Source: a phage. Taken from it: a stretch of 64,000 nucleotides of DNA. The translations under genes and the position numbers were made by a program. Shown here piece by piece: positions 1-64,000 of the stretch (within the stretch, counting starts at the first letter, position 1; each line of letters begins with the position of its first letter). Location: assembly GCA_019897865.1 (NCBI GenBank), contig GCA_019897865.1_4532.1; one strand, given 5' to 3'. The notes below the pieces were generated by a model. That model saw only the letters and a program-made list of their open reading frames with translations, was not told the DNA's origin and searched no databases.

Positions 1-296
1 AAAAAAACTTTAAATACTGTGGGCGCGCAAAATTTTTAAAATTTTCCTTGATTTTTGAGTTTTGTTTTGTATCTAACATTTTAAGATAATTTTCCTAAAC
101 TTTAAATTTTGGTTTTCAACTTTCACTTTTGTAAATTCTTAAAAAGTTTAAATAATTTGAGGGATTTTTGAGATAATGGATAGTGGGAATTTGATATAAC
201 CTTTAATCTTATTAGTAGACCTTCAGGAACCCACCTAGATCGAATCCTAGGGATGCAAACTGAAAAAGACAAGGGTTTGTATAGGACAAAATAATA

Positions 297-328
297 GGCT
301 CTCTACGGTGCTGTAGGAGCCTTATTTC
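297..328. terminator. Intrinsic terminator-like hairpin downstream of the leftward NADAR gene, T/A-rich on both sides
   Basis: ggctctctac/gtaggagcc stem with one bulge, followed by ttatttctg on + and tattatttt on the minus strand. Confidence 0.5.
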
Positions 329-377
329 TGTGCTACAAAGTGACACCTTTGTTCTAAAAATGAAAAAAGTTAAAATA

Positions 378-920
378 TCACAAATATCGTCTTTGCGGTA
401 TTTTGTCTGGGAAAAGTATTTCGATCAGTTTATTATGATATTTTCCTAAAAGATTCTGCCCTTTCCAGGTAGCAGGGTTTAGCACCCCTGGTTCATACAT
501 TCCCATTCCAATACCGTAAACCTTATCGTAAGGACTTGCTTCAACAAACGTTTTGTATTGGTAAAGGTGTAAGTCTGCATACAAATCTGGATTCTGTACA
601 TATTTCAAGCATAAGCCTCGCATAACAATACGCTCACGGTTCTCTTCCCACATATCATTATTAAAACCAGATACCGCTCGACCCATACGTTTGTAGTATG
701 CTTGTTTCCTCTCGTTGTCACGTATAGTTGAGTGATCAAGGATAGCTGCTGCAATCGCATGATCCTTGAACAGCAAAGCCTTACGCCACATCATATATTG
801 CTCAACACAACAGAAAGTCTCATTGTAACCTGGTTCAGTTTCTGTAAAGGGTGCAATATACCAATTACTAAACACATCTTTATGTGAAAAGAAGAATACA
901 TATTCATCAGTTATTCTCAT
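378..920 (-). CDS. NADAR-domain protein (YbiA-like ADP-ribose processing enzyme)
   Basis: 180 aa; FSNW, CVEQYMMWRKALLF, MGR and GIG..N.LG motifs resemble E. coli YbiA/NADAR. Confidence 0.7.
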   Translation of the reverse strand: MRITDEYVFFFSHKDVFSNWYIAPFTETEPGYNETFCCVEQYMMWRKALLFKDHAIAAAILDHSTIRDNERKQAYYKRMGRAVSGFNNDMWEENRERIVMRGLCLKYVQNPDLYADLHLYQYKTFVEASPYDKVYGIGMGMYEPGVLNPATWKGQNLLGKYHNKLIEILFPDKIPQRRYL

Positions 921-1096
921 TTTTTCATGCCTTCTAAAACTTTAGCTTGCCCGTCTTGAAAAGCTTTCATCAGAACTATCTTAAGATTGACTTCCAAACG
1001 TTCTTCATCCTCTCTATAACAATCCAACACTGCTTTAAGTTCATCATAGTGGTTCAGAATAGGTTTAAAGATTTCATGATCTGCTAAACGTGCCAT
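917..1096 (-). CDS. hypothetical small protein
   Basis: ORF in track (917..1132); second ATG at 1096 is preceded by AAGGAGA, first ATG has no RBS. Confidence 0.45.
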   Translation of the reverse strand: MARLADHEIFKPILNHYDELKAVLDCYREDEERLEVNLKIVLMKAFQDGQAKVLEGMKK

Positions 1097-1109
1097 AGTT
1101 TCTCCTTTG

Positions 1110-1475
1110 TTAGTCCATCCACCAGTAGCCATAAACTGCGTCTGCGTCGATGAGTTTGTGTTTGTTGTTCCGCATGTAGTCTAAGATAAGTAGACGTTTA
1201 TTGTATCTGGAGAGATTATGACCCTCTTTTCCGCCATAGTCAAAATATTTTGCAAGATCTTTACACTCAAACAAAATCAGTTCGGGAGTTTCTTCACACT
1301 GGTCTGTCTGGTACACTTGACGAATGATCATGTATACATCGTCGTCTTCCGCTAAATGCTCTACTGGTCCACATCCAGCAGGAACAAATTCATAGTCCCA
1401 TCTGATCAGATGTTTCTCTACTGCTTCAAAGAAGTCCATTCTTTCGTTGCGCATAATTTGAACGTCAACTAACAT
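1110..1475 (-). CDS. hypothetical protein
   Basis: 121-aa ORF, GGAGG-containing RBS upstream (rc of ctcctctctc at 1481-1490). Confidence 0.5.
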   Translation of the reverse strand: MLVDVQIMRNERMDFFEAVEKHLIRWDYEFVPAGCGPVEHLAEDDDVYMIIRQVYQTDQCEETPELILFECKDLAKYFDYGGKEGHNLSRYNKRLLILDYMRNNKHKLIDADAVYGYWWMD

Positions 1476-2929
1476 GTTTCCTCCTCTCTCATTATTCCAC
1501 CTGCTTGGTTGATAGCACTTAAGACGATAGCCAAATCCTCGCGCAGGAAGGTTTCACTATGACCATCTTTCATGTGCAAGCGTTCTACACAGCCAATAGA
1601 CGGTAGAATCTGATCAGTCTTAGACTTTAGCTTACTCTCTAACGCCCTGCAAGCTTGGTAGGACGGCAGATCGAACAATGCTATACGGCGCATAGAGTAA
1701 TTGTTGTTTGCATTCTGCCCTTTGATCCTGATATCACTGTCCTTTGCAATCCCCAACTTGTAAGCTCCCGTGTCTTCTCCGTACTCATCAAGAATAATAT
1801 TGATGTAAAATTCTTGCATATTTCTGTTCTTACAGCCTGGACAACCTTTCCCATTGAGATAATCGGTAGGTGTGATCGTTTGCTCTCCATGCTCCCTACA
1901 TAGATATTTAAACTTGCTGTTATTGCTTACCTTATCAATGAATCCTATAAATTGATCCCCTCGTTCCTGGCAAGCTTTGGTCATACGGTAGGCCCATTGT
2001 TCAGGAGTGTAATGATAATATTTAGAACAACGGCAAGGAAGGCCACCCCTTTTCAAATGACTCATCTTCATCTCAAATTTATTATCGCATAAGCCTTCTT
2101 TACAATAATCATCCTCTGCACATATAGGACATTCTACAATCCAGTAAACCTGACGACCTAATCTATCTACTCTATCGCTACGATAATATTTACGCTCTAC
2201 ATTATCAGGACAAGCTTTTATAAAATCTTCAACATGTTGTTTATCCTCCATTGTATTCCTTTGTTTCGTCATTTCTCTTTGACAACTGTAGCATCCAGTC
2301 CCTTGTTTAGCACTGTTTACAGTGGTAGTGCACCATTGACCATGAACCTTACACTCACAAATCAACTTAGTGCGGGAACCGTTCCACGGTTCCACATAGC
2401 CTCTAACAATCCAGGGTTTTTCTTTATAAGCTTCTTCTACTTCTTCTTTATGTTTCTCCCATGCAATCGATGTTCTTTCTCTGTTTGCTTCTCCCATACA
2501 CTTCCTGCATCCACTCCCGTTTTTCGCAGAAGATATAGAAGTAGACCTCCACTCCCCATGTAAAGCACAACAACAAACCAGTTTAGTATTCCATCCTTTC
2601 CATTCTCCGTGCCATCCTGTAACAGTCCAAAACTTACCTGCCTGATTGTAAGTGGTTTGCACTTCTTCTTTATATTGCTCCCAGGTTTTTGATTTGTTTA
2701 TAGATACTGCTTTACTTATAATCTCCCTACCGCATTCTGGACAACCCCTCCCTAGTTTAGCGGTATTTATGCTTGTTGTTTTCCATTCTCCATGCAGAGC
2801 ACAGATGCATCTAAGTTTAGTTTTATTGCCGTTCCACGGCTCAATATAATCTACAACAGTCCAAGACTTACCTTGATAAGCTTGTTTTATATCTGTTTTA
2901 TATTGTTCCCAAGTGACTATTTTTGGCAC
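1469..2929 (-). CDS. Homing-endonuclease-like protein: three tandem ~66-aa Zn-ribbon repeats plus GIY-YIG/T5orf172-like C-terminal domain
   Basis: 486 aa; repeated W..YK...W.G..TKL.C.CALHGEW...S.AK.G.GC..C units; C-terminus FYINI...YKLGIAKD...R...E; GTG start with GGAGG RBS. Confidence 0.5.
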   Translation of the reverse strand: MPKIVTWEQYKTDIKQAYQGKSWTVVDYIEPWNGNKTKLRCICALHGEWKTTSINTAKLGRGCPECGREIISKAVSINKSKTWEQYKEEVQTTYNQAGKFWTVTGWHGEWKGWNTKLVCCCALHGEWRSTSISSAKNGSGCRKCMGEANRERTSIAWEKHKEEVEEAYKEKPWIVRGYVEPWNGSRTKLICECKVHGQWCTTTVNSAKQGTGCYSCQREMTKQRNTMEDKQHVEDFIKACPDNVERKYYRSDRVDRLGRQVYWIVECPICAEDDYCKEGLCDNKFEMKMSHLKRGGLPCRCSKYYHYTPEQWAYRMTKACQERGDQFIGFIDKVSNNSKFKYLCREHGEQTITPTDYLNGKGCPGCKNRNMQEFYINIILDEYGEDTGAYKLGIAKDSDIRIKGQNANNNYSMRRIALFDLPSYQACRALESKLKSKTDQILPSIGCVERLHMKDGHSETFLREDLAIVLSAINQAGGIMREEETC

Positions 2930-3017
2930 ACCTCCCCCTTTAGCTATTAGTGCGAGCCTACAACAAAAGAATAACTAAAATCCCTCCATAACAAATGCCC
3001 CTTGCGGGGCATCTTTA

Positions 3018-4157
3018 TTAGAACACGCTACCAAGTGTAGTGGAACGTTGTGTTACAGGCTCCAGCACCACTCGCAAAGTGTTTCCTGGTGTAGTGCTCA
3101 TAACCAGAATCTTACCACCTTCAATCAGATCACAAGTTAGACCATCAGCCGTTGCACATAGATCAATATGTGGATCACCATCTTCATCCAGGATAACATA
3201 ACTGTTGGTTTCCATTGCTTCCACTTCATCATCTTTCAAACTTTGTAGATAGATGTTCAGGGAACAAGCACCCGACAAAAACTTAGTAGGGGTGAAGTCG
3301 TGCCAGTTATTGATCCAATTCACCTTCAAGGTTTTGCCATTAGCTACGATAGAAGCCACATTCCATTTAGCATCGTTCCCTAAAGAAATACCCATCATTT
3401 CAAGACATTCTTTAAAAGTCATTTTTGGATAGAAATTCAATTCTTCTACAATGCCTTGAATAACATCGAAAGACAACTCTGTGCTAACATCCCATAAACG
3501 TTGGAAGTTATCTACGTGCTTTTTATTTACCAAGTTCTTATCCAAGTAATCTAACATAGTTTCACTAGACAGTTTATCGTAATTGAAACTGTAGTAGATA
3601 CGACTAGGACGGTTTACAAAATATTCCGAGATATAACCACTATTTTTAGTGAGGATGTAAAGTTTATTCCCACTTCCTGTTCCATCCAACAAGGTCAACA
3701 GTGCTTCCTGATCTTCTTTCTTAGCGTACACTTTATCAAATTCGTCAAATAAAACAACAGCACGATCTGTAATTTTACTCATAAATTCTAAGAAGCCAGC
3801 ATCTGTGTAAGGCTGTGTAACCAAAATGGTTGGAATACCTAAACCTTCTGTGGACATTAGAGACATGCTAATTAGTTTAGCTAACATCGTCTTACCACTG
3901 CCTTTTGTCCCTGTCAGTAACACCCCAGTATTTTTACCTTCTTTACTACGACGAGCAAATGTTTTAATAACATGTGCGGCGCGATCTTTAGTTTCCCCAT
4001 AAAGAGTGTTCGGAAGAGAGAAACTTTCACCACGCACTAAAGAGTAGTTACCGTGCGGATCGCAGTTGACAACCCAAACTCCAGCAGGAAGTTTATTAGC
4101 TTCAACGCCATATTCCTTATTTACAACAGCTACATCTCCAAAAATAGTGTATTTCAT
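3018..4157 (-). CDS. AAA-type ATPase
   Basis: 379 aa; Walker A GTKGSGKT and Walker B VVLFDEFDK. Confidence 0.65.
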   Translation of the reverse strand: MKYTIFGDVAVVNKEYGVEANKLPAGVWVVNCDPHGNYSLVRGESFSLPNTLYGETKDRAAHVIKTFARRSKEGKNTGVLLTGTKGSGKTMLAKLISMSLMSTEGLGIPTILVTQPYTDAGFLEFMSKITDRAVVLFDEFDKVYAKKEDQEALLTLLDGTGSGNKLYILTKNSGYISEYFVNRPSRIYYSFNYDKLSSETMLDYLDKNLVNKKHVDNFQRLWDVSTELSFDVIQGIVEELNFYPKMTFKECLEMMGISLGNDAKWNVASIVANGKTLKVNWINNWHDFTPTKFLSGACSLNIYLQSLKDDEVEAMETNSYVILDEDGDPHIDLCATADGLTCDLIEGGKILVMSTTPGNTLRVVLEPVTQRSTTLGSVF

Positions 4158-4513
4158 TAGAACGTTTCTCCTTTTAAAATAATTACTGTAAACTTTGCAG
4201 TTTTTTCACTCTTAATATTCTTGACTAATAAGTATTCTCCTCCAGGGGCATCTTTGTATTGTTTAATAGCTACTATTTCATTTTTGCAAGTAGCTATAAT
4301 CGAATAAAAAGGACGTTCCGTGTTATCTTCTTTTCCCGTATATGCCTCAACATCTTTACACTCTTCTAGAACACCATTCCCAGGTGTATAGTAAAACTTA
4401 TTGCCTGTGATCACAACATCTTTACCAATATCTGTTTTAACTGCTACAAATTTTTGAGCGTAAGTGGTGAAGCTTACGGTAGCCAGCAATGTGGCTAAGA
4501 TTAGTTTTTTCAT
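4157..4513 (-). CDS. secreted/periplasmic protein with N-terminal signal peptide
   Basis: Track ORF 4157..4543; internal ATG at 4513 preceded by AGGAGGG; MKKLILATLLATVSFTTYAQ signal peptide. Confidence 0.55.
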   Translation of the reverse strand: MKKLILATLLATVSFTTYAQKFVAVKTDIGKDVVITGNKFYYTPGNGVLEECKDVEAYTGKEDNTERPFYSIIATCKNEIVAIKQYKDAPGGEYLLVKNIKSEKTAKFTVIILKGETF

Positions 4514-4524
4514 AAACTTCCCTC

Positions 4525-4689
4525 CTATTCCCACAACATACAAATCGCAGCGACAAACATATTAGCAATAGCCGCACCAAGAACTATAAACATCGCCAGT
4601 TCAGAACAATATTCACCAACCAAAGGGGATACTATTGCACAGAGTAACCCCAATGTCAAACACAAGTTGATGATGAAGTTTAAAATCAT
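4525..4689 (-). CDS. small hydrophobic membrane protein (54 aa), not in ORF track
   Basis: Hand-translated MILNFIINLCLTLGLLCAIVSPLVGEYCSELAMFIVLGAAIANMFVAAICMLWE; AAGGAGAG RBS upstream; fills an otherwise empty gap. Confidence 0.45.
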   Translation of the reverse strand: MILNFIINLCLTLGLLCAIVSPLVGEYCSELAMFIVLGAAIANMFVAAICMLWE

Positions 4690-4698
4690 ATTCTCTCC

Positions 4699-4890
4699 TT
4701 ACAACCAACCTTTTGCCTGATAGCCTTTAGAAAATCCATCTTCCCATTCTTCGAATTCCTTTTTGTGTGTCATTGGACAATATGGATTTACTTTATTAAA
4801 CATACCAAACTTGAACCCTGCGGTATACCCCTTCTTAAAAGCTATTGATTCTAAAGAGATCATATTCTTTCTCCTCTTAGAACTCGACAA
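4699..4890 (-). CDS. hypothetical small protein
   Basis: 63-aa ORF tiled in leftward operon. Confidence 0.4.
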   Translation of the reverse strand: MSSSKRRKNMISLESIAFKKGYTAGFKFGMFNKVNPYCPMTHKKEFEEWEDGFSKGYQAKGWL

Positions 4891-5128
4891 TGATTTTGTC
4901 TAAGTGTTCTGCTTCAACTTGGGATAATGTTAACACCTGCACCAAACCTCTGTCAATACCAATTTTAATGACTTGCAAATAATCACCAAAAAGATCTGAT
5001 AAAGAAATAGCATGTTCCGTAACTACAATAACTTCATTACCTTTAGTGTATTCTTTCCACACCCGACCACATTTATAAATGTAATCTTTTTGATCTTCAG
5101 TAATCATTTTAGGTTTGATACTTAACAT
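4877..5128 (-). CDS. hypothetical protein
   Basis: 83-aa ORF tiled in leftward operon. Confidence 0.45.
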   Translation of the reverse strand: MLSIKPKMITEDQKDYIYKCGRVWKEYTKGNEVIVVTEHAISLSDLFGDYLQVIKIGIDRGLVQVLTLSQVEAEHLDKIIVEF

Positions 5129-5493
5129 TACATACTCCCGTATTCTGGTTCAATATTATGTTTACGACAAATGGTATCCCAACGTTCATTACCAAAACTT
5201 CTTCCATGTAGAGCGTTAAATGCGAAATGCTCTGCCAACCACAATACTACATCATCAGGATCTGTGTCAAGAGGAATTCTAAACTCTCGATCATAACGCA
5301 TACGCAGAATAAAATCCTTATCATCTTCAAGGAGATACATGTGACTTTTAGCCCGTGATGCCAAATCAAAGAAAGGAGGCTCATCTTTCCAAACGTGACG
5401 CTCAACTTCAACACCATGATCTACTACCAGAGTAGCGATCACCTCTCTCATTTCTTTACTAAACATATTACCTCCATTAACCAATGAGTTCAA
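5128..5493 (-). CDS. hypothetical protein
   Basis: 121-aa ORF, abuts neighbours. Confidence 0.5.
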   Translation of the reverse strand: MNSLVNGGNMFSKEMREVIATLVVDHGVEVERHVWKDEPPFFDLASRAKSHMYLLEDDKDFILRMRYDREFRIPLDTDPDDVVLWLAEHFAFNALHGRSFGNERWDTICRKHNIEPEYGSM

Positions 5494-5665
5494 CTGCTTT
5501 GCAGATGTAGATCCAAACCGGAGTGAGCATAAGAGCTATACCGAATGCACAATTCCACTTAATTCCCATTTCCTCTATTAGAGACATGATTAAGCCAACA
5601 GCACTAATAATCAGATAGATCCCTAAGAAAGCCATTGTGAAGAATTCAGACATATTTAGCTCCAA
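5477..5665 (-). CDS. small membrane protein
   Basis: 62 aa with two hydrophobic helices. Confidence 0.4.
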   Translation of the reverse strand: MELNMSEFFTMAFLGIYLIISAVGLIMSLIEEMGIKWNCAFGIALMLTPVWIYICKAVELIG

Positions 5666-6012
5666 AGATTATCAAAATAACTAGCGAATAAAAGACGGCC
5701 CTCTAACCGTGCCTTCCTTTGATCTTCAGCATACACGATTTCTGGATTACCACTATCAATAAAAGCATTCTCCATCTTTTCTAAAATATTTAACCACTCT
5801 CTTCTACCTGTCTCCTCTTCTTCATCTGTATACGGCGCACTTCTATTTGGATACAAAACACGCATCAGTTTAGTGGGGATCATGACAAACGTGCTATTGT
5901 TTGCCTTCTCGCGGAAGGCTTTAATTCCTGCATAGATTACCTTCCCCAAAGCTGCATCCAAATCCATCAGGTCACTTTCTTCTATTTGAATTTCATCGTG
6001 TACAATTTTCAT
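5656..6012 (-). CDS. hypothetical protein
   Basis: 118-aa ORF. Confidence 0.5.
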   Translation of the reverse strand: MKIVHDEIQIEESDLMDLDAALGKVIYAGIKAFREKANNSTFVMIPTKLMRVLYPNRSAPYTDEEEETGRREWLNILEKMENAFIDSGNPEIVYAEDQRKARLEGRLLFASYFDNLWS

Positions 6013-6296
6013 CGTGCCTTCTCCCGATCTGCGTCCAATTTCAACAAGAAGGTTGCATACTCTTCTGAGCCTTGATGCAAGAACATACGATAAGAACTTA
6101 CCAGTTTCTTGGTCGTTGTATAACGTTCCATTTCCCCAACAACACCTCCACCCAGGGTGTAGAGCACAACACCCTCAAACCCAACATGAGTTACTACTTC
6201 AACCAAGTCTGTGTTATCCCAATGGTAGTTAGGTGACACAATAAGATCGCCAACTGCCAGTTTAATGTTTGCTACTTCATTTTGTGAATAATACAT
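6009..6296 (-). CDS. hypothetical protein
   Basis: 95-aa ORF overlapping neighbour by 4 nt. Confidence 0.5.
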   Translation of the reverse strand: MYYSQNEVANIKLAVGDLIVSPNYHWDNTDLVEVVTHVGFEGVVLYTLGGGVVGEMERYTTTKKLVSSYRMFLHQGSEEYATFLLKLDADREKAR

Positions 6297-6308
6297 TTGG
6301 TTCTCCTC

Positions 6309-6602
6309 TCACATTAAGACACGTTTTGTATCGATGGGTGCATTATCAAACATGTTAAGAACATTGTCAAGCAGTTTTACTAATTCATTTGTAATTTGTT
6401 CTTTTGAACGGGAGGAAGTGAGCACTTTGCTTTCACCAACGATATGCATAACTTTTATAGGAGCATCTAAAATAATGTTGTGCTGACGATCCTCTTCAAA
6501 AGAAGCCAACCATTTCTCGTTGTTACCGTGTAAGGCTACAATGACACCAAAACCGTTAATTGTCTCAGAAATATTCTTAGTTGCTAAAGTAATGTTCATC
6601 AT
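6309..6602 (-). CDS. hypothetical protein (first gene of leftward operon)
   Basis: 97-aa ORF; tandem ATG ATG preceded by GAGGT. Confidence 0.5.
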   Translation of the reverse strand: MMNITLATKNISETINGFGVIVALHGNNEKWLASFEEDRQHNIILDAPIKVMHIVGESKVLTSSRSKEQITNELVKLLDNVLNMFDNAPIDTKRVLM

Positions 6603-6627
6603 CTACCTCTCTTGTTAATGTTCATAT

Positions 6628-6686
6628 ATGATACCTGAAAATAATTTCAGATCAAGTATTGACATGCTTTTTAGTCCTGTTAAGAT
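6628..6686. promoter_or_regulatory. Divergent sigma70-like promoters: rightward TTGACA-N16-TGnTAAGAT, leftward TTGATC-N16-TATCAT
   Basis: Rightward -35 at 6659-6664, -10 at 6681-6686 with TG at 6678-6679; leftward -35 is rc of 6650-6655, -10 is rc of 6628-6633. Confidence 0.5.
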
Positions 6687-6716
6687 CAACTCATACAAAA
6701 CAAGAGGAGAAAACAA

Positions 6717-7151
6717 ATGCAAAACATCAAACTAACTTGGACCGAAGCTAAAGAAGCAATGAAGGAAGGTAGACGTGTTGAGCACAGTTATTTTTGCGGT
6801 GGTGAATGGTTTGAGATGCGAGATGGTGTTATTCTCGACGAACAAGGTTATAACATGGAAACTTGGTTCAGAGGGGAAGCTTGGCAGGAAGAGGGTTGGT
6901 CTGTAATTGAAAAAGAAGACAGTAAGGAAGAAGGCGTGTTGTCTAATGTAGAACGCAAGATGAGGGAAACAAAGATACCTGCTTTGGATTTTGTATACCT
7001 GGAAGAACTTGTGGCAGCATCTTTTGTAGCAGGAAATCTTTGGAATACACCTGTTAGCCGACTGGAGAACCAAAATAACCCATCTGCTCGTAATCACAAG
7101 CTTTATAAGGGTAAAGGTCACAACAAATTAAAGAAAGGAAAGAAGAAATGA
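6717..7151 (+). CDS. hypothetical protein; N-terminal region weakly DUF2829/Tad2-like
   Basis: 144 aa; EAKEAMKEGRRV...GEAWQEEGWSV pattern; lysine-rich tail. Confidence 0.5.
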   Translation: MQNIKLTWTEAKEAMKEGRRVEHSYFCGGEWFEMRDGVILDEQGYNMETWFRGEAWQEEGWSVIEKEDSKEEGVLSNVERKMRETKIPALDFVYLEELVAASFVAGNLWNTPVSRLENQNNPSARNHKLYKGKGHNKLKKGKKK

Positions 7152-7294
7152 TCTACAAAAACAAGTTCACTGGTTGTCTCCGTAAATTTATCGATAAGAA
7201 AGGGTATGTTTCTCTTGACAACGGGGTTACATGGACAGAGAATGGCACTTCAGAACAGCTGATCAAAGCTTTGCCTTACTACGAGGAGGTTTAA
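7148..7294 (+). CDS. hypothetical small protein (48 aa), not in ORF track
   Basis: ATG overlaps upstream stop; ends at TAA immediately before next ATG. Confidence 0.35.
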   Translation: MIYKNKFTGCLRKFIDKKGYVSLDNGVTWTENGTSEQLIKALPYYEEV

Positions 7295-7618
7295 ATGTCA
7301 AACAGTTTGTTTAGCGTGTCAATTGCACCACGTGTCAACATCCGTTGTCAGTTTGTTACTTTACCTGGTGTAACGCATATCACATTAGAATACGATCCTC
7401 GCTCACGAGACAACCCAATCACAGGGAAAATTGATTGTGCTTATGGAGACTTTGTTATGGATCACCAAACCCTCTTATGCTGTGTGCAACGCTTACAGGC
7501 AGGATCTTTATACATCTTTAAGAAAACAGTGTTCCAAGAGATTGCTCAAGCAGTTGAAAGCGGTATGGAGACTCTTAACGTTATGATTGAAGCAGCCAAC
7601 CAGAAGGAGGTTTTATGA
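7295..7618 (+). CDS. hypothetical protein
   Basis: 107-aa ORF with GAGGAGG RBS. Confidence 0.5.
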   Translation: MSNSLFSVSIAPRVNIRCQFVTLPGVTHITLEYDPRSRDNPITGKIDCAYGDFVMDHQTLLCCVQRLQAGSLYIFKKTVFQEIAQAVESGMETLNVMIEAANQKEVL

Positions 7619-7872
7619 CACTTTATCACGTAACCACTGAAGGCGATACCGAAGGTCGTACTACGAAAGATTTAGGGTATGTTGAAGCAGATTCCCCTGA
7701 ACACGCAATTAAGTATTTGCATTCCATCGGTAAATATGCGACTTATGAATATACTATCTACAAGGTTGAAGTTAGCCCTATACAAGTGGCAACTCCTATG
7801 GTAGAGTTGAAACATCTTAAGGCAAAAGTAAGACCTGGTATAGTGTCCGATTACAAAGGGGAAGTAAAGTGA
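7615..7872 (+). CDS. hypothetical protein
   Basis: 85-aa ORF, 4-nt overlap with upstream gene, AGGAGG RBS. Confidence 0.5.
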   Translation: MTLYHVTTEGDTEGRTTKDLGYVEADSPEHAIKYLHSIGKYATYEYTIYKVEVSPIQVATPMVELKHLKAKVRPGIVSDYKGEVK

Positions 7873-8081
7873 GTGGATGGATTAAAGTATCTGGTACCGA
7901 GGATGTTCCTATCGGAGAGTGGCTTGTAATCATGGCAAACGGCAAGAAGGGATTCTGTGAAGTTAACAAAACACGCAATGGCACGATAGCTGTTATCAAT
8001 GGTCATTTTTATTTTGACTTGGCACCTGTGATCGCATACCATGCACTACCAACATATGAAGAGGAGATTAACAATGGCTAA
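7869..8081 (+). CDS. hypothetical protein
   Basis: 70-aa ORF, GTG start overlapping upstream stop. Confidence 0.45.
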   Translation: MSGWIKVSGTEDVPIGEWLVIMANGKKGFCEVNKTRNGTIAVINGHFYFDLAPVIAYHALPTYEEEINNG

Positions 8082-8397
8082 CAAAGAACCACATGTATAC
8101 ACTGCACTGGTAAAGCACTTGAACAAAGAACGTAACAAGATCATTGCAGATTATCGTAAATTTAAACGTAGTAGTCTAAATCGTAAATACATGCCACATG
8201 CAGCTTTTGACGCTACACGTGCAGTGTTTCGTGCAAAGATTGCAGAAATGGATAATCTGCTTAAGCTTGCACGATTATCTATTCAGGCATCCAAAGTAAC
8301 AGGAGTCACTCACTTCTTTGACTTCGATACTAAAGCACTATATGCACCAGAAGCAGGTGAACAATTGATTTATCTACTTACCAAAAATAAGTGTTGA
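8074..8397 (+). CDS. hypothetical protein
   Basis: Track ORF 8041..8397; ATG at 8074 preceded by GAGGAG. Confidence 0.5.
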   Translation: MANKEPHVYTALVKHLNKERNKIIADYRKFKRSSLNRKYMPHAAFDATRAVFRAKIAEMDNLLKLARLSIQASKVTGVTHFFDFDTKALYAPEAGEQLIYLLTKNKC

Positions 8398-8439
8398 CTT
8401 TTTTCAAAAAATATGCTACCCTAACCCCGAAGGGTCGAG

Positions 8440-8548
8440 CGATAGCGAGTATAGATTATGTAATAGATTAATCTCTATCGTTAGATGTTCGAAGAACAGA
8501 GATTTAAGTACTTGTTCTTATCGGTAGATGATCGTAAGATCAAGAACA
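8440..8548 (+). promoter_or_regulatory. Repeat-rich intergenic control region (direct and inverted repeats, candidate weak promoter TTGTTC-N17-TAAGAT)
   Basis: cgatag/ctatcg inverted repeat; tagatta x2; tcgttagatgttcg vs tcggtagatgatcg direct repeat; aagaaca at 8492-8498 and 8542-8548 with inverted copy at 8513-8519. Confidence 0.4.
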
Positions 8549-8566
8549 ATAATAGGAGAGTGTGTT

Positions 8567-8764
8567 ATGTTAGTCAGTGAAATACTACCTGACTCTAATG
8601 GTAATCAGATCACTATTGATTGGTTTCCTGGTACTGGTACACTAGATCTAACTGCTGAATGGTCTGGTGATATTTATGGAGAAGGTGTATTATCCTTGTC
8701 TACAGAACAAATGATCATCCTTCGTGACTTCTTAATTAGTTTAGATCTAGGAGAAAACAAATGA
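8567..8764 (+). CDS. hypothetical protein
   Basis: Track ORF 8528..8764; ATG at 8567 preceded by AGGAGAG. Confidence 0.45.
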   Translation: MLVSEILPDSNGNQITIDWFPGTGTLDLTAEWSGDIYGEGVLSLSTEQMIILRDFLISLDLGENK

Positions 8765-9030
8765 GTAAAACTTCTGTTGAGTTTATCGAGAAATCCCCTG
8801 TTCCAAAGTTATACCGTTTATCTGAAATTGAACCTATGTCTGTTTTCTATTACTACAACTCAGAAGTAAATGAACAAGAACGGGACTACTACTTAGCTAC
8901 AGATACAGGTGCAGTTTGCTTAACAGGTTCTCGTGCAGGAGAATACATTGCAAATAGTCGTTTTAATGAAGCAGATTCCTGTTGGGCTAAGGTTGAAACT
9001 AAGATCGTCATCAACATCATCAATCATTAA
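8761..9030 (+). CDS. hypothetical protein
   Basis: 89-aa ORF overlapping upstream stop. Confidence 0.5.
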   Translation: MSKTSVEFIEKSPVPKLYRLSEIEPMSVFYYYNSEVNEQERDYYLATDTGAVCLTGSRAGEYIANSRFNEADSCWAKVETKIVINIINH

Positions 9031-9052
9031 GATTAATCTCACAAAGAGTTAC

Positions 9053-9082
9053 TTGACATGTGCAAAGCTCTTTGTGTAGAAT
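9053..9082 (+). promoter_or_regulatory. sigma70-like promoter TTGACA-N18-TAGAAT overlapped by an 8-bp inverted repeat
   Basis: -35 at 9053-9058, -10 at 9077-9082; acaaagag (9041-9048) and ctctttgt (9068-9075) are reverse complements. Confidence 0.5.
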
Positions 9083-9112
9083 AAAGATTCACTTACTAAG
9101 GAGACTTTATAA

Positions 9113-9310
9113 ATGGCTACAAAGAAACAGAAAATGAAATGTCTTACTCTTACTGAACTGGGTCAAGCTTCCAACTGCGTTACTGTTGGTAAGATTTATT
9201 CTACAGTTCTTGATAAAGACAACAACAGTTTTACTTTCAAAGATGATAACGGAAACCCTCAAGTTGGAATCTACCCTTCCTGTGCTTTTGGTACTTGGGA
9301 AAAAGTGTAA
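9113..9310 (+). CDS. hypothetical small protein
   Basis: 65-aa ORF with AAGGAG RBS. Confidence 0.5.
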   Translation: MATKKQKMKCLTLTELGQASNCVTVGKIYSTVLDKDNNSFTFKDDNGNPQVGIYPSCAFGTWEKV

Positions 9311-9353
9311 CTAATTAGAGGGTATACTTGTAAACAAGATTAAGGAGGCATTT

Positions 9354-9527
9354 ATGGGAGATAAACAAAGTAACATCCGTTACGCGCTTTATGGAAGAAT
9401 GGGTGCAGATTGTGAATGGATGCTTCTGTCGCAACGTATACCCTCTTACAAAGAGGCTCTTGAAAAAAGAGACTATTATAAACAAACATGGCGTTTTGTC
9501 ATTTGTAAACACTATTTGGAGGCGTGA
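9354..9527 (+). CDS. hypothetical small protein (57 aa), not in ORF track
   Basis: Perfect TAAGGAGG RBS 6 nt before ATG; preferred over antisense track ORF 9315..9542. Confidence 0.45.
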   Translation: MGDKQSNIRYALYGRMGADCEWMLLSQRIPSYKEALEKRDYYKQTWRFVICKHYLEA

Positions 9528-9835
9528 TGAGTACATTATCATTAGCAGTTATGGTACATCAACAGTATGAAGAAGCTGTGAAAGATTCAGAAAACCCTTC
9601 TACATTGGTGTTTGAAGATCGGACTGGTCTTAAATGGGTAGAATCTTGTGGTGAACTTTACTTTTGGTATCCACAAGGTTGCACAAGTAATTCTAATCTG
9701 TATAGTTATGAATTGGAGTATCGTGCGCCTGTAGACGAAGATGATAATTACATCATGTATTATGTTAATAATGGTTGCGGTGAAATGTTTAATGTAGTAT
9801 TCTCTAAAGCCTTGAAGTCCGACGAGGAGATGTGA
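9527..9835 (+). CDS. hypothetical protein
   Basis: Track ORF 9524..9835; ATG at 9527 overlaps upstream TGA. Confidence 0.5.
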   Translation: MSTLSLAVMVHQQYEEAVKDSENPSTLVFEDRTGLKWVESCGELYFWYPQGCTSNSNLYSYELEYRAPVDEDDNYIMYYVNNGCGEMFNVVFSKALKSDEEM

Positions 9836-10194
9836 TGAGAAAAGTGCTGTTTGCCTTGCTGTTATTAGCCTCTACTGGTGTTTTTGCTCGTGACGGCTTT
9901 AAGGTTGGGGCAGATCGCACTAAATTCTTCACATGGTTCGGAGGTGAAGCACTTTACCAAGACGGTAAAGATAAAATAAAATGTAAGTATGTAGAAACAT
10001 TAAAAGGTGTGGATGATTGGGGCGATGCTTATCAAGCAACAGGCTTCTCTTGTAAGAAACACCTTTACATTGTAGTAAAAGAGTTTCAAGATATAAATAA
10101 ACAACTTTTTATTTTAGTAGATCCTAGTAAATTTAATGAACGGGCAGCTTATGAAGTTGACATGTTCTTAGAATACAAGAAGGAGGAAAAATGA
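9835..10194 (+). CDS. secreted protein with signal peptide
   Basis: MRKVLFALLLLASTGVFA signal peptide; GAGGAG RBS. Confidence 0.5.
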   Translation: MRKVLFALLLLASTGVFARDGFKVGADRTKFFTWFGGEALYQDGKDKIKCKYVETLKGVDDWGDAYQATGFSCKKHLYIVVKEFQDINKQLFILVDPSKFNERAAYEVDMFLEYKKEEK

Positions 10195-10553
10195 GAGAAA
10201 CGATTGTAGATGTTGTTATTAATGGTCAACGTTATGTGCCTGTTGTAGATAAAGCTGAACCAGATGCTTTAGATGTTGTTTTTGAAGACGATGATCTTGG
10301 CACTGTTACTGTGCGTGAATATTTCAGACGACTGCTCTCTACACTTTGGGAAGAAGAAGACAGTTTCAGTGGAAAACGTCCTTTCGGTAATTCTTGTTGG
10401 CAGTTCGATTTGATTATTGGTTTGATCGATGCTGGGTACTTGGAAGGTAAAGTTTATCGTGACGAAGATGGTGGTATAGAAGATACCGACTATGATCGAG
10501 AAGAAGCAGATAAACTAATTCAAGGTCTGATCGCACGTATGTGTTTAGGTTAA
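10191..10553 (+). CDS. hypothetical acidic protein
   Basis: 120-aa ORF overlapping upstream stop. Confidence 0.5.
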   Translation: MRETIVDVVINGQRYVPVVDKAEPDALDVVFEDDDLGTVTVREYFRRLLSTLWEEEDSFSGKRPFGNSCWQFDLIIGLIDAGYLEGKVYRDEDGGIEDTDYDREEADKLIQGLIARMCLG

Positions 10554-10554
10554 T

Positions 10555-10923
10555 ATGAAGGTATTAAACTTTTACCATTTAGGCAAAACAATCCCAGAAG
10601 GTGCTGTTTATATTGGTAGAGCAATGCCACACATGGGACTAAAAGCCTCCAAGTTTGCAAACCCTTTTAAGTTAAAAGATGATGAACCACGAGGATCAAC
10701 TATACAAAGGTATAAAGAGTGGTTGTGGGAGCAAATTCGTTGTGGTAAGATCACTCTTGAAGATTTATTAGAGCTAGAAGGGAAAGATTTAGTTTGCTTC
10801 TGCTCCCCTCAACCTTGTCATGGAGATGTATTGATAGCAGCCGTGGCTTGGGCTAGAAAAGAGTGGGACAAAAGGCATTCTACTTATGTAGACAATTATT
10901 GGATTTGGGAGGAGAATTTTTGA
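10555..10923 (+). CDS. DUF4326-like protein
   Basis: 122 aa; VYIGRAMPHMGLKASKFANPF motif typical of DUF4326. Confidence 0.45.
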   Translation: MKVLNFYHLGKTIPEGAVYIGRAMPHMGLKASKFANPFKLKDDEPRGSTIQRYKEWLWEQIRCGKITLEDLLELEGKDLVCFCSPQPCHGDVLIAAVAWARKEWDKRHSTYVDNYWIWEENF

Positions 10924-11273
10924 AAAATATTATTGATGTAGATGTGTTTGGTATCACAACACTACAAGACAAACAAGCAACACTGTATTATCATAAAAAA
11001 GAGGACCAAGCTTACATCTACATCGGGGCAGAAAAGTTTGGTGTTGGAGATATGGTTTTAAATGTTGAAGGAGATCTTCCTTTAGAACAAAAGTTGAAAG
11101 TTTTTCGTTTCACAGGAGATGTTAAACTAGACGGCGTTATCGCAATCCTACAAGAAGACCATTATTATATGGTAACTTTCGTTACTCCTGCTTTCTCTGG
11201 CCTTAATGGAGAAGAAGCCCTTAACGATGTTATTATCTTAAAGATTGGTAATGCTCTAAACGATGTAAACTAA
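10920..11273 (+). CDS. hypothetical protein
   Basis: Track ORF 10863..11273; TTG at 10920 is 5 nt after GGGAGGAG. Confidence 0.4.
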   Translation: MKNIIDVDVFGITTLQDKQATLYYHKKEDQAYIYIGAEKFGVGDMVLNVEGDLPLEQKLKVFRFTGDVKLDGVIAILQEDHYYMVTFVTPAFSGLNGEEALNDVIILKIGNALNDVN

Positions 11274-11283
11274 AGGAGGGAGT

Positions 11284-11793
11284 ATGTTCTTTGATGCAAA
11301 TTCTCTTTTTGTATCTACAGCAGGGCAATCTGCTGTTAATGCAGAATTTGAGGAAAGAGAAGAATGGATTGATAATCACAACTATGATCCAAGTAATTTA
11401 AACTGGTGCAGTTTGGATGTTGGTAATCTTAGTAGAGATAATGCACTTAGAGCATACTACTCTGTATATACTGTTGACAATCTTTATCAATACTATGTGT
11501 TTCGTAGTCTTATTGTTAATCTTAATTTAGCTGGACGTTTAAAGAACAATAAGGCATTCACATTGGGACATTATATTCCCTTCCGTAAAGGTGGTGTGCA
11601 TTTTCCATGTAATTGGATTATTCAAACACGAAAAGAAAACAGTTTAGCAGGAGATACCATGCCAAGATTTAAAGATAAGTGGACATGGGAAAAACAAATG
11701 GGATACATTAATGCACATTTGCCACCTAATCTAAAAGAACCTTATGCCAGCAGAGCTAAGGAAATGATGAGGATTGTCAAGAGTTTTTATTAA
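11284..11793 (+). CDS. hypothetical protein, possibly HNH-like nuclease
   Basis: 169 aa; GHYIPFRKGGVHFPCNWIIQTRKEN loosely fits an HNH H..P..GG...N pattern. Confidence 0.35.
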   Translation: MFFDANSLFVSTAGQSAVNAEFEEREEWIDNHNYDPSNLNWCSLDVGNLSRDNALRAYYSVYTVDNLYQYYVFRSLIVNLNLAGRLKNNKAFTLGHYIPFRKGGVHFPCNWIIQTRKENSLAGDTMPRFKDKWTWEKQMGYINAHLPPNLKEPYASRAKEMMRIVKSFY

Positions 11794-11807
11794 GAGAGGA
11801 GAAATAC

Positions 11808-13400
11808 GTGTCTACACAATTGAGTTTTACACCTACCGACGAACAATACGCTATTGAAAGTGGGTATCAAGAAAATCGTTTCGTTACAATTCAAGCTAAA
11901 TCTGGATCAGGTAAAACGTCAACGCTGTATATGTTGGCTAATGGCACAAATGATAGTATTCTATACTTGGCGTTTAACAAAAGTATGGCAGAGGAAGCTC
12001 GACGTAAAATGCCGCCTAATGTTATGTGCCGAACGCTACATTCAATCTGTTACCAGCGTCTTCCACAAAACCTTCGACACAAATTGTCTCGTCCAGAAGG
12101 TCAATATGTTAACGTAGCTGGAACTGGTAGTGAGATTGCCAAAAAATTCAAGATTCAGAACTTGATTGATAAGAATGGTAAAGTGCTACTGACTCGTGCA
12201 ATGATCGGGTTAATGGTAAAACAAACTTTAGCTAAATATGAGTTTTCTGACGATGAACATATTGGACATAAACATTTTCCTAAAGTACATATGTCAGATC
12301 TTAAACGTAAGAACATCAACGAACAAAAACTTATTAACGAAGTTGTTAAATATGCGAAGCAACTTTGGCGTGAGCGTATTGATCCTAAATCAGAAACCAT
12401 TATGACTCATGACACCTATGTGAAACTCTTCGAATTGAGTAAAGAAGATTTAGGATACGATATTATTTTTGGAGATGAATTCCAGGATGTTAACCCTGCA
12501 TTCCTGTCTATCCTTCGTAATGCTAAATCGGCTAAACGTATTGTTGTTGTGGGTGATGAATTTCAGAGTATTTATCAGTTCCGTGGAAGCCAGAACATGA
12601 TGAAGCAAACGGCTACATATGGGGTTGAGTTGCCTCTGACAGCTTGTTTTCGCTTTGGTCCTAAAGTTGCGGACATTGCTAATGCGATCCTTTCTGATCG
12701 TTCACCTCTGAAGCATCCGCTGGTAGGCAAAGGTTATGATACTGTCACTGGAAGTTTTCATTCTGATGTGGTAGATTATAGTAAACCTTACACCATTATT
12801 TTCCGTAAGAATTTGACCCTGTTGCTCGAAGCTATGGATCGAATCGCTAACGGAGAAGAGATTATTATTAACGTAGATACCAAAGATTTCATTTCTATGG
12901 TTGATAGTGTTAATGCTTTACGTAGAGGTGATTTGGACAAAGTTAAGCATGAGACAGTTCTACCTTACACTTCTTGGGAAGAATTTGTAGAGTGTGCAGA
13001 ATCAGATCCTGATGCAAAACGACTTTTAAACATTGTTGTTTCTGGTAAAGCTAATAATATTGCATACACTTTACGTATGCACCGTAACTCTCCAACGGCT
13101 AAAGTTACTTTAACTACAGCCCACAAATCAAAAGGTTTGGAATGGGATCAGGTTATTGTTGCAAATGACTTCCCTTCTAATTATGATAAGAAGGGTGAGT
13201 GGGTAGGTCTTGAAGAATCAGAACGAAATCTCCTGTATGTTGCACATACACGTTGTATTAAATGTCTGCAATGGAACCGGACTGTTCAAGAGATTTTAGA
13301 CATGCATCGTTTAGGTAAGAGCACGGCTCCTGTATCTGAAGAAGATAAGCTTATAGCTGCCCTTGCTCGTAAGATTAATCAAATCAGAGAGGATCGTTAA
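11808..13400 (+). CDS. UvrD/PcrA-like superfamily 1 DNA helicase
   Basis: 530 aa; motif I AKSGSGKTSTL, motif II IIFGDEFQD, motif III VVVGDEFQSIYQFRGS. Confidence 0.75.
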   Translation: MSTQLSFTPTDEQYAIESGYQENRFVTIQAKSGSGKTSTLYMLANGTNDSILYLAFNKSMAEEARRKMPPNVMCRTLHSICYQRLPQNLRHKLSRPEGQYVNVAGTGSEIAKKFKIQNLIDKNGKVLLTRAMIGLMVKQTLAKYEFSDDEHIGHKHFPKVHMSDLKRKNINEQKLINEVVKYAKQLWRERIDPKSETIMTHDTYVKLFELSKEDLGYDIIFGDEFQDVNPAFLSILRNAKSAKRIVVVGDEFQSIYQFRGSQNMMKQTATYGVELPLTACFRFGPKVADIANAILSDRSPLKHPLVGKGYDTVTGSFHSDVVDYSKPYTIIFRKNLTLLLEAMDRIANGEEIIINVDTKDFISMVDSVNALRRGDLDKVKHETVLPYTSWEEFVECAESDPDAKRLLNIVVSGKANNIAYTLRMHRNSPTAKVTLTTAHKSKGLEWDQVIVANDFPSNYDKKGEWVGLEESERNLLYVAHTRCIKCLQWNRTVQEILDMHRLGKSTAPVSEEDKLIAALARKINQIREDR

Positions 13401-13652
13401 ATGGCGGGGTATCACATAACAGACATTAAGAAACAACCTTATGGCAGCATAGAAAAGATTAAAGAGGAAGTAGAAGAACTTTTTGATGCTGTTGAACAGG
13501 ATTGCAAAATAATGCAACTTGTTGAATTATCAGATATTATAGGTGCTGTGGAGGGAGTTTTAGAACAACAGTTTCCAGATATGACTTTACAAGATTTAAT
13601 CATTATGTCCAGCATTACTAAACGCGCTTTCCGCACAGGAGGAAGATCATGA
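13401..13652 (+). CDS. small helical protein, possibly MazG-like
   Basis: 83 aa; EEVEELFDAVE and ELSDIIGAVE acidic helix motifs. Confidence 0.3.
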   Translation: MAGYHITDIKKQPYGSIEKIKEEVEELFDAVEQDCKIMQLVELSDIIGAVEGVLEQQFPDMTLQDLIIMSSITKRAFRTGGRS

Positions 13653-14203
13653 ACGTAGCTGTTATTGCTCAAGCTATTGATTACTACGGGCGATTTGCGG
13701 AGATGTTGGAAGTCCCTTATCTTGTAGATGCGGATATCCTTGCATATACATTACCAGAAGGTAAAGAGGATCGCCCCTTGGGGCATCCTAATGGTAAGTT
13801 CTACGTAGCCAGTGCAGAGCAGTCTTTCCTCCAGATGGAGAAAGACGGGTTTGAATTTTCAACAGATCATCCTTATATGGCTCTAACACCTTGCTACCGA
13901 ACAGAAGAAGAGTTAGATGATGTTCATTTTAACATTTTCTTGAAGTTGGAAATTATTGAGTTTTATCCAGGAGCATCCATCAAAGAATATGCCGAAACTA
14001 TGCGCTATTTCTTTTGGACGTATTACAAAGTTCAAACTCAAATCATAGAGACAGATATTGGTCTTGACGTGGAAGATATGTATGGGTTAGAATTAGGTTC
14101 GTTTGGGATGAGAACTTCTCCACAAGGTCATCCGTATTTATACGCCACTGGTATCGCAGAGCCTAGGGCATCTATTGCAATAAAACGAGGAGGGTTATTA
14201 TGA
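13649..14203 (+). CDS. hypothetical protein
   Basis: 184-aa ORF overlapping neighbours. Confidence 0.5.
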   Translation: MNVAVIAQAIDYYGRFAEMLEVPYLVDADILAYTLPEGKEDRPLGHPNGKFYVASAEQSFLQMEKDGFEFSTDHPYMALTPCYRTEEELDDVHFNIFLKLEIIEFYPGASIKEYAETMRYFFWTYYKVQTQIIETDIGLDVEDMYGLELGSFGMRTSPQGHPYLYATGIAEPRASIAIKRGGLL

Positions 14204-15549
14204 ATGTATATACACATAAGCAAGATTTGGTAACAGCGGCAAACAATCGGGGCTTGTTCGATAGGCTTTGCAAAGCTATTGAAATTGCATATGGTTGGAC
14301 TAAAGAGACAGATCCTAAACTTACAGGACAATATGCTCTTTTACACGGTTGCACAAATTTTCCATACGTCTGTCACACAGTCGGGACCAATGAATTTTCT
14401 GGAGAGCCGACAGTAGGAGATAATGAGCTACGTTTTACAGGAGATGCAATGCTAGATTTAATTCTTAAGAAAACTAAAATGTTAAAAATTGAAGATGTTT
14501 ACACAGACACTAGTAACCTTTCTGAAGAAGAAATTGGAGAAATGATTACTACTTTCAATAATACAACAGGGAAGAGTTTTTGGACTAAAAGCGATGCTTC
14601 CCGTCTTAAACGAGTAGACCCTGCTATTCCAGAAGACGGTAAGAAGTATCGAAAAGTTATCTTTTACGATAAAATGGCAGGTCTGGATGCGCTGCATCTT
14701 GAGTGTGGAAGCCTTGTGCCTCCGGCTGTCAGAGAACATGAATTTGCAGTTGAGGTTGAAGCACAGGAGTTTAAAGATATGTTTTATACTAAGCATGTAA
14801 GGAAAGTGGAAGATATGGAACAACAAAAAGAGACTTTTGAACCAGAAGACACAGAGCCTACCTATATTCCTAATACAGGTATTCAACCTTGTGAAGACTT
14901 TGTTCAAGTCCGTTACAAAAATGGTGTTTTAGAAGTATGCAAAGCCAACCACTTTGAATGGGAGAAATACGATAGTGAATGGCAGATTGAAGAATATTTT
15001 GTTCTCCCAAGAACAGCAAAATACCAAGCCCACATTGGAGGTAAACGCCCTTGTGATGGTCCTGTTGATGTTCTTTTTCGAAATGGGGACCAAGGAAAAG
15101 GTTTGTCGGCAGAGACGCTTTATTGGAGCCACTCTGGAGATGGATCAGACATTGTAGGTTATATTAAACTTAACCCGTCTCCACGTTACCGCAAGCGTCG
15201 TCAGAAGCCGCCAGTAGGTAAGAAGAGTGTCGTTCGTGTCCTCTACACTACACAACAGACCTACACATTTAAAAATGTGGTAGACGTGCAAGTGACTGAG
15301 GAGCGAGTTTATATCCAATATGATCGTGAAGTTACAGAGGGTATCAAAGAATCGGTTACTACCGAAATTGAAAATAAGCTTGTTATGGCGATCATTGTGG
15401 AAGAAAGTAAAGTAGAGAACGGTAAAGCCTACACTGTTCGTGATAGCTTCTTGCGTAATATCGATGGAACTTGGGATTATAATGGACATGATGGGACCGC
15501 TGTAAAGAACGGTAAGATTATGGGAAGACAATTCCTCTCCAAACAATAA
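14200..15549 (+). CDS. hypothetical protein
   Basis: 449-aa ORF, followed by terminator. Confidence 0.55.
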   Translation: MNVYTHKQDLVTAANNRGLFDRLCKAIEIAYGWTKETDPKLTGQYALLHGCTNFPYVCHTVGTNEFSGEPTVGDNELRFTGDAMLDLILKKTKMLKIEDVYTDTSNLSEEEIGEMITTFNNTTGKSFWTKSDASRLKRVDPAIPEDGKKYRKVIFYDKMAGLDALHLECGSLVPPAVREHEFAVEVEAQEFKDMFYTKHVRKVEDMEQQKETFEPEDTEPTYIPNTGIQPCEDFVQVRYKNGVLEVCKANHFEWEKYDSEWQIEEYFVLPRTAKYQAHIGGKRPCDGPVDVLFRNGDQGKGLSAETLYWSHSGDGSDIVGYIKLNPSPRYRKRRQKPPVGKKSVVRVLYTTQQTYTFKNVVDVQVTEERVYIQYDREVTEGIKESVTTEIENKLVMAIIVEESKVENGKAYTVRDSFLRNIDGTWDYNGHDGTAVKNGKIMGRQFLSKQ

Positions 15550-15555
15550 AACTTA

Positions 15556-15578
15556 AAGGCGCACTTTGCGCCTTTTTT
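15556..15578 (+). terminator. Rho-independent terminator
   Basis: aaggcgca ctt tgcgcctt hairpin followed by TTTTTT. Confidence 0.75.
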
Positions 15579-15649
15579 GATTTTCCTCAAAGCTTTTTTC
15601 GGTTGGAAGAGGTAGAATAATAGTTCTACTCACAAAATAAGGATTAATA

Positions 15650-17464
15650 ATGAAAGATTTGTACCAAGATGTTTTTTCTTTTTTAGATCGCACTTCAGAA
15701 ACATACACTAGAGAGAATGCAAACAAACCTTCCCACCTCGTTAACACGCATAGGGATCTCTTGGCGGGGATTTTAAGCAAACATATGGCAATGACACAGA
15801 TACTGCCAAAAAACTTGTCAGAATGGCATACAGAAGGTTTTGGACATATTCACGATTTGGATTATCTACTCTCTCCTCTTACAAACTGTTGTCTTGTTAA
15901 TTATCAAGATATGTTAGAGAATGGTTTTAAGATCGGAGCCGCACAAATAGAAAAACCAAAATCTATTGGGGTAGCTACTACAGTGCTAACTCAAATCATT
16001 CAAGCTGTTGCCTCCAGTCAGTATGGAGGTCAGACGTGTGCGCACATTGATAAAGGTCTTAGTCCTTATGTTGAAGCTAGTTTCCTTAAAAACATGGAGA
16101 TAACTAAACGTCGCTACGGTTGTTATGCAAGGAAAGAAGCCCTAGAAATGACCGAACAAGATGTATATGATGCTATGCAAACTCTCTTGTATCAGGTTAA
16201 TACTTTAATGAGTGTAAATGGACAATCTCCTTTTATTACAATTAGTATGGGTCTGGATACCTCTGTTTTTGGCAGAATGATCACAGCTAACTATCTTAAA
16301 GTGCATAGTAATGGTCTAGGCAAAGATCATGTAACACCTGTATTTCCTAAAGTTATTTTCTTTTTACAAGAAGGTGTTAACATGAAACCTAGTGATCCTA
16401 ATTATGACCTTAAGCAACAAGCTTTGGCATGTTGTGCTGATCGCATTTATCCAGATTTTATTTCTGTTCCTTTGAACAAAGAAGTTACGGGATCAGCAGA
16501 TGGTACTGTTACGAGTATGGGTTGTCGTTCCTTTTTGTCGTACTATGCCACCGAACAAGGAGAAAAATATGATGGACGATTCAACCTTGGAGTAGTTTCT
16601 ATCAACTTGCCTCTGATTGCTGCGGAAGCGAGAAGTAAAGGAGAATCTTTCACCGACCTCCTTAATAAACATATGGAGATAGCCTACGATGCTCACATGT
16701 TACGTGTAAACCGTATTAAACATACCAAAGCATCTGAAAACCCTATTCTTTTCATGGAAGGGGCTTTAGCGCGTTTAAATGCCAACGATGAAATTGGTGT
16801 TTTGTTTGAAGATGGTTATGCTTCTATTAGTATTGGTTATGTAGGTCTTGCTGAAGCTTTGGAAATCCTTTATCCAGAAGAAAAAGATAAAAAGGAGCTA
16901 GGTAAAAACATTCTGCAACATATGAAAGATGTGTGTGCTGTGTTTAAAGAGCGATCTAAGCTGGCATTTAGTCTCTATGGAACTCCAGCAGAATCTTTGT
17001 GCTATAAGTTTGCAACAGCTTTAAATGAAAAATATCCAGGTCTGGTAGAAAGAGATTATCTTACTAACTCTTTTCATCAACCTGTATGGTTGGTAACAAA
17101 TCCTTTTGAAAAATGGGATTATGAAGCAGGTTTTGCACAGATTAGTAATGGTGGTAACATAAGTTATGTCGAAACACCAAACTTAAAGAATAACTTAGAA
17201 GCTTTGGAGACTTTAGTAGACTACGCTTATGAACATATTCACTATTTTGGTATTAATCAGCCCGTGGATCAATGCTTTAAGTGTGGTTTTCATGGAGAAT
17301 TTAAGGCAACGGCTAAAGGGTTTGAGTGCCCTGATTGTGGCAACCATGAAGAAGAAACTATTTCTGTAGTTAGACGTGTATCAGGGTATCTTTCTGCTCC
17401 TAATTCACGGCCTTATAACAAAGGTAAAATGCAGGAAGTTTTGCAAAGGGAGAAACATCTTTGA
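15650..17464 (+). CDS. nrdD: anaerobic ribonucleoside-triphosphate reductase (class III)
   Basis: 604 aa; C-terminal Zn ribbon CFKCGFHGEF...CPDCG and glycyl-radical motif RRVSGYL. Confidence 0.85.
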   Translation: MKDLYQDVFSFLDRTSETYTRENANKPSHLVNTHRDLLAGILSKHMAMTQILPKNLSEWHTEGFGHIHDLDYLLSPLTNCCLVNYQDMLENGFKIGAAQIEKPKSIGVATTVLTQIIQAVASSQYGGQTCAHIDKGLSPYVEASFLKNMEITKRRYGCYARKEALEMTEQDVYDAMQTLLYQVNTLMSVNGQSPFITISMGLDTSVFGRMITANYLKVHSNGLGKDHVTPVFPKVIFFLQEGVNMKPSDPNYDLKQQALACCADRIYPDFISVPLNKEVTGSADGTVTSMGCRSFLSYYATEQGEKYDGRFNLGVVSINLPLIAAEARSKGESFTDLLNKHMEIAYDAHMLRVNRIKHTKASENPILFMEGALARLNANDEIGVLFEDGYASISIGYVGLAEALEILYPEEKDKKELGKNILQHMKDVCAVFKERSKLAFSLYGTPAESLCYKFATALNEKYPGLVERDYLTNSFHQPVWLVTNPFEKWDYEAGFAQISNGGNISYVETPNLKNNLEALETLVDYAYEHIHYFGINQPVDQCFKCGFHGEFKATAKGFECPDCGNHEEETISVVRRVSGYLSAPNSRPYNKGKMQEVLQREKHL

Positions 17465-17931
17465 ATTTTGCAGGATATGAACCTGTAGATCTTATTAATG
17501 GTGAGGGAGTTAGGTGCTCCCTCTGGGTTAGTGGTTGTAGCCACGGTTGTCGTGGCTGTTTTAACCAAAAAGCCTGGTCTTATTCTTATGGGAAACCGTT
17601 TACTGACGAAAATGTAGAGCAAGTTTTAAAAGATTTGTCAAGACCATTTGTAAAAGGTTTAACAGTTTTAGGAGGAGAACCATTAGATCCGCAGAATATT
17701 CACAATGTTAAAAGCCTTATAGAAAAGGTTAGAGACGTTTATGGGTCAAGCAAAGATATAATGGTGTATACAGGATATACTTTTGAGGAAGTGCCTTTGT
17801 ATATTAAAAATCTTGTTGACATTATTGTAGACGGAAAGTACGAAATAAACAATCCAACTACAAAACCTTTCAGAGGGTCAGATAATCAAAGATTATGGAC
17901 CAAAACGGCAAGTGGTTGGCAATCAGATTAA
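17461..17931 (+). CDS. nrdG: anaerobic ribonucleotide reductase activating protein (radical SAM)
   Basis: 156 aa; CSHGCRGC radical-SAM cluster motif; TTG start overlapping nrdD stop. Confidence 0.8.
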   Translation: MNFAGYEPVDLINGEGVRCSLWVSGCSHGCRGCFNQKAWSYSYGKPFTDENVEQVLKDLSRPFVKGLTVLGGEPLDPQNIHNVKSLIEKVRDVYGSSKDIMVYTGYTFEEVPLYIKNLVDIIVDGKYEINNPTTKPFRGSDNQRLWTKTASGWQSD

Positions 17932-17944
17932 CTTAGGAGGTTTC

Positions 17945-18136
17945 ATGGTTACATATTTTGCTGTAGGAGATAGAGTAGGGACGGCAGGAGAACTGTTGAA
18001 GAACAGTGATCGGGACGTTAAGGAGATTCTTGCAACCCTTGTGGATATTTTACAAAGAAAAGAGTTGCTTTCTGATCGAGATGTTGCTAAATTACTTGAT
18101 ATCGGAGGAGATGAACTTCAAAGACTTCCATTTTAA
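17945..18136 (+). CDS. hypothetical small protein
   Basis: Track ORF 17912..18136; ATG at 17945 preceded by AGGAGG. Confidence 0.45.
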   Translation: MVTYFAVGDRVGTAGELLKNSDRDVKEILATLVDILQRKELLSDRDVAKLLDIGGDELQRLPF

Positions 18137-18151
18137 GTGAGGAGATAAGTA

Positions 18152-18757
18152 ATGCAACATAGTGTAGTAGTCAACATGCCGAACAGCGGAGATAAATCTT
18201 TTGGTGTCCCTGCTAAAAAAGTGTGGAAAGCCCATTTTCATCTTACTTTATCTAACGTTAGTTCTGAAGAGTTGATGAAAGCAGCTAAGATTATTGGTGC
18301 CAAATGCACAACAATTGATTTACATCGGGATACAAAGTCTCAACGTGATCGTATGTTAACAAAGTATCAAAGCGATCTCGACACTACTTTAATGTTGCAA
18401 TGTGTAGAAAAACTTGAGAATGCAGGTTTCAATGTTGTTCGTTACAAACTGGAACGAATGTTTAAACATGTTGCCTGTGTTCTTTTCATGGATCTAAGTA
18501 AAGAAAATTATGGAGAAGTTCACATTAAGACTTCAGCAAGTGATCCCGAAGTAGAAACAAACTTCTTCCGTATTTCTTCTAATGCTGAAGAAATTGATTA
18601 CCGATTTTATAATGCTCGCTTATATTCCGCAGAAGATAAGTTGCGTTTCAATGAAGCGTATGATATGCTCTTGAACAGTGGGATACAGATAAAAGGCTAC
18701 CACATAGAACAAGTTGTGGTAGACAGTAACTTAAATCTTGATGCGTGGTGGGCCTAA
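18152..18757 (+). CDS. hypothetical protein (first gene of Ter-like cluster)
   Basis: 201-aa ORF, GAGGAG RBS. Confidence 0.5.
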   Translation: MQHSVVVNMPNSGDKSFGVPAKKVWKAHFHLTLSNVSSEELMKAAKIIGAKCTTIDLHRDTKSQRDRMLTKYQSDLDTTLMLQCVEKLENAGFNVVRYKLERMFKHVACVLFMDLSKENYGEVHIKTSASDPEVETNFFRISSNAEEIDYRFYNARLYSAEDKLRFNEAYDMLLNSGIQIKGYHIEQVVVDSNLNLDAWWA

Positions 18758-18758
18758 T

Positions 18759-19415
18759 ATGACAATAAAACATATCTCTTTTGATGTATGGAACACTCTT
18801 ATTTCTGCCAATCAAAACTATGCAGATGCACGTACGCACACTATTGCGACATATGGTAGAATGTCTGAACGTGCCGCAAAAGAAGCATATAAAGATGCCA
18901 AAGAAATTATGGATAATGCTGCACTAAATGGGTGTGCAGAAGGTGTAGCATATGCATGGAATATGTTGGGAAGAAAAATAGGTTTAACCCCTGTAGAATC
19001 TGCACAAATGCGTTTTGAGTGTGAACAATGGTTTCTTAAATTTCCTCCACATATTGCTTTAGATTTGCCAGTTTGTTTGCTATACTTGTCTGGTAAATAT
19101 GATCTTAGTATTAAAAGCAATACTAATTTTATATCTGGGGATATTTTGCGTCGTGCTTGTATGTTCGATAGTTGGAATTGTTTTGAATTTATGCATTTTT
19201 CAGACGAACATCTGTTGTGTAAACCAGATCCTAGATTCTTTGTTAGGACCGCCACATATTCAAGCATTCCTTTGAAGGCTGAAGAGATTTTACATGTTGG
19301 GGACAGCGAAGAATTTGATGGTAAATGTGTTGACATAGGGATTAACTTCTGTCATATTAAGAACCCTAACGACTTACTAGAGAAACTTAAAAGAGGAGAA
19401 ATTGTAAATGCGTAA
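18759..19415 (+). CDS. HAD-superfamily hydrolase
   Basis: Motif I ISFDVWNTL, motif III CKPDPRFF, motif IV HVGDSEEFD. Confidence 0.6.
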   Translation: MTIKHISFDVWNTLISANQNYADARTHTIATYGRMSERAAKEAYKDAKEIMDNAALNGCAEGVAYAWNMLGRKIGLTPVESAQMRFECEQWFLKFPPHIALDLPVCLLYLSGKYDLSIKSNTNFISGDILRRACMFDSWNCFEFMHFSDEHLLCKPDPRFFVRTATYSSIPLKAEEILHVGDSEEFDGKCVDIGINFCHIKNPNDLLEKLKRGEIVNA

Positions 19416-20235
19416 TCAAATTCAAATTTTTGCAAATAAATTTGATGACCTGGAAACTGCTACTTTTGATATTAAAGATTATTCAAAATTGAAATTTGGT
19501 AGTAACCAGGCTGCGCGTCGTATGGGTAAAGAATTGGCACTTCAGTTTTTTGCTCAAGTGGCAATGAAACATATTGGGGAACAATTTGTTATCATCCCTT
19601 CTCCTTATAACCATGTGCATAATGCTGCAACAATGATGACAGATCATTTTATTAATTACTTTAATATGTTGCAAGCACAATATGATCAAGGTCGTTCAGC
19701 AGAACTGGATATTATTCATCGTAAAGTTAGCTATATCAACGATTATGGTTTCTTGGATAAAGCTAGTCGTAAGAAACTTATTGATGGGGATACATTCTAC
19801 TGCAACAAAGAATTCTGGGGTGATAAGAAGCTTGTGTTCATTGATGATGTAAATATCACCGGAACTCATGAAGACAAACTGATTGAGATCCTTGATGAAA
19901 ATCAAGTTAAAAATGATGTTTACTTCTTGTATTTTGCAAAATATGAAGGTAATCAAGCAGATACCGAAGCTAAACTGAATTTTAATTATATTAATACACC
20001 AGAAGCGTTTGTTAAAATGATTAATGAAGAACGTGATGCACAGTGCCTTGTTCGTCCTATTAAGTATCTTATGGGCCAAAATCACGAAGACTTCAAAATC
20101 ATTCTTAGCCAATTGCCACACTACTATGTAGAGCAACTTTTCTTTGGATGTTTGGGAGAAGGTTACAACCGAATTTCAAAGTATGCTGAAAACTTTGAAT
20201 TCTTGGATCGTTACACAAAACAACATGTTCTGTAA
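19408..20235 (+). CDS. type I phosphoribosyltransferase (PRTase)-like protein
   Basis: 275 aa; PRPP-binding-like motif KLVFIDDVNITGTH. Confidence 0.6.
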   Translation: MRNQIQIFANKFDDLETATFDIKDYSKLKFGSNQAARRMGKELALQFFAQVAMKHIGEQFVIIPSPYNHVHNAATMMTDHFINYFNMLQAQYDQGRSAELDIIHRKVSYINDYGFLDKASRKKLIDGDTFYCNKEFWGDKKLVFIDDVNITGTHEDKLIEILDENQVKNDVYFLYFAKYEGNQADTEAKLNFNYINTPEAFVKMINEERDAQCLVRPIKYLMGQNHEDFKIILSQLPHYYVEQLFFGCLGEGYNRISKYAENFEFLDRYTKQHVL

Positions 20236-20248
20236 TAAGGAGCTAAAA

Positions 20249-20722
20249 ATGCTTAAAATGAAAACAGGTAATCTTATTGATGCCGCTAAAGCAGGCGAAG
20301 TAACTGTTATTGCTCATTGTTGCAATTGTATGTGTAATATGGGAGCAGGAATTGCTCCGCAAATTAAACGAGCATTCCCTTATGCATATGCGGCAGATTT
20401 AGACACAATGGCTGGTGATCAAAGTAAGTTAGGTTCTTTTAGTTTAGGGGTGCCAGACGAACAATCGGACCCTTTGGTATATAATCTATACGGACAATAC
20501 CGTTACGGATACAATGCTAAAGGTCGTCAGTTGGACTATGATGCACTTTACGATGCACTAATAGCTATGGCTAATGATTTGCTTCTCCGTGACCAAAAAT
20601 GTAAGATCGGCTTACCTATGATTGGCGCTGGATATGCTGGAGGTAATTGGGCTATCATCCAAGTGATGATTGAAGAAACTTTAGTAAAAACAGGTCACGA
20701 TGTGACTATTTATAAACTTTAA
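20249..20722 (+). CDS. macro-domain protein (ADP-ribose binding/hydrolysing)
   Basis: Track ORF 20144..20722; ATG at 20249 preceded by AAGGAG; VTVIAHCCNCMCNMGAGIAPQI macro signature. Confidence 0.6.
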   Translation: MLKMKTGNLIDAAKAGEVTVIAHCCNCMCNMGAGIAPQIKRAFPYAYAADLDTMAGDQSKLGSFSLGVPDEQSDPLVYNLYGQYRYGYNAKGRQLDYDALYDALIAMANDLLLRDQKCKIGLPMIGAGYAGGNWAIIQVMIEETLVKTGHDVTIYKL

Positions 20723-20734
20723 GAGGAGATTAGT

Positions 20735-20956
20735 ATGGGTGTTTTTGCAGGTATTGTTGCAGTGGTAAGCTTTTTTGTTATTGCTTTTATGCTTAGTTTG
20801 ATTCCAGCTTGGTTACTGTTGCTGGCTTACAACTATGTTGCTGAAGTTATGGGTCATGCAGATATCACTGTCCCAGTAACCTTCTGGACCGTGGTTTGTG
20901 TTTCGTTTATTCTGGCGGTATTACGAGGAATCTTTTCCTCTCATTCAACAAAATAA
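20735..20956 (+). CDS. small integral membrane protein
   Basis: 73 aa, two hydrophobic helices, AGAGGAG RBS. Confidence 0.5.
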   Translation: MGVFAGIVAVVSFFVIAFMLSLIPAWLLLLAYNYVAEVMGHADITVPVTFWTVVCVSFILAVLRGIFSSHSTK

Positions 20957-20959
20957 GTG

Positions 20960-20987
20960 TTGACATAGTTCTTAAAAAGAGTAAGAT
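20960..20987 (+). promoter_or_regulatory. sigma70-like promoter TTGACA-N16-TAAGAT upstream of TerC
   Basis: -35 at 20960-20965, -10 at 20982-20987; followed by 8-bp stem-loop gcggggaa/ttccccgc at 21000-21018 in the 5' UTR. Confidence 0.5.
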
Positions 20988-21035
20988 ATATCACATGAAG
21001 CGGGGAATAGTTCCCCGCAAAGAGAGGAGAAAAGA

Positions 21036-22010
21036 ATGCAACTCGGTTTCCCAATTATTGATGTAGTTGTTTTAGTTGGTATTTTGGCATTGTCTATTGG
21101 TATCGATTTCTTTGGTCATAAAGAGAATAAAGAAATTGGAATTAAATCTGCTTTGCTTTGGTCTGTTTTTTGGATTGCTTTAGCTTTAGGATATTACGCA
21201 TTCATTTGGGTAGAGCATGGTAAAGAGTTTGCCGCACTTTTCCTAAGTGGATATGTGTTGGAAAAGAGTCTTTCTGTTGATAACCTAATGGTGTTCATGG
21301 CAATTTTTGCAAGCTTTGGAATTAAGAGCACACATCTCCAACATAAGATTTTACTTTGGGGGATTGCAGGAGCCATTGTCTTCCGAGGTATTTTTGTTGC
21401 AGCAGGGACCGCTTTGTTTAACCTTCATTGGTCGGTCCAAGTGTTGTTCGGTTTGATTGTAGCTTGGTCTGCCGTGGCTATCATCAAAGGTGGTGACGAA
21501 GAAGAGGATATTGATTACTCTAAGCATTGGGCTGTTCGTTTAGTAGGTAAAGTTCTGCCTGTGCACAATGCACTGGATGGTGAAAAGTTCATCACCATTA
21601 AGAATGGTATTAAATATGCAACTCCTGCTCTTCTTTGTGTGTTTGTTATTGAGCTTACAGATATTGTCTTCTCTTTTGATTCAGTTCCGGCTGTGATCGG
21701 TGTGACACAAGAACCTCTGCTAGTTTATTCTGCAATGCTGATGGCTGTTCTTGGTTTACGTGCACTTTTCTTTGTGTTAAGTGTAGCTGTGAAATATCTG
21801 GTTCACTTAGAGAAAGCTGTTGCTGTGGTTCTGGTGTTTGTTGGTGCTAAACTTATGTATCACCCGTTCGGTGAAACACTTCATGCCAAGTGGTCATTCC
21901 TCCCGCATGATATTTCCCCTAACGTAAGTCTGATGATTGTTCTAGGCACATTAGCTCTTGGTGTTATTGCAAGCTTTATCTTCCCTGAAAAAGAAGAAGC
22001 TGCTGTTTAA
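21036..22010 (+). CDS. TerC-family integral membrane protein
   Basis: 324 aa, multi-pass hydrophobic; TerC-type motifs including LEKSLSVDNL. Confidence 0.7.
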   Translation: MQLGFPIIDVVVLVGILALSIGIDFFGHKENKEIGIKSALLWSVFWIALALGYYAFIWVEHGKEFAALFLSGYVLEKSLSVDNLMVFMAIFASFGIKSTHLQHKILLWGIAGAIVFRGIFVAAGTALFNLHWSVQVLFGLIVAWSAVAIIKGGDEEEDIDYSKHWAVRLVGKVLPVHNALDGEKFITIKNGIKYATPALLCVFVIELTDIVFSFDSVPAVIGVTQEPLLVYSAMLMAVLGLRALFFVLSVAVKYLVHLEKAVAVVLVFVGAKLMYHPFGETLHAKWSFLPHDISPNVSLMIVLGTLALGVIASFIFPEKEEAAV

Positions 22011-22016
22011 TAGATG

Positions 22017-22041
22017 AGCCTCCTTCGGGAGGCTATTTTAT
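22017..22041 (+). terminator. Rho-independent terminator
   Basis: agcctcc ttcg ggaggct hairpin (UUCG tetraloop) followed by ATTTTAT. Confidence 0.7.
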
Positions 22042-22052
22042 AGGAGAGACTT

Positions 22053-22403
22053 ATGAATAATTTTGATGAAATTCAAGAACTTGTTTGGGATTTATCTGGT
22101 GATGTGGATTACGTTTTAGATTATCTTTCAAAAGTTTACCCTGGGGTAAGCGTTATGATCGTGACCAAAGATCCAATTAATTTGCCTCCTAATGTGGTAG
22201 CTTGTTGTGGGAGTGGTTCAGGGGCAGTGGAGCCTGTATCCCGTTGGGAATTAACTAAAGCTGTTTCAAAACGAAACGGTGAAGTTTTGAATATTGATAT
22301 CGAGCAAATATGGACTTCTCCAGCAGCTAAATGGAATGATCCGAATGGTTGGGACTTGTTCTTCTGGGATAATGAAACTGATGATGAGGTATTTTTAAAA
22401 TGA
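22053..22403 (+). CDS. hypothetical protein
   Basis: 116-aa ORF with AGGAGAG RBS. Confidence 0.5.
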   Translation: MNNFDEIQELVWDLSGDVDYVLDYLSKVYPGVSVMIVTKDPINLPPNVVACCGSGSGAVEPVSRWELTKAVSKRNGEVLNIDIEQIWTSPAAKWNDPNGWDLFFWDNETDDEVFLK

Positions 22404-22645
22404 AATACTTGTTGGTTGTGTTTGAAAATATTTGTTTTGCAATAGGGTTGTTTGTTGTAATTTTTGTATTGACAAGCGTAATCAACGGCAGTAAAGTGAG
22501 TTTATACCGAGATGGAGAGCAACTTTATTGCTTCTCTGGAGATTTCAAACACAGATGTATTAATAGCCAAAACGAGGAAAGCAAATATGAAAAAACTAGC
22601 CCTGATTTTAATTGGTTGTATCTTTTTAACAGCTTGCGAGGATGA
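22400..22645 (+). CDS. putative small membrane protein (overlaps lipoprotein gene; extent uncertain)
   Basis: 81-aa ORF with hydrophobic N-terminus; 3' end overlaps 22587..23024 by 59 nt. Confidence 0.3.
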   Translation: MKYLLVVFENICFAIGLFVVIFVLTSVINGSKVSLYRDGEQLYCFSGDFKHRCINSQNEESKYEKTSPDFNWLYLFNSLRG

Positions 22646-23024
22646 AACAAATCCTGCACAATACCAACAACCTCCTCAACAATACGCTCAACAAGGATCT
22701 GAAGGAGATACAACTATTATCAACAATGGTGGCGGTTCTAGTAGTAGCGGTGTTGGTGAGTTTGCTACAGGTATGTTGTTAGGGCATATGATGAGTGGCG
22801 GTAGTAATCGTAGCAGTGGGGATTATAACGATAACAGAACGATTATTAATAAGCATTATAATACACCTAAACCGAAAACTAATTTTTATGGTAAGCCTAA
22901 ACAAGAGATAAAAACTTATGAAAAGCCGAGACAAACTTTTAAAACAAATAGTAGCTATACAACTCGTAAATCTTACAATAGCCCTTTAAGTAAAAAGAGT
23001 TCATCTCGTAGCAAGCGACGTTAA
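22587..23024 (+). CDS. lipoprotein (signal peptidase II lipobox), Gly/Ser/Asn-rich
   Basis: MKKLALILIGCIFLTAC with L-T-A-C lipobox; track ORF 22512..23024 has internal ATG at 22587. Confidence 0.6.
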   Translation: MKKLALILIGCIFLTACEDETNPAQYQQPPQQYAQQGSEGDTTIINNGGGSSSSGVGEFATGMLLGHMMSGGSNRSSGDYNDNRTIINKHYNTPKPKTNFYGKPKQEIKTYEKPRQTFKTNSSYTTRKSYNSPLSKKSSSRSKRR

Positions 23025-23038
23025 TAAGGAGAAAAACA

Positions 23039-23632
23039 ATGACAATTTCTATTCGTACTTCCATTGTAGGTGTTAAAAGGTTGCCTAATGCTTTGCAAAT
23101 CACACGCGCTTTGAGGGATACATTCTCTGCTGTGGACGAGCATAAGATGCTTGATAATCTTTCAAATTGGCCCTATTTCCATTATTTTAAAAATGAAGAT
23201 GACGAGTTTATAGACGCTGTTTCTTATGGTTATGATTTCGGTAAGGAGGTTTCTGCTGAAGAATTTGTAGCTATGGTGTTCCCAAACGGTTTGCCTACTC
23301 GCAGTAAACGTAAAAAAGGACCAAAAAACAAGAAACGTGCTACTAATAAAGCTACCATTTTCTTTACTGATGGCACACAATATACGATTAAAGATTTTGA
23401 AGAGGTATCTTATACAGCAGGTGGGAATCTTTCTTTCTACACCATCAAAAAACAAAACTCTACGTTCAGCCATGTTTCTAACATGATTGAAATGTTAGTA
23501 GAAGATATTGAAAGCGTAGCTGTGTTAGGTATGCATAAAAGCTTTTTAATTACAAATATTTCAGATTTCAGTGCACGTTTATCTGGCCCTGATTTTGAAG
23601 CCACGACCACGCATTTCACTTTTAAGGTGTAA
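23039..23632 (+). CDS. hypothetical protein
   Basis: 197-aa ORF. Confidence 0.5.
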   Translation: MTISIRTSIVGVKRLPNALQITRALRDTFSAVDEHKMLDNLSNWPYFHYFKNEDDEFIDAVSYGYDFGKEVSAEEFVAMVFPNGLPTRSKRKKGPKNKKRATNKATIFFTDGTQYTIKDFEEVSYTAGGNLSFYTIKKQNSTFSHVSNMIEMLVEDIESVAVLGMHKSFLITNISDFSARLSGPDFEATTTHFTFKV

Positions 23633-23635
23633 GTT

Positions 23636-24226
23636 ATGTATACCGAGAGAGACTTGCAACTCTTGTGGTGGGAAGTGATGCAGGAAATAAAAGAAGATTT
23701 TCCTGTTTACTACAACATGTTACGTGAAGCAGGATATAAAGCTTGCGTTAGAAACAAAGTGAATAACTCTTTCGGTTGGTGCAACTACCGAGATAAAATT
23801 GTTGTTGTAAATTGGCACTTGCATAAGAACTCTACAAGAGATATGATCGTGGATACAATGAAGCACGAAATTGCTCATGCTATTGATGGTTGTATGGGTA
23901 AGTTTAGTCGGCACGGTGCTCATTGGCAAAAACTGGCAGCAGAATTAGGGGCAAACCCTAAAGCTACTTCCAAAGAGCCGTTGAACCATGAATATAAATA
24001 TGTTCTTGTTTTGGTGGATAGGTTTGCGACAAGATGTGTTAGAGGGTATAATCGTAAACCTAATCGCATGTATCCAGGTAAGCAACCTAATATGTGGTTA
24101 AAATCAGATAAAGAAGGAACAGAAGGAAAATTATGGTTGTATAAATGGGACGATTGGGTTAAAGTAGCTAAAGAATACGGTGTTTCACCATATATAAGAG
24201 ATGCAGAAGAGGAGAATGAAGAATGA
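23636..24226 (+). CDS. SprT-like zinc metalloprotease-domain protein
   Basis: 196 aa; HExxH motif in MKHEIAHAIDG. Confidence 0.45.
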   Translation: MYTERDLQLLWWEVMQEIKEDFPVYYNMLREAGYKACVRNKVNNSFGWCNYRDKIVVVNWHLHKNSTRDMIVDTMKHEIAHAIDGCMGKFSRHGAHWQKLAAELGANPKATSKEPLNHEYKYVLVLVDRFATRCVRGYNRKPNRMYPGKQPNMWLKSDKEGTEGKLWLYKWDDWVKVAKEYGVSPYIRDAEEENEE

Positions 24227-25335
24227 CAAGTCCGTTTTTAAAAGCAGCTACTGGTGGTCAGAAGAAGTCTGAAATGAGTGTATTCACTGCAACAACAGAT
24301 GCAAGTAAATCTGTATTTGCTCCAACCGTGTTAGATGCCAGTCCTGTTTATGCACCAGCCGCACCGCAAGAAGTCCCAGTTTTGCCTTCTATGACACGAC
24401 AAGAGATCGAAGAGATCGGGGCAGAGGCAGGAACAACCTTGCGTTCCTTGAATGCCGAGGTATTAAAACATCAACGTAGTAATCAAGGCGATCAGATGAG
24501 TGAACGACTCACAGCTTTGATTAAACAGGCAAAACAACTTGATCCAAACTCTATTAAACAAAGCAAAGGTATTACTAAACTCATTAAAAAAGTTATGGGT
24601 ATGAAAGAAGACCTGTTTGGGGAGTTTGATAATGTTAATAACCGTATTGAAGAGTTGGTAAAGAACCTTCAAATGGATATTCGCAAAGAAGAAGATTCCT
24701 TGGTATATCTTGAAAAGCTACATCAAGCTATTGGACAATATGCTGCAAGTTTGAACCGAGATATGCAGCTTCTAACAGCAACCTATGAAAAAGAAGAACA
24801 AGCTTTGGCTGCTCTTCCAAAAGATGCGGTAGAACAGCGACAAGCGATCCGAGATACCTTGGATCTTCTGGAGATTCGTATTGCGGATTTAAAAGCATTG
24901 CGCCTACTGTGTGTCCAAATGGGACCACGTGTGCAAGGTATGCAAAAAGTTTCTGCAAGCTTAATGCGATCTGCGCGTAACATAGTAAATAATGTTATTC
25001 CTGCTTACTCTGCTAACTTCTCAATGTATATTGAGAGCTTACGTCAAATGAAAGCCGCAGAGACACAGAATAACGTTCTTGATGAATTTAACCTGGCAAT
25101 TAAACTGGGTAGCGATCTTGCCACACAGAATCAGATCGAAGCAGCAGCACTGGCTAACCGTCAAGTGTTGGATATTGAAACTCTGCGTCACGATCAGGAA
25201 AACTTGGTCAAAATGTTGGAAGAAACTAACCGCATCAATACGGAAGCCCGTGCTGCCCGTGTTGATTACATCAATGAAGTTCAATCTCTCGAAGATGGGA
25301 TGGTTGACGCTGTTAAGAAGGGGTTGGGTAAATGA
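24223..25335 (+). CDS. TelA-like (toxic anion resistance) helical protein
   Basis: 370 aa, Ala/Pro-rich N-terminus then long helical region; size and context fit TelA/KlaA family. Confidence 0.4.
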   Translation: MTSPFLKAATGGQKKSEMSVFTATTDASKSVFAPTVLDASPVYAPAAPQEVPVLPSMTRQEIEEIGAEAGTTLRSLNAEVLKHQRSNQGDQMSERLTALIKQAKQLDPNSIKQSKGITKLIKKVMGMKEDLFGEFDNVNNRIEELVKNLQMDIRKEEDSLVYLEKLHQAIGQYAASLNRDMQLLTATYEKEEQALAALPKDAVEQRQAIRDTLDLLEIRIADLKALRLLCVQMGPRVQGMQKVSASLMRSARNIVNNVIPAYSANFSMYIESLRQMKAAETQNNVLDEFNLAIKLGSDLATQNQIEAAALANRQVLDIETLRHDQENLVKMLEETNRINTEARAARVDYINEVQSLEDGMVDAVKKGLGK

Positions 25336-25538
25336 GAATCCGTGTATACATGCTTGACGAACAAGCTGGAGAAATAGGTGTTCGTTATGACGAAGAGAAA
25401 CGCTTTGCCCCAATGACCCAGCTACAAACTCCAGATATTTTTGCAGCTTGTCGTGATGGATATATCTATGAAGGTTGTCGTAACTTTGGTAGATTTAAAG
25501 TTATTTCTGATGTGGACTTTAATGAGGAAGAAGAATGA
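25332..25538 (+). CDS. hypothetical small protein
   Basis: 68-aa ORF. Confidence 0.45.
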   Translation: MRIRVYMLDEQAGEIGVRYDEEKRFAPMTQLQTPDIFAACRDGYIYEGCRNFGRFKVISDVDFNEEEE

Positions 25539-25708
25539 AAACTTTACGAGTGAATATTGAAACTGCTTGGTGTGGATGCAATGAGGTTGTGGATATCGAA
25601 ATTGAAGATGATATGTCTCAAGAGGATATAGAAGATCTTGCACACGAAACCTTTCAGGACTATTGTAGCTATGGGTTTCATATTTTAGAGGAGAAAGAAG
25701 ATGCATAA
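25535..25708 (+). CDS. hypothetical small acidic protein (57 aa), not in ORF track
   Basis: ATG at 25535 after GAGGAAG; MKTLRVNIETAWCGCNEVVDIEIEDD... Confidence 0.4.
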   Translation: MKTLRVNIETAWCGCNEVVDIEIEDDMSQEDIEDLAHETFQDYCSYGFHILEEKEDA

Positions 25709-25898
25709 TCCAAAACCTGATACCATTACGTTGACTCGACAGGAACTGATCACAATCATTGAAGATGCTTTTATTGATGGTTGGAATACACAAGATAATG
25801 ATTGGGGTGGACCTGAAGCTTTTCTAGAACATCATAAAGCGTATGGAGAATTTTGTGAAACCACTGTAGCTCTTGATAATCTGAAGGAGGGTTTGTAA
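25701..25898 (+). CDS. hypothetical small protein
   Basis: 65-aa ORF. Confidence 0.45.
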   Translation: MHNPKPDTITLTRQELITIIEDAFIDGWNTQDNDWGGPEAFLEHHKAYGEFCETTVALDNLKEGL

Positions 25899-26461
25899 TG
25901 GGTTGTTTTAGCTTTTTGTGTAAGGAATCGGGCAAAGCTGCCCTTTCTACTTCTTTCGACGGATCACCTTGCTATCTCTTTCTTTTGAAGGATGGTGTTG
26001 TTATTGAAGAGATGTATGGCAACTATGATAGTTATGGTTGTGTTTTCTCTGGAAAGGAGGATGAAAATGGCGTTCGTGAACGGTTCGAATGGGCTATGGA
26101 TTGGGGTAAGGTTTGTGATTTAATGCATTCCTCGAATCCAAGGGACGGTATCGCTATGGTGCTGGAAGAGTATTTTACAGGTGAAATCCCTACAGAACAA
26201 TCTGACGGAGATCCTAACCAAGGTTGGGGTGATGGCGAAGAAGATCCAGATTGTTTTTTCAGCACAGAAAAGAATAAGTTTAAACGTGTTGACAACCCTT
26301 ATCACAAAGTGCATAATACTCTCATTGAAACAGAAGATGACAAGATGGAAATTGAAGAAGATGATCCTCTTGTAACACTTCCTATAAGTGAGTTACAAAA
26401 GATCACTAAGGAAGCTTACGATTTGGGCTTCAAAATTGGTAGAGGAGGTATGCGTGTTTAG
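25898..26461 (+). CDS. hypothetical acidic protein
   Basis: 187-aa ORF. Confidence 0.5.
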   Translation: MGCFSFLCKESGKAALSTSFDGSPCYLFLLKDGVVIEEMYGNYDSYGCVFSGKEDENGVRERFEWAMDWGKVCDLMHSSNPRDGIAMVLEEYFTGEIPTEQSDGDPNQGWGDGEEDPDCFFSTEKNKFKRVDNPYHKVHNTLIETEDDKMEIEEDDPLVTLPISELQKITKEAYDLGFKIGRGGMRV

Positions 26462-26732
26462 ATTCAATATTCAAGAAGAAAAGTGTCAGGATTTACCTAT
26501 TGCTTTCGAAGATCTTGGCATAGGGGACACATTCATGTATTATGATGCCTATGAAGACGCAGGGTTGGATACCTACCGTAACTTGGTGTTCATTAAAAAT
26601 TCCACAAACAGTGCGATCTGTATTAATGGATCACTAGCACAACGAGGCTATACTCATTGCATCCCACCAGATACAAATATGGTGGAAGTAGATTTAGAAG
26701 TTACCAATATTACACTTAAGAAGGAGAAATAA
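26454..26732 (+). CDS. small protein, paralog A of duplicated module
   Basis: GTG start 6 nt after AGGAGG; about 40 percent identical to 27754..28023 product (shared DLxxGDTFxY..A.E..GLD and EV.L.VT.ITLK). Confidence 0.5.
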   Translation: MFRFNIQEEKCQDLPIAFEDLGIGDTFMYYDAYEDAGLDTYRNLVFIKNSTNSAICINGSLAQRGYTHCIPPDTNMVEVDLEVTNITLKKEK

Positions 26733-26733
26733 T

Positions 26734-27528
26734 ATGTCCGAGAAAATCAGCCTGAAAAAACGTCAAGAAAACCTTGCTTTCTCTCTGAAAAAGAATAAGA
26801 ACCTGAACGAAGGTAAGATTGTTCTTCGTGTAGCATGTGCTCTAGATATTTCTGGTAGTATGCATGGTCTATATACTCGTGGGGTAGTGAGTGATTTTGT
26901 AGGTAAACTGCTTCCTTTTGGTATGCTGTTCGACGATAATGAACAAATTGACATGTGGGCCTTCAATACGAGTTCTCAAGAGCTTACTCCAGCAACAGCA
27001 GACGTTTACGATGACTACGTTGGTAAATGTATGCGTAATGTTCGTATCGGAGGTGGAACAAATTACGCCCCTGTAATGGCAGATATCTACGATGAGTATT
27101 TTGGCACTGTTACCAAATATGTTACCACTAAACAAGTGGTACAAGAGGAGGCTCCAAAGAAAGGCTTCTTTAATCGTCTGCTTGGTAAAACTGAAACAGT
27201 GTCTGTAGAGCGTGAAAAAGTTGTAGCTGTATCTGAACCAGGTGCTGACGTTACCCCTGGTGTTGTATTCTTCCAGACGGATGGTGAGAATGGTGATCCT
27301 AGTGCTGTTCGTCGTCTTATTGAAGAGAATAAGAATAAACCTATTTATTGGTTCATGGTTGGCGTTGGTAATGAGAAGTTTGGCTTCCTGAAAGAACTGG
27401 CAAATGCTTATGATAATGTTGGTTTTATTGGCATTAAAGATTTAGACTTGACAGATTCAGAGCTTTATGACAAACTCTTATCTGAAGAGTTCGGAGAGTG
27501 GGTTGTTAAAGTAGGTGCTAAAAAATGA
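26734..27528 (+). CDS. vWA-domain protein (TerF/TerY-like) with TerD-like N-terminal KISLKK motif
   Basis: 264 aa; MIDAS-like DISGSM; N-terminus MSEKISLKK mirrors TerD N-terminus. Confidence 0.55.
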   Translation: MSEKISLKKRQENLAFSLKKNKNLNEGKIVLRVACALDISGSMHGLYTRGVVSDFVGKLLPFGMLFDDNEQIDMWAFNTSSQELTPATADVYDDYVGKCMRNVRIGGGTNYAPVMADIYDEYFGTVTKYVTTKQVVQEEAPKKGFFNRLLGKTETVSVEREKVVAVSEPGADVTPGVVFFQTDGENGDPSAVRRLIEENKNKPIYWFMVGVGNEKFGFLKELANAYDNVGFIGIKDLDLTDSELYDKLLSEEFGEWVVKVGAKK

Positions 27529-27773
27529 TCGACGAGCTTGCCTCTCAAGTCATAGAAAATTATTGGCGCGAGAGAGAAGCTTTCATTATGCGCAGTCTCA
27601 AAGAGTATTTCATTGGGACTGTGCGAATGGAAGATATTGTAAGTAGAGTAGAGATTCATGTATGGCCTGATTATGAAGAATGGGTTGACAAAGAAAATGA
27701 AAATGCTATAATTCTTCGTATATACAAACCGGAGATAACATTAGGAGGAAGAAGTGTTAAACTTCGAAATTGA
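27525..27773 (+). CDS. hypothetical small protein
   Basis: 82-aa ORF. Confidence 0.4.
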   Translation: MIDELASQVIENYWREREAFIMRSLKEYFIGTVRMEDIVSRVEIHVWPDYEEWVDKENENAIILRIYKPEITLGGRSVKLRN

Positions 27774-28023
27774 TGAGCAAAAAGTAAATAAACGATGCCT
27801 TACCATTAAAGATTTGGATGTAGGAGATACTTTCGTCTATGAAAATGCATTTGACGAAAATGGTTTAGACCTTAGTGAAATCATTGTTTATTTAAAAGTA
27901 GATGATGGGGAAAATGATTATTCTGCTGTAGAACTAAACCATCATGCACAATTAGTATCAATCCAAAACACATCTAAGCTTTTGGAAGTAGAATTGACTG
28001 TAACTGGTATTACACTTAAATAA
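27754..28023 (+). CDS. small protein, paralog B of duplicated module
   Basis: GTG start after AGGAGG; paralog of 26454..26732. Confidence 0.5.
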   Translation: MLNFEIDEQKVNKRCLTIKDLDVGDTFVYENAFDENGLDLSEIIVYLKVDDGENDYSAVELNHHAQLVSIQNTSKLLEVELTVTGITLK

Positions 28024-28038
28024 TAGAGGAGACAAAAG

Positions 28039-28641
28039 ATGACTGATAAAATTTCCCTGAAAAAAGGCTCTAGCGAAAAAATTTCCCTGAAGAAAGTTGC
28101 TCCGGCTCTGAAAGAACTGCGCCTGGAATTCTCTTGGAAATCTGATTCTAAACTAGATCTGGATGTAAGTGCACTGGTTTGTCGTCATAATGCCGCTGGC
28201 AATCCTGAAATGCTGTCCGCACGTCATCTGGTTTGCTATGCTAATAAGTTTGATCCTGAACGTTCTACCTTCGCTGGTGACGATGTTCGTGATGGAACTG
28301 GCAGCATGGAGCAGATTGATATTACTCTGGCTAAAATCTCTCCTGATGCACAAGAGATTGCCTTTGTTCTGACTATTGATGATGATACAGGTCTGAAACG
28401 TTTTGGTCATGCTTCTGAAGGTATGCTTAAAATCTTCGACTCCGAGCGTAATGTGGAAATTCTGGATTTTGACTTCCTGGCTCCTGAAGTAGCTGGCAAC
28501 ACAATCTGCCACGTGGCTTCCCTGGTTCGTGAAGATGGAGAATGGAAGCTGAAAGCATATGGTGTAGGTAAAGCTGGTCTGGATATTTGCGATGTGGTGA
28601 TGGCCTTCGGTGGTAAAAAAGAATGGTATGAATGTCCATAA
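28039..28641 (+). CDS. terD: TerD-family protein
   Basis: 200 aa; ISLKKG...ISLKK, LDLDVSAL, GDDVRDGTG, GEWKLKAYGVGKAGL match the TerD fold signature. Confidence 0.8.
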   Translation: MTDKISLKKGSSEKISLKKVAPALKELRLEFSWKSDSKLDLDVSALVCRHNAAGNPEMLSARHLVCYANKFDPERSTFAGDDVRDGTGSMEQIDITLAKISPDAQEIAFVLTIDDDTGLKRFGHASEGMLKIFDSERNVEILDFDFLAPEVAGNTICHVASLVREDGEWKLKAYGVGKAGLDICDVVMAFGGKKEWYECP

Positions 28642-28659
28642 TAATTAACAAATGATTTT

Positions 28660-28679
28660 GAGGGGGAGAAATCCCCCTC
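28660..28679 (+). terminator. GC-rich hairpin after terD (weak U-tract)
   Basis: gaggggga gaaa tccccctc perfect 8-bp stem; only TT follows. Confidence 0.45.
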
Positions 28680-28708
28680 TTGCAATAAAGCCTCTATCGT
28701 GTTATACT
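28680..28708 (+). promoter_or_regulatory. sigma70-like promoter TTGCAA-N17-TGnTATACT
   Basis: -35 at 28680-28685; extended -10 TG at 28700-28701 and TATACT at 28703-28708. Confidence 0.55.
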
Positions 28709-28740
28709 AGAAGTTCGTTAACTTAAAAAGGAGGCAAAAT

Positions 28741-29262
28741 TTGCTGATAAAAAACTTTGTAACAGTTGCGTTACTATCCTTAACTGCTTTTACATTTACA
28801 CCTGTTGTGGCGAAAGCCGAAGCTGCAAACGTAAAAACCGCTAAAGTAGTTCACAAATGTACAAAGCAATATAATGATAAAATTCTATTAGCTTGTGCAA
28901 TTTACGCAGAAGGTCGCGGTCTGGGTAAAAAAGGAATGAATGCCGTTGGGAATGTGGTAATCAACAGAAGAAATGATGCCTACTTCCCTAACACAGTCAA
29001 GGGAGTCTTGTTCCAGAAAGGGCAATTCTCATATGCGAAAACTTTTAACGTGACAGAGAAAGATAAGTGGCAGGAAGCAAAAGCAATAGCGGAGCGTTTA
29101 CTTTATTTAGAGAAACATTTTCCTGAATTGCGGTCTGTTTTAGATGTTACTAAAGGTGCTCTATACTTCAAGAAACGGAATATAAGGACACACTGGGAGC
29201 GTGATATGCGTCTTGTTTATCGAGATAAAGTGCATGGTTTCTATCTACCAAAGGGGAGTTAA
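28741..29262 (+). CDS. SleB/CwlJ-like cell-wall hydrolase with signal peptide
   Basis: TTG start 6 nt after AAAGGAGG; signal peptide MLIKNFVTVALLSLTAFTFTPVVAKA; LLACAIYAEGRG...VGNVVINRR...GQF motifs. Confidence 0.6.
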   Translation: MLIKNFVTVALLSLTAFTFTPVVAKAEAANVKTAKVVHKCTKQYNDKILLACAIYAEGRGLGKKGMNAVGNVVINRRNDAYFPNTVKGVLFQKGQFSYAKTFNVTEKDKWQEAKAIAERLLYLEKHFPELRSVLDVTKGALYFKKRNIRTHWERDMRLVYRDKVHGFYLPKGS

Positions 29263-29263
29263 A

Positions 29264-29548
29264 ATGCAAGAAGATAATACTGTTGTTGTAGCAAGTTACC
29301 TGGTTGTCGGTCTTACCGAAGAGGACGTATACTACACCCGTAAACATTTGGAAGCATACGCTACTTTGTTTATGGAAGATGAAAAAGATGTAGATAAATA
29401 TAGCATTGATATGATCAACGACAGTATTTATCCTTGTATGGTTCTTAAAGTAGATGCTGTGCTGTGGGAGCGTTTTGCAAGGACTCATGATGCTGTAGAA
29501 TGCTCCGCAGTAATGTCTCAAAACAACATTTTAGGGGAGATTCACTGA
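29264..29548 (+). CDS. hypothetical protein
   Basis: Track ORF 29201..29548; ATG at 29264 follows AAGGGGAG. Confidence 0.45.
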   Translation: MQEDNTVVVASYLVVGLTEEDVYYTRKHLEAYATLFMEDEKDVDKYSIDMINDSIYPCMVLKVDAVLWERFARTHDAVECSAVMSQNNILGEIH

Positions 29549-29778
29549 TGGGAGAAGTCATTGAAGTAAATTTTCGCACTAAACAAAAAGTGCAAAAATA
29601 TGTTGTTATTAAAAACATTTGCGTTGTCTGCTTCAATACTGTAATATATGATTCACGACGCGGAGAAAACGAAAATGAACCTTACATTGAAATTTCTAAG
29701 AACAAAGGTCAATGTATTTGTAAGAACTGTGCAGTAGCTATTAAGGAGGTTGTAAATGAAAACGCTTGGGACCAATGA
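29548..29778 (+). CDS. small Zn-ribbon protein
   Basis: Track ORF 29500..29778; ATG at 29548; CVVCFN...CKNC cysteine pairs. Confidence 0.45.
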   Translation: MGEVIEVNFRTKQKVQKYVVIKNICVVCFNTVIYDSRRGENENEPYIEISKNKGQCICKNCAVAIKEVVNENAWDQ

Positions 29779-29947
29779 AACTGGCGAGATCTCTCTTCAA
29801 GAAGTGACAAACGACAAGCTGATTAAACTACGGGATGTAGCTCGTGACCATCTCCAAGAATCTTTTAAAGAATATATGGAAGCACGAGATCGTGTCATCC
29901 AAATCCAACAAGAAATGATTAAACGTGGGATTGTAGCTGACAGTTAA
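29756..29947 (+). CDS. hypothetical small protein
   Basis: 63-aa ORF with AAGGAGG RBS. Confidence 0.5.
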   Translation: MKTLGTNETGEISLQEVTNDKLIKLRDVARDHLQESFKEYMEARDRVIQIQQEMIKRGIVADS

Positions 29948-29963
29948 TATAACGGAGGGGAGA

Positions 29964-30527
29964 ATGATTTATTATATTACTCCCTATCTGACAGGAAATA
30001 TCGGCAAGGCTATCAATGAAGCTATTGCCGTTCTTCCAGATGATAGTTGGGTGTGCTTAAGAGATACCGATACAATGTTCCTCCTACCTGATCAACCATC
30101 TATGCTTGAAGAGCTTGTTATGTCAAACCCGCCTTTTGATGTAATAGGTGCAACTTGTAACAGGTTAGGTAGTGGTTATCAGCTTTTCTCTAACCAAATT
30201 AACGATGATCCAGATATTCTAAACCATATAGAATATGCTAAGATTGCAAGAGAATATCATAAAGTGAGTGTTGAAGAAGTTCCTTTCGGAACACCTCTGG
30301 CAGGTTTCTTTTTGCTTTTTAGAAAATCATTGTGGAATGAAATTCCTTTCGAAGAAAAATCTATCCAATTCGACCTAATTTTCTCTCGCACTTTACATGA
30401 AAAAGGAAAGAGGTTAGGATTGATGCGGGGAATGTATCTGTTTCACATTTACAGATTAGGTCAAACAAATCCTCAACGGTCTATACATCATTTATTACAC
30501 TGTCACGATCACAGTAAAACTATCTAG
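29964..30527 (+). CDS. putative GT-A-fold glycosyltransferase
   Basis: 187 aa; N-terminal ITPY...N.G and acidic CLRDTDT segment. Confidence 0.35.
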   Translation: MIYYITPYLTGNIGKAINEAIAVLPDDSWVCLRDTDTMFLLPDQPSMLEELVMSNPPFDVIGATCNRLGSGYQLFSNQINDDPDILNHIEYAKIAREYHKVSVEEVPFGTPLAGFFLLFRKSLWNEIPFEEKSIQFDLIFSRTLHEKGKRLGLMRGMYLFHIYRLGQTNPQRSIHHLLHCHDHSKTI

Positions 30528-30535
30528 GAGAGAAA

Positions 30536-31219
30536 ATGGAAAATATTAAAATCGGAGTGGGTGTTATCACTGTAGGTGTCCGTCCACTTAAAGACTATCT
30601 TGTAACAGATCCACATGCAGATTTTCGAGTATTCAACGATCCAGATCGTAAAGGTGTAGCTTACGCCAGGAATGAACTTATGCACCAGTTTTATGAAGAA
30701 GGTTATGATTATTGGTTTATTTTTGACGACGATTGCTACCCAATCATGGAGGGATGGGAAACATATTTTGTAGATCAAGCTGTCTCTGGAGGATGGGATT
30801 TCTTTGGTATGCCGGAGTATTTCAAAGATAAAGTTGTTGGGAGTAAAGGAGAAGTTATTCTCTGGGAACTTGCAATGTGTCAATTTGCAATGTATTCTCG
30901 TGCCGTTGTTGAGAAGATGGGTTATTTCCGCCCTTACACTCACGGCTATGGTTTTGAAGATGCTGAATGGGTACACCGTTTGAAAGCTGCTGGTTTGAAT
31001 CAGGGTATTCAGGCAATACCTTGTCCACTTCGTATCATGGCTTATATCCACCCAGACGATGTTTTTGGAAACAATCCTATGCCTTTTGCTAATCTGACAA
31101 AAGAAGAGAAAGAAGCTGCTATTGGCATTAACTGGGAAGAATATAAAGCGTCTTTAGAAGATATTAAAAATGGGAAAATCCGAATTTCTTATGAGGAGGC
31201 ACTGGCACATGTCAAATAA
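30536..31219 (+). CDS. putative GT-A-fold glycosyltransferase
   Basis: 227 aa; FIFDDDCYP (DxD-like) and GYGFEDAEW motifs. Confidence 0.4.
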   Translation: MENIKIGVGVITVGVRPLKDYLVTDPHADFRVFNDPDRKGVAYARNELMHQFYEEGYDYWFIFDDDCYPIMEGWETYFVDQAVSGGWDFFGMPEYFKDKVVGSKGEVILWELAMCQFAMYSRAVVEKMGYFRPYTHGYGFEDAEWVHRLKAAGLNQGIQAIPCPLRIMAYIHPDDVFGNNPMPFANLTKEEKEAAIGINWEEYKASLEDIKNGKIRISYEEALAHVK

Positions 31220-32156
31220 AAAACGGACTAAACTGAAAATTGATGCAAAACCTCACAGTGGTTGTGATTATCATCGTATTGTTATACCATTTAACAACAA
31301 TAATTTTCAGCCTAAGAAAGATGTTGTCGTGTTTAACCGTATTCATTCTAAAGGGGCAGAATACGTTCTGTCCCTGAAACGTCAAGGTGTTAAGATTGTT
31401 GTAGATTTAGATGATTTCTACCAACTTAATCCAGAACATTATTTAGCAAGTTTATATGAGTCAAACACTCATGCTATTGTAGCTATGGTTAAGCTTGCCG
31501 ATGTGGTCATTGTGACTACGGAATATTTGGCATATAAGATCCGTCACTTAAATAGGAATGTTGTTGTGATCCGAAATGCACTTCCTTTTGATAGCGGACA
31601 ATTCACTTTGTCAAATGATCGTTCATCCGGTACCCCTGTTGTATGGGCTGGAGGTGCTAGTCACGAACCCGATTTACGACTAGTCTCTAACACTTTTGAT
31701 GATGAACTTCTTACTATTGCGGGGTATGAAGCTTCGCAGAGTATCACAGGGCAAGAGTGGATTAAGATCCGTAGAAATTTACCAAATGCCAAATATAAAG
31801 CTGCTGTAAAAGATTTAGATAATTACATGAGTGTTTACGAAAGTCATGCTATTGCTATAGCTCCTTTGGTAGATAATGATTTTAATAATTGTAAAAGTAA
31901 TCTCAAAATCCTTGAAGCTGGGGCAAAAGGTATTCCGATTGTTTGTTCTAAGGTATTACCTTATTTTAACCCTGTAGATGCTCGCGCTGTTGCTTATGCA
32001 GAGAATAAAGCAGAATGGCATTACGAAATTGTTAAACTTCTTCGCAATCCGAACTATCGGGAAGATCGTGGCTTGTTCTTAGCGGAACATGTTCGAACAC
32101 ATTATAATCTGGCAGATGCAAACGAATTGCGACGCCAGGTTATTGAAAGTTTGTAG
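31209..32156 (+). CDS. putative GT-B-fold glycosyltransferase (paralog 1)
   Basis: Track ORF 31170..32156; ATG at 31209 after GAGGAGG; KSNLKILEAGAKGIPIVCS motif. Confidence 0.4.
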   Translation: MSNKKRTKLKIDAKPHSGCDYHRIVIPFNNNNFQPKKDVVVFNRIHSKGAEYVLSLKRQGVKIVVDLDDFYQLNPEHYLASLYESNTHAIVAMVKLADVVIVTTEYLAYKIRHLNRNVVVIRNALPFDSGQFTLSNDRSSGTPVVWAGGASHEPDLRLVSNTFDDELLTIAGYEASQSITGQEWIKIRRNLPNAKYKAAVKDLDNYMSVYESHAIAIAPLVDNDFNNCKSNLKILEAGAKGIPIVCSKVLPYFNPVDARAVAYAENKAEWHYEIVKLLRNPNYREDRGLFLAEHVRTHYNLADANELRRQVIESL

Positions 32157-32163
32157 GTGAAGT

Positions 32164-33108
32164 ATGGGACAAATAATTCTTGACAATCGTAACGGAATCA
32201 ATTATAGTGTCTGCGATTTCCATAGGGTAGTGCTGCCTTACTCAAGGCAGTTCTCTTCACAACCTAAACACAACGTTTTCGTTTTTAACGGAGTGCCAAC
32301 AAAAGGTAAAGAGGGCTTTTTAGCCCTTAAAAACCTAGGCTTTAAAATGGTTATGGATTTGGATGACTCTTTAGTTATTCCAAAAGGACACATGTTAGAA
32401 GGTATTTTTGAATCAGGTATTCGTGAACATTTAAAATGGTTTTTAGAGCACAGTGATCTTGTTACAACTACGACACCTGCCTTGCAAGTTGAACTTTCAC
32501 AATACAATGATAATGTGCACATAATCCCTAATGGACTTCCTTACGATGAAGGTCAATTTGTGTTGACCCGTGACCGCTACTCCAAAACTCCATTAGTCTG
32601 GGCTGGAAGTGAAACACATAAACAAGATTTGGCTATCTTGCCCGATTTTGGTAAAGATCTTACAATATGTGGTTTTCGTAGGGATTCTGAAGTTTTAAGT
32701 AGTCGTGAATGGTCTGTAATTAGAGAAAATGTAGCACCAACTTGTGTTTATGAAGGTGTAAGACCATATGCCAACTACATGGAATCTTACGATGGTCATC
32801 AAATCAGTCTTGCACCATTGATCGATAACGTGTTTAATAATGCAAAAAGCAATCTTAAAATTCTTGAGGCAGGTGCTAAGGGTTTACCTTTAATCTGCTC
32901 TCCTCGTGAGAATTATCATACACAAGAGTTTAAAGATTTGTTATTCTTTGCTGAAACACCTTCCGAGTGGAAAGATATTACGGAATACTTATTAAGTGCT
33001 CCCGATGTTTGCATGGAGAAAGGATTAGCATTAGCTAAGTATGTCAGGACTCATTATCACATTGATGTGTTGAATGAGCGTCGTAGACTTTTATTTGAGG
33101 AGCTATAA
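32164..33108 (+). CDS. putative GT-B-fold glycosyltransferase (paralog 2)
   Basis: 314 aa; shares CD(F/Y)HR(V/I)V(L/I)P and NLKILEAGAKG(L/I)P motifs with 31209..32156. Confidence 0.4.
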   Translation: MGQIILDNRNGINYSVCDFHRVVLPYSRQFSSQPKHNVFVFNGVPTKGKEGFLALKNLGFKMVMDLDDSLVIPKGHMLEGIFESGIREHLKWFLEHSDLVTTTTPALQVELSQYNDNVHIIPNGLPYDEGQFVLTRDRYSKTPLVWAGSETHKQDLAILPDFGKDLTICGFRRDSEVLSSREWSVIRENVAPTCVYEGVRPYANYMESYDGHQISLAPLIDNVFNNAKSNLKILEAGAKGLPLICSPRENYHTQEFKDLLFFAETPSEWKDITEYLLSAPDVCMEKGLALAKYVRTHYHIDVLNERRRLLFEEL

Positions 33109-33386
33109 TGATTAACACTTTTGATTTTGAATACACCACTCGTAACGGGAAAGCCTTGGTCGTGGAGGTGGATTACTATTATGAAGAACCTAATCCACTT
33201 TCTCGTGAAAGCGATTGGGATTACCACGGAGGGCTTTTAATTGACGGTATTCGTTTTTATGAAGGATCTACAGAAGTTTTTGAAAAAGATTTAAATGTAA
33301 CTGTAGCAGAAATTGCTTTCCAATTTAGAAAGCACATGGAAGAACTAGAAGCAGAATATATGATGGAGACTAACGAACCATTTTAA
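33108..33386 (+). CDS. hypothetical protein
   Basis: 92-aa ORF, start overlaps upstream stop. Confidence 0.5.
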   Translation: MINTFDFEYTTRNGKALVVEVDYYYEEPNPLSRESDWDYHGGLLIDGIRFYEGSTEVFEKDLNVTVAEIAFQFRKHMEELEAEYMMETNEPF

Positions 33387-33398
33387 CAGGAGAACAAA

Positions 33399-35177
33399 GT
33401 GTCGCACATTATAACTAAATATGGATTTGATGTTGATCTTAGCAAGGAAGGGCATACAGGTTGTCCGCGCTGCATGAAAAATGGCAAGGATCGCTCTCGT
33501 AATAACCTGATGGTTTATGGATTAGATTCTAATGGAGAGCATAAAGGTGCTAAGTGCTTTGCGTGTGAATACACTATTCCTAGCGTAGAATGGTTACGAG
33601 AAAATGGTGAAGTTTTAGAAGAAGAGGAGGAGATTGTGGGTTCGGAATTTAATAAACAGATTCATCGTAAAATTGTTCAAGAAACATCAACCAACCCACG
33701 TGGTTATCGAGGCATTAAAGAAAAAGTTTCATCTTTCTATGGTGTTCGTTATGAATACCGTCAGGAAGGGGATCAGATGGTAGTAGAAAGTTGTTTATAT
33801 CCGACTACCATCGGTAAAGAATTGGTTGGTTTTAAGCGTCGTATTCATCCTAAAGATTTCAGTAAACCTATTGGTCAAGTAGGTAAAGATGTAGATCTTT
33901 TTGGACAAATTCGTTTTGCAGACCGTTCTCATACTGTTGTAATTACAGGTGGTGAACACGATGCTCTGGCAGCTTATCAAATGCTATCTGAAAACTTGGA
34001 CAGTAAATATGAGCTTCCAGCCGTAGTAAGTGGCACAACTGGTGAAACCAGTATGTATAAACAAGTTCAGGCACAATATCCTTTCTTTGAAAAATTTAAG
34101 AAGATTATTGTTTGCATGGATAACGACAAAGCAGGTAATGAGGCATTTGAAAATATTGTTAAGGTGTTACCTCGTAACAAAGTCTACCGTATGCAGATGG
34201 ATCTTAAGGATGCCAATCAGTATCTGGAAGAAGGTCGTGCAAAAGATTTCGTAAAAGCTTTTTGGAGTGCTCGTCTATACACCCCAGCAGGTGTTTATGC
34301 TTCTAATGTCTTGTATGAAGCTGCATTGGAATGCTTGGAATCCAAGATGATTACCTTGCCTCCTTTTATGCGTGTTGCTGCAAATATGTTGGGGGGTGGT
34401 TTAGTAGAGGAAGAGATTACAGTCATCCTGGCAAAGACCAGTATCGGTAAAACTTTGATGGTGAACGAGATCACCAAACATATTATTGTTGCGCACCCAG
34501 AACATACCCTAGGTATTCTGTCCTTGGAAGCAACTTATAAGAAATATTCTCGTAACCTGTTGTCCTCGTTCCTGCATATTCCTCTACACAGGAAAACACC
34601 GGAAGAGAAATTTCAAATCTTGGAAGAGAATAAAGAAAAAATCCTAGATTTTTACGAAAGAGAAGATGGATCACCACGTTTTTATGTGTGTGATGATCGT
34701 GGAGCAGATGTGGAGTCTATCAAAGAAAAAGTTTTGGAGATGATCATCTATTTTGGAGTAACAATTCTTGTTATCGACCCTTATTCTGATTTGCTTTCTG
34801 GTATGGATGTTCAAGCCCAGGAAGAGTTAGCAACATGGTTGAAGCGCATCATGAAAGAGTATGCTATAACCATTATCGTCATCTCACACGTTAAGAAGTC
34901 GGCTAATGGTGGCAATGAACACTTAACAGAGGACGATGCAATGGGTAGTAGTTTCTTGGCTAAAGGTGCTGGTATTACCTTGGCTTTGGAACGAGATAAA
35001 GCCGCTGAAGACCCTGTAGAACGCAATACGACTCATTGCTTTATCCTAAAAAACCGTGAGTTCTCGGAAACTGGTCCGGCAGGGCAGTTTTACTATGACA
35101 TTAGAACTGCAACTCTGCATGACAAAGAGCAGTATTTCAACAATCCTGCTAATTTGCCTACGGATAGCAACTATTAA
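33399..35177 (+). CDS. bifunctional DNA primase/helicase (T7 gp4-like)
   Basis: 592 aa; N-terminal Zn finger CPRC...CFAC, central primase region, C-terminal DnaB-like ATPase with AKTSIGKT. Confidence 0.75.
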   Translation: MSHIITKYGFDVDLSKEGHTGCPRCMKNGKDRSRNNLMVYGLDSNGEHKGAKCFACEYTIPSVEWLRENGEVLEEEEEIVGSEFNKQIHRKIVQETSTNPRGYRGIKEKVSSFYGVRYEYRQEGDQMVVESCLYPTTIGKELVGFKRRIHPKDFSKPIGQVGKDVDLFGQIRFADRSHTVVITGGEHDALAAYQMLSENLDSKYELPAVVSGTTGETSMYKQVQAQYPFFEKFKKIIVCMDNDKAGNEAFENIVKVLPRNKVYRMQMDLKDANQYLEEGRAKDFVKAFWSARLYTPAGVYASNVLYEAALECLESKMITLPPFMRVAANMLGGGLVEEEITVILAKTSIGKTLMVNEITKHIIVAHPEHTLGILSLEATYKKYSRNLLSSFLHIPLHRKTPEEKFQILEENKEKILDFYEREDGSPRFYVCDDRGADVESIKEKVLEMIIYFGVTILVIDPYSDLLSGMDVQAQEELATWLKRIMKEYAITIIVISHVKKSANGGNEHLTEDDAMGSSFLAKGAGITLALERDKAAEDPVERNTTHCFILKNREFSETGPAGQFYYDIRTATLHDKEQYFNNPANLPTDSNY

Positions 35178-35196
35178 GGGCTTCGGCCCTTTTATT
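35177..35196 (+). terminator. Rho-independent terminator
   Basis: agggc ttcg gccct hairpin followed by TTTTATT. Confidence 0.65.
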
Positions 35197-35207
35197 AAAA
35201 ATACCTG

Positions 35208-35236
35208 TTGACAACTTTACGGAAGGGACTTATACT
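35208..35236 (+). promoter_or_regulatory. sigma70-like promoter TTGACA-N17-TATACT
   Basis: -35 at 35208-35213 and -10 at 35231-35236. Confidence 0.6.
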
Positions 35237-35269
35237 TGTCTCATCAACCAAACAAGAGGAGAAGTAAAA

Positions 35270-35701
35270 ATGCGTATGACAATCGATCTGAATGCAAAAG
35301 TTAAAGCTGCTGGTGCTCTGGGCGCTGGTGTTATTAAACACAAACAAGCGTTGGCATTTGCCATCCCACATATGATTGTTGAGGATCATCCTGAAGAGTT
35401 TGCTGTAAAAGTTGTTGAGAACAATGTCTCTGTTATTGAACATCTTCCAACTGGACGTTCTTACCGTGTTGTTTCTTCTAGAGGTTTCCGTTTCGATGTA
35501 AGCCCTTCTTTCACAAAAGGTGCTGGTCGTAGTAAAGTGGGTATTCTTTCTTACAAATATTATATCGATAAAGTTGCAGATGGTGTCGCATTCTGTCGTG
35601 TAAGTGAAGGTAAAGTAGATATCATCTTTAAAAATACCAAAAACATGGTTATTTCTGACGATGGGAAAGTTGACCTCACTATTGAGTTCGCTAACAACTA
35701 A
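35270..35701 (+). CDS. hypothetical protein
   Basis: 143-aa ORF with AGAGGAG RBS. Confidence 0.55.
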   Translation: MRMTIDLNAKVKAAGALGAGVIKHKQALAFAIPHMIVEDHPEEFAVKVVENNVSVIEHLPTGRSYRVVSSRGFRFDVSPSFTKGAGRSKVGILSYKYYIDKVADGVAFCRVSEGKVDIIFKNTKNMVISDDGKVDLTIEFANN

Positions 35702-35710
35702 GGAGGACTA

Positions 35711-36505
35711 TTGAGCAAGTTGAATACACTTGATCAATATTACACTAACCCCGCTTATGCGGGGTTCTTATGTGATAAGATCAAAGAAATTTTTGGAGAG
35801 GAAGCTAACTACGTAGAACCATCTGCGGGAGAAGGAGCTTTCTCTTCTTGTTTTAAAAACATAACTTCTTTTGATATTGACCCTAAGTTTGAAGATTGTA
35901 TTGAGGCAGATTTTTTAGCTCAATCTGTTGAGTCTGTTGGCAGTGTAACTGCTTTTGTCGGTAATCCTCCGTTTGGAAAAAATGCTAGTCTTGCCATTAA
36001 GTTCTTTAACCATTGTGCTGAAATGTTGGATAACGAAGGTGGTATTTGTTTTATCTTGCCTCGCACATTTCAAAAAATCTTTTTTGCACACAAACTAAAT
36101 CCCCACATGCATCTTCTTTACGAAGAAGAATGTCCAAAAGGATCTTTTATTCTTCATGGAGAACCTTGGGATGTTCCTTGTGTATTCCAGATATGGATTA
36201 AACGCAACGAGAAGCGTTCTCCCGTTGTTTTAGGAGAGAATCGACTGTTCGTATTAGGTAACAGTAAAGACTACGATATAGCCGTTAGGAGAGCGGGAGC
36301 AAGTGCAGGTAAAGTGTTATCAGAAGAAGATTCTTTATCTGAAGCATCTACCTATTTTTTAAAAGCCTTGACTTCTGATCTTAAAACGCGTATCATTGAG
36401 GCTTACCCGTTACTTAAAGCTGAAGCTAGTAAAACTGCGGGAGTAAGAAGTTTAAGTTTAAAAGAACTTCAGTGGGTTCTGGAGAACATTAGAAAGGAGG
36501 AATAG
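35711..36505 (+). CDS. N6-adenine (amino) DNA methyltransferase
   Basis: 264 aa; AdoMet motif EPSAGEGAF followed by catalytic NPPF; TTG start after AGGAGG. Confidence 0.65.
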   Translation: MSKLNTLDQYYTNPAYAGFLCDKIKEIFGEEANYVEPSAGEGAFSSCFKNITSFDIDPKFEDCIEADFLAQSVESVGSVTAFVGNPPFGKNASLAIKFFNHCAEMLDNEGGICFILPRTFQKIFFAHKLNPHMHLLYEEECPKGSFILHGEPWDVPCVFQIWIKRNEKRSPVVLGENRLFVLGNSKDYDIAVRRAGASAGKVLSEEDSLSEASTYFLKALTSDLKTRIIEAYPLLKAEASKTAGVRSLSLKELQWVLENIRKEE

Positions 36506-39102
36506 TGAGTAAGTTTACATGGGATATTGAAGCAAACGGATTGTTGAATAATGACACTATTGATTATTTAGCTAGTCCTTATCGTCTCAAAGACACATTT
36601 CAAATGCACTGTATTGTCTTAGAGAACCATGAAACAGGAGAAATAGTAGCTTTCCACGATGGCCCTAAATACATCTTTGATGGGCGTCCTTATGAAGAGT
36701 CAGATGGTAAATACACATATGTTCTTAAAGAGTATGTGGCGCAAGATTACACGCATTTTCAACTAAAAGATTTCCCAGACTTTATTAATCATGAAGGTTA
36801 TTTTAAAGACAAGCCTGAATATCTGGTTGAAATGGCTGTGGCTCACAACGGTATCAACTACGACTGGTTGGCTACAAAACTGTTTTATGGATTAGATTAC
36901 AGTGTTAAATATAATACGTGGGGCAAAAATAAGGTAAAACTTATTGACTCCTTGATTTTGAGTAAAGTGTTAAACCCAGATCGAAAGATTGAGGGCAAAT
37001 CAGGACATAGCTTGGCAGCACTTTCTCGAAAAGCAGGTGGTGATGTAAAAATAGATTTCCGTAAAGAGATTCCAGAAGAAGATCGATTTAAGACTTTTGC
37101 TGCGGATATGCTTTATTACTGTATCTATGACAACAAAGCCAATACGAGCGTATATAACTACCTTATGGAAGAATGGGGCGATTATGATAAATGGGAAGGT
37201 CCATTTGAACTTGAACAACGTGTAGCAGACATTATCACACGCCAAGAACACCGTGGGTTTGCTTTTAACATGAAGCAAGCAGAAGAGAACCTTGCTTTTT
37301 TGGATGCAGAAATGGAGCGTCTTCGTTTACTCGTTGAGCCTATTTTGCCACCTAAACCAGCAACAAAAGGCTATCTTAAGGCTTTTATTCCACCTAAGTT
37401 GCAAATTAAAAAGAACTTAGAGCCAACTAACCATATGATCAATTTTGCTAAGAAACATGATGGTCATTTGGAAGAGAGGGATGGCGATTGGTGGTTAGTT
37501 ATGTTGGGGAAAGAGTGGAAACTGCCAGTTGCAGCAGATGAACCTCTATGTGATCCTAACATCCCTGCAACATTGAACGATACAACCCATATTAAAAACT
37601 GGCTTGTAGGATTAGGTTGGGTACCGTCTGAATATAAAGATAAAGACTTGACCCTTAAATCTGGAACCAAGATTAAAAAGAGCGAGGAAGAACTTCAGAA
37701 AGGTATTCGAGCTTACGTTGAGCAAACTCTATCTTCTAATTTTTGTCAGGATCGTTGTGATCATCTGGAGTGCACACCGGAAACCTTGGAAAGGAAGATT
37801 CAAGAGCGTATAGCAAAAGGTAAAGGTCGCGGTCTTAAAGTATTGACTAACCCATGTTTTACCAAAGGTCAGGAAAAAGAAATTTGTCCTAACCTGCAAG
37901 CTTTGGGTGAGAAATTTCCTTATGCTACACAGATTGTAGAATACTTAACGTATAAACACCGTAGGAACTCTATTTTAGGTGGTGGTGCCGATTGGGAAGA
38001 AGACGAAGAAGATCAAGAATACGATAAAGGTTTCTTAGCCGCAGTAAGGGCGGATGGTCGTATTCCTACCCCAGCCGCTACATGTGATGCTGCAACCTCT
38101 CGTATGAAGCATAGATCTGTAGCTAATATTCCTCGTGTCACATCTTTGTTTGGATGGGAGATGCGTAACTTGTTTGGTGTGGAGGTTCCTAAATACTTCC
38201 AGATTGGTTATGACTTCGACTCTTTGGAAGCAAAGATTGAGTCACATTATTGTTGGCGCTACGAACCGGAGCCTCATGAATACTGTAACGCTCTCTTGTT
38301 AGAGAAGCCTAACGATGTTCATACCATGATGGCAAAACGTATTACAGACACTATTGGACGTAAGTTTGAACGTAGTCCAGCGAAATCTGTTAAATACGGG
38401 ATCACTTATGGTGCACAAGCAGACAAGGTTGCTAAAACAATTGGTAGCGATAAGTTTACAGGTCAGTTAGTGTTCGATGCTTTCTGGGAAGCTGCATTCC
38501 CACTGGCACGTCTTAAAGAACGTTTAAACGATTTCTGGGTTAAGACTGGTAAACAGTATGTTTTGGGTATTGACGGTCGTAAGGTTCCTACTCGTTCTGC
38601 TCACGCGATTCTTAACTCTCTGTTCCAAAGTGGTGGGGTTATCTGTGCTAAACGTGCAATGGTTATTTATGACGATATGATCGAAGAAGAAGGACTAAGT
38701 GTTGACTTCTTTAAAGATGACTGGAAGAATAAAGACTTCGTGCAACAAATGATTGCATACCACGATGAAGCCCAGCTTGAAGTTTCTCGTAACCTTGTAG
38801 AATTCAAATGGTTTTCACCTGAATCGTTAGGTTGGAAGAAAGTAGACGATCCTGAAGAACAAAAGAAAATTGATAAAGAATGCCTTGCTAAAGTTGAAGA
38901 ATGGAAGCATAATAAGGAAAAAGAGACGGGACAAATTTGGGCTAATATTCATGAATCTCCCAAAGGTGGATGGTTTACAGCCTATAGTCGGGCAGGTGAA
39001 CTTGCTGCCTTAGCTGTTACTAAGGCTGGAGAATTTTACAATCTTAATGTTCAGCTTACTGCCGGATATGACGTGGGTAATTCCTGGGCATCCTGTCATT
39101 GA
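36505..39102 (+). CDS. family A DNA polymerase with 3'-5' exonuclease domain
   Basis: 865 aa; Exo I WDIEANGL, motif A GYDFDSLEAKI, motif B RSPAKSVKYGITYG, motif C YHDEAQ; GTG start after AAGGAGG. Confidence 0.8.
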   Translation: MSKFTWDIEANGLLNNDTIDYLASPYRLKDTFQMHCIVLENHETGEIVAFHDGPKYIFDGRPYEESDGKYTYVLKEYVAQDYTHFQLKDFPDFINHEGYFKDKPEYLVEMAVAHNGINYDWLATKLFYGLDYSVKYNTWGKNKVKLIDSLILSKVLNPDRKIEGKSGHSLAALSRKAGGDVKIDFRKEIPEEDRFKTFAADMLYYCIYDNKANTSVYNYLMEEWGDYDKWEGPFELEQRVADIITRQEHRGFAFNMKQAEENLAFLDAEMERLRLLVEPILPPKPATKGYLKAFIPPKLQIKKNLEPTNHMINFAKKHDGHLEERDGDWWLVMLGKEWKLPVAADEPLCDPNIPATLNDTTHIKNWLVGLGWVPSEYKDKDLTLKSGTKIKKSEEELQKGIRAYVEQTLSSNFCQDRCDHLECTPETLERKIQERIAKGKGRGLKVLTNPCFTKGQEKEICPNLQALGEKFPYATQIVEYLTYKHRRNSILGGGADWEEDEEDQEYDKGFLAAVRADGRIPTPAATCDAATSRMKHRSVANIPRVTSLFGWEMRNLFGVEVPKYFQIGYDFDSLEAKIESHYCWRYEPEPHEYCNALLLEKPNDVHTMMAKRITDTIGRKFERSPAKSVKYGITYGAQADKVAKTIGSDKFTGQLVFDAFWEAAFPLARLKERLNDFWVKTGKQYVLGIDGRKVPTRSAHAILNSLFQSGGVICAKRAMVIYDDMIEEEGLSVDFFKDDWKNKDFVQQMIAYHDEAQLEVSRNLVEFKWFSPESLGWKKVDDPEEQKKIDKECLAKVEEWKHNKEKETGQIWANIHESPKGGWFTAYSRAGELAALAVTKAGEFYNLNVQLTAGYDVGNSWASCH

Positions 39103-39120
39103 TCTAACATGTTGTTTTAT

Positions 39121-39140
39121 AAGGGGCTTCTGCCCCTTTA
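39121..39140 (+). terminator. terminator-like hairpin after DNA polymerase
   Basis: aaggggc ttct gcccctt hairpin followed by TATA (weak U-tract). Confidence 0.4.
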
Positions 39141-39151
39141 TAGGAGAAGAT

Positions 39152-39343
39152 ATGAGTTACGATTTAGATTATTTTGGTATGCCTTACCTACCAGATGAAT
39201 TTGAAGGTGAAGAAGAATGTGAATGGGACGATGGAGATATCCGTTGTTGGTCTTGTGGTAAAGATATGTCCTATGAACAACATATGCACAATGATGGTTT
39301 CTGCATACATTGTTATAATGAAATTGATCTGGAGGAAGATTAA
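39152..39343 (+). CDS. small acidic Zn-ribbon protein
   Basis: Track ORF 39047..39343; ATG at 39152 after AGGAG; CWSCG...CIHC. Confidence 0.45.
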   Translation: MSYDLDYFGMPYLPDEFEGEEECEWDDGDIRCWSCGKDMSYEQHMHNDGFCIHCYNEIDLEED

Positions 39344-39510
39344 TGGGAAATGGTATCATGATTTGCTATAAAATTGTGCGTATTGTCGGAGACGAAATTA
39401 CCACTCGGTATTTTATGATAGAGTCTCAAGCCGATGAGGTTTACAATGACTGGCTTGAAAAAGGTGGATACGATTTTGTATCTAAAGAAACTTTCCGTTT
39501 AGAGGTATAA
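39343..39510 (+). CDS. hypothetical small protein (55 aa), not in ORF track
   Basis: ATG at 39343 after GGAGGAAG; ends TAA at 39508. Confidence 0.4.
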   Translation: MGNGIMICYKIVRIVGDEITTRYFMIESQADEVYNDWLEKGGYDFVSKETFRLEV

Positions 39511-39520
39511 GGAGAAAACA

Positions 39521-39739
39521 ATGCGTAAACTAGTGAGCTTTAATGTTTCAATTCTTATTGATGAACAAAATGAAGATGTTATTAAAGGTCTTGCAAATAA
39601 GATTGCAGGTGGAATGACGGAAGCTGAAGTGTGGGAAGAATGTGCTCGACTTTATGAGGAAGGTGTTATTGAGGTCTTGGGGGATGAGATTAATATGGAC
39701 GATGTTGTAAAAGTAACTGTGGAGCGTATCAATGACTAA
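39521..39739 (+). CDS. hypothetical small acidic protein
   Basis: 72-aa ORF with AAGGAG RBS. Confidence 0.5.
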   Translation: MRKLVSFNVSILIDEQNEDVIKGLANKIAGGMTEAEVWEECARLYEEGVIEVLGDEINMDDVVKVTVERIND

Positions 39740-40328
39740 ATCAAAACAAATCAATATTGCCAAAGAAATTCTTACCGTATTAAAGATCGCTGATCCTAAT
39801 TCTGTCTTGGCTGGCGGTGCTGTTCGTGATTGGCGTATTCTTGATATTGCTGGACGTGATCTGGATTTTTACACGTCTCTTCCTGCACATCGATCAGAAG
39901 AGCAAATACAAGACTTGATTGCATCTGCTTTGATGGGAACTAATATTCGTAAACTAGGAAACAAAGAGGCTTCTGATAACTACGAGGGTGTTACTGGTCT
40001 TAAACACGTTTTTGAATTTGAACGTGATGGTCAGCTTTGCAACCTTATGATTATGGACCCAAATGTAATGACAACCTTTCTGAATGAGTTTGATCTGTCC
40101 ATCTGCCAGGCTGCATTTGATGGAAAGGATTGTTATTACTCTAAAGATTTTGAAACAACTTTGGAAACAGGGATCTGCTTCTTGCACAAAGATGTTAGAG
40201 AAGATGCCAAACATGTTATTAAAATCGCTACGCGTTTCCCATATCTTCGCTTTGTTAAAGAGGTTAAGGTTCCACGTCCACCTCAAGTAGATACCAAATC
40301 GGAAGAAGAAGATGATATTCCTTGGTAA
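39732..40328 (+). CDS. minimal Pol-beta-superfamily nucleotidyltransferase (CCA/poly(A) polymerase head-like) with SSB-tail-like C-terminus
   Basis: 198 aa; LAGGAVRDWRIL...DLDFY matches the GGAVRD...D.D head motif; C-terminus EEEDDIPW. Confidence 0.5.
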   Translation: MTKSKQINIAKEILTVLKIADPNSVLAGGAVRDWRILDIAGRDLDFYTSLPAHRSEEQIQDLIASALMGTNIRKLGNKEASDNYEGVTGLKHVFEFERDGQLCNLMIMDPNVMTTFLNEFDLSICQAAFDGKDCYYSKDFETTLETGICFLHKDVREDAKHVIKIATRFPYLRFVKEVKVPRPPQVDTKSEEEDDIPW

Positions 40329-40373
40329 TTAAAGCTTGACAATATTAAACATTTTATGATAGGATAGCATTCA

Positions 40374-40766
40374 ATGACTGAACGTTCTAAGATAGCTGTT
40401 GAAACTGTTTATGGAAACTATACCAGTTTGACACTAGTTGAGAAAAATGTTGTAGGTCTTGACAACTCTTTTTATTTTCAAATTTTGGTTATTCAAGGTG
40501 GAAACAAGAAGCTAACTGCTCGTGTTGAAACATCTGAAATAATTGAAACCACTGTTACAAACAAAGAATTCATTTCACTGCAAGATACAATCCGAAACGT
40601 TATAGACGAAGAAGGCAAAGCTGCCACAATTAAACTCGGAGGTTTCCCAGTGCAAATAGTTCATTTTCCTAATGGTGAAATTGGAGTTGGAATAGGTAAA
40701 GGTAAATACCTGTTAGAGCAAGATGATATGGAAAGACTCCGCTCTTTCTGTGCAAAATTAATGTAA
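40374..40766 (+). CDS. hypothetical protein
   Basis: 130-aa ORF; no obvious SD. Confidence 0.45.
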   Translation: MTERSKIAVETVYGNYTSLTLVEKNVVGLDNSFYFQILVIQGGNKKLTARVETSEIIETTVTNKEFISLQDTIRNVIDEEGKAATIKLGGFPVQIVHFPNGEIGVGIGKGKYLLEQDDMERLRSFCAKLM

Positions 40767-40782
40767 TGTAGAGGAGATAATA

Positions 40783-41670
40783 ATGTCCGTAATTAATACT
40801 GAAACTGATCGTAAAGGCAAAACCGTAACTTATGCAACTGGTATCGTAGACTACGTTAAACTGGATAAATTCGCTGAACCTAAAACTTTTCATTGGGAAG
40901 GAAAAACGATTGTTTCAACTCACCGAGCCTCTCTTGTTCTGAAAGAGAAAGGTGCTAAACCAGATGAGAAAGGTGTTTGGATTTCTCTTGGTGACATTGA
41001 ACTGAAAGAAGGTTATGAAAACCTGCAAGTCAAAGAAGGTGATAATTGGATCACTATTGAAAAAGGTGTAGAAGTAAGTATTGATATTGATCGCGTTGAT
41101 AATAAAGGCGGTAAAACTTACTACAATACTAAAAAATCTCGTATTACAGTATTGTCTACCGATGGTGTTCAGAAGTCTAACAAATCTTCTGGCAATAAAG
41201 GTTCCAACGATGCTGCTCCTAAGCAGTCCTATAAAAAACGTGATACTGTAGGTCTGGAAACTGGTCACGCAGTAAATGGTGCACTGGAACTGATTCGTAA
41301 TGGTGTTAAAGGCGATGCTTTCGATATCGCTGGGGTTGTTCAATCTGCAACTGTCACGCTGAAATCTGAAATTGCTGAATCTCGTGGCGTTGATATTAAT
41401 GATTATGATCTTGGGGCATCTGTTGGTCACGCTATTCTCAATGCTTGTAAAGACCATACCATTAAGACTGTCTCTGTAGAAGATCTGATTGAGTCTGCTC
41501 GTAAAGTTCTGGCTCTGTCTGATAAAGTTGCTGCTGCCATTCGTGGTTCCGCAGAACAGCCTAAGAAAGAAGAGAAGAAAGAAGTTAAGAAACCTGAACC
41601 ACAACCAGAACCAACTCCAAGTAATCAAGAAGAACCTCCAATGGACTTCGACGATGATATTCCATTCTGA
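40783..41670 (+). CDS. single-stranded DNA-binding protein-like protein with host-SSB-type C-terminal tail
   Basis: 295 aa; last residues PSNQEEPPMDFDDDIPF match the E. coli SSB tail; acidic Pro-rich linker; GAGGAG RBS. Confidence 0.6.
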   Translation: MSVINTETDRKGKTVTYATGIVDYVKLDKFAEPKTFHWEGKTIVSTHRASLVLKEKGAKPDEKGVWISLGDIELKEGYENLQVKEGDNWITIEKGVEVSIDIDRVDNKGGKTYYNTKKSRITVLSTDGVQKSNKSSGNKGSNDAAPKQSYKKRDTVGLETGHAVNGALELIRNGVKGDAFDIAGVVQSATVTLKSEIAESRGVDINDYDLGASVGHAILNACKDHTIKTVSVEDLIESARKVLALSDKVAAAIRGSAEQPKKEEKKEVKKPEPQPEPTPSNQEEPPMDFDDDIPF

Positions 41671-41705
41671 TCTTATTGATTTATAAAGAGTTTTTTATAA
41701 AAGAA

Positions 41706-41736
41706 AAGGGAACCTTTGCGGGTTCCCTTTTTTATT
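41706..41736. terminator. Bidirectional Rho-independent terminator between convergent SSB and fibre genes
   Basis: gggaacc tttgcg ggttccc hairpin flanked by AAAAGAAAA upstream and TTTTTTATT downstream. Confidence 0.75.
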
Positions 41737-44410
41737 AGTCGTAATATTTCAAACCTGTAATGAACTTCGATCCCCAATCCGCACTTGCGGCGGTGAACGT
41801 CAACATCCAAGTTGTAGCTGTACCAGTGAAGACCTCTCGTTGCACAGTACCATCAGTGTGGTAAATGTCCACGCCAGTATGTCCATTCTTAGGAATAGTG
41901 AAGGTAACAGCACTGGTAGTGTCTCGTGCATAAGAACAAACAAATGGTGTCCCCGCCCAAACTGGATTTGTCATATCACCCATCTCAAGCTGTGGAACCC
42001 AAGCAATAAGACCTGCCGTACCATCTCCTGCGAAAGTGTCTGATCCACTTGCATTCAAAGCTATAATCTCATAGGTTATAGATGCTTGTTTGGCAACTGT
42101 CACTTTGTGTAGAATTACACGATACCAACCATTCCCCATATCGATTATGTTTGCATCTGCACCTGTAAATGTTCCAGCTACAAGATCATAAGTCCCTTCG
42201 TTAATCTCATCTCCTGAAGTCAATTTGAGTTTCACTTTAGTGATCCCGTCTGGCTTCAAGAATACGGATGCCGCCCAGTGCTTACCTGCTGTAATATCAG
42301 AAGCTGTATTCACTGCTGATAAAATATGTTGTCCTGAAGTTGTAGAAGGTGTTAACTTGTAAGTGTTAGCCGTAGTTCCAACCGGAGAGTTGATTGTTGA
42401 TGCTGTGACTGTCAAGTTCGTCTTCAACCACGGGGAAGCTGTTGTCAAGTTATTGTTGATAAAGATATGTGTACGGTTGGCTGCTACAACACGTCTACCT
42501 TGTGGAGTTGTACCAACATATTCTAAAGGTGCTACGGGAGCAGAACTCTCTGTAGGTACAAGGATATCTCCAGAAGCCCTGGCATAACGGTTACTCCTAT
42601 TGACCTTTACATCCGTTGGAATAGTTTCTTGCGTCAAATCATAGTCCATCACAATCACCACAGCATTCACTGCGAGATAAGAACTATCTTCGGCAGTTAC
42701 CACACCTTGATAAGTTGCTCTACAACCGATACGACAATCCCCATCAGCAACCGCTGTAATAACGCCTGTAACGGGGTCAACTGTTGCTACCGTAGGGTCA
42801 TTAGAGAAATACTCAACAACCATACCAGGTAAGCTTGCTGCTCCTGTTGGTGTTATTTCTGCTACCATTGTTTGTGTTGTTCCTACATCCATCGCAGATA
42901 AGCTAGGGGTGTAAACGCTCAATGTTGAAGCATATCCTCCAGAGGTATCTGATAAAGTTGTTCCTTCAGCGTTTAAGGCTGTCATACCTGCATCAAAACC
43001 ACCTTCTGCATGGAAAGTCATTAAACCAGTAGATGATATTGTCATGTTTGCAGGGGCAGAAGAAGTGTATTTAATATTGAAAAGTTTACCTCCTTCTGGT
43101 CTAACAGAATGTGTCAACTGTTTAGTTCCACCTACAATACAAATTCCTAAAGAATCTGTAGTTAAGCCAGTTGCCAGAATATCGCCCGTAATCACGGAGC
43201 TTGCTATTGGTGTGAATTTATTATAGTTTAGACCACTATTGAACAGATACGAGGCTTTCCCATCTTTCCAAATACCGGAATAATACATATCTCCATTATA
43301 AACGAAAAAGGTTCCTTGATAACCTAATTGGTTAGTAACATCCATATTCAGCGTATGAACGCTTGTGAGCTTGTTTATATCCCAAGAACCCACTCCTTCA
43401 GGTTTAACTGGTTTTCCCACTTGGAGTGGATCTCCGCTCGCAGAATCATACCCCAAACCTAAGTTTGCAGTGTAGTTCTTACCAATAGCCCACAAGGAAT
43501 TATTGATCCCAACGAAAAAAGAGTGGCGGCTTGGTGGAAACTTCCATGTTGAGAAACCTGCTGCAAAGGTATCCAGTTTAGTGTAGGTTGTTTCTGTATT
43601 AGATCTAACATATAAGTAGTTTACTGTACCCGTGCCACCGGAGGTATCTCCTACAACTATTGTCTGGGAAACTGTATTGATGTAATCTTTGACATACACT
43701 GTTTCAGTAGCGGATATCTTGGCATTGACAAAAGCTGTTGTTGTGTTATTATTACCTGCTAAACCTTTACTAGCTCCACAAACACGCAAGGTTCCCACAT
43801 TGTTGACATAAGAACATTGGTTGTAACCTGCATCAAAAGCAACTGCTGCACTTGTTATCTGACGAGGAGTAGAAACTTCGTTAGTAGTACTTGCACCTAA
43901 ACTACCTACTGTGTTTTGACCTGATCCATAAAGAACACCACTATTCATTAACCAGAGAGTATTGTTATATCCTCCCTTAACCTCTTTAAGATTAGCTAAA
44001 GAGATAGTCCCTGTTATTACAGATGGAAAGCTGGTCCAAGTAGTTACACATGCGTCCGTACCACCTGCTGCTATAGATCCTACCAATCCTGCTGTCAATC
44101 CTGAATATTGCCATCCTCCACTGTTAGTTTTAATAACAAAACAACGATCTGCGGTAAACACATCCGCTACTACAGTAGAAGCTAAGTGGAAATTATTGAA
44201 TCGTGCACTACGAGTTCCATCTGCAATCTCACCAAAAAGGTTTGCGCCTTGAGTAAACAATCTACCATCATTAAGCAAAATTGCTAAACTGCTATTAGAA
44301 TTACCAGCATTATCTGGGTAATCTAAAGTGATTACTTTTTTAACAATACCTGCTGGCAGAGGAACGACACCAGTGCTGGTCATAATAGTAAATATTGGAA
44401 TTGGAAACAT
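41735..44410 (-). CDS. tail fibre/adhesin-like structural protein with RCC1-like repeats and Ig-like (BIG2) domain
   Basis: 891 aa; N-terminal RCC1-like repeats; mid BIG2-like VTAVADGDCRIGCRATYQGV; Thr/Ser/Gly-rich. Confidence 0.5.
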   Translation of the reverse strand: MFPIPIFTIMTSTGVVPLPAGIVKKVITLDYPDNAGNSNSSLAILLNDGRLFTQGANLFGEIADGTRSARFNNFHLASTVVADVFTADRCFVIKTNSGGWQYSGLTAGLVGSIAAGGTDACVTTWTSFPSVITGTISLANLKEVKGGYNNTLWLMNSGVLYGSGQNTVGSLGASTTNEVSTPRQITSAAVAFDAGYNQCSYVNNVGTLRVCGASKGLAGNNNTTTAFVNAKISATETVYVKDYINTVSQTIVVGDTSGGTGTVNYLYVRSNTETTYTKLDTFAAGFSTWKFPPSRHSFFVGINNSLWAIGKNYTANLGLGYDSASGDPLQVGKPVKPEGVGSWDINKLTSVHTLNMDVTNQLGYQGTFFVYNGDMYYSGIWKDGKASYLFNSGLNYNKFTPIASSVITGDILATGLTTDSLGICIVGGTKQLTHSVRPEGGKLFNIKYTSSAPANMTISSTGLMTFHAEGGFDAGMTALNAEGTTLSDTSGGYASTLSVYTPSLSAMDVGTTQTMVAEITPTGAASLPGMVVEYFSNDPTVATVDPVTGVITAVADGDCRIGCRATYQGVVTAEDSSYLAVNAVVIVMDYDLTQETIPTDVKVNRSNRYARASGDILVPTESSAPVAPLEYVGTTPQGRRVVAANRTHIFINNNLTTASPWLKTNLTVTASTINSPVGTTANTYKLTPSTTSGQHILSAVNTASDITAGKHWAASVFLKPDGITKVKLKLTSGDEINEGTYDLVAGTFTGADANIIDMGNGWYRVILHKVTVAKQASITYEIIALNASGSDTFAGDGTAGLIAWVPQLEMGDMTNPVWAGTPFVCSYARDTTSAVTFTIPKNGHTGVDIYHTDGTVQREVFTGTATTWMLTFTAASADWGSKFITGLKYYD

Positions 44411-44423
44411 TTAAACCCTCCAT

Positions 44424-44448
44424 AAAAAGAAAGCCCCTTTCGGGGCTT
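44424..44448 (-). terminator. Rho-independent terminator (minus strand) after collagen-like fibre gene
   Basis: aagcccc tttc ggggctt hairpin; minus-strand downstream UCUUUUUAU. Confidence 0.6.
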
Positions 44449-44451
44449 CTG

Positions 44452-46476
44452 TTATCGTGTTACAACAACCATGTCCACGATATCACCCACACCAGGATAC
44501 GTTAATTGCAAAATTGTTACTGCGTTAGCAGTAGTTGCTATTTCTGTATCATTTAGTGCTCCATAAGACGCATCTAGTGTAACCGTGTGTCCCGTTGTAT
44601 CTTGAATCAAATAAATCATTGCTGAAAACGCTTTAGGTTTTGTAGAGCCAGTGACACCAGGCCATGCTCCAACTGTCAGAGCGTCAGTTACTGTAACAAC
44701 ATACATATTGGAAGTTCCAGAAGGAGTCCAAGATGCTCCAGAGTTGGCAGTAGTTGTTTCAAGTTCCATGAAACCTGCTGTAACTCTAGTTGGTGTTATA
44801 GCTTCCGTAGGATCTGATCCGGATATTTCGATCCAATTTCCATCAGACCTACCATACGTCAAGCCGTCTTGAGGGGCTTCTGGTATACTAGGAAGAGTGC
44901 CTATAAGCGTCCACGTAGAAGAATCTGTTTTCTTAAACACTGCTCCAGTGGTAGTATTGAAGGCGTAATCATTGATAACACCGTCTCCTGCGACTGGATT
45001 AGTTGTTGCTACAAACCACTGTGCGCCGTCCTTACCGTTGGTCCCATCAGTACCGTTGGTTCCGTTTGTTCCAGGATCACCCTTATCTCCTTTATCCCCT
45101 TTTTCACCTTTGTCGCCTTTAATACTTCCCATGTCAACAAAAGATGCGGAATTGGTGTCTTGATCGTAGGTATAGATGTAAAGATTACTAGTGTCTTCAG
45201 TTAAATAGGCATCACCGTAGTTATTATAAACAGGGAGAGCTTCACTGTTCGGAACATGACCTTTAGCTGTAATTGATGTTCCTCCAAGACTGCCAACATT
45301 CATCCATTCCGTAGCATCTTGAACCCAAACATACAAATCATTATTAATTTTATATGCATCACCTACTTCTCCAGTAGGAGGAAGTTCAGCTTCGCTGTTC
45401 AGAACCCCGATAATCTCTAAACCTGATCCTGTTGCACCCACTGGTCCTTGTGGACCTAGTTCACCTTGTGGACCTCGCTCTCCTTGATCACCCTTGTCTC
45501 CTTTTGGACCTTTAAGTGAGGCAATAAAATCTACTTCTGTCCCTTCATTACCAGCATCCAGCCAACTTTGATATGCAGATTTCCCTTCATCTCCATCTGT
45601 TCCATCTAGACCGTCTTTTCCTGCCTCGCCTTGTGGACCTTGAGGACCAACAATATTACCCATGTTGACCCAAGCTGTCCCATTAGAGACATAAAGATTA
45701 CCATTGATAGAATAAGCTTGGCTTACGTTTTCAGAGTTAGGTTGTGGTAAGTTACTTGTAGAAGGCAAATCTCCACGATAATCAAAACCGTTGGCGTTAA
45801 CACCAGGTGCTCCCTGTGGCCCTGTAGGACCAACATCGCCTTTATCACCTTTTATAGAGGTAAGGAAATCATAAACAGATCCTGTATTACCATCTGCCAA
45901 CCATACCTCGTAAGCTGATTTACCTTCTGGCCCAAGAGAAGAAATAAGTTTCCAAACAGAACCATCCCAAGCGTAGATTACATCACCTACGATATAACCA
46001 TCCCCTGCAACGTTACCTGTGGATGGTAGTTCACTAGTGCTTGCTAATGATCCTTTAATATTAAGTTGAGCACCAGTATCCCCTTTCAAAGAGGCAAGCC
46101 ACTGTGCTTCTGTTCCAACAAAACCATTATCAAGTGCGATCTGATAAGCCGATTTACCAGCTTCAGGTATTGTTTCCGACAGATCATCAATCTGTTGCTG
46201 CATTGCCGTAAACTTGGCATTGATAATTGCTATATCATCAGCGGTCCCAACACTTTGCCATGCAAGGGAAGAAATACCACCTGTGGTGGCTGGCGTAGAG
46301 TTTGCTGGAACCACTTTAGGAAAAGTTCCTTTCCATTGGTAATAATTCCCTTCTGCTGCTAACAGCAAAACTTCACGGGAATTACGTAATGTAAAACCTG
46401 CCTCAAAGCTGCGACGTTTTCGATAAGTAGCTTCTACCAGATCGGCTATCGCACTATTAGGTCTTGTTAAATTCAT
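44452..46476 (-). CDS. side tail fibre protein with collagen-like Gly-X-Y stretches and phage tail fibre repeats
   Basis: 674 aa; GDKGEKGDKGDKGDPGTNGTNGTDGTNGKDG and KGPKGDKGDQGERGPQGELGPQGPVG; three GKSAY..WL..G..G....F..S.KG repeats. Confidence 0.7.
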   Translation of the reverse strand: MNLTRPNSAIADLVEATYRKRRSFEAGFTLRNSREVLLLAAEGNYYQWKGTFPKVVPANSTPATTGGISSLAWQSVGTADDIAIINAKFTAMQQQIDDLSETIPEAGKSAYQIALDNGFVGTEAQWLASLKGDTGAQLNIKGSLASTSELPSTGNVAGDGYIVGDVIYAWDGSVWKLISSLGPEGKSAYEVWLADGNTGSVYDFLTSIKGDKGDVGPTGPQGAPGVNANGFDYRGDLPSTSNLPQPNSENVSQAYSINGNLYVSNGTAWVNMGNIVGPQGPQGEAGKDGLDGTDGDEGKSAYQSWLDAGNEGTEVDFIASLKGPKGDKGDQGERGPQGELGPQGPVGATGSGLEIIGVLNSEAELPPTGEVGDAYKINNDLYVWVQDATEWMNVGSLGGTSITAKGHVPNSEALPVYNNYGDAYLTEDTSNLYIYTYDQDTNSASFVDMGSIKGDKGEKGDKGDKGDPGTNGTNGTDGTNGKDGAQWFVATTNPVAGDGVINDYAFNTTTGAVFKKTDSSTWTLIGTLPSIPEAPQDGLTYGRSDGNWIEISGSDPTEAITPTRVTAGFMELETTTANSGASWTPSGTSNMYVVTVTDALTVGAWPGVTGSTKPKAFSAMIYLIQDTTGHTVTLDASYGALNDTEIATTANAVTILQLTYPGVGDIVDMVVVTR
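45030..45125 (-). repeat. collagen-like Gly-X-Y triplet repeat within tail fibre gene (second block about 45425-45520)
   Basis: Plus strand shows periodic acc/tcc/ttt...cc triplets encoding Gly-X-Y on minus strand. Confidence 0.7.
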
Positions 46477-46512
46477 TTATCTCTCCTATCATTAGACCAT
46501 TCTATTGGAAGA

Positions 46513-46532
46513 AGAGGGGGAATCCCCCCTCT
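46513..46532 (-). terminator. GC-rich hairpin after tailspike gene
   Basis: agaggggg aatc ccccctct perfect stem; modest U content downstream on minus strand. Confidence 0.45.
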
Positions 46533-46538
46533 ATTCCA

Positions 46539-49500
46539 TTAGGTTGTTGGCACATCTACTACTGGCGTTGGGCGAATAACCGCAGTATTACCTACAGAAA
46601 CATTACTGGAATCATTAGGTATGGTTTTAATTCTAACTCCAGCACTTGTAGGCGTTACAATTGGATCTGCAATGTCTATTTTAACTGGGTTAGTCCACGT
46701 ATCATTATCTTGATAAGGTGCACGAGTAATAACTGTGTCCAAATCTGCTCCACCTACGCCAGCACCAGGAATACGGATACGTGTCCCTGCTGACAGAGGG
46801 TAATGATACAACCAAGAAGCATTTGTTGCTGTCCCGTTAGGAGTCAAGTTCTGTGTCAGGAAGGTATCTCCTGCCTGTGTAGCTCGAATACCGAAAGCTG
46901 GGATATCTGGAATATATGCCCCACTTGTTGTTACAAGGAAGAACGTATTATCCGCTTTGACTATCATATCACCTTTGTCAAACTCTTTCCCTGTTGGGAA
47001 ATGCATTCCATCAATGTTTCGACTAGGATTAGGCTCTAAGTAATAAACTTTGCCCGTTGTCCCTACAATAGCTCCAATACCACCTGCGATATTGGTATAC
47101 ATATTAGCTTCAACATTACAGTTGACACGATGAATATCCGAGTAACGGCAACGGCTCCACTGTGGACGACCAGTAACCATCGTCTTGCCATCTGGGTAAC
47201 AGTTTACGTTAACCATTTCAAGAACAGATTTTTCTCTACGGAAGAATCCATCATAAAATGTTCCTGGACCAGATTCAGGTTGACCAACACAATCGAAGAT
47301 ATTACAGGTGATGTTAGACATTGAAAGCCAAGAAGCTATACCGAACAACTGCAATGCAGCGCAACGAATATTTTCAAAGCTAACTCTGTTTTCATAACCT
47401 GGCCCAGCGGAAACTCCCGCAAAAACACGCCCAGTTTTGGTGTGAATGTTACGAACAGAATAGTTAAAACATGGGTTTGAAGGTCTACCCTGTGCCGGAA
47501 CTACCGGATTACCCTCTTCGTCCAGAACTGCGTTAGTTCCCCACTCCAAATAAATCATACGGATATTACTTGCAAGTGTGCTACCGTCTGTTTTAGGCTC
47601 TCCATAAACACCGTCAATCGTAAAATCTTTACTTCCATACATTACAACTGCGCCAGTTGCCAAACCTGTCCCAACAGATACGGTTTGATCTGGATCGCCA
47701 TGAATGTTTTCGATAGAAATATTACGACCAACTTCTACGTGGACAATCTGACGGCAACGTTTTGCAAAAACGTTACGAATTGTAATATTCTTGCAATATT
47801 GATCATCAGGGATTCCGTAACCATATGGTCCTTTACCAGCTACACCGATACCGATACCCCAGTTGGACAGAGGAATAGGAGCGTTAGTCCCATCGATATT
47901 AGACAGGTAAATATTCTCAATCACACAACCATCATCATAATGTTTATTGATGACATTCAGTTCTATCGCATCACCTTGCATGTCCATGAAGGTAAGGTTA
48001 CGGAAGACACCGCGTGTTACTGGTTCTCCTGTCCCTTGTTGAAGGATGCCATATAACCCGTTTTTAAAAGTACAATTATCAATTTCAAAAGTACCTGATA
48101 TTGGGTTGCCTTGGAATACCAAGCTACCAACTTGACCTGCGCGAGGAGCACCGTCCCACAAACAATCGAACATGCGCACAGCACCACCCCAATACATAAC
48201 ACGAGAGTTACGGAAAGTTGTGCCTTCTACTGTAGCATTCTGCACACGATAGTCGCGTTGACCACGGAACACACCACCACGCAAAGTGATACCTTGAATA
48301 TCAAAAGAGCTTGTCGTGAAAGTCATATCGCAACCGTAAGCATCGAGAATCTTACTTTTCGAAGCTTTTGCTGCTAACAGTGCCGCCTGGAAAGCTGCTT
48401 CTGGTGTGGTATAGGTAGTTGTATTGTTAGCAAATTCTGACAAGTAGACAACATCGAATAAATCGTTGTATGTTCCACCACGAGGGGTTAACAGTCCTTC
48501 CGTATTAGTTAGAACCCATGCGTTTGGACCTAATCCACCGCTTGTCTCTAACGTGTCAGAGGCCAAAATACTTTTTGGTAAACTTCCAGCCCAACGATAA
48601 CGACCAGCACCACGTCCAATCGTCTGATTTTTAGCTGTCAGAGTTACATTATTACCAAAGCTTGTAGGCAAATGAACAAACTGTCCACGTTCAACAGCTA
48701 ATGCAGAAAGATCTACAGATCCGCCAGAATAAGTCATTACTCCAGAAACAGACAAAGATGTTAAAGTCCCTGTGATGTTAGGAGGCAATGTGTAGGAAGA
48801 TTGTGCTACTGGATCATACAGAGCTTTAATCCCTGTTAATGATTGACCCGCTGTTGCGTAAGCTACTTCATCATCCAACAAACCGTATTTACGAGCAATA
48901 GTTTGTAAAGGTACTTTATCCATGCTTTCTGTCAGTTCTTCAGTTTTTGTTTCTAAACTGACAAGACGGTTCTCTAGATTAGGATCTGTATCTGCTGAAG
49001 CTACGATTTTACCAATATAAGCGAAAAGCTTGTTTGGCAGTCCTGTTGCAGGATCGTGTCCCAAAGGTTCAGATAAGATGATCTTACTATCTTCTATACG
49101 GAAAGCTTCCCCCAGAACCTGAATAACACCATTGATCGTAACAATAGCACTATCAAAGATGTAAGGAGGACTGATTACTGTTTCATAACCAGTTGCACCA
49201 GAATATACCCAAGGTGTGACTTCTGTTGCCAATTGTTCTGTCTTCAATCCCCACAATACCCAGTTGTTATCTCCTACTGGAGTACCTTGCATAGGGATTG
49301 GGTTTACCAATGTAGCATTAGGAGCATAATAATAACCGCTCAATACCCCATTCTGAAAATAACGTAGTTGGTTAAAAACTGTTTCGTTTGTGCCTTGCGC
49401 CCAATCCAATGGGCTTTTAAAGAAAAAGTTGTCAACAAGGGCTTTTCTCAGGGTTGGTATCAACCCTGATTCTGTTTCAATACTCTCTGTAGCACTTCCA

Positions 49501-49592
49501 TTAATAACATCATGGAGTTGGTTAGATGAGAAAATAACCAGGTCTACGCCCTGTTCGAGAGACGTTGCTGGATATGTTGGGAATGTTGCCAT
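46539..49592 (-). CDS. tailspike protein with right-handed parallel beta-helix (pectate-lyase-like, putative depolymerase)
   Basis: 1017 aa; repeated NxxIxNxxG-type beta-helix rungs (IENIYLSNIDG, ITIRNVFAKRC, ISIENIHGD); N-terminal anchor region. Confidence 0.65.
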   Translation of the reverse strand: MATFPTYPATSLEQGVDLVIFSSNQLHDVINGSATESIETESGLIPTLRKALVDNFFFKSPLDWAQGTNETVFNQLRYFQNGVLSGYYYAPNATLVNPIPMQGTPVGDNNWVLWGLKTEQLATEVTPWVYSGATGYETVISPPYIFDSAIVTINGVIQVLGEAFRIEDSKIILSEPLGHDPATGLPNKLFAYIGKIVASADTDPNLENRLVSLETKTEELTESMDKVPLQTIARKYGLLDDEVAYATAGQSLTGIKALYDPVAQSSYTLPPNITGTLTSLSVSGVMTYSGGSVDLSALAVERGQFVHLPTSFGNNVTLTAKNQTIGRGAGRYRWAGSLPKSILASDTLETSGGLGPNAWVLTNTEGLLTPRGGTYNDLFDVVYLSEFANNTTTYTTPEAAFQAALLAAKASKSKILDAYGCDMTFTTSSFDIQGITLRGGVFRGQRDYRVQNATVEGTTFRNSRVMYWGGAVRMFDCLWDGAPRAGQVGSLVFQGNPISGTFEIDNCTFKNGLYGILQQGTGEPVTRGVFRNLTFMDMQGDAIELNVINKHYDDGCVIENIYLSNIDGTNAPIPLSNWGIGIGVAGKGPYGYGIPDDQYCKNITIRNVFAKRCRQIVHVEVGRNISIENIHGDPDQTVSVGTGLATGAVVMYGSKDFTIDGVYGEPKTDGSTLASNIRMIYLEWGTNAVLDEEGNPVVPAQGRPSNPCFNYSVRNIHTKTGRVFAGVSAGPGYENRVSFENIRCAALQLFGIASWLSMSNITCNIFDCVGQPESGPGTFYDGFFRREKSVLEMVNVNCYPDGKTMVTGRPQWSRCRYSDIHRVNCNVEANMYTNIAGGIGAIVGTTGKVYYLEPNPSRNIDGMHFPTGKEFDKGDMIVKADNTFFLVTTSGAYIPDIPAFGIRATQAGDTFLTQNLTPNGTATNASWLYHYPLSAGTRIRIPGAGVGGADLDTVITRAPYQDNDTWTNPVKIDIADPIVTPTSAGVRIKTIPNDSSNVSVGNTAVIRPTPVVDVPTT

Positions 49593-49595
49593 TAA

Positions 49596-49931
49596 TTACC
49601 CCTTATTCTGTGTACGTTTAACTATGTCATCTAGCATCATTTGGATAGTCGCATTCTTGAGGTCCATAATCTTTTCAATTTTTTGCTCAAGGGTGTTATT
49701 ATTTGCCATTAATGTAGAGTTAATTTGATTTAGCATCTGGGTAAGTTCGGCTTTAGTTGCATAAGTTGATTCAACAAAGACCAACTTCTTCTCTAGCTCT
49801 CGACTTTTCTCCTCCATTTCCTCAAGATCAGAGCCGAATTTATCCATTTTTTGTTTGAAAAAGAACCAGATGACTCCGATTAAAGGGATTATTGCATCCT
49901 TTGCAAGTCCCCATGCTTCTTGAAATTCCAT
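49596..49931 (-). CDS. membrane-anchored coiled-coil protein
   Basis: 111 aa; N-terminal TM helix IIPLIGVIWFFF then heptad-like helical region. Confidence 0.45.
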   Translation of the reverse strand: MEFQEAWGLAKDAIIPLIGVIWFFFKQKMDKFGSDLEEMEEKSRELEKKLVFVESTYATKAELTQMLNQINSTLMANNNTLEQKIEKIMDLKNATIQMMLDDIVKRTQNKG

Positions 49932-49940
49932 AGTGATCCC

Positions 49941-50486
49941 TTATTCTGTCGGTAATGTAGGCCAATCTATAGCGTAAGGATAGTCTTTTTGAAGCGGAAC
50001 ACGATTTAGTTTAACTACATAAACTTGAAGATTTTTAAGATAAGCTAATTCGTCTTCAGTAGCCATTTCTAAATCTTTAGCATACTGTAAAGGTGTTATA
50101 AGTGCTACCGCTGTTTCTTGTAAAGAGCGAATTTTTGCACTAGCTTGTGTCATCAACTCTTCACGGGAATACTCTTTATTCTTAAGAGTTAAGGTTTCTA
50201 AATCCAGAACCTTGTTCCTAATATCCTCAAAAGTATCTATGTTAAAGTCTACTTGTGCTATAGAAAGATCTTCAGGGCAAAGTAGTGTAGGATCAGTATT
50301 CCAAAACACAATACGATTTTGATCATCAAAAACGACTTTCATTTTATCGTTATTGAATTCTGTGCTACGTAAATCATACCAATCGTAACCTTGATCGCAA
50401 CGAAGAAAAAGAATGTTCTCTGCTTCTACCAATTCTTTTAGTTCAGGGTCTTCAGGAATATATTTTTTAAAGTTTGTAAATATCAT
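49941..50486 (-). CDS. tail fibre assembly protein (Tfa/gpG-like chaperone)
   Basis: 181 aa; C-terminal ATEDELAYLKNLQVYVVKLNRV...IDWPTLP typical of tail fibre assembly proteins; directly downstream of fibre gene. Confidence 0.7.
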   Translation of the reverse strand: MIFTNFKKYIPEDPELKELVEAENILFLRCDQGYDWYDLRSTEFNNDKMKVVFDDQNRIVFWNTDPTLLCPEDLSIAQVDFNIDTFEDIRNKVLDLETLTLKNKEYSREELMTQASAKIRSLQETAVALITPLQYAKDLEMATEDELAYLKNLQVYVVKLNRVPLQKDYPYAIDWPTLPTE

Positions 50487-51548
50487 TTAGCCTCCAATAT
50501 CGTACCAGTTTCCGTTAACGTTGCGCTGGAGGCGTTTGAAGTAAACCCCACCGATGTTATCCGCAGAGCTACGTCCTGTTTCCTGTACGATAATACCAGA
50601 AAGAACATAACCAGAAGAACAGATATAAGTCCAAGAAACCTCGTTCCCTGGTGGATAATACACACCTTGGCTAGTATAACGAATATCTCTTACAAAGGTT
50701 CCGTTAGCATAGTTGTAGTTATTTGTAATCTGACTTTGATGATTACTTTCTACATTGTTTATACGAGAAGAGAGGTTGTTGTTAACATTATTCAAGTTGT
50801 TTTGAACAGTGTTAATATTCGTCTGCAATGTGTTCTGAAGGGAAGTCAAACGAGAGTTCAGATAATCTAAACGAACTAAAGCATTTCCGTTAGAAGTGTC
50901 TTGTCCACTGTTTGATCTTGGATTATCTATTAGAACATAACCTGCATCATATAAACGAACACCTGCCGATACACTACCTGTGCTAGGATTTCTACGATAG
51001 ATGTAAAGCTGACCTCCGCTTTGATACTCGGCAGAAATCTCACCATTCGTTTGTCCTGCAAAGTTTTTGAAGAACAGTGTTGCAGGATCTGTTGTGGAAG
51101 TACCGTTAACATAAACATCACCACCATAAATAGCACCACCCGCATCACGTTTTACCAACACGTTTGGTGTTACTGTTGAACTAGTGGCATCCGTAATGTT
51201 TGCCGACAAGTGATTATGACTGTTATCTTGAACCTGGATAGATAAAGTAACTTCTTTGTTACCGTTCCAAGTAGCCTCACCAGTAGCATCACCTGCCATT
51301 GTAATCTTAGTTCCCACTAAAGGCAAGTAGGTATTAGGTAAAGTTGGAAGAAAGTCATCCACCAAATAGCGAATCCATAAACCGATATTATTAAGAATCC
51401 AGTTCATTTCTTCGCAAGTCATGATTTGACCATAATCCATACCAACTGTGCGGATGGTTTCTTTAGGTCTAATTTTGTTTGTGTTTAAAGTTCCTGGGAG
51501 CGTTACAGTTTGTGTAGCCCAGTCAGGATAATATATTGGCTTCGCCAT
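50487..51548 (-). CDS. tail fibre protein
   Basis: 353 aa; Asn/Thr-rich with coiled-coil LQNTLQTNINTVQNNLNNVNNNL; followed by Tfa. Confidence 0.65.
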   Translation of the reverse strand: MAKPIYYPDWATQTVTLPGTLNTNKIRPKETIRTVGMDYGQIMTCEEMNWILNNIGLWIRYLVDDFLPTLPNTYLPLVGTKITMAGDATGEATWNGNKEVTLSIQVQDNSHNHLSANITDATSSTVTPNVLVKRDAGGAIYGGDVYVNGTSTTDPATLFFKNFAGQTNGEISAEYQSGGQLYIYRRNPSTGSVSAGVRLYDAGYVLIDNPRSNSGQDTSNGNALVRLDYLNSRLTSLQNTLQTNINTVQNNLNNVNNNLSSRINNVESNHQSQITNNYNYANGTFVRDIRYTSQGVYYPPGNEVSWTYICSSGYVLSGIIVQETGRSSADNIGGVYFKRLQRNVNGNWYDIGG

Positions 51549-51557
51549 TTAAACTCC

Positions 51558-52187
51558 TTAATCTATTTGCTTGAGAAGCGTACACATGCGTCCTGTTTCA
51601 TCCCCAGTAGATTCCATGTACAGGGAACCTAAACCACCAATACCATGAGGCGGTTTGGTAGCATAATAAGAACTAAAACCAAAAGCTGATCCTGCTTTTG
51701 CTCCAAGACGGTAGCTACTAATAATAGGGAAAACACTTAGCAACTGCTCTAAAGCTTGATCAGATTGAAGACACAGGTTGTAGAAAAACACATCAAAGGT
51801 TTTATTCAAACCTACGTAAGTATTAAGCGTTTCACGCTCTGTTCCTGTGAAACGGGCGAAGATATCAATTATGTCACCACGAGTCCCCGATGAGGCTACG
51901 CGGTAAGCCCTGATTTTTAATATTGTTCTATACTCTTCATCATCAGAGCCATTACGTTCGATCCCCATTTCTTCTCCTAAGATATCTAGGTATTTGCCTG
52001 TGGCTGTGGAGATCAAGCGGTGTTTAGCAAGATAGATCATTGCCTGATCTATCTTTTGCTTTTCACTGGATACGATGTAGAGGAGCTTGACAATGTTAGG
52101 AGAAGATTTAAAATCTTCAATCAGAAGGTTTTTAACGTCTTCATTGATACTGGCCCAAGTTGTTACATGGTCAACACTCACTGCCAT
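51558..52187 (-). CDS. baseplate/tail formation protein (P2 gpI-like)
   Basis: 209 aa; position immediately downstream of baseplate J homologue. Confidence 0.4.
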   Translation of the reverse strand: MAVSVDHVTTWASINEDVKNLLIEDFKSSPNIVKLLYIVSSEKQKIDQAMIYLAKHRLISTATGKYLDILGEEMGIERNGSDDEEYRTILKIRAYRVASSGTRGDIIDIFARFTGTERETLNTYVGLNKTFDVFFYNLCLQSDQALEQLLSVFPIISSYRLGAKAGSAFGFSSYYATKPPHGIGGLGSLYMESTGDETGRMCTLLKQID

Positions 52188-52189
52188 TT

Positions 52190-53677
52190 TTACACTCCAT
52201 ACTCGTAAGAAATGTTATCAAGGTCAAAAGAAGGGACAACATTATAAGCAGGAACTATATTATTCTCTGTATATTTACTGTCATCCTCAGTATTAAGTTT
52301 AACATAAACACGAAGAGAAGTCAAGCGTCCAAAAGCAAGTGCTGCATAAATAACACCTTTGATTTGATCGTTCGTTACTGAAGAACCTAACTCAAAGTAA
52401 GCTTGCAGGTTTTGTAAAGCTTCTACGATGTTTTGTTTTTCTGTTCCACTTAAAGTTGTTCCGTTGACAGTTTGATAAACAAGTTTTACGGAATACATAG
52501 CAGAAGCACCAGGAGAGAAGCGAATAATTTCTTGTCCTCCATCTTCTGTTGTAACTGTTATGTTTGTTGTTCCGTGTGTCAAAGTGTTGATTGGTTTGGT
52601 TTTATAGATAACATTTGCAATTTCTTCTGCACTGCCACCATAAACTATAGTCTGGAAAGTCATAGCTGGAGCATGTTCTTGATCATGTAATGTAGGGTTA
52701 TCATAAATCTTCACCTTAGTAACACCATCTGTAAGTAGCAGAGCTTTCACAATAGCTGCTCGTGTCCCTGCGTTAGCTTCGTCAACGTTGTCATTGAAAC
52801 GAGAGCGGAATTCTGCGTCTGTCTCAACATCTCGACCAGGGGAAAATGAATAGAAGTTACCACTATCAAGATAACCTGTAAAGGTAGAAGATATCCCTGT
52901 AATAGACTCCACACCCACCGGATTGTATCCTTTCTCTGCTGCAACTACCGGAATTTCACTCCATTTGGTTCCAACTGGAACACTAGCATAAAATTTGATA
53001 GGAGTTACTAGTCCCACTGGAGTATCACTGGTTAAAGAAGTAAAACCAATTGACAAGTTACCAGAATCAGAAAATACAAGACTACGATCAGCCTCTGTTA
53101 AGTTTGCCTTGATAAAAGTTTCAAGATCGGCTATAAATGTAGAAGAACCAGGTGCAAGTGTTTTACTGTTTAGTCCTCCATCTATCGCACTTTGTGCATA
53201 AAAAGTAATATTTGGAACACCTGTAGCAGTTGCATTAGCACGAGAAATTTGATAAGCTGCAATCTTAGCATTCAACATAGTTGGTGTGCTAACATAGTAG
53301 TTCATATCGCTATCAGAGTTGAAATAAATATCTGTGCCTAACTCGTAAGTCCAAGCTGCTTTGTTATTACTTTTAACATATGCATATCCTGTACTTGCTG
53401 CCGCCCCTGCTCGATAGAAACCACGTTTAGAAAAGATTTCATCAAGATAAATACCTTCTGCACCATCCAGTGTTTGAGTATTATAAACCCCTTGCATACC
53501 TTCCCACAATGTGTAATCTGTGTATGCAATTATTCTAAACAGTTGTCCGATCACAGTATCTTCCGAAGTGGCTGCATCTGCACCAAATGTGTTTTTTACT
53601 GCTGTCATGTAGTTGTTTAAAACATCGTCAAAAGTCGGGATTACAAATCCCGCATCTGTCAAACCATATTCGTCCAT
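52190..53677 (-). CDS. baseplate J-like protein (T4 gp6 / P2 gpJ family)
   Basis: 495 aa; N-terminus MDEYGLTDAGFVIPTFDDVL...GQLFRIIAY...AEGIYLDEI...GFYRAGAAASTG fits Baseplate_J pattern. Confidence 0.6.
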   Translation of the reverse strand: MDEYGLTDAGFVIPTFDDVLNNYMTAVKNTFGADAATSEDTVIGQLFRIIAYTDYTLWEGMQGVYNTQTLDGAEGIYLDEIFSKRGFYRAGAAASTGYAYVKSNNKAAWTYELGTDIYFNSDSDMNYYVSTPTMLNAKIAAYQISRANATATGVPNITFYAQSAIDGGLNSKTLAPGSSTFIADLETFIKANLTEADRSLVFSDSGNLSIGFTSLTSDTPVGLVTPIKFYASVPVGTKWSEIPVVAAEKGYNPVGVESITGISSTFTGYLDSGNFYSFSPGRDVETDAEFRSRFNDNVDEANAGTRAAIVKALLLTDGVTKVKIYDNPTLHDQEHAPAMTFQTIVYGGSAEEIANVIYKTKPINTLTHGTTNITVTTEDGGQEIIRFSPGASAMYSVKLVYQTVNGTTLSGTEKQNIVEALQNLQAYFELGSSVTNDQIKGVIYAALAFGRLTSLRVYVKLNTEDDSKYTENNIVPAYNVVPSFDLDNISYEYGV

Positions 53678-53919
53678 TAGTCATCCTCTTTGGTAGATTG
53701 TGATCTGCCCCAGCGTAAATCAATAAGATTTTTCATGAGGCGAGAAGGAGTTATCATGAAAACAAAAGCCCAACCCATCCATTCAGGAATTTCTTTTTCT
53801 ATTCCTAAAAAGATAAACATGCCTGTCATGGTTAGCATTCCCAGTGCGTTCCACACTTTAGTAGAACTGATTTTGTTGTTTGGATAAGTACAAAACATTC
53901 CGATTAAAAACTTTCTCAT
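53677..53919 (-). CDS. small membrane protein
   Basis: 80 aa with two hydrophobic helices. Confidence 0.4.
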   Translation of the reverse strand: MRKFLIGMFCTYPNNKISSTKVWNALGMLTMTGMFIFLGIEKEIPEWMGWAFVFMITPSRLMKNLIDLRWGRSQSTKEDD

Positions 53920-54227
53920 GGTGCGTTCTCATTACTTTTTAAATCACGATATACAGCTAATTCCCCAAGGTCTACAGAACCCGCTGAATGCACAAGTACA
54001 GCAGCAGTACTAAGGCTTATAGCAGTAACCCCAGAACCAAGGTTAGCTGGTAAGGAGTAAGCACGCTGTGACACTTTGTCATAAATGACTTTGTAACCAC
54101 CTAAGTCTACACCTACAGCAAAGTAGACTACTTCATTCTGTTTAACACCAAACTTACGAGCAATGGCTTGTTTATTGGTAAGAATACCAGTGGAGCCTTT
54201 ACCACCTTGACTAAACATTTCGTTCAT
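53916..54227 (-). CDS. small protein homologous to an N-terminal segment of the 1017-aa tailspike
   Basis: 103 aa; YDKVSQRAYSLPANLGSG...AGSVDLGELAV aligns with YDPVAQSSYTLPPNITG...GGSVDLSALAV in 46539..49592. Confidence 0.5.
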   Translation of the reverse strand: MNEMFSQGGKGSTGILTNKQAIARKFGVKQNEVVYFAVGVDLGGYKVIYDKVSQRAYSLPANLGSGVTAISLSTAAVLVHSAGSVDLGELAVYRDLKSNENAP

Positions 54228-54247
54228 ATGTACCTCAAATTATTTTA

Positions 54248-54270
54248 CCCCCCTCCTTCGGGGGGTTTTT
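54248..54270. terminator. GC hairpin with U-tract on the plus strand, inside leftward late operon
   Basis: cccccc tccttc gggggg followed by TTTTT on +; on minus strand followed by UAAAAUAAU and an RBS. Confidence 0.45.
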
Positions 54271-54272
54271 CA

Positions 54273-56543
54273 TTATCTGACTACGAATTTACCAAGGCTA
54301 ATATCGTTTATCAGAGTTGCAACGATGTTTGCCAGTTGGGTGGTTGTTAACGTGTTCACATCACCACCACGCAACTGTCCAGCGTTGGTGAACGGGAATT
54401 GTTGCGGGGTTGCGCTATTGGCAAACTGGTTGTTAGCCTCATAACGTTTTGTTGGTACAGGGTTGTACCCAATACTGCCTGTGGTTGTGTCAGGAGCCAC
54501 GCAGTTCGTAATATTCACTATAGCGGCAGAACCACTACCATTTGTATATATTGGCCTGTTAACCGTTCCGAATGGTTGCACAGCTACCAGTCTGTTAACA
54601 ATAACACTCTGTGAGGCTAGCGCCTGTAAATAAGATTCTGCGCTCCCGTTGCACCCCCTCAAGTTCACATTATCAACATCTATGTGGCGGCAGTTAATGA
54701 TGACGATATAATGCCCATTTTCTGTGTTAGGGTAAGCGCCTACTATGCGAACATTTTTTAATGTTAAATCCGTGGTTGGAACCGCAGCAGGCCCACCGTT
54801 GAAAACAAACCCTTTTGCACCATTTGCAAGTGCGTGTATCGTAATGCCGTCAAACTCGATGTCGGCAAGATTAGTCGTGGTATTGGCTGAGTTTGCCAAA
54901 AAATAAACAGCCTCAGCAGAGCAACCTGATATCAAGAAGTTAGAAAAACGCATCCTTGTGTTTTCTACCGGATAGAAGCGGCATAACAAACCCTGCGAGC
55001 AGTTACGAATAACAACGTTATCGTAGGATACGTCACTAGCTCCTTCAATTGCGACACCTGCGTTCGAACTTTCTACATATAGTCCAGTAACTACTCCATT
55101 ACGGAAATTCCCTCGAAGACCGTGGCTTTCACAGTTTTTGATTGTAACGGCGTTTATGTTAACTCTTGTGATAGCAGTGCCATCACCATAACCGTTCACA
55201 AGGTCGTCTGACTGAATACGCAAACCGTTACCACCAGAGGTATTAATGCTCACATCGTTAATCATAAGATTAAGCGTACGGTTTGGGCGACGTGATGAGA
55301 AGAACAAGGATGAGGCCCAAGTGTTTCTGCAACGGATATGATGGACGTGCGCCTCTGTGGGGTCGTTAACAATAATTGCCATGCCTTGACGATTGCTGCC
55401 GTCCGGCTGTTGGATTTTCCCACGTCCACAATCGTGTGAATACAGACTGTCAGCCAACGCCCAGCGACCATAATCCATTGTTACGTTACTGTTCCACGCA
55501 CCTTGTAATTCACACCCTGAAAGCTCAAGCGTGCCAGTGGATTGCATAGCTAGCCCAACCCCAGGGTCAAATGACGCATCCTGTCGGTAGAAATCGAACA
55601 GGAAGTTGCCAACAATGCGGATGTCATATGGCGTATAGTCATATTCCTGGTTTGTTTCGTTCCAGGTTCGTGGTGATCTCAACCAGAACTGACGTGAATC
55701 AACGGTTACTTTTGGCAGCAATGGCTTGAGTCGGATGTCTCCCTGAATAATGAAGATTCCTTCAACATTCACAGGAGAATAACCAATGTAGATATTACCA
55801 GCCTTTGGCAACAAACGAGTAAGCTGTGCATCATTCTGGGCAATCTTCCATCCAGTAACTACTTCGTTAAAAAATGATGCCGGGAATAGCTCGTATGTCT
55901 CATTAATTACAGTTTGATCAAAACTGGTCACAGTCACCGATGAAGTAAGTGCAGAATCTAGCATCATCAGTTTGCCATTCACCCTAATAAACATTACTCC
56001 GGACGGGATAACATCACCGACAGACAACGAACGATTGTTCTCTGTTGGGAAGCAGGAACCACCGTAAAAACCTGATGATACGTTGGTAGAAAAATCACTG
56101 TATTTCACCCAGGCATTTGACGATACTCCGCCAGTACTATCCGGAGTAGAATTATCAGAAATAGTTTTTGGGAAAGAGCCTGCCCAGGTGTAACACTGAC
56201 CCGCTGCGATATGCCAAACCGCATCCTCTTTACTGTTTACTGTAGCGCCTTCTTCAAAGCTACCATTGACAAGGGTTAACCCTGCCTCAGCAAGACTACG
56301 ACGCCACTGTTCACGATCATTAAGAAGATTGTTATTCAACTCTTCCTGAACAGTATTACCATTTGAGGATTGTATTAAATCTGCTCCATCTGTATCTTTC
56401 AACTGGGTGGCTAAAACCACCCCAATGTCAGTAAGAAAGTTGGAAACTGTGCTTTTAACAGTTTTATCAGGTTGATCTAAAACCAGGTAATCTGAACCAT
56501 TAACTTTTGATGTTTCGGGTAAATTAGTAATTGTAGTTGACAT
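54273..56543 (-). CDS. tailspike protein with parallel beta-helix (putative depolymerase)
   Basis: 756 aa; distinct N-terminal domain; beta-helix rungs (VTIKNCESHG, VVIRNCSQG, FLISGCSAE). Confidence 0.6.
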   Translation of the reverse strand: MSTTITNLPETSKVNGSDYLVLDQPDKTVKSTVSNFLTDIGVVLATQLKDTDGADLIQSSNGNTVQEELNNNLLNDREQWRRSLAEAGLTLVNGSFEEGATVNSKEDAVWHIAAGQCYTWAGSFPKTISDNSTPDSTGGVSSNAWVKYSDFSTNVSSGFYGGSCFPTENNRSLSVGDVIPSGVMFIRVNGKLMMLDSALTSSVTVTSFDQTVINETYELFPASFFNEVVTGWKIAQNDAQLTRLLPKAGNIYIGYSPVNVEGIFIIQGDIRLKPLLPKVTVDSRQFWLRSPRTWNETNQEYDYTPYDIRIVGNFLFDFYRQDASFDPGVGLAMQSTGTLELSGCELQGAWNSNVTMDYGRWALADSLYSHDCGRGKIQQPDGSNRQGMAIIVNDPTEAHVHHIRCRNTWASSLFFSSRRPNRTLNLMINDVSINTSGGNGLRIQSDDLVNGYGDGTAITRVNINAVTIKNCESHGLRGNFRNGVVTGLYVESSNAGVAIEGASDVSYDNVVIRNCSQGLLCRFYPVENTRMRFSNFLISGCSAEAVYFLANSANTTTNLADIEFDGITIHALANGAKGFVFNGGPAAVPTTDLTLKNVRIVGAYPNTENGHYIVIINCRHIDVDNVNLRGCNGSAESYLQALASQSVIVNRLVAVQPFGTVNRPIYTNGSGSAAIVNITNCVAPDTTTGSIGYNPVPTKRYEANNQFANSATPQQFPFTNAGQLRGGDVNTLTTTQLANIVATLINDISLGKFVVR

Positions 56544-56551
56544 TTTTACTC

Positions 56552-58705
56552 CTATATATAAAATTTTTGTGTTGTTACTAAATCTTCTCCAGATTTAGTG
56601 GCTAATGTAATTCCACTTATGGTGGCAATCTCAACATTTACCTGTTTAAGAGTGATATCCTGTAAATAAACGTTCAAAGGCACGTTACCCATATAGAAAA
56701 CTTGGGATTGAGAATTAACTACCGTGATAGAATCGTGCATTATTTGAGGATAGGCCCATATATATTGTGTAAGTCCGTCAAACTTATTGGCGTTCAACAC
56801 TATGTTACCTATAATCATTTTCCAAAGATACGTGCGGTAGTTTGATTCAGGATCAAAGCCATACAAAGGTGCAAGAGTAGCATCTGGAACAAAACCTGCA
56901 AGATAATGTATCTTATCATAACTAAAACCTAATTGTTCATTAGGTATTGTGATAGCGTCAAAAGATTTTTCCATCTTACCTTCCAACAACCAGTCATAAC
57001 ATTCTGAACAATAAAAGTCGAAGTTTTCTGGGATATAATAATCTTTAGGGAAGTTAACAAACTCCATCATACCGTTACCTAAAATGGATGGCACAAATGG
57101 TAATAATGTAACTTTAGCTCCAGGATAGGCTAATCTAGTATCTGTTGCAAACTTTGCAACTCTTAATCCTAGTTTACGAGACAAAAATGCATAGTATTCG
57201 TCAAACGGTGTTCCTGTTTTATAATTATCTATTGTTCCTACATCTTGTGCAAATAAACCTGTTTCTGTGTTGAATGCTAGTTTAGTAGTGTAATCGTATA
57301 TACAAGGCATTTTACTCGCTGTATTATACCACCACCAAGGCTCACCAATTTGAATGACAACTGGAATATTATTAGCTTGCGAAATAGATGCTATTTTATT
57401 AATAACATTTTGCAAATATTTCATACCTTCGTCAATAGTTGGAGACAACACGTAACTAGGAGGCTTATACCCTGTTGCTGCAAGAGCATCGTTCCAATCA
57501 TGCTGGACCCATTCAACAGGACAAACTGTGCTCATCAACTCAAAACTTAAAGAGTTCATTATTGTGTAACCCTTCTCGTTCGCTATAGAATGGAAACTAT
57601 TTAGCCAAGCTTCTGTAGCTGGATTCAGGAAGACAGATCTATTTAAAGCCCAAGATGTTCCGTTCCATGAGAACTCATAATAGTGAGACATTCCATTGTA
57701 ATGGTTAATCATTCCACGATAACCTAGCGCATATGTATTATAAATAACTCTCTCTGGAGTCAGATTATACATATCGTCATAAGATGTGCACATGCGAATA
57801 TCATGTTCAGGCTGGACAAGGTTACTGACTTTCATCATACTATAACCAGAAGTAGGTTCAAGAAGAGTGAAAGTAAACCAAGCCTCTTGACTATCAATAG
57901 GCACAATCTCTTCTATTTCTTCATACCTTGCTGTAATCAAAGAGAAGAAAATATTATCTACAGCACTCATGTCCAAAGGAATATCATTATTAGGACCAGA
58001 GAAGATATTACCAAAATCTAATTTGATTGTAGCTGTTTTACCATCTTCTGAAATATCTGAAGCATAAAATCCTAAACTAACATAGTGGACACTTTTATCC
58101 AAGAGAGTTACAGTCAAAGTTGGCACCAAAGGTTCTTCTTTAAAACCTGGCATGTTTTGACTAATTTCCATTTTAAACCAAAGTTTCTCTGAACTTAAAT
58201 CTGTGTGGGGTAAATACCCAACACCTTTATGGTCATATTTGTCAACTGTGCTCCAGATAACCCCTGCCAAACCTGCTGTTGTTCTGTTTACAAATCTTGC
58301 AGTAAAAGAGTCTCCATGAGATACAATAGAACAACTTTCCGTTGCTTGAGAATCTATTGTCCAATACATAGGAGAGAACATTTTAACGTCTTTTGTAGTC
58401 CAAGTTATTGGAGTAGTATTTTCTTGGATCGTAGTTATAATACAGTTGATGGTCGTTTCAACCATCATGTTATTTTGACTAATCCCTGAAACTTGGAGGG
58501 AGAAGTTAAGATCTATTGAGTTCTTTGGTCGTTCAAATACTTCAACCACAATGGTAGCAGAATCAGCATCATCAGGGAACACAAGTGTTCCCGATTTTGC
58601 AATATAATCTCTACCAGCGACTGCTGTTCCGTCAACAGTCGTGTAGTTAAATGAACTCGCATTTACTCTTTTGTCTCGCGTGACAGTAAATATAGCTTGT
58701 TTCAT
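56552..58705 (-). CDS. baseplate/tail-associated protein with N-terminal Calx-beta-like domain
   Basis: 717 aa; FNYTTVDGTAVAGRDYIAKSGTLVFPDDADSATIVVEVF resembles Calx-beta. Confidence 0.45.
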   Translation of the reverse strand: MKQAIFTVTRDKRVNASSFNYTTVDGTAVAGRDYIAKSGTLVFPDDADSATIVVEVFERPKNSIDLNFSLQVSGISQNNMMVETTINCIITTIQENTTPITWTTKDVKMFSPMYWTIDSQATESCSIVSHGDSFTARFVNRTTAGLAGVIWSTVDKYDHKGVGYLPHTDLSSEKLWFKMEISQNMPGFKEEPLVPTLTVTLLDKSVHYVSLGFYASDISEDGKTATIKLDFGNIFSGPNNDIPLDMSAVDNIFFSLITARYEEIEEIVPIDSQEAWFTFTLLEPTSGYSMMKVSNLVQPEHDIRMCTSYDDMYNLTPERVIYNTYALGYRGMINHYNGMSHYYEFSWNGTSWALNRSVFLNPATEAWLNSFHSIANEKGYTIMNSLSFELMSTVCPVEWVQHDWNDALAATGYKPPSYVLSPTIDEGMKYLQNVINKIASISQANNIPVVIQIGEPWWWYNTASKMPCIYDYTTKLAFNTETGLFAQDVGTIDNYKTGTPFDEYYAFLSRKLGLRVAKFATDTRLAYPGAKVTLLPFVPSILGNGMMEFVNFPKDYYIPENFDFYCSECYDWLLEGKMEKSFDAITIPNEQLGFSYDKIHYLAGFVPDATLAPLYGFDPESNYRTYLWKMIIGNIVLNANKFDGLTQYIWAYPQIMHDSITVVNSQSQVFYMGNVPLNVYLQDITLKQVNVEIATISGITLATKSGEDLVTTQKFYI

Positions 58706-58713
58706 TTTACCCC

Positions 58714-61590
58714 TTACTCGGTAACGTCCACACTAATGTTTGCCATTGTCAAAACAGTAAGTGCAGGAATATTGCTCGAATCCAAAACAGGTAATGCATT
58801 TTGGGGATTAAGTTTTTTGTATAAAGCATACAACCCAAAACCACGTAACAACTCTCCAGCGTGGAAGCCAAAGAAGACTCCGTTATCACTATCTGGTCTA
58901 GGAGCGGCACTCCAACAACCATTCATGACGTGATTAGGACCAAGAACAATATAGTTTTCCTGAATAAGTTCAAAACAGCGGTCTGCTACTATTTTAATGT
59001 TAGGAATTTCTGAATCATATCCAGCCATCCCCATTATAGCACATCCCGCCATAAAGAGCGCAGACATGTGACTTGTAAAGTCATCTACAGGCGCAGCCAC
59101 TTCTCCATTGGGATAAAATATTGTTGGTGTTCTTCCTTCGTTGTTATCTTGGAACCATTTCAGATAGTTGATCCAGTTTTTACAAACTGTTAAAAGTTTT
59201 TCAGGAACTTCTGCTCCTCGTTGTTTCAGTTCGTATACTGTATGACACGCACAGAAGAATGCTCGTGCTTCATAACCATCCCAAGCTTTATCGTTCCAAT
59301 GATACATTGTGAACTCATTCTTGTTTCCGTATTTATGAGCATCCCAACGATCCCAAACATAAGCTTGTGCCATTGGTCCAGGCATCACAGGGGCAAACTT
59401 ATTATAAAACCACATTTGTGAATCATATAAAAAGTCTATACTGTTGTTCATACGAACCCAATCAATATCTCTCCCTTTAAAACAATATAAGGATGGGTAT
59501 TGATAACCTGGGTAAGGAATACCACGCCAACCGTCATATAAGGCTGTGTTAGGATCACTGATATTGGAAAATGGAATGATTCCTGGAGTATAATTCAAAC
59601 TGTTAAGTTTGTAGTCCAGTATTGTACAATCTCCAAGTTTTGCTGTATAAGGATTTTCAGATGAAACTGTAACCCTGAAATACATTGTGTAATCATCACC
59701 AGTGGCTGAAGAATACAAAGATGGGATATCGTTAACGCAATAAAAATCGATTGCCCCTGTCAAGCCATTTGCAGGTTCAGAATCCAATGCAATATTGATC
59801 TGATCAACAGCAGTCAGGTTTATTGACGAAGGTTTTGCCTCTGTGTCTTCGTGATTAGGTTGCCAAGTACTTAATTTGAAATCGGCAGGACTTAAAGCTT
59901 TAGTAACCCATGCAGAATTTGTTTTTTCTAACATGGCCCACCATCTCCAACCTGCAGAATCCGTAATAGTGATGTTAAAATCATCTGCGTATGAACGATA
60001 CGTAATAGATTTTAAATTGGCTGTTTTAGTTGGTGTTAACCAAAACCCAACAGTAAAACCACCATCTGAATCCATATTAGCAGAAACTATCTGATCACTA
60101 TTTGTCCCAGCAATACCAGTTGCATATTTATATTGTATCACAGTATTGCTTCCCCAGTCAACAATGATTCTAGGTTCAGCAATAATATATACACCACCTC
60201 CAGGAGGTTCGGTGCGCATAAAACTGGATAAAGGTATATCCATCTTAGTCATATTAGCTGCACCAAGAGGTAAGCCACAACGATATGTCACTGTGTCTGT
60301 TTCACTCTTAGTCTTGCTTAATTCTAACTCTGGACGGAAAAGAACACCTTCCCCTGCATCATCTACACCTTGAAACTCAATACGCAGTTTTGAATTCTGA
60401 TCCACTCTGAACCAAACTGCCTGTTGTTCTAGAGTTGTTTGTGCTGCAACATCTTGGCGAATTACTGTGTATCCTAATTCATCACGAGAATATTTAGGTA
60501 TTGCTGTAGATGGGTATGAGTAATCATACGAGATACCATCTGTAAAAGGAATTATTGCTGTCGTAGATCTACGGAAGAATTTATCAAACATATCGATGTT
60601 TGAGTAGTCTTGACACAACAATAAAGAAGATTGCCAGCAAAGCCAGTATTTTCTCTCTCCTGTGATCTGATACATCAAGTAGTTTGCATCACACCACCAC
60701 GTTTCAGCATCGGAAGCATTATCTTGATAACCTAACTCTACCGGAACGTTTACAGGACGGTTATGCCACATCTCATTACGCTTAAGCAGATATCCACCGT
60801 GTTCTACAGGGTTGCATGTAGCGTAGTTGAATTTATAATCACCGTTCACAGAAGCATTTTTAAGTTGCACTGTTCCATATTCTGCGAAGCTGTGACCTGT
60901 AGATAAAATGTTACCATCCCAATCAACTTTACGTCCTAGACGGTCTATAATCCATTCAACGTCCCACTGATCTCCATATTCTTTCCAGTTGGTTGAACCA
61001 TCTGGGTTAGTTGCATACACTGTTGCGTTAACAGAGTTCCAACCAAGATTACCATTGAAAGCAAACCAAGCTTTATCTAAGTATTCTCCCCAGTGTGGCG
61101 CACCTTTAGGAATAACAGTCCTTCCGTTAATCCAAGTCATCATGCTACCTTTGAACCCGCCGTGCGTAGGATATCCATCATCTGTGAGAGGGTAGTGTGC
61201 TAAACGTGGTTCTTTACCATTGATGATCCAGTTGGGACGATATTTAGCCGGAGGATCAGGAATAGGTTGGCCCCCGAAGAAGTGATCTATATAGGCTTGC
61301 CAATACTTCTCGGCAGATTCAAGATATTTTTTATCCCCTGTAGCCAAATATGCATAAGCAAAACCAGTGATAAGCACAGATTGACCTTCGGTAGTAGCGT
61401 CACCGTTTGGTTGCCCTTCCTGCGCTGTCCAGTTAATAAAGTGTCTGTTGTTCGCCAATACGTTTTGTGGGTTGATAATGTAGTGCTGAACCGTAGGATC
61501 TATAGTAAGCCCAGTATTTCTTTCCAGAAACTGAACCAACCCTTCAATCAACTGAAACGTGTTGTCAATATTGTGCTTAACTCTTGACAT
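58714..61590 (-). CDS. large baseplate/tail-associated protein, possible glycan-degrading enzyme
   Basis: 958 aa, Trp/Tyr-rich; no secure motif. Confidence 0.4.
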   Translation of the reverse strand: MSRVKHNIDNTFQLIEGLVQFLERNTGLTIDPTVQHYIINPQNVLANNRHFINWTAQEGQPNGDATTEGQSVLITGFAYAYLATGDKKYLESAEKYWQAYIDHFFGGQPIPDPPAKYRPNWIINGKEPRLAHYPLTDDGYPTHGGFKGSMMTWINGRTVIPKGAPHWGEYLDKAWFAFNGNLGWNSVNATVYATNPDGSTNWKEYGDQWDVEWIIDRLGRKVDWDGNILSTGHSFAEYGTVQLKNASVNGDYKFNYATCNPVEHGGYLLKRNEMWHNRPVNVPVELGYQDNASDAETWWCDANYLMYQITGERKYWLCWQSSLLLCQDYSNIDMFDKFFRRSTTAIIPFTDGISYDYSYPSTAIPKYSRDELGYTVIRQDVAAQTTLEQQAVWFRVDQNSKLRIEFQGVDDAGEGVLFRPELELSKTKSETDTVTYRCGLPLGAANMTKMDIPLSSFMRTEPPGGGVYIIAEPRIIVDWGSNTVIQYKYATGIAGTNSDQIVSANMDSDGGFTVGFWLTPTKTANLKSITYRSYADDFNITITDSAGWRWWAMLEKTNSAWVTKALSPADFKLSTWQPNHEDTEAKPSSINLTAVDQINIALDSEPANGLTGAIDFYCVNDIPSLYSSATGDDYTMYFRVTVSSENPYTAKLGDCTILDYKLNSLNYTPGIIPFSNISDPNTALYDGWRGIPYPGYQYPSLYCFKGRDIDWVRMNNSIDFLYDSQMWFYNKFAPVMPGPMAQAYVWDRWDAHKYGNKNEFTMYHWNDKAWDGYEARAFFCACHTVYELKQRGAEVPEKLLTVCKNWINYLKWFQDNNEGRTPTIFYPNGEVAAPVDDFTSHMSALFMAGCAIMGMAGYDSEIPNIKIVADRCFELIQENYIVLGPNHVMNGCWSAAPRPDSDNGVFFGFHAGELLRGFGLYALYKKLNPQNALPVLDSSNIPALTVLTMANISVDVTE

Positions 61591-62063
61591 TAAATAACTC
61601 CTGCTAAAACTAAGCTACCTGTCCAAGTTGCTCCATTATCATAACTGATAAACTCAAAAGTGTCTGTTGCACCTTGACGATAACTCAAAACTGGGGAACG
61701 ACCAAAACTCCATTTTACAGAAGAAGGCCATACGACTTTATTTGCACCACTTCCTTGACGCAAAGCTAAAGTAAAGTTTAAAACTGCATTTGTTGCTACT
61801 GGAATATTAGTAAAACTAATTGTGCACGTTGCAGAAGATAAAGTTGCTGAAAAATATTCTGCCGAACTAATATCTAATGCCAAGGTGCTAGTTACTGTTC
61901 CCCGTGCATTCAGACGGTTTCTAGTTACCCCTGCACCACTCAACAGCACTTTCAAAGAAGTTTTCTTTGTTATTCCAGCCTGATCTGTTACAAAGAAATC
62001 TGTATCAGACACAGAGGTTGTTTGTGTAAGATCAGAAATTTTGATCGTAGTTAAATCTGCCAT
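61590..62063 (-). CDS. tail/baseplate structural protein
   Basis: 157 aa Ser/Thr-rich; overlapping start/stop with neighbours. Confidence 0.45.
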   Translation of the reverse strand: MADLTTIKISDLTQTTSVSDTDFFVTDQAGITKKTSLKVLLSGAGVTRNRLNARGTVTSTLALDISSAEYFSATLSSATCTISFTNIPVATNAVLNFTLALRQGSGANKVVWPSSVKWSFGRSPVLSYRQGATDTFEFISYDNGATWTGSLVLAGVI

Positions 62064-62689
62064 TACTCTTCTACTCCTGTCATAGCTGTTATACCGAAGT
62101 CATTGTTTGTAGCTAATGCATCACCTTTTTCGTTAACCATGATTCTTTCCACTGCTGACTCTGTAGACCATTCATTCCACCAAGTAGAGTAGGTATCACG
62201 TGGCAAACCAACAAAGTTGATAAAGCGATAAAGTCTATTCGAATTCTCAACAATACTGTAAGCTTCACAAATGATCGCTGCATTGTCTTCACCAGCTTCA
62301 GGGTAAATAAACTCTTCAGAAGGTTGAGTATTGAATATAGATGTTACTGTATCTGCTCCAACTGTGACCATAACTGTCATTGAGTAATAACGTTGATCCA
62401 TATCATAAGCAGATTTATAACTGTTTATTGTATCTATGTAAACGTTTTTGGCAATCTCTGCTAAAAATATTCTGTCTACAATATCTTTCTTTCTAGCAAC
62501 ACCAATAATCTCTTGTAAGTAAGGAACACCGAAGTTAGTATTTAAAAACCACTCCCCACGATACGTGTTCAGAGTTATCCCAAGAGTTTGTGCTGCAATT
62601 TCTGTTCTGGTTGTAGTGAGGACCAAATCCCCATCATCCATGATGAGGTCGTTGTTTGGCCCAAGTTTTAAGTCAAAAGGGATTCCCAT
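62063..62689 (-). CDS. baseplate wedge protein, gp25/gpW-like
   Basis: 208 aa; YRGEWFLNTNFGVPYL at residues 43-58 matches the GPW_gp25 G....FG...L motif. Confidence 0.55.
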   Translation of the reverse strand: MGIPFDLKLGPNNDLIMDDGDLVLTTTRTEIAAQTLGITLNTYRGEWFLNTNFGVPYLQEIIGVARKKDIVDRIFLAEIAKNVYIDTINSYKSAYDMDQRYYSMTVMVTVGADTVTSIFNTQPSEEFIYPEAGEDNAAIICEAYSIVENSNRLYRFINFVGLPRDTYSTWWNEWSTESAVERIMVNEKGDALATNNDFGITAMTGVEE

Positions 62690-62690
62690 G

Positions 62691-63425
62691 TTAGGCTCCT
62701 GTTGGTTTTAAGGACTCGGCACTTGAGTTACCGCTCTGAATGTTACGAACCGTGTGCGTGTGAGTATGGAATCCGATGCCATTACCATCTGTCATCAAAC
62801 CGTTCTGGTCTATTTTAAGACCATTGATATCTGCCACGCCGCCTTTGAAAGTTAAATTACCACCTTTTAGATCCAAAGTCCCTGTGCCATCTGTAATAGT
62901 AATACCGGAGGTAGTAATATCTATTTTCATCCCTTGACTATTCCATATTGAAATATTACCTGTAGGGTCGAAAGAAGCGTACGTGTTTTTGTTATTAGAA
63001 ATAACTACCTTTTCAGAATCTACAGCTTCTGTTGAATCTGTTCCTGTAGCTATTTTGGGAATAAAACAAATAGGGTATAATCCACAAGGCTGCATAAAAG
63101 TGGATGATGAAGAGGTTTCTCCACTAGTTTGCAGTGCATTAGAAGGATCTCTTTCAGAAAATATAACAGTTCCTAAATCGCCAGCTTTAATAGGAAATGA
63201 GATTCTTCCTGTCCCACCCCCATTAACCATAAAAGGAACATCTTCAAAAGTAGGATAATCTATTTCATCTTCACTAGATCGTGTGTTTTTAACAATAGAT
63301 TCTAAAGTGACAGTTTTAGCACCATAATTAACGCCAGTCACACGGACTGGCAAGGCTGTATGGACTTCTGCTAATTGTTCTGTCATTAAGCCACGCATTG
63401 CTGTGACAAAATTCAATGCATCCAT
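62691..63425 (-). CDS. central baseplate spike protein (gpV/gp5-like) with HxH apex
   Basis: 244 aa; N-terminal OB-like region; C-terminal Gly-rich beta-helix ending GIGFHTHTHTV. Confidence 0.6.
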   Translation of the reverse strand: MDALNFVTAMRGLMTEQLAEVHTALPVRVTGVNYGAKTVTLESIVKNTRSSEDEIDYPTFEDVPFMVNGGGTGRISFPIKAGDLGTVIFSERDPSNALQTSGETSSSSTFMQPCGLYPICFIPKIATGTDSTEAVDSEKVVISNNKNTYASFDPTGNISIWNSQGMKIDITTSGITITDGTGTLDLKGGNLTFKGGVADINGLKIDQNGLMTDGNGIGFHTHTHTVRNIQSGNSSAESLKPTGA

Positions 63426-63922
63426 TATTTCTCCTTAGTCATTATTTCAGACACGGATACACACTCCACCTCAGTAACCCACTCTTTACCCTCTTTATCA
63501 CCATTGTGAGAAACAGAAACAACCTTAAATGGACCATCATAATCTCGGCTTTTTAACCAGATTGTTTTTTCTGGTAATATTGCACCATTCATTTGGCATT
63601 TGAATTTAACACCGTCTGTAGGTTTCTTTGCCTTCTTAGAGGACTTGGTAACTTTTTTAGTAGGTTTTATATCGTTGTGGAATGGTTCTGGACTTCCTAT
63701 CAAACCAGTTTCAGGACTAATATAGGCGCTACGTGCACTAGACATTTGTGAACGAGGAGTGACATAAACAGATCCATCTTGTATTGACACATTGTGATCA
63801 ATACTTTTACAAATATGTTCTAGGTAATGTGAAGTGTTTCCACACATAGCTGTTGCTGAAGATAAGGTTTGATCATTATCTACGTGTATATTACCTTCTG
63901 TAGTTCCTAAATCCTTTACCAA
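63425..63922 (-). CDS. structural protein, Lys-rich; 5' end uncertain
   Basis: 165-aa ORF whose TTG start lacks an RBS; may extend upstream. Confidence 0.35.
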   Translation of the reverse strand: MVKDLGTTEGNIHVDNDQTLSSATAMCGNTSHYLEHICKSIDHNVSIQDGSVYVTPRSQMSSARSAYISPETGLIGSPEPFHNDIKPTKKVTKSSKKAKKPTDGVKFKCQMNGAILPEKTIWLKSRDYDGPFKVVSVSHNGDKEGKEWVTEVECVSVSEIMTKEK

Positions 63923-64000
63923 ATCTGTAACAACACGTTTGATTTTAGTTCCTTTTGGATAACTGCGGCTTGTTCTTGCTTCTGCAATGTTAATACCGCC

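Follow-up and report, generated by a model that had tools for sequence, protein, structure and literature searches.

The SleB/CwlJ-type hydrolase gene on this 64,000-nucleotide stretch of phage DNA (the window) is read here, with a probability of about 0.5, as encoding an accessory muralytic enzyme that would be made in low dose from the replication block, exported by the Sec pathway, and active beside a main lysis machinery of GH24 lysozyme and spanins. Judging from sequence, the hydrolase is unlikely to be the main endolysin or a virion protein. The gene itself is a real, previously annotated gene of a phAPEC8-like Escherichia coli phage. The window is ~99.7% identical to known Phapecoctavirus genomes, whose host is E. 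coli, and the protein corresponds to phAPEC8 gp067 (YP_007348567) and its Phapecoctavirus orthologues, with 98-99% protein identity and the same neighbours. Near-identical phages label it "(putative) cell wall hydrolase SleB" or "endolysin", the latter being the RefSeq and PHROG term, and a PF07486 protein has been entered as the second "lytic protein" of a Phapecoctavirus, beside a PF00959 lysozyme (PMC10793346). All sequence features that an earlier note on this DNA had named for 28660-29262 were found at their coordinates. The gene and its immediate neighbours are as follows.

28039 to 28641, plus strand: TerD-domain gene (Pfam TerD, E=3.2e-28), upstream context outside the hydrolase unit
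28741 to 29262, plus strand: hydrolase open reading frame, 173 aa, TTG start, from the sequence and the list of open reading frames
29264 to 29548, plus strand: 94-aa gene of the phAPEC8 gp068 type, beginning 1 nt past the hydrolase stop

The hydrolase gene sits in a replication and nucleotide-metabolism block, and the structural genes form a separate block of the genome. Besides the upstream TerD gene, the neighbourhood holds small genes of unknown function and, downstream, four glycosyltransferase genes; scanning this set of genes with PADLOC returned nothing meaningful. The downstream 94-aa protein belongs to PHROG 16257 (unknown function), has no Pfam match and carries no export signal, and its gene is probably co-transcribed with that of the hydrolase.

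In order to place the protein in a family, profile, structure and motif comparisons were combined; the protein features they concern are listed here.

28741 to 28818, plus strand: predicted Sec signal peptide, residues 1-26, from its n/h/c layout and conservation
28819 to 29259, plus strand: mature Hydrolase_2 (SleB/CwlJ-type) catalytic domain, ~17 kDa, pI 9.9
28858 to 28896, plus strand: C40 and C52 codons, the protein's only cysteines, nearly invariant
28909 to 28911, plus strand: codon of E57, the putative catalytic glutamate, within Y-A-E-G-R-G (family motif Y/F-x-E-x-R-G), aligned to YGESRG of SleB 4F55/4FET

The SleB/CwlJ-family assignment of the earlier note is borne out by the Pfam match, by a SleB fold in the model and by an intact motif glutamate. 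Pfam Hydrolase_2 (PF07486) matched residues 62-168 at E=2e-17, scoring 64.1 bits where the gathering threshold is 27. This was the only Pfam match, and only ~10 residues lie between the signal peptide and the catalytic domain. An AlphaFold2 model from 117 sequences reached a pLDDT of 85, with a folded domain spanning approximately residues 35-173; it replaced an earlier run on 21 close homologues (pLDDT 59), which was discarded. Foldseek comparison of the model with the PDB returned only the SleB catalytic domains 4F55 and 4FET (probability 1.00, target-normalised TM 0.69-0.74), and SleB catalytic domains were likewise the only matches in a PDB sequence search.

E57, V72, N75 and R76 were invariant in 117 diverse homologues, and by motif position we take E57 to be the putative counterpart of the SleB catalytic glutamate. 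The hydrolase is read as most likely a lytic transglycosylase with E57 as its putative catalytic acid. PMC11148199, citing Li et al. 2012, describes SleB as having a catalytic glutamate. The C40 and C52 columns were at least 90% conserved in the homologue alignment, with the same C...C spacing in PVP-SE1 gp243, and the two residues may form a periplasmic disulfide. Bacillus SleB, a germination-specific lytic transglycosylase, shares the fold and the glutamate motif with the phage protein; the domain identity is only 26%, and the phage hydrolase, unlike SleB, has neither an N-terminal peptidoglycan-binding domain nor a spore context. Assignment to SleB in the strict sense was rejected on the lack of that N-terminal domain and on the NCBIfam model for the spore cortex-lytic enzyme (TIGR02869), on which the protein scored 52.5 bits where 236.5 are required, with a match to profile positions 79-159 of 201 only. 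SleB requires muramic-delta-lactam, which E. coli peptidoglycan lacks, and E. coli has no cortex; activity of the hydrolase on the host wall is therefore an assumption.

Export is the second element of the preferred reading. The earlier note's Sec signal peptide is supported, at the level of prediction, by an n/h/c layout (n-region MLIK, h-region NFVTVALLSLTAFTFT, c-region PVVAKA), a proline at -6, an A-x-A site and a conserved (-3,-1) rule. Cleavage is predicted after A26, between FTPVVAKA and EA, with an alternative after A24. P21, the residue at -6, was invariant, and small residues at -1 and -3 were kept in 26 diverged orthologues despite drift of the c-region. In the AlphaFold model the N-terminal signal segment had a pLDDT below 50. 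Most of the 117 family members have an N-terminal signal or anchor. Signal peptides occur on the Vequintavirinae and T5-like homologues, and the JG004 homologue bears an N-terminal hydrophobic anchor instead. A lipoprotein reading was rejected, there being no lipobox and the first cysteine being residue 40. For near-identical E. coli O177 phages with the same 173-aa "endolysin", SignalP-6 and Phobius were reported to detect no signal peptides (PMC10698182). That report is unreliable on the same protein elsewhere, for example in giving 99% identity to the lambda and T4 lysozymes.

Expression of the gene would be governed by a compact upstream region, the parts of which are given below.

28660 to 28679, plus strand: GC-rich hairpin with an 8-bp stem (GAGGGGGA/TCCCCCTC) and a GAAA loop, directly 3' of the TerD gene
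28680 to 28708, plus strand: sigma70-type promoter with an extended -10, from motif scan and conservation
28727 to 28734, plus strand: Shine-Dalgarno sequence AAAGGAGG, with 6 nt separating GGAGG from the start codon and AGGAGG kept in relatives
28741 to 28743, plus strand: TTG start codon, a weak initiator, the first start codon past the in-frame stop

The hairpin that the earlier note had placed after terD is present right behind the TerD gene; its minimum free energy is -17.2 kcal/mol, and comparison with shuffled sequences gave z = -2.8. Each of the 14 orthologous loci that were examined has a stable hairpin at the corresponding position, of -11 to -19 kcal/mol and with a differing stem sequence. 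The terminator scan did not call the hairpin of this phage because it has no T-run; though without a U-tail here, it probably terminates or weakens transcription coming from the TerD gene upstream.

The promoter consists of TTGCAA (-35, 28680-28685), a 17-nt spacer, TG at 28700-28701 and TATACT (-10, 28703-28708), which places the predicted transcription start near 28715. The TG extension was found at 2 of 51 scan sites (14 kb, both strands), this promoter being one of the two, and by a rough estimate ~0.006 such sites would be expected by chance in the ~70-nt slot (a shuffle expectation of 39.4 sites per 28 kb, multiplied by roughly 1/16 for TG). Across nine aligned relatives the TTGC of the -35 and the TG.TA.A.T of the -10 were invariant columns while the spacer drifts, and hairpin, promoter, Shine-Dalgarno sequence and TTG start were all kept down to 52% protein identity. 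A dedicated promoter motif, as the earlier note had it (TTGCAA-N17-TGnTATACT), is present and conserved; its description as strong and near-consensus was an overstatement, since the scan score is 9/12, with the TG, and the -35 hexamer alone scores 4/6. No further copies of the motif were found in the window at up to 2 mismatches, and the hydrolase promoter is therefore not one of a repeated phage-specific class. It is also absent from the MEME/PHIRE promoter sets of the phAPEC8 authors.

The TTG start behind a strong Shine-Dalgarno sequence, 6 nt past GGAGG, was likewise seen in the sequence. M66, the first in-frame ATG, is not the start because it comes after catalytic E57, and the TTG is an invariant column in the aligned relatives. 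Orthologues from four Vequintavirinae genera likewise begin with TTG or GTG, and a terminator comes right before these starts. In some records, SD2 and BIS47 among them, a later start is annotated, by which the signal peptide is lost. Taken together, the dedicated promoter, the hairpin and the weak TTG suggest that the enzyme would be made in low dose.

The lysis genes proper were located through phAPEC8, as the earlier note had proposed to do in a complete genome. The GH24 lysozyme and Rz/Rz1-type spanins of phAPEC8 lie ~50-77 kb from the hydrolase gene, outside the window. The lysozyme, gp172 (Phage_lysozyme, GH24), has no export signal and is encoded ~77 kb away; it is a 166-aa stand-alone, T4-E-like protein whose gene is outside the structural block. 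The i- and o-spanins, gp121 and gp120, adjoin the terminase gene. Searches of the 64-kb window gave no significant homologue of the GH24 lysozyme, gp171, the spanins or a holin, which extends to the whole window the earlier observation that no holin or spanin is adjacent. Features of a canonical lysis-cassette endolysin are lacking: there is no clustered holin or spanin, and the protein has an N-terminal signal where cytoplasmic accumulation would be expected. The authors of the rV5 genome named the GH24 homologue Gp89 as the "obvious lysin". Given a separate GH24 lysozyme and spanins, the hydrolase would be no more than an additional lysin in an accessory part. Of the "secreted endolysin" that the earlier note had entertained, the secretion is consistent with the export signal; a role as principal endolysin is improbable in view of the cytoplasmic GH24 lysozyme and spanin pair encoded elsewhere.

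To gain a broader view, the gene was compared across phages. The exported wall hydrolase occurs in 1089 phage records of the searched collection, and in the phages examined its gene is always in early or replication regions and never in a lysis cassette. In rV5, AlexBoehm, Mydo and BIS47, which are all the Vequintavirinae loci with an identifiable downstream gene, it is immediately upstream of rIIA; one small open reading frame intervenes in Mydo, and the two genes overlap in AlexBoehm. No match to rIIA was found in the window or in phAPEC8, and in the Stephanstirmvirinae, which are without rIIA, the hydrolase gene follows a TelA/vWA-TerF/TerD cluster. The homologues rV5 gp2, PVP-SE1 gp243, T5-like sleB and JG004 gp029 (Pakpunavirus) are 33-39% identical to the hydrolase and share with it a single domain, an N-terminal export signal or anchor, and a genomic setting among early or replication genes, at a distance from the lysis genes. 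A GC hairpin precedes the Vequintavirinae and Pakpunavirus genes, the T5-like gene being the exception. In those two groups the hairpin ends 12-19 nt 5' of the start, leaving no room for a dedicated promoter. The T5-like and Pakpunavirus genes start with ATG, unlike the TTG found here.

Two known systems offer partial parallels. The Kayvirus Tgl, a second lysin with a signal peptide, owes its transcription to host RNA polymerase and accompanies the late endolysin LysK (PMC7150955). It resembles the present case as a second exported muralytic enzyme of a large virulent myovirus with a coexisting major endolysin, and the sequence-level marks of such an enzyme are found here as a predicted cleavable signal on a muralytic domain and a separate promoter motif for host RNA polymerase. 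It differs in its IsaA/SceD-type transglycosylase fold, its Gram-positive host and its location, tgl being only a few genes from lysK, whereas the lysozyme gene here is ~77 kb away. Acting in the periplasm, the type VI secretion effector T6EC3 makes E. coli cells round up and burst, and exchange of its glutamate for glutamine abolishes the toxicity (PMC11148199), so that a SleB fold is able to attack the E. coli wall. A SleB-fold domain is common to both proteins, as would be action in the E. coli periplasm and dependence on a structurally equivalent glutamate; what sets T6EC3 apart is its delivery by type VI secretion as a toxin between bacteria, together with an immunity protein in the periplasm. 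No inhibitor or immunity-like partner was found for the hydrolase. The 94-aa open reading frame was considered for that part and set aside, being without an export signal and not conserved beside the Vequintavirinae orthologues.

Under the preferred reading of an exported accessory lysin, host sigma70 RNA polymerase would transcribe the gene from its extended -10 promoter, with the hairpin insulating it from the upstream TerD transcript, and translation would begin at the conserved weak TTG. The Sec pathway would export the precursor and signal peptidase I would cut after A26, releasing a basic protein of ~17 kDa, possibly with a C40-C52 disulfide bond, into the periplasm. There, as infection proceeds, the enzyme may nick or loosen the sacculus, and at lysis it may contribute to the breakdown of the wall. 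The main lysis would fall to the GH24 lysozyme of the cytoplasm and to the Rz/Rz1-type spanins, whose genes lie in other parts of the genome. From the position of the gene alone, we infer early or middle timing. As a separate point, a muralytic enzyme that is freely soluble in the periplasm and produced ahead of lysis would have to be kept in check.

Several other readings of the protein were weighed. An uncleaved N-terminus could keep the enzyme inactive and bound to the inner membrane up to the moment of depolarisation by a pinholin, as in SAR (signal-anchor-release) endolysins, and whether the segment is a signal peptide or a SAR domain was judged here by sequence, the distinction having been set as a check by the earlier note. 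The uncharged N-terminal stretch comprises 19 residues with a mean Kyte-Doolittle value of 1.94; its 42% Ala/Ser/Thr is SAR-like, the segment is unusually well conserved among closer orthologues, the anchor of the JG004 homologue seems to stay uncleaved, and signal predictions in Gram-negative phage lysins are often taken as SAR domains (PMC8223927). The stretch has no glycine, however, its h-region runs for only ~15 residues ahead of the invariant helix-breaking proline, A-x-A-type sites are conserved despite sequence drift, the N-terminus does not pack on the domain in the model, and no pinholin gene is nearby. These features favour a cleaved signal, and a SAR endolysin is considered improbable. 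There is similarly little likelihood that the hydrolase is the principal endolysin, delivered by Sec, with the GH24 lysozyme in another role. The RefSeq and PHROG label would agree with this, as would the best PHROG match of the phAPEC8 GH24 protein, a baseplate-hub/tail-lysozyme family; against it, that protein is stand-alone, T4-E-like and encoded outside the structural block, its rV5 homologue was named as lysin, and the low-expression design and early-block position of the hydrolase are atypical of a principal endolysin. A virion-associated wall hydrolase acting at DNA entry, another option of the earlier note, is very improbable. Agrobacterium and Rhizobium phages do encode proteins of more than 1000 aa with an internal Hydrolase_2 domain, and these were taken by size as tail or virion proteins, but the present protein has only 173 aa and comes from a stand-alone gene in the replication block, and its Sec signal is hard to square with cytoplasmic virion assembly. 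Furthermore, rV5 gp2 was absent from 19 virion proteins identified by mass spectrometry, and PA5oct gp447 was absent from virion mass spectrometry.

A role outside lysis is a possible though doubtful alternative, in which the exported transglycosylase would be an envelope-remodelling or auxiliary metabolic factor altering the sacculus early or mid-infection. It could serve peptidoglycan turnover and precursor release, envelope stress, a superinfection block or the tuning of lysis timing, alongside membrane-integrity modules. The early or replication setting outside any lysis cassette fits such a role, as do the rIIA neighbour in Vequintavirinae, the TelA/vWA-TerF/TerD neighbour in Stephanstirmvirinae, and a low-expression design (TTG, upstream hairpin) suited to a housekeeping-type activity. 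The PAK_P3 authors proposed their cell-wall hydrolase gp151, a possible counterpart of the present protein, as an auxiliary metabolic gene accounting for an accumulation of cell-wall precursors, and a Gram-negative SleB homologue of Zymomonas works in peptidoglycan remodelling and stress tolerance. This is guilt by association, however: the neighbour modules differ among subfamilies, no specific mechanism follows from the sequence, and a high pI with a single catalytic domain is typical of Gram-negative endolysins (PMC8223927). It is conceivable, if rather unlikely, that the protein is a dose-limited factor of early or middle envelope management and not a lysis enzyme, working with rIIA in Vequintavirinae or with TelA/vWA-TerF/TerD in Stephanstirmvirinae. 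Possible effects would be sacculus loosening or anhydromuropeptide release, bearing on lysis timing, countering of envelope-triggered abortive infection, or superinfection exclusion. If so, the weak start and upstream terminator would amount to dosage control that keeps the enzyme sub-lytic.

The gene and its label were known already; the conserved TTG/GTG starts, the regulatory layout and the rIIA adjacency are new details, and the annotations and papers examined for the phAPEC8-type gene describe neither the signal peptide nor the conserved TTG, the promoter or the hairpin. The present finding is a sound, ordinary annotation with a few regulatory details. Where an annotated start passes over the TTG or GTG codon, the signal peptide stays hidden, so that those cloning the gene for enzybiotic use may express the precursor or a truncated form. 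More broadly, a second wall hydrolase of this exported kind, encoded at a distance from the lysis genes, is found in many large virulent phages that infect Gram-negative bacteria, and the database default for it is "endolysin". If the hydrolase is an accessory lysin, this would bear on the timing and robustness of lysis in rV5-, phi92- and T5-like therapeutic phages. If a pre-lysis envelope role were true, it would represent a new class of phage-host envelope manipulation.

The open reading frame that the earlier note had described as a SleB-like hydrolase gene, translated from TTG behind GGAGG, proved real and accurately described. No start other than TTG is workable, because the first in-frame ATG (M66) falls past the catalytic motif. 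The gap between the TerD gene and the hydrolase gene is 99 nt and contains a hairpin and a promoter.

Features of the hydrolase region and the Ter-type genes upstream of it (window coordinates)
23636-24226, + strand, SprT-like metallopeptidase (Pfam)
24223-25335, + strand, TelA (Pfam)
26734-27528, + strand, vWA-TerF-like protein (Pfam)
28039-28641, + strand, TerD gene, upstream neighbour of the hydrolase (Pfam TerD, E=3e-28)
28660-28679, + strand, hairpin, 8-bp GC stem and GAAA loop (MFE -17.2 kcal/mol, z = -2.8)
28680-28708, + strand, promoter TTGCAA-N17-TGtTATACT, directly abutting the hairpin (consensus scan 9/12)
28730-28734, + strand, GGAGG (Shine-Dalgarno), 6 nt 5' of TTG
28741..29262, + strand, hydrolase, 173 codons, TTG start (ORF call)

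The hydrolase matched Pfam Hydrolase_2 (64 bits against a cut-off of 27) and PHROG 938, and its only PDB sequence matches were the SleB catalytic domains 4F55 and 4FET, which align through the motif YGESRG (YAEGRG in the hydrolase). Built on 21 close homologues, a first AlphaFold model was of poor quality (pLDDT 59). The homologue set was widened by profile search to a 117-sequence alignment, in which E57, the putative catalytic glutamate, V72, N75, and R76 were invariant; a second model had a mean pLDDT of 85, with values >90 across most of the domain. Within the PDB this model matched SleB catalytic domains only (probability 1.00, target-normalised TM 0.69-0.74; next match E > 2), and among predicted viral structures it matched many phage 'SleB' proteins, both stand-alone and as domains within proteins of >1000 aa. 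The Hydrolase_2 score and the model uphold the proposed SleB/CwlJ-family assignment. Orthology to SleB itself was rejected, the NCBIfam equivalog score (52.5 bits) falling below the 236.5-bit cut-off. Unlike Bacillus SleB, the phage hydrolase has no peptidoglycan-binding domain detectable by Pfam scan. The predicted mature enzyme is ~17 kDa with a pI of 9.9, and C40 and C52, nearly invariant in the orthologue alignment, could form a periplasmic disulfide.

Over the window region, identity is 99.7% with Escherichia phage vB_EcoM-Ro121c4YLVW and 98-99.6% with dozens of genomes from Phapecoctavirus (phAPEC8-like phages of the Stephanstirmvirinae). The window corresponds to ~78.5-142.9 kb of phAPEC8, reversed, where the hydrolase gene is gp067, which GenBank records label 'putative cell wall hydrolase (SleB)' and RefSeq 'endolysin'. 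A genome announcement credits a Phapecoctavirus with two lytic proteins, one carrying a PF00959 domain and the other PF07486 (PMC10793346). The hydrolase gene had thus been annotated before, in a genus whose phages are well sampled; added here are evolutionary support for a signal-peptidase site, a conserved non-ATG start and upstream hairpin, rIIA and Ter synteny, and the demonstration of canonical lysis genes elsewhere.

The hydrolase N-terminus reads MLIK-NFVTVALLSLTAFTFT-PVVAKA/EAAN (slash, predicted cleavage). The n-region is basic and is followed by a core of ~15 residues without charge; Pro at -6 would break the helix, and positions -3 and -1 are both Ala. Its end resembles the E. coli PhoA signal (…LFTPVTKA/R). 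Among 26 orthologues (52-98% identity) the c-region drifts (AKA, AQA, GIA, ATA, SEA, VDA, VEA, and others) while the Pro and small -1/-3 residues are kept, the pattern expected for a signal-peptidase I site. This predicted layout and its conservation support the Sec signal peptide claimed earlier. Classical signal peptides are also present in homologues of ~35% identity from rV5-like, PVP-SE1-like, Mydovirus, and Avunavirus phages and T5-like BF23, whereas the Pakpunavirus JG004 homologue carries an N-terminal hydrophobic anchor instead. Several database records of the family have a later annotated start and lose the signal, the non-ATG start often being missed: in SD2 (L005 3001-3510) the annotated start is V23 (GTG), and in BIS47 (L030 1501-2028) the annotation is 48 codons short, both cutting off the signal peptide. 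Such downstream starts may account for published claims that these phages have no signal-peptide proteins. One paper on near-identical phages reports that no signal peptides were detected (PMC10698182); its other statements on this hydrolase are considered unreliable.

The hairpin after terD is present as reported, as is the promoter, although 'near-consensus' and 'strong' are unjustified because its -35 hexamer scores 4/6. Otherwise the earlier reading of family, export, and promoter was largely right. The promoter is one of two TG-extended sites among 51 matches in a 14-kb consensus scan; motif search found no further copies in the window, and the site is missing from the phAPEC8 authors' promoter predictions. 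Far nearer consensus is a perfect sigma70 promoter with extended -10 (TTGACA-16-TG-TATAAT, 12/12) at 27685-27712 (+), inside ORF 27525-27773. With small ORF 27754-28023 and then the TerD gene just downstream of it, this promoter probably drives the TerD unit ending at the 28660 hairpin.

Sixteen Stephanstirmvirinae-type loci share the order stop codon, GC hairpin, TTGC.. -35, 17 nt, TGnTAnAAT, AGGAGG, and TTG. Across nine aligned sequences the only columns without variation are -35 TT.C, TG.TA.A.T, the Shine-Dalgarno, and TTG; the spacer varies, and hairpin stems change yet stay paired (-14 to -19 kcal/mol). In Justusliebigvirus SD2 (L005 1644-2907) a 200-aa protein with no Pfam match directly precedes the hydrolase and TerD lies one gene further up, so the position after the terD hairpin holds for Phapecoctavirus and not the whole subfamily, while hairpin and promoter are kept. 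A hairpin, with a T-rich tail in most, likewise lies 5' of the gene in Vequintavirinae and Pakpunavirus, ending only 12-19 nt from the start codon (AlexBoehm, 24-2-1, Mydo, and PVP-SE1 among them); a Shine-Dalgarno fits there but a promoter does not, in contrast to the Stephanstirmvirinae-type loci. Vequintavirinae starts are also non-ATG (GTG in AlexBoehm; TTG in 24-2-1, Mydo, and PVP-SE1). That both subfamilies keep a weak start and transcriptional insulation points to possible selection for low hydrolase expression.

The Ter-type genes form a 'tellurite-resistance-type' set in a virulent phage (23636-28641, +); a PADLOC scan of TelA, the vWA-TerF-like protein, and TerD gave no match to defence models. 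Two small ORFs, 26388-26732 and 27754-28023, are paralogous (31% identity, E=2e-13), each preceding a Ter-family protein with a shared opening peptide (MSEKISLKK… in vWA-TerF-like, MTDKISLKK… in TerD), and 26388-27528 and 27754-28641 (+) appear to be a duplicated two-gene module. Four successive glycosyltransferase genes lie 3' of the hydrolase (29964-33108, +), the last two (31170-32156 and 32164-33108) being paralogues with 41% identity. The second of the four (30536-31219) weakly matches, below threshold, TET-associated glycosyltransferase (PF20691) and the PHROG for beta-glucosyl-HMC-alpha-glucosyltransferase, a possible hint of DNA or surface-glycan modification.

The earlier note had seen no holin or spanin beside the hydrolase, and the lysis genes of phAPEC8 were located elsewhere in its genome: gp172, a 166-aa Phage_lysozyme (Pfam E=9e-11) without a hydrophobic N-terminus, and, just upstream of the terminase gene, i-spanin gp121 and o-spanin gp120 (PHROGs 4297 and 1267), the latter with a lipobox-like MTGC and both included in a spanin survey. 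None of the three has a homologue in the window. The rV5 authors regarded Gp89, a GH24 protein, as the 'obvious lysin', with gp2 labelled simply 'cell wall hydrolase'. Gp2 is not among 19 virion proteins by MudPIT, its mass of 19052 Da is absent from the mass-spectrometry file, and PA5oct gp447 was not detected by virion mass spectrometry. Together with the predicted signal peptide and location in the replication block, these absences make the suggested virion association unlikely. The main rival to the favored reading, a non-lysis envelope role, is the less probable of the two, and readings as a SAR endolysin or principal endolysin are less likely still. The envelope role draws on an AMG proposal for PAK_P3 gp151, on a conserved location beside rIIA in Vequintavirinae, and, in Stephanstirmvirinae, where rIIA is lacking (no homologue in the window or phAPEC8), on the gene's place behind the TelA/vWA-TerF/TerD cluster. 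In AlexBoehm (L027 1474-1974; 4-nt overlap), Mydo (L029 1495-2025; one small ORF between), BIS47 (L030), and rV5 (gp2/gp1) the SleB-like gene is followed directly by rIIA ('membrane integrity protector').

At even odds (about 0.5), we favor a Sec-exported, low-output accessory wall enzyme beside the GH24 lysozyme and spanins. A SleB-fold T6SS effector in the periplasm makes E. coli round and burst, an effect abolished by mutating the equivalent Glu (PMC11148199), and in Gram-negative Zymomonas a SleB homologue influences both stress tolerance and the cross-linking of peptidoglycan; activity of the hydrolase on ordinary peptidoglycan is therefore plausible by analogy. The closest precedent in logic comes from Kayvirus, where Tgl, a lysin with a signal peptide, is transcribed by host polymerase and coexists with late LysK (PMC7150955). 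Host RNA polymerase would transcribe the hydrolase from its own extended -10 promoter in the early or middle phase, with the weak TTG start capping output. The precursor would be exported by Sec and cut by signal peptidase I, and the basic 17-kDa enzyme may nick the sacculus at a low level, contributing to wall destruction at lysis alongside the holin-released GH24 lysozyme and spanins.

Follow-up and report, generated by a model that had tools for sequence, protein, structure and literature searches.

Results

Four glycosyltransferase genes in the replication module of a Phapecoctavirus

The window (the whole 64,000-nucleotide stretch analysed here, from phage assembly GCA_019897865.1) belongs to a Phapecoctavirus (Stephanstirmvirinae), a phAPEC8-like E. 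coli myovirus. Between positions 29500 and 33500 it is about 99.3-99.4% identical to phages ESCO25, AV125 and ESCO5. Four genes follow one another on the plus strand of this region: ORF1 (29964-30527, 187 aa), ORF2 (30536-31219, 227 aa), ORF3 (31209-32156, 315 aa when counted from the RefSeq ATG, while a longer ORF3 frame opens at 31170) and ORF4 (32164-33108, 314 aa). A sequence-only reading of this DNA had placed four glycosyltransferase (GT) genes at these positions, two GT-A-like and two paralogous GT-B-like. All four ORFs are present there, and the fold and motif evidence described below bears out both the enzyme class and the division into two GT-A proteins and a paralogous GT-B pair. 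All of them are already labelled "glycosyltransferase" in RefSeq and PHROGs, and the enzyme class is known in public annotation.

The four genes leave hardly any space between them: 11 nt are shared by ORF2 and ORF3, and the start of the gene after ORF4 overlaps the ORF4 stop. The cluster is located in the replication module, directly upstream of primase/helicase and DNA polymerase genes, and its transcript has sigma-70-like promoters and no intervening terminator. A Ter-like/PRTase gene cluster neighbours it on the upstream side. The methyltransferase encoded at 35711-36505 carries an NPPF motif (FVGNPPFG) and matches PHROG 799, 'DNA methyltransferase' (E = 1e-10), and its Pfam Eco57I match is weak.

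The maximal 19-residue Kyte-Doolittle hydropathy of ORF1-ORF4 was 0.8-1.65, which gives no transmembrane segment in any of them. This, together with their mostly acidic pI (ORF3, with a pI of 8.7, is an exception), suggested that they are soluble enzymes rather than Gtr-type membrane proteins. The NCBIfam scan returned zero matches for any of the four.

ORF1 and ORF2 are GT-A enzymes with acidic motifs

ORF1 is a minimal GT-A glycosyltransferase. Its structure model contains a single Rossmann-like alpha/beta/alpha domain like that of solved GT-A enzymes, and its structural neighbours include TarP (the prophage-encoded wall-teichoic-acid transferase), TarS and RmlT. The motif RDTDT (RDxDT) is positioned at strand E29-33/E37-39 of the model, and its residues D34 and D36 are invariant in 23 homologs. 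In ORF2, D64, D65 and D66 of the FDDD motif do not vary among 14 homologs and hardly vary among 66 distant relatives, and E141-D142 of a YGFED motif is invariant in the homolog alignment. The DxD-type acidic motifs that had been pointed out in both proteins were thus confirmed. No relationship between ORF1 and ORF2 was detected by BLASTP. Direct searches of PDB chains with the ORF1, ORF2 and ORF4 sequences gave no meaningful match, and the family profiles of ORF1 and ORF2 gave no match to PDB chains.

ORF2 strongly matches PHROG 2456 (E = 2.9e-79), followed by PHROG 1579 (E = 7.7e-13) and weakly by PHROG 842, the beta-glucosyl-HMC-alpha-glucosyltransferase (E = 5e-6). Its own Pfam scores were below the cut-offs for GT2 (13 bits), Glyco_transf_7C (14.4 bits) and TAGT (19.2 bits). 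An exhaustive search with the ORF2 family profile found 968 relatives, and a sample of 66 (E <= 1e-14) was compared with Pfam. GT2 was matched by 38 of the 66 (best E = 1.7e-33) and Glyco_transf_7C by 26. Because its relatives match these profiles, ORF2 can be placed by transitive homology, at the profile level only, in the GT2-type GT-A family. The TAGT family (PF20691) shares the GT-A fold and the DxD motif with ORF2, and the weak TAGT match (E = 0.0013) covers residues 33-68. ORF2 does not belong to this family: its score is under the gathering cut-off of 27.5 bits, no TET/JBP gene is nearby, and its relatives score far higher on GT2 and Glyco_transf_7C.

ORF2 also has detectable homologs among mycobacteriophages. 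By tblastn it aligns with about 350 glycosyltransferases of Mycobacterium cluster F phages (Fruitloop gp99 type) at 26-28% identity over about 120-130 residues (E = 1e-7 to 1e-13), whereas ORF1, ORF3 and ORF4 gave no match to cluster F phage glycosyltransferases. The homology is confined to the nucleotide-sugar-binding half, and therefore it hardly informs on the acceptor.

ORF3 and ORF4 are GT4-like GT-B paralogs

ORF3 and ORF4 align over 303 aa with 41% identity (E = 1e-77) and have the motif SNLKILEAGAKG(I/L)P in common, which confirms the paralogy and the shared motif reported earlier. ORF3 matches PHROG 7162 (E = 1e-148) and falls slightly under the threshold for Pfam Glyco_trans_1_4 and Glyco_trans_1_2, and ORF4 reaches 25.2 bits against a cut-off of 25 for Glyco_trans_1_2. 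Two Rossmann-like domains resembling those of solved GT4 enzymes were found for the pair. The GT-B fold of ORF3 is assigned because of its paralogy to ORF4 and of these near-threshold Pfam matches. Within KSNLKILEAGAKG, the C-terminal nucleotide-sugar-binding EX7E-like region, K228, K232 and E235 are conserved; in our reading of the alignment, conservation does not extend to the first Glu of a canonical EX7E. The ORF3/ORF4 profile reached GT4 enzymes in the PDB weakly (TreT, 6e-4; PglA, 0.02). Among the structures nearest to that of ORF4 are PglH/WlaC, PglA, PimA, WaaG and WbnH, which act on lipid-linked or membrane acceptors. Fold assignment, which the sequence-only reading had named as a check on its proposal, thus shows that ORF1 resembles GT-A and ORF4 resembles GT4 enzymes.

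ORF1-ORF2-ORF3 recurs as a cassette in unrelated phages

A new observation of this work is that ORF1-ORF2-ORF3 is a mobile cassette, which recurs in unrelated temperate phages with lysis, terminase or head genes as neighbours. In a prophage of Serratia sp. M24T3, ORF1-like (41%), ORF2-like (35%) and ORF3-like (51%) genes follow the lysis genes and are followed by HNH, terminase, capsid and portal genes. The cassette is located between terminase and portal in a P22/Sf6-like contig, and between the Q antiterminator region and holin in lambdoid contigs. One gene of Cellulophaga phage phi18:1 encodes a fusion of an ORF1-like domain with a TOD1/MUCI70 GT domain; a methyltransferase adjoins the fusion gene, which has portal/head-morphogenesis genes on one side and protease/capsid genes on the other side. 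No base-modifying partner was found beside the cassette in the available DNA of the small temperate phages. The Ter-like/PRTase genes were considered as travelling partners of the cassette and rejected, being absent beside it in the small phages. The late-region sites that the cassette occupies in temperate phages are typical moron sites too.

The single GT-B found in all other phage contexts is nearer to ORF3 (45-61%) than to ORF4 (37-40%). By this comparison ORF3 is the ancestral GT-B of the cassette, and ORF4 is an additional paralog that Phapecoctavirus and Justusliebigvirus have. All four GT genes are present in Justusliebigvirus phages, and the BASEL phages PaulScherrer and EmilieFrey carry at least an ORF1 homolog.

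The cassette co-occurs with a phage dTDP-rhamnose pathway

The near-identical phage ESCO5, in which the region outside the window can be seen, encodes a complete rmlABCD set (RmlA, RmlB, RmlC and RmlD, all Pfam-confirmed with E = 1e-67 to 1e-80). These genes are about 75 kb from the GT cluster, among genes of nucleotide metabolism (RNR, ThyX, glutaredoxin). At an identity of at least 60%, RmlC was found in 132 phage records and ORF1 was also found in 132. Both occur in Phapecoctavirus, Justusliebigvirus, phiWec-like phages and Klebsiella Stephanstirmvirinae phages. This comparison newly shows that the GT cassette co-occurs with the phage rmlABCD (dTDP-rhamnose) cluster across the subfamily. 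The GT cluster has its most informative partner in this dTDP-rhamnose pathway, which lies outside the window and was invisible to the sequence-only reading.

Discussion

Virion proteins as the likely acceptor

The sequence-only reading had named DNA, virion proteins and host surface glycans as candidate substrates and had, reasonably, made no choice among them. The evidence on the substrate points to proteins of the phage particle more than to DNA, which that reading had put first. We consider that virion proteins may be the acceptor of a rhamnose-containing glycan assembled stepwise by the GTs, as in the mycobacteriophage Che8, and give this reading a probability of roughly 40%. The phage would produce four soluble cytoplasmic Leloir-type enzymes, two DxD-dependent GT-A and two GT4-like GT-B, which most likely act successively in assembling a short oligosaccharide. 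The dTDP-L-rhamnose made by the phage RmlA-D is probably the donor for at least one of them, and the remaining enzymes would take host UDP-sugars as donors. One or more phage structural proteins are the most likely acceptor, and the outcome would be particles with a glycan coat like that of Che8, with the chloroviruses and mimiviruses as parallels among eukaryotic viruses.

The position of the cassette in unrelated phages, within or beside the late and morphogenesis regions and with no base-modifying gene, favours a virion acceptor. To our knowledge, in the studied viruses with their own rhamnose-nucleotide pathway (PBCV-1 and Mimivirus) the sugar goes onto virion glycoproteins. In B. subtilis, the proteinaceous spore crust is coated by means of SpsA (GT-A), CgeB (a PF13524-type GT-B) and Rml homologs, which are the same enzyme types as the GTs and rml products of the present phage. 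PBCV-1 A064R, Mimivirus R655/R699 with its rhamnose pathway, and B. subtilis sps/cge are analogies of enzyme type and not orthologs, and their hosts and acceptors are different.

Che8 and Rita offer the closest comparison. The Che8 operon also contains methyltransferases, and the Cellulophaga relative of ORF1 likewise adjoins a methyltransferase within a head module. Che8 and Rita share with the present phage a small cluster of phage-encoded cytoplasmic GTs, and ORF2 is a detectable homolog of the cluster F GT. The differences are that the present phage is a 150-kb virulent myovirus of a Gram-negative host with its own dTDP-rhamnose pathway, and that its cluster is in the replication module and contains no methyltransferase. 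Its two GT4-like GT-B enzymes and its second, minimal GT-A have no detected mycobacteriophage counterpart. According to the part of PMC11256854 that cites Freeman 2023, glycans are covalently attached to the capsid proteins of Che8 and Rita, which are Mycobacterium cluster F phages.

Gene position can also be read against a virion acceptor. The GT genes are in an early/middle replication module and the rml genes among nucleotide metabolism, an arrangement that, by analogy with T4 agt/bgt, would be expected of a DNA-modifying system. When the portal, scaffold, decoration, capsid, neck, sheath and tube proteins of ESCO5 were inspected for candidate O-glycosylation sites, no Ser/Thr-rich tail or segment and no obvious acceptor motif stood out. 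In the literature searched, we found no glycoprotein evidence for any Stephanstirmvirinae phage, and on glycosylation, rhamnose or DNA modification in this subfamily it offered speculation only.

Alternative acceptors

T-even phages glucosylate 5-hydroxymethylcytosine by means of T4 alpha-GT (GT72), beta-GT (GT63) and the T2/T6 beta-glucosyl-HMC-alpha-glucosyltransferase. By comparison with them, the GTs of the present cluster might add rhamnose or other sugars to phage DNA bases and so evade host nucleases. This possibility, which the sequence-only reading had raised together with a link to the N6-adenine methyltransferase, found no support in our analysis, and we regard it as decidedly unlikely, although it has been proposed in print (PMC7552041; PMC10844046). 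The cluster does stand beside primase/helicase, methyltransferase and DNA polymerase genes, its sigma-70-like promoters are compatible with early expression, the rml genes accompany RNR, ThyX and glutaredoxin, and ORF2 has its weak TAGT and PHROG 842 matches. However, the earlier observation that the window contains no hydroxymethylase holds and extends to the rest of the ESCO5 genome as annotated, where neither a ThyA-type dCMP/dUMP hydroxymethylase nor a TET/JBP dioxygenase is annotated; the latter is also missing from the annotation of the window. The 332-aa 'putative thymidylate synthase' of ESCO5 was considered as a hydroxymethylase and rejected, as it is ThyX/Thy1 (PF02511), which implies ordinary thymine. 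The combination of specific AGT/BGT similarity and a genome-encoded 5-hydroxymethylpyrimidine pathway, by which T4-type GT63/GT72 membership was judged, was not found. Small temperate phages carry the cassette alone, and Justusliebigvirus phages have the four GTs and rml. The BASEL members of this genus are reported to be 'exceptionally susceptible' to RM systems (PMC8594841). The ESCO phages were routinely HincII-fingerprinted and were sequenced from Nextera libraries (PMC10269720). A sparse or sequence-specific glycosylation of DNA would account for the sensitivity that the relatives have shown in restriction tests up to now. A whole new class of hypermodification, in which a mobile three-gene cassette puts a rhamnose-containing oligosaccharide on DNA with neither a ThyA-type hydroxymethylase nor TET/JBP, seems very improbable; if sugars do go on DNA, the route would be new.

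The glycan could instead belong to the host. The enzymes might modify an envelope glycan at the cytoplasmic face through lipid-linked intermediates (LPS core, O-unit, ECA or another Und-PP-linked glycan) and thereby alter the receptor, which we find unlikely. Such a change would block superinfection or keep progeny off debris, and in temperate phages it would be a lysogenic conversion. The lipid-linked or membrane acceptors of the ORF4 neighbours and the TarP, TarS and RmlT neighbours of ORF1 are in line with it, as are the classical moron positions of the cassette in temperate phages (for example after Q/HicAB and before holin). Surface glycans and LPS core are indeed receptors of these phages (PMC8594841; PMC11990801). 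In contrast to conversion by GtrABC or S. aureus TarP, the phage here is virulent, and neither a GtrA flippase, GtrB-type transmembrane helices nor a GtrC-type membrane transferase was found in the four proteins or encoded by their neighbour genes, which sets the cluster outside the Gtr type. During a short lytic cycle, a virulent phage would alter newly made glycan only, and the BASEL authors considered this pointless where the glycan is abundant (PMC11990801). Eight genes would be a heavy investment for this purpose, and the cassette has the same orientation as the late genes and is closely packed with them. It is more doubtful still that the target is non-structural, either a host protein modified during takeover (compare glycosylating toxins, NleB and EarP) or a small molecule or nucleotide-like metabolite, for which the Ter-like/PRTase cluster might be the source. 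Small phages have the cassette without Ter-like genes, and three to four sequential transferases with a dedicated sugar-nucleotide pathway would be unusual for toxin-like protein glycosylation.

Implications of a glycosylated virion

Virion glycosylation, if true, would be the first of its kind among phages of Gram-negative bacteria and among coliphages, for which host genetics is easy. Whatever the acceptor, eight genes (four GT and four rml) are conserved in a well-sampled phage subfamily, and the mobile ORF1-ORF2-ORF3 cassette is a compact, transferable unit. A phage-made glycan coat would change how antibodies recognise the particles and would alter their pharmacokinetics, and it might also act on stability or mucus binding; such effects are reported for mycobacteriophages. 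Host ranges are very broad in Phapecoctavirus and Justusliebigvirus, whose phages are under development for therapy and biocontrol (PMC10844046).

Four glycosyltransferase genes of Phapecoctavirus

At a coverage of 80% or more, 71 phage records match window 29500-33500. Escherichia phages ESCO25 and AV125 (99.4% identical) and ESCO5 (99.3%) are members of Phapecoctavirus (Stephanstirmvirinae), virulent phAPEC8-like myoviruses with genomes near 150 kb. A position x in the window converts approximately to 140509 - x on the reverse strand of ESCO5 (NC_047776.2). Among these matches, Stephanstirmvirinae genomes are also filed under other host names: Campylobacter phage B15, A145, A150 and A110a, Pseudomonas phage PsgM04F, an Acinetobacter phage and Dompiswa phage TSP7_1. 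Identity to E. coli Phapecoctavirus is about 99% for some of them. The odd host names suggest mis-assigned hosts or coliphage carry-over during isolation.

The sequence-only reading had described four consecutive glycosyltransferase (GT) genes. They were confirmed at 29964-30527 (ORF1), 30536-31219 (ORF2), 31209-32156 (ORF3) and 32164-33108 (ORF4), all co-directional with nearly no spacers. The description was correct, and the genes are real and annotated already. RefSeq names all four products "glycosyltransferase" (ESCO5 gp211-gp214), and PHROGs families 14179, 2456 and 7162 (the last one twice), which hold the four ORFs, are all labelled in the same way, so the call was already public at the annotation level. 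Our addition is the fold-level confirmation of the enzymes, ORF1 above all. ORF2 (227 aa) has the invariant FDDD and YGFED motifs, and its own Pfam matches are below threshold. In an exhaustive profile search ORF2 had 968 relatives; among those sampled, 38/66 matched Pfam GT2 (best 1.7e-33), 26/66 Glyco_transf_7C and 10/66 TAGT (best 1.6e-5). Through this transitive homology we assign ORF2, as a putative member, to the GT2-type GT-A enzymes. None of the four proteins contains a transmembrane segment, and three are acidic.

ORF1-ORF2-ORF3 as a mobile cassette

Distant homologs show that ORF1-ORF2-ORF3 is a cassette moving as one unit. A Serratia sp. M24T3 prophage contains ORF1-like (41%), ORF2-like (35%) and ORF3-like (51%) genes in unchanged order, flanked by lysis genes on one side and by HNH, terminase, capsid and portal genes on the other. 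ORF3-like and ORF2-like genes lie between terminase and portal in a P22/Sf6-like contig. In lambdoid contigs, ORF2-like and ORF3-like genes have the Q antiterminator/HicAB region on one side and holin on the other. A fusion gene of Cellulophaga phage phi18:1 combines an ORF1-like domain with a TOD1/MUCI70 GT domain; it adjoins a Methyltransf_24 gene, with portal/head-morphogenesis genes on one side and protease/capsid genes on the other. One further contig combines a related GT-B with GT2, a GT_PLOD-type GT and a DegT aminotransferase. No base-modifying gene adjoined these distant cassettes within the flanking DNA examined.

In every such context outside Stephanstirmvirinae, the lone GT-B is nearer to ORF3 than to ORF4, and the locus holds just a single GT-B in Klebsiella phage KP13-26 and a divergent related contig (L011) too. 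ORF4 is thus a paralog added in the Phapecoctavirus/Justusliebigvirus lineage; Justusliebigvirus PHB05 has all four genes as well, with synteny kept. The definition of this mobile cassette, with ORF4 as a lineage-specific duplicate, is new here. A conserved 92-aa ORF at 33108-33386 (PHROG 4240, no function label) always lies between the last GT gene and the primase/helicase gene in Stephanstirmvirinae (ESCO5, PHB05, KP13-26 and L011), and is absent beside the cassette in small temperate phages.

A complete dTDP-L-rhamnose pathway in ESCO5

ESCO5 gp083-086 encode RmlD, RmlC, RmlA and RmlB, each Pfam-confirmed, which form the complete dTDP-L-rhamnose pathway and sit amid nucleotide-metabolism genes. 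RmlC was found at 60% identity or more in 132 phage-collection records, and ORF1, at that same cut-off, also in 132. Both sets span Phapecoctavirus, Justusliebigvirus, phiWec-like and Klebsiella members.

The "putative thymidylate synthase" of ESCO5 (39755-40753 of stretch L002) was considered as a ThyA-like possible hydroxymethylase and rejected, since it is ThyX by PF02511 (the Thy1 match is only partial). This identification is new from the present analysis. The product that RefSeq calls "GTP cyclohydrolase II" (8437-8979 of stretch L004) carries a NADAR domain instead (PF08719, E = 2e-35). Judged by these domains, both RefSeq product names look imprecise.

Possible acceptors of the predicted glycan

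Three to four soluble transferases of differing folds together with a dedicated sugar-nucleotide pathway suggest stepwise assembly of an oligosaccharide that would include rhamnose. We tentatively favour virion proteins as its acceptor (probability about 0.4), because the cassette keeps company with late/morphogenesis genes in unrelated phages, is independent of any base-modifying enzyme, and includes an ORF2 homologous to GTs of cluster F mycobacteriophages; moreover, those viruses studied that have their own rhamnose pathway put that sugar onto virion glycoproteins. In cluster F, capsid proteins of phages Che8 and Rita are reported to bear glycans (PMC11256854). Counting against virion proteins are the location of the cluster within the replication module, its transcript, which has sigma-70-like promoters and lacks a terminator, the position of the rml genes amid nucleotide metabolism, and structural proteins in which no clear acceptor motif was found. 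The re-ranking of substrates toward virion proteins is our contribution, made by reasoning; both the link to rhamnose and the speculation about DNA were published earlier. These phages are therapy candidates, and the substrate question is directly testable.

Hypermodification of phage DNA, the lead idea of the sequence-only reading and already proposed in print (PMC7552041; PMC10844046), now appears quite unlikely. That reading had recognised no hydroxymethylase in the window; likewise, the annotation of the entire ESCO5 genome lists neither a hydroxymethylase nor a TET/JBP-type dioxygenase. No way of making a hydroxymethylated base is apparent, and having ThyX implies that thymine is normal. 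The TAGT and PHROG 842 matches are weak and restricted to the generic DxD region, and T4 AGT and BGT are not among the close fold neighbours. The BASEL Justusliebigvirus phages have "putative dTDP glycosylation machinery", yet are exceptionally susceptible to RM systems (PMC8594841). This genus has all four GT genes; its BASEL members PaulScherrer and EmilieFrey contain the ORF1 homolog, and PaulScherrer is listed with RmlC too. A sparse or site-specific modification might still be present, though with low probability. The N6-adenine methyltransferase-like gene at 35711-36505, once suggested as a partner, has an NPPF motif, falls in PHROG 5172 (unknown function), and gave a weak Pfam Eco57I match and no NCBIfam match. 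At least four further genes of ESCO5 are annotated as DNA methyltransferase elsewhere in the genome, so it is not specially tied to the GTs. Modification of a host envelope glycan would fit some structural neighbours of the GTs and the moron-like cassette sites in temperate phages, but is unlikely, as membrane partners are missing and the return for a virulent phage seems poor. A non-structural protein or small molecule is an improbable target: the nearby Ter-like/PRTase cluster is intriguing, yet does not travel with the cassette.

Neighbouring genes and promoters

A tellurite-resistance-type (Ter) gene set (18152-28641) lies just upstream of the GT cluster, with synteny kept in L011. It encodes a ComF-like phosphoribosyltransferase (PRTase_3, 19408-20235), a Macro-domain protein (20144-20722), TerC-like (21036-22010), an SprT-like protease (23636-24226), TelA-like (24223-25335), vWA-TerF-like (26734-27528) and TerD (28039-28641). 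The set looks like the Ter-associated 'nucleoside-like metabolite' gene neighbourhoods that Anantharaman, Iyer and Aravind reportedly described in 2012.

Upstream of the TerD-to-GT stretch, a small ORF (27525-27773) contains a perfect sigma-70 consensus promoter (27685-27712; TTGACA, 16 nt spacer, TATAAT, extended -10 TG). Other good matches are at 28680-28708 and 35208-35236, and no terminator-like site was found on the + strand from 26.5 to 34.2 kb.

The cell-wall hydrolase encoded at 28741-29262 is of the SleB type (Pfam Hydrolase_2, E = 2e-17) and has an N-terminal hydrophobic signal-like segment, MLIKNFVTVALLSLTAFTFTPVVAKA. RefSeq names it endolysin despite its early/replication-region position; elsewhere in its genome, ESCO5 encodes spanins as well as a distinct 'putative lysozyme'. 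The DNA polymerase is 865 aa here (36505-39102) versus 1110 aa in ESCO5 (27006-30338 of stretch L001), where a 244-aa in-frame insertion follows residue 583, with 99.6-99.8% identity on either side of it. An intein or homing-endonuclease-type element, absent from the phage of the window, presumably accounts for the insertion.

Follow-up and report, generated by a model that had tools for sequence, protein, structure and literature searches.

C-terminal tails that are acidic and aromatic are found in T7 gp2.5 and gp4, which use them on gp5, and the tails of gp2.5 and gp32 also fold back onto the DNA-binding clefts of their own proteins. Gad2 is an anti-Gabija protein of ~400 aa that contains a nucleotidyltransferase domain. 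In the Gad2 study, active-site mutants are said to abolish its function. A gad2 knockout renders phage SPbetaL7 sensitive to Gabija, the SPbetaL7 protein is toxic when expressed, and 170 Gad2 homologues were reported (bioRxiv 10.1101/2023.05.01.538930). Gabija is reported from >15% of sequenced genomes (PMC10781630), and as of 2026 the mechanism of Gad2 was still listed as unknown (PMC12881386). Toxicity in E. coli was also found for Gp22, a small nucleotidyltransferase of Klebsiella phage fHe-Kpn01 (PMC7291057).

The window, that is the whole 64,000-nucleotide stretch of DNA that was analysed, comes from a Phapecoctavirus (a phAPEC8-like phage) and encodes a 198-aa protein with features of both the nucleotidyltransferases and the SSB-like tails. 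The ATG of its gene overlaps the stop codon of the preceding ORF by 8 nt, and GGAG is positioned 7 nt 5' of the start. The protein has 100% identity to a protein of Escherichia phage AV125 and 96% to phAPEC8_00183, and it matches phrog_10174 (E 5.5e-63). The gene already carries a nucleotidyltransferase label in public phage records. That label, which reads 'tRNA nucleotidyl transferase / poly(A) polymerase', probably misleads. An earlier reading of the window made from its letters (the sequence-only reading) mentioned neither the existing annotation nor Gad2 as the nearest characterised relative. NCBIfam and PADLOC gave no match for the protein, a single-sequence search of the PDB returned noise only (e.g. 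the plant abscisic-acid receptor PYL1), and the family models of the defence and toxin nucleotidyltransferases CD-NTase, MenT/AbiEii and MNT were not matched.

The AF2 model of the protein has a pLDDT of 92.7. In a Foldseek search its top matches were E. coli poly(A) polymerase and enzymes that add CC, CCA or A (TM 0.5-0.58 over ~190 columns, E 2.5e-5 to 1e-3). The fold is that of a Pol-beta nucleotidyltransferase and is closest to the class II CCA/poly(A) enzymes, as the sequence-only reading had anticipated from the motif GGAVRD...D.D; GGAVRD (residues 28-33) and DLD (residues 43-45) are both present. Residues G28, G29, D43 and D45 never vary across 109 diverse relatives (~25% identity), and R32, D33 and W34 are kept in >90% of them; neither a different fold nor a loss of the catalytic aspartates from an accurate alignment was found. 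The motif A segment can be aligned with Gad2 and with the motif A of CCA-adding enzymes of solved structure. The ordered core has only ~178 residues, whereas the bacterial enzymes that rank with the best structural matches have ~370-420. The body and tail domains are absent, as had been claimed. Judged from its sequence and model, the encoded enzyme is probably a catalytically competent, minimal nucleotidyltransferase of the Pol-beta fold and a head-like relative of the class II CCA-adding/poly(A) enzymes.

The similarity to class II enzymes at the amino acid level spans ~40 residues. The Pfam PolyA_pol model (PF01743) matches residues 26-71 only, its score of 15.2 bits (E 0.028) falls short of the cut-off of 23, and relatives are likewise below threshold. 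When the family profile was aligned with E. coli Cca using hhalign, motif A alone aligned, with a probability of 24%. Motifs B-E could thus not be mapped by sequence, and motifs B and D were therefore scored by alignment-free counts of RRD and [ED]DxxR, respectively. RRD is present in 0 of the 109 relatives. The [ED]DxxR pattern is found in 10 of the 109, at scattered positions. EDxxR is not conserved in this set, nor are the columns that correspond to motifs B and D. By its sequence and its predicted structure the protein is not a canonical CCA enzyme.

Profile comparison identifies the nucleotidyltransferase domain of Gad2 as the closest characterised relative. The hhalign probability of the family profile with Gad2 is 93-95% (E 4e-8 to 4e-7) over ~120 columns, the best alignment having 94.9%, E 4.4e-8 and 120 columns. 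The aligned part of Gad2 comprises residues 16-141, and the window protein stops 44 residues past it. In HMMER comparisons Gad2 scores 28-31 bits, compared to 6.8 for E. coli Cca, which served as a control, and 14.8 for fHe-Kpn01 Gp22. Many relatives have precomputed matches to Pfam PF26128 ('Gad2'), graded weak or faint; a local Pfam scan of the window protein and five relatives gave no match to PF26128. Gp22 was considered as a member of the family and rejected, because its likeness does not go beyond motif A (28 columns at 75% in hhalign; 14.8 bits). The link to Gad2 would provide a small, well-folding model enzyme for understanding how a nucleotidyltransferase defeats Gabija.

The family consists of 1038 clusters at 50% identity and is almost confined to phages, where it belongs to the replication modules of T7-like and phAPEC8-like phages. 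Only 6 matches were found in 185,579 bacterial and archaeal genomes, all of them on contigs of metagenome-assembled genomes, and a bacterial origin or a toxin-antitoxin context was rejected on this basis. The gene context was sampled at 47 non-redundant phage or viral loci, taking neighbours within 7 kb. A Toprim-DnaB primase-helicase is found in 32 of the 47, typically immediately 5' of the nucleotidyltransferase, and PolA in 25. Ligase, 5'-3' flap exonuclease, ThyX and gp2.5-like SSBs are further recurrent neighbours at these loci, and the same replication-module context was found on further contigs. The relative from P0119 is surrounded by nucleotide-metabolism genes, and KP34 has no family member. 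Such a neighbourhood is a sign of co-expression, not of physical association.

The replication module of the window (Table 1) follows this pattern. Its putative promoter, which is annotated as a 'host dependent promoter' at the same position in phAPEC8, heads a same-strand run of a 143-aa ORF and the genes for a methyltransferase, PolA, the nucleotidyltransferase and an SSB-like protein. A cluster homologous to the primase-helicase has the Pfam domains Toprim_2 and DnaB_C. The 130-aa protein occupies the same position in phAPEC8, Tr1, muut, FKP3 and phi1_175008, and its cluster is found in 6 loci. The SSB-like gene is kept beside the nucleotidyltransferase across the Stephanstirmvirinae. Its product ends in NQEEPPMDFDDDIPF, and the final 12 residues are those of E. 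coli SSB (PDB 1eqq); the globular body has no match in the PDB or Pfam. The terminator-like hairpin is located where the SSB-like gene and the tail-fibre gene converge, and phAPEC8 has an annotated terminator at this place.

Table 1. Features of the replication module in the window, in order of position.
Feature	Position	Strand	Basis or remark
T7 gp4-like Toprim/DnaB primase-helicase, ends ...NLPTDSNY	33399..35177	+	NCBIfam DnaB and primase matches
Sigma-70-like promoter, TTGACA-17-TATACT	35208..35236	+	11/12 consensus match only
Family A DNA polymerase with 3'-5' exonuclease	36505..39102	+	NCBIfam PolA matches and phAPEC8 annotation
198-aa minimal nucleotidyltransferase gene	39732..40328 (stop codon included)	+	ORF and translation
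Catalytic motif A, G28 G29 A V R D33 ... D43 L D45	39813..39866	+	Conservation and alignments
C-terminal tail, residues 179-198, low model confidence: variable linker and acidic run	40266..40325	+	pLDDT and homologue variation
Tip D-D-I-P-W (SSB-Ct-like), extreme C-terminus	40311..40325	+	Kept in homologues
130-aa protein, phrog_16560	40374..40766	+	Always between nucleotidyltransferase and SSB-like gene in the subfamily
295-aa SSB-tail-bearing protein, probable phage SSB	40783..41670	+	phrog_4477; only the tail matches SSB models
Tip EPPMDFDDDIPF of the SSB-like protein	41632..41667	+	phmmer alignment to PDB 1eqq, 7f2n
Terminator-like hairpin	41704..41731	-	11-bp stem, then T run

The nucleotidyltransferase ends in ...KSEEEDDIPW, the last five codons and the stop (gat gat att cct tgg taa) being positions 40311..40328. 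The earlier description of an EEEDDIPW end, with a protein carrying the SSB-tip-like DDDIPF two genes downstream, was accurate. Secondary structure in the model ends by residue 176, and the mean pLDDT is 73 and 58 in the final two 10-residue blocks, low pLDDT being used here as a proxy for disorder of the tail. The D(D)IPW tip is present in all close homologues (58-96% identity); the linker varies in length and sequence. The corresponding ends are KDIPW in Citrobacter phage Tr1 (36% identity) and PDDIPW in the metagenomic relative P0016 (35% identity). The window has 93 genes, and only two of their products, the nucleotidyltransferase and the SSB-like protein, end in D-D-I-P and an aromatic residue.

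The frequency of the tip depends on how it is defined. A strict criterion, x-[IVLAT]-P-[FWY]$, is satisfied by 6 of 147 family representatives and by 11 of 980 neighbouring replication-module proteins. Ten of these 11 neighbours are SSB-like proteins, so that the comparison with non-SSB neighbours is 6/147 versus 1/970 (Fisher p = 3e-5). A loose criterion (an aromatic end and at least 2 acidic residues) gives 15/147 versus 47/980, an enrichment of only about two-fold. Most family members are devoid of the tip, which is lineage-restricted and thus not essential to the core function of the family. In the sister genera, the protein ends in ...NNEEFKI in muut, and in ...DDAWDDDKI or ...DQAWDDL in Klebsiella phages. 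Furthermore, the tips of the nucleotidyltransferase and of the SSB-like protein from the same genome are alike in Phapecoctavirus but differ in other phages, and strict mimicry is therefore not general.

The interpretation that we prefer, with a confidence just short of even, is that the protein is an active Gad2-like enzyme docked at the replisome/SSB hub through a mimic of the SSB tip. The acidic tail of ~20 residues, which is predicted with low confidence and is probably flexible, would imitate the SSB tip DDDIPF with its terminal DDIPW and dock the nucleotidyltransferase on surfaces that receive the SSB tip. The candidate receptors are either proteins of the phage, namely its polymerase or its primase-helicase, or SSB-interacting proteins of the host. 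Docking on such receptors would cause the enzyme to act at single-stranded DNA and replication forks, and the sequence of the SSB-like end suggests that it may indeed be delivered to forks. There it could carry out untemplated nucleotide transfer, with a 3'-OH end or something else as the acceptor. The likely purpose would be protecting or processing phage replication intermediates, and not rebuilding tRNA CCA ends. The sequence-only reading had offered tRNA 3' end repair, a signalling nucleotidyltransferase and a replisome-associated factor as possible roles. The last is the best supported, by the location inside T7-like replication modules at most of the 47 loci and by the conserved SSB-tip-like end; the docking, its receptor, the substrate and any purpose in anti-defence are inferences.

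A more far-reaching version, which we regard as doubtful, is that this is the first enzyme to carry the SSB tip as an address label. The host and phage SSB hub would deliver it to the fork. Its targets there would be the 3' ends of DNA or RNA, or else a hub or defence protein, and their nucleotidylation would blind defences such as Gabija that respond to DNA ends or SSB. If this is true, the mode of action of Gad2 would be revealed as well. Should SSB-Ct receptors accept the tip, the hub of SSB interactions would be open to hijack by non-SSB cargo, of which no example was found in the literature searched. The literature on SSB-tail mimics, the strings DDIPW and DIPW, and phage-encoded CCA enzymes yielded nothing relevant.

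The acidic/aromatic end might also have nothing to do with the SSB hub. It could be a T7-style tail whose sole partner is the polymerase of the phage itself, or a tail that inhibits its own enzyme by lying in the nucleic-acid groove, in keeping with the general behaviour of the gp2.5, gp4 and gp32 tails. Acidic/aromatic ends are also present on the primase-helicase (...TDSNY) and on another protein of the module, of 92 aa (...ETNEPF), and the unlike tip pairs of other phages and the different acidic tails of the sister genera are consistent with this explanation. However, D-D-I-P before a terminal aromatic residue is the tip of E. coli SSB and goes beyond what a generic acidic tail needs, and the SSB-like neighbour copies 12 host residues exactly, which points to use of the host hub by the phage. 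We judge a tail of this kind unlikely. The same holds for an enzyme of host takeover, similar to poly(A) polymerase or MenT, that would tail host RNAs or tRNAs, causing faster decay or a block of translation and feeding nucleotides to phage DNA synthesis. The toxicity of Gp22, which is of similar size and encoded directly after PolA, and that of SPbetaL7 Gad2 fit such a role, as does the position of the P0119 relative amid nucleotide-metabolism genes. Nevertheless, the 28 columns that Gp22 shares with the family are those of motif A, and RNA tailing leaves the SSB-tip-like end unexplained.

The homology to Gad2, the Gabija sensitivity of the SPbetaL7 knockout and the reported abundance of Gabija (PMC10781630) invite the view that the protein is a dedicated anti-Gabija enzyme, a short Gad2 orthologue in which the nucleotidyltransferase activity alone neutralises GajAB and the tail has no targeting role. 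This is improbable, since only ~120 of the 400 residues of Gad2 align and its C-terminal two thirds are missing, since the gene belongs to a conserved replication operon whereas gad2 is in a variable anti-defence locus, and since the family clusters far exceed the Gad2 homologues reported; the listing of the Gad2 mechanism as unknown in 2026 also counts against it. Quite improbable is the role that the GenBank label implies, a repair enzyme that rebuilds the CCA of tRNAs, from the host or the phage, after damage suffered in the course of infection or inflicted by defences aimed at tRNAs; its tail would be incidental. Motif A and the closest folds would suit this role, tRNA-cleaving defences are common, and the close relative phAPEC8 has 11 tRNA genes. 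CCA is encoded in all 11 of them, however, which makes its synthesis from scratch unnecessary, and family members are present in phages that have no tRNA genes, e.g. Vibrio phage 1.264.O; on these two findings tRNA maturation was rejected as the main role. The case for tRNA 3' end repair is weakened further by the lack of RRD and of a conserved EDxxR, by the sub-threshold PolyA_pol score, by the absence of the body and tail domains that would hold the tRNA, and by the fact that neither RNA ligase nor the polynucleotide kinase-phosphatase Pnkp is among the recurrent neighbours at the 47 loci.

The protein shares the Pol-beta head fold with the class II CCA-, CC- and A-adding enzymes and bacterial poly(A) polymerase (PF01743; PDB 1miv, 3h37, 3wfr, 4wby, 3aql), and their N-terminal helix and GGxVRD...DxD motif A are also present in it. 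It is, however, at most about half their size and lacks the neck, body and tail. The family profile does not detect NP_344798.1 (PDB 2la3, 191 aa), a stand-alone 'CCA-adding enzyme head domain' protein, at E values up to 10. Gp22 and the 'nucleotidyltransferase / PolyA_pol head' proteins of ~170-215 aa from T7-like phages such as LKD16, Cd1 and phiAS7 are small phage nucleotidyltransferases of the same fold. The Gp22 gene is directly 3' of PolA, but Gp22 has no SSB-like tip and resembles the family in sequence at motif A only.

Gad2 (PF26128; Bacillus phage SPbetaL7, a Brevibacillus prophage) is likewise phage-encoded and has a homologous nucleotidyltransferase core, with the motifs AGGA...D-x-D-x-Y, Q-x-M and F-D-x-[ST]-[IV]-C common to both. 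Gad2 differs in possessing a C-terminal region of ~260 residues that is missing from the window protein, in lacking R32-D33-W34 and the SSB-like tip, and in being encoded in an anti-defence hotspot instead of a replication operon. The low-confidence tail of the window protein, like the tip of E. coli SSB (...MDFDDDIPF) and the T7 gp2.5 and gp4 tails, has an acidic run followed by I-P and an aromatic residue. The final residue is Trp in the window protein and Phe in E. coli SSB, and the bearer of the tip is an enzyme with a Pol-beta nucleotidyltransferase body rather than an OB-fold single-stranded DNA-binding protein.

The start of the nucleotidyltransferase gene, an ATG with GGAG 7 nt upstream, overlaps the stop codon of a 72-codon ORF that precedes it. 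Its product contains motif A (G28-G29-A-V-R-D33 followed by D43-L-D45) and ends in ...KSEEEDDIPW. The sequence-only reading had described a 198-aa protein with the GGAVRD...D.D head motif but without body and tail domains, ending in EEEDDIPW like the SSB tip two genes downstream. The motifs, the tail and the downstream SSB-type end were all located, and there are indeed no body and tail domains for binding tRNA; thus every element of that observation is present. Escherichia phage AV125 has an identical protein (100%), phAPEC8_00183 is 96% identical, and copies of at least 90% identity occur in 65 phage records. The source phage is a Phapecoctavirus (Stephanstirmvirinae). Since GenBank calls the gene 'nucleotidyltransferase' or 'putative tRNA nucleotidyl transferase / poly(A) polymerase' and PHROGs assigns it to phrog_10174, neither the gene nor its superfamily assignment is new. 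Three points, not found in the literature searched, are apparently new: an enzyme has an SSB-tip-like end, a large, almost exclusively phage-borne family is tightly linked to T7-like replication modules, and this family is homologous to Gad2.

When 1.84 billion cluster representatives were searched with a profile (E up to 1e-3), 1038 related clusters were found, whose members are mostly stand-alone proteins of 175-230 aa. An AlphaFold2 model built with an alignment of 109 family sequences has a mean pLDDT of 92.7 and a pTM of 0.85. Residues 1-178 are ordered, and the last 20 have low confidence and no secondary structure. The best Foldseek matches of the model in the PDB are the Aquifex CC-adding and Thermotoga CCA-adding enzymes, the E. 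coli poly(A) polymerase and an A-adding enzyme (E 2.5e-5 to 1e-3, TM 0.5-0.58, about 190 columns). G28, G29, D43 and D45 are invariant in the 109 relatives, which share only about 25% identity, and R32, D33, W34, Y84 and K164 are kept in more than 90% of them. The Pol-beta fold and the catalytic Asp residues, on which the sequence-only reading hinged, are therefore both borne out: the protein is a nucleotidyltransferase of the Pol-beta fold, and its catalytic dyad is intact. In a truncated member of the family, the 137-aa ORF223 of Vibrio phage ICP1, the core is reduced to its N-terminal two thirds.

The gene lies within a single same-strand run that extends from a sigma-70-like promoter to a terminator-like hairpin and comprises a 143-aa ORF, an N6-adenine methyltransferase, PolA, three small ORFs, the nucleotidyltransferase, a 130-aa ORF and the SSB-like protein. 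The 130-aa protein is always found between the latter two genes in Stephanstirmvirinae, and no family or structure match to it was detectable. The promoter-like site preceding it may drive the 130-aa and SSB-like genes from within the run. The PolA of some relatives is longer, which suggests an inserted element (an intein or homing-type insertion).

Neighbors within 7 kb were surveyed in 47 non-redundant viral loci carrying a family member. A T7 gp4-like primase-helicase is present in 32 of the 47, usually with its end some 60 nt ahead of the nucleotidyltransferase, and PolA in 25; DNA ligase, 5'-3' flap exonuclease, ThyX and gp2.5-like SSBs also recur. Further contigs have the same replication-module context, with the exception of one relative placed among nucleotide-metabolism genes. 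Only six loci were found in bacteria and archaea (185,579 species, one genome each), all on contigs of metagenome-assembled genomes, and no PADLOC model matched the window protein. A bacterial toxin or defense gene was rejected on these grounds. Together with the viral context, they indicate that the gene belongs to phages and goes with T7-like replication modules.

Features of the window and of the loci compared with it (L-numbers denote other phage or metagenomic loci)
Feature	Location	Remarks
92-aa protein	33108..33386	phrog_4240; upstream of primase-helicase; ends ...METNEPF
T7 gp4-like primase-helicase	33399..35177	just upstream of run; ends ...NLPTDSNY
Sigma-70-like promoter	35208..35236	11/12 consensus match; annotated host-dependent promoter in phAPEC8
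Putative N6-adenine DNA methyltransferase	35711..36505	TTG start; phrog_5172, weak Eco57I match; directly upstream of PolA, abutting
PolA	36505..39102	865 aa
Nucleotidyltransferase	39732..40328 (+)	ORF, 198 codons
Promoter-like site	40336..40365	TTGACA-18-TAGGAT, extended -10 TG; directly after nucleotidyltransferase stop, upstream of 130-aa ORF
130-aa protein	40374..40766	phrog_16560; between nucleotidyltransferase and SSB-like gene
SSB-like protein	40783..41670 (+)	295 aa; two genes downstream of nucleotidyltransferase
Terminator-like hairpin	41704..41731	end of run, after SSB-like gene
SSB-like homologs continuing past tip	L002 7064..8035; L003 7026..7973
Trp-ended proteins of ~225-245 aa	L024 727..1416; L030 7134..7805; L041 7807..8544; L101 2029..2721; L102 7104..7793	adjoin PolA in marine-type phages
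PolA of AV125	L086 40583..43915	1110 aa
PolA of related metagenomic contig	L099 6285..9584	1099 aa
ICP1 ORF223	L033 9956..10369
11-tRNA cluster of phAPEC8	L089 9143..11148 (phAPEC8 59143..61148)	all with genomically encoded CCA end

The D(D)IPW tip is invariant in all homologs at 58-96% identity, and the linker preceding it varies in length and sequence. It is kept at 36% identity in Citrobacter phage Tr1 (KDIPW) and at 35% in the metagenomic relative P0016 (PDDIPW), whose contig has the same gene order. Among the 93 genes of the window, only the nucleotidyltransferase and the SSB-like protein have D-D-I-P-aromatic ends. A strict C-terminal pattern, x-[IVLAT]-P-[FWY], is found in 6 of 147 family representatives and in 11 of 980 neighboring proteins, ten of the 11 being SSB-like (p = 3e-5 for the family against non-SSB neighbors); with a loose criterion (an aromatic end and at least two acidic residues) the enrichment is only about two-fold. 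The tip is lineage-restricted and absent from most family members: the Justusliebigvirus protein ends in ...NNEEFKI and the Klebsiella relatives in ...DDAWDDDKI or ...DQAWDDL. In other phages the tips of the nucleotidyltransferase and the putative SSB are unlike (...ESWETPF beside ...EDDIPW, ...STFDFSF beside ...DETPDW and ...SNDIPW beside ...DDFDDF).

The SSB-like protein ends in ...EPPMDFDDDIPF, and these 12 residues are those of the E. coli SSB C-terminus (PDB 1eqq). Only this tail is SSB-like; the globular part matched no solved SSB and no Pfam or NCBIfam family. The versions of this protein in Justusliebigvirus muut and in Citrobacter phage Tr1 have 15 more residues after the tip (DDDIPF-APIGLQYGRNFLHCF), an extension that would bury the free carboxylate of the tip. 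The tails of the PolA-adjacent proteins of marine-type phages are acidic and have Trp as the last residue (...DDVPW, ...DKDIPW, ...EDTPW, ...EDDIPW and ...ETPDW), and the three scanned against PHROGs (L024, L030 and L041) match phrog_862. They may be an unrecognized class of SSB, in which case Trp-ended tips would exist on SSB-like proteins.

The SSB-like tip on the nucleotidyltransferase is real. The data establish the fold, the catalytic residues, the Gad2 homology, the genomic context and a conserved tail modeled with low confidence; docking, receptor, substrate and purpose are inferred. The reading that we favor, tentatively and at somewhat less than an even chance, is that of an active nucleotidyltransferase associated with the replisome. 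Sharing a gene run with the replisome genes, the enzyme would probably be expressed with them. In Phapecoctavirus it would have acquired a docking peptide on a flexible tail, which could bring it to the binding surfaces for the DDDIPF tip of the phage SSB-like protein or of the host SSB and, via these, to single-stranded DNA at forks. There it might transfer nucleotides to an acceptor such as a 3' end, probably to process or protect replication intermediates.

The sequence-only reading had also offered repair of tRNA 3' ends, which now appears improbable; nothing specific favors it. A canonical CCA-adding enzyme was rejected because motif B, body and tail are missing, motif D is not conserved and the similarity to CCA enzymes is confined to the motif A region. 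The Pfam PolyA_pol match spans motif A only and is below threshold (15.2 vs 23 bits), the family profile aligns with solved CCA enzymes over only about 40 residues, and E. coli Cca gives an hhalign probability of 24% over 24 columns and 6.8 bits in HMMER. RRD (motif B) occurs in none of the 109 relatives, and [ED]DxxR (motif D) in 10, at scattered positions. The window contains no tRNA genes, and all 11 of the close relative phAPEC8 encode CCA, so that its synthesis from scratch is unneeded. Some phages that carry the family, Vibrio phage 1.264.O among them, have no tRNA genes at all.

RNA tailing or host takeover is unlikely, if slightly less so. Small phage nucleotidyltransferases can be toxic, an example being fHe-Kpn01 Gp22 (PMC7291057), but Gp22 resembles the family only in motif A (hhalign, 75% over 28 columns; HMMER, 14.8 bits). 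The tail might also serve only phage-internal or auto-inhibitory contacts, a possibility given the same low weight. Many family members have weak or faint precomputed matches to Pfam PF26128 (Gad2). Gad2 is a 400-aa anti-Gabija protein of Bacillus phage SPbetaL7 with an AlphaFold-predicted nucleotidyltransferase domain, and this copy is toxic on expression (bioRxiv 10.1101/2023.05.01.538930); its mechanism is still given as unknown in a 2026 paper (PMC12881386). Against Gad2 sequences from the supplement of the former study, the family profile gave hhalign probabilities of 93-95% (E 4e-8 to 4e-7, about 120 columns, window residues 11-154 against Gad2 16-141) and 28-31 bits in HMMER. Beyond motif A, both have Q-x-M, F-D-x-[ST]-[IV]-C and then D-F, whereas the R-D-W signature is the family's own and the C-terminal two thirds of Gad2 are missing from it. 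The family is thus related, as a short form, to the nucleotidyltransferase domain of Gad2. For the favored replisome-associated enzyme, this homology makes an anti-defense purpose plausible, and Gabija has been reported to act on DNA ends (PMC12407980). That the protein is a short enzyme dedicated to anti-Gabija action, its tail being irrelevant, seems a little less likely than RNA tailing.

In T7, the polymerase is the docking site for the tails of gp2.5 and gp4, which are acidic and end in Phe. The acidic/aromatic ends of the primase-helicase and of the 92-aa protein upstream of it, which are conserved in related phages, recall these T7 tails.
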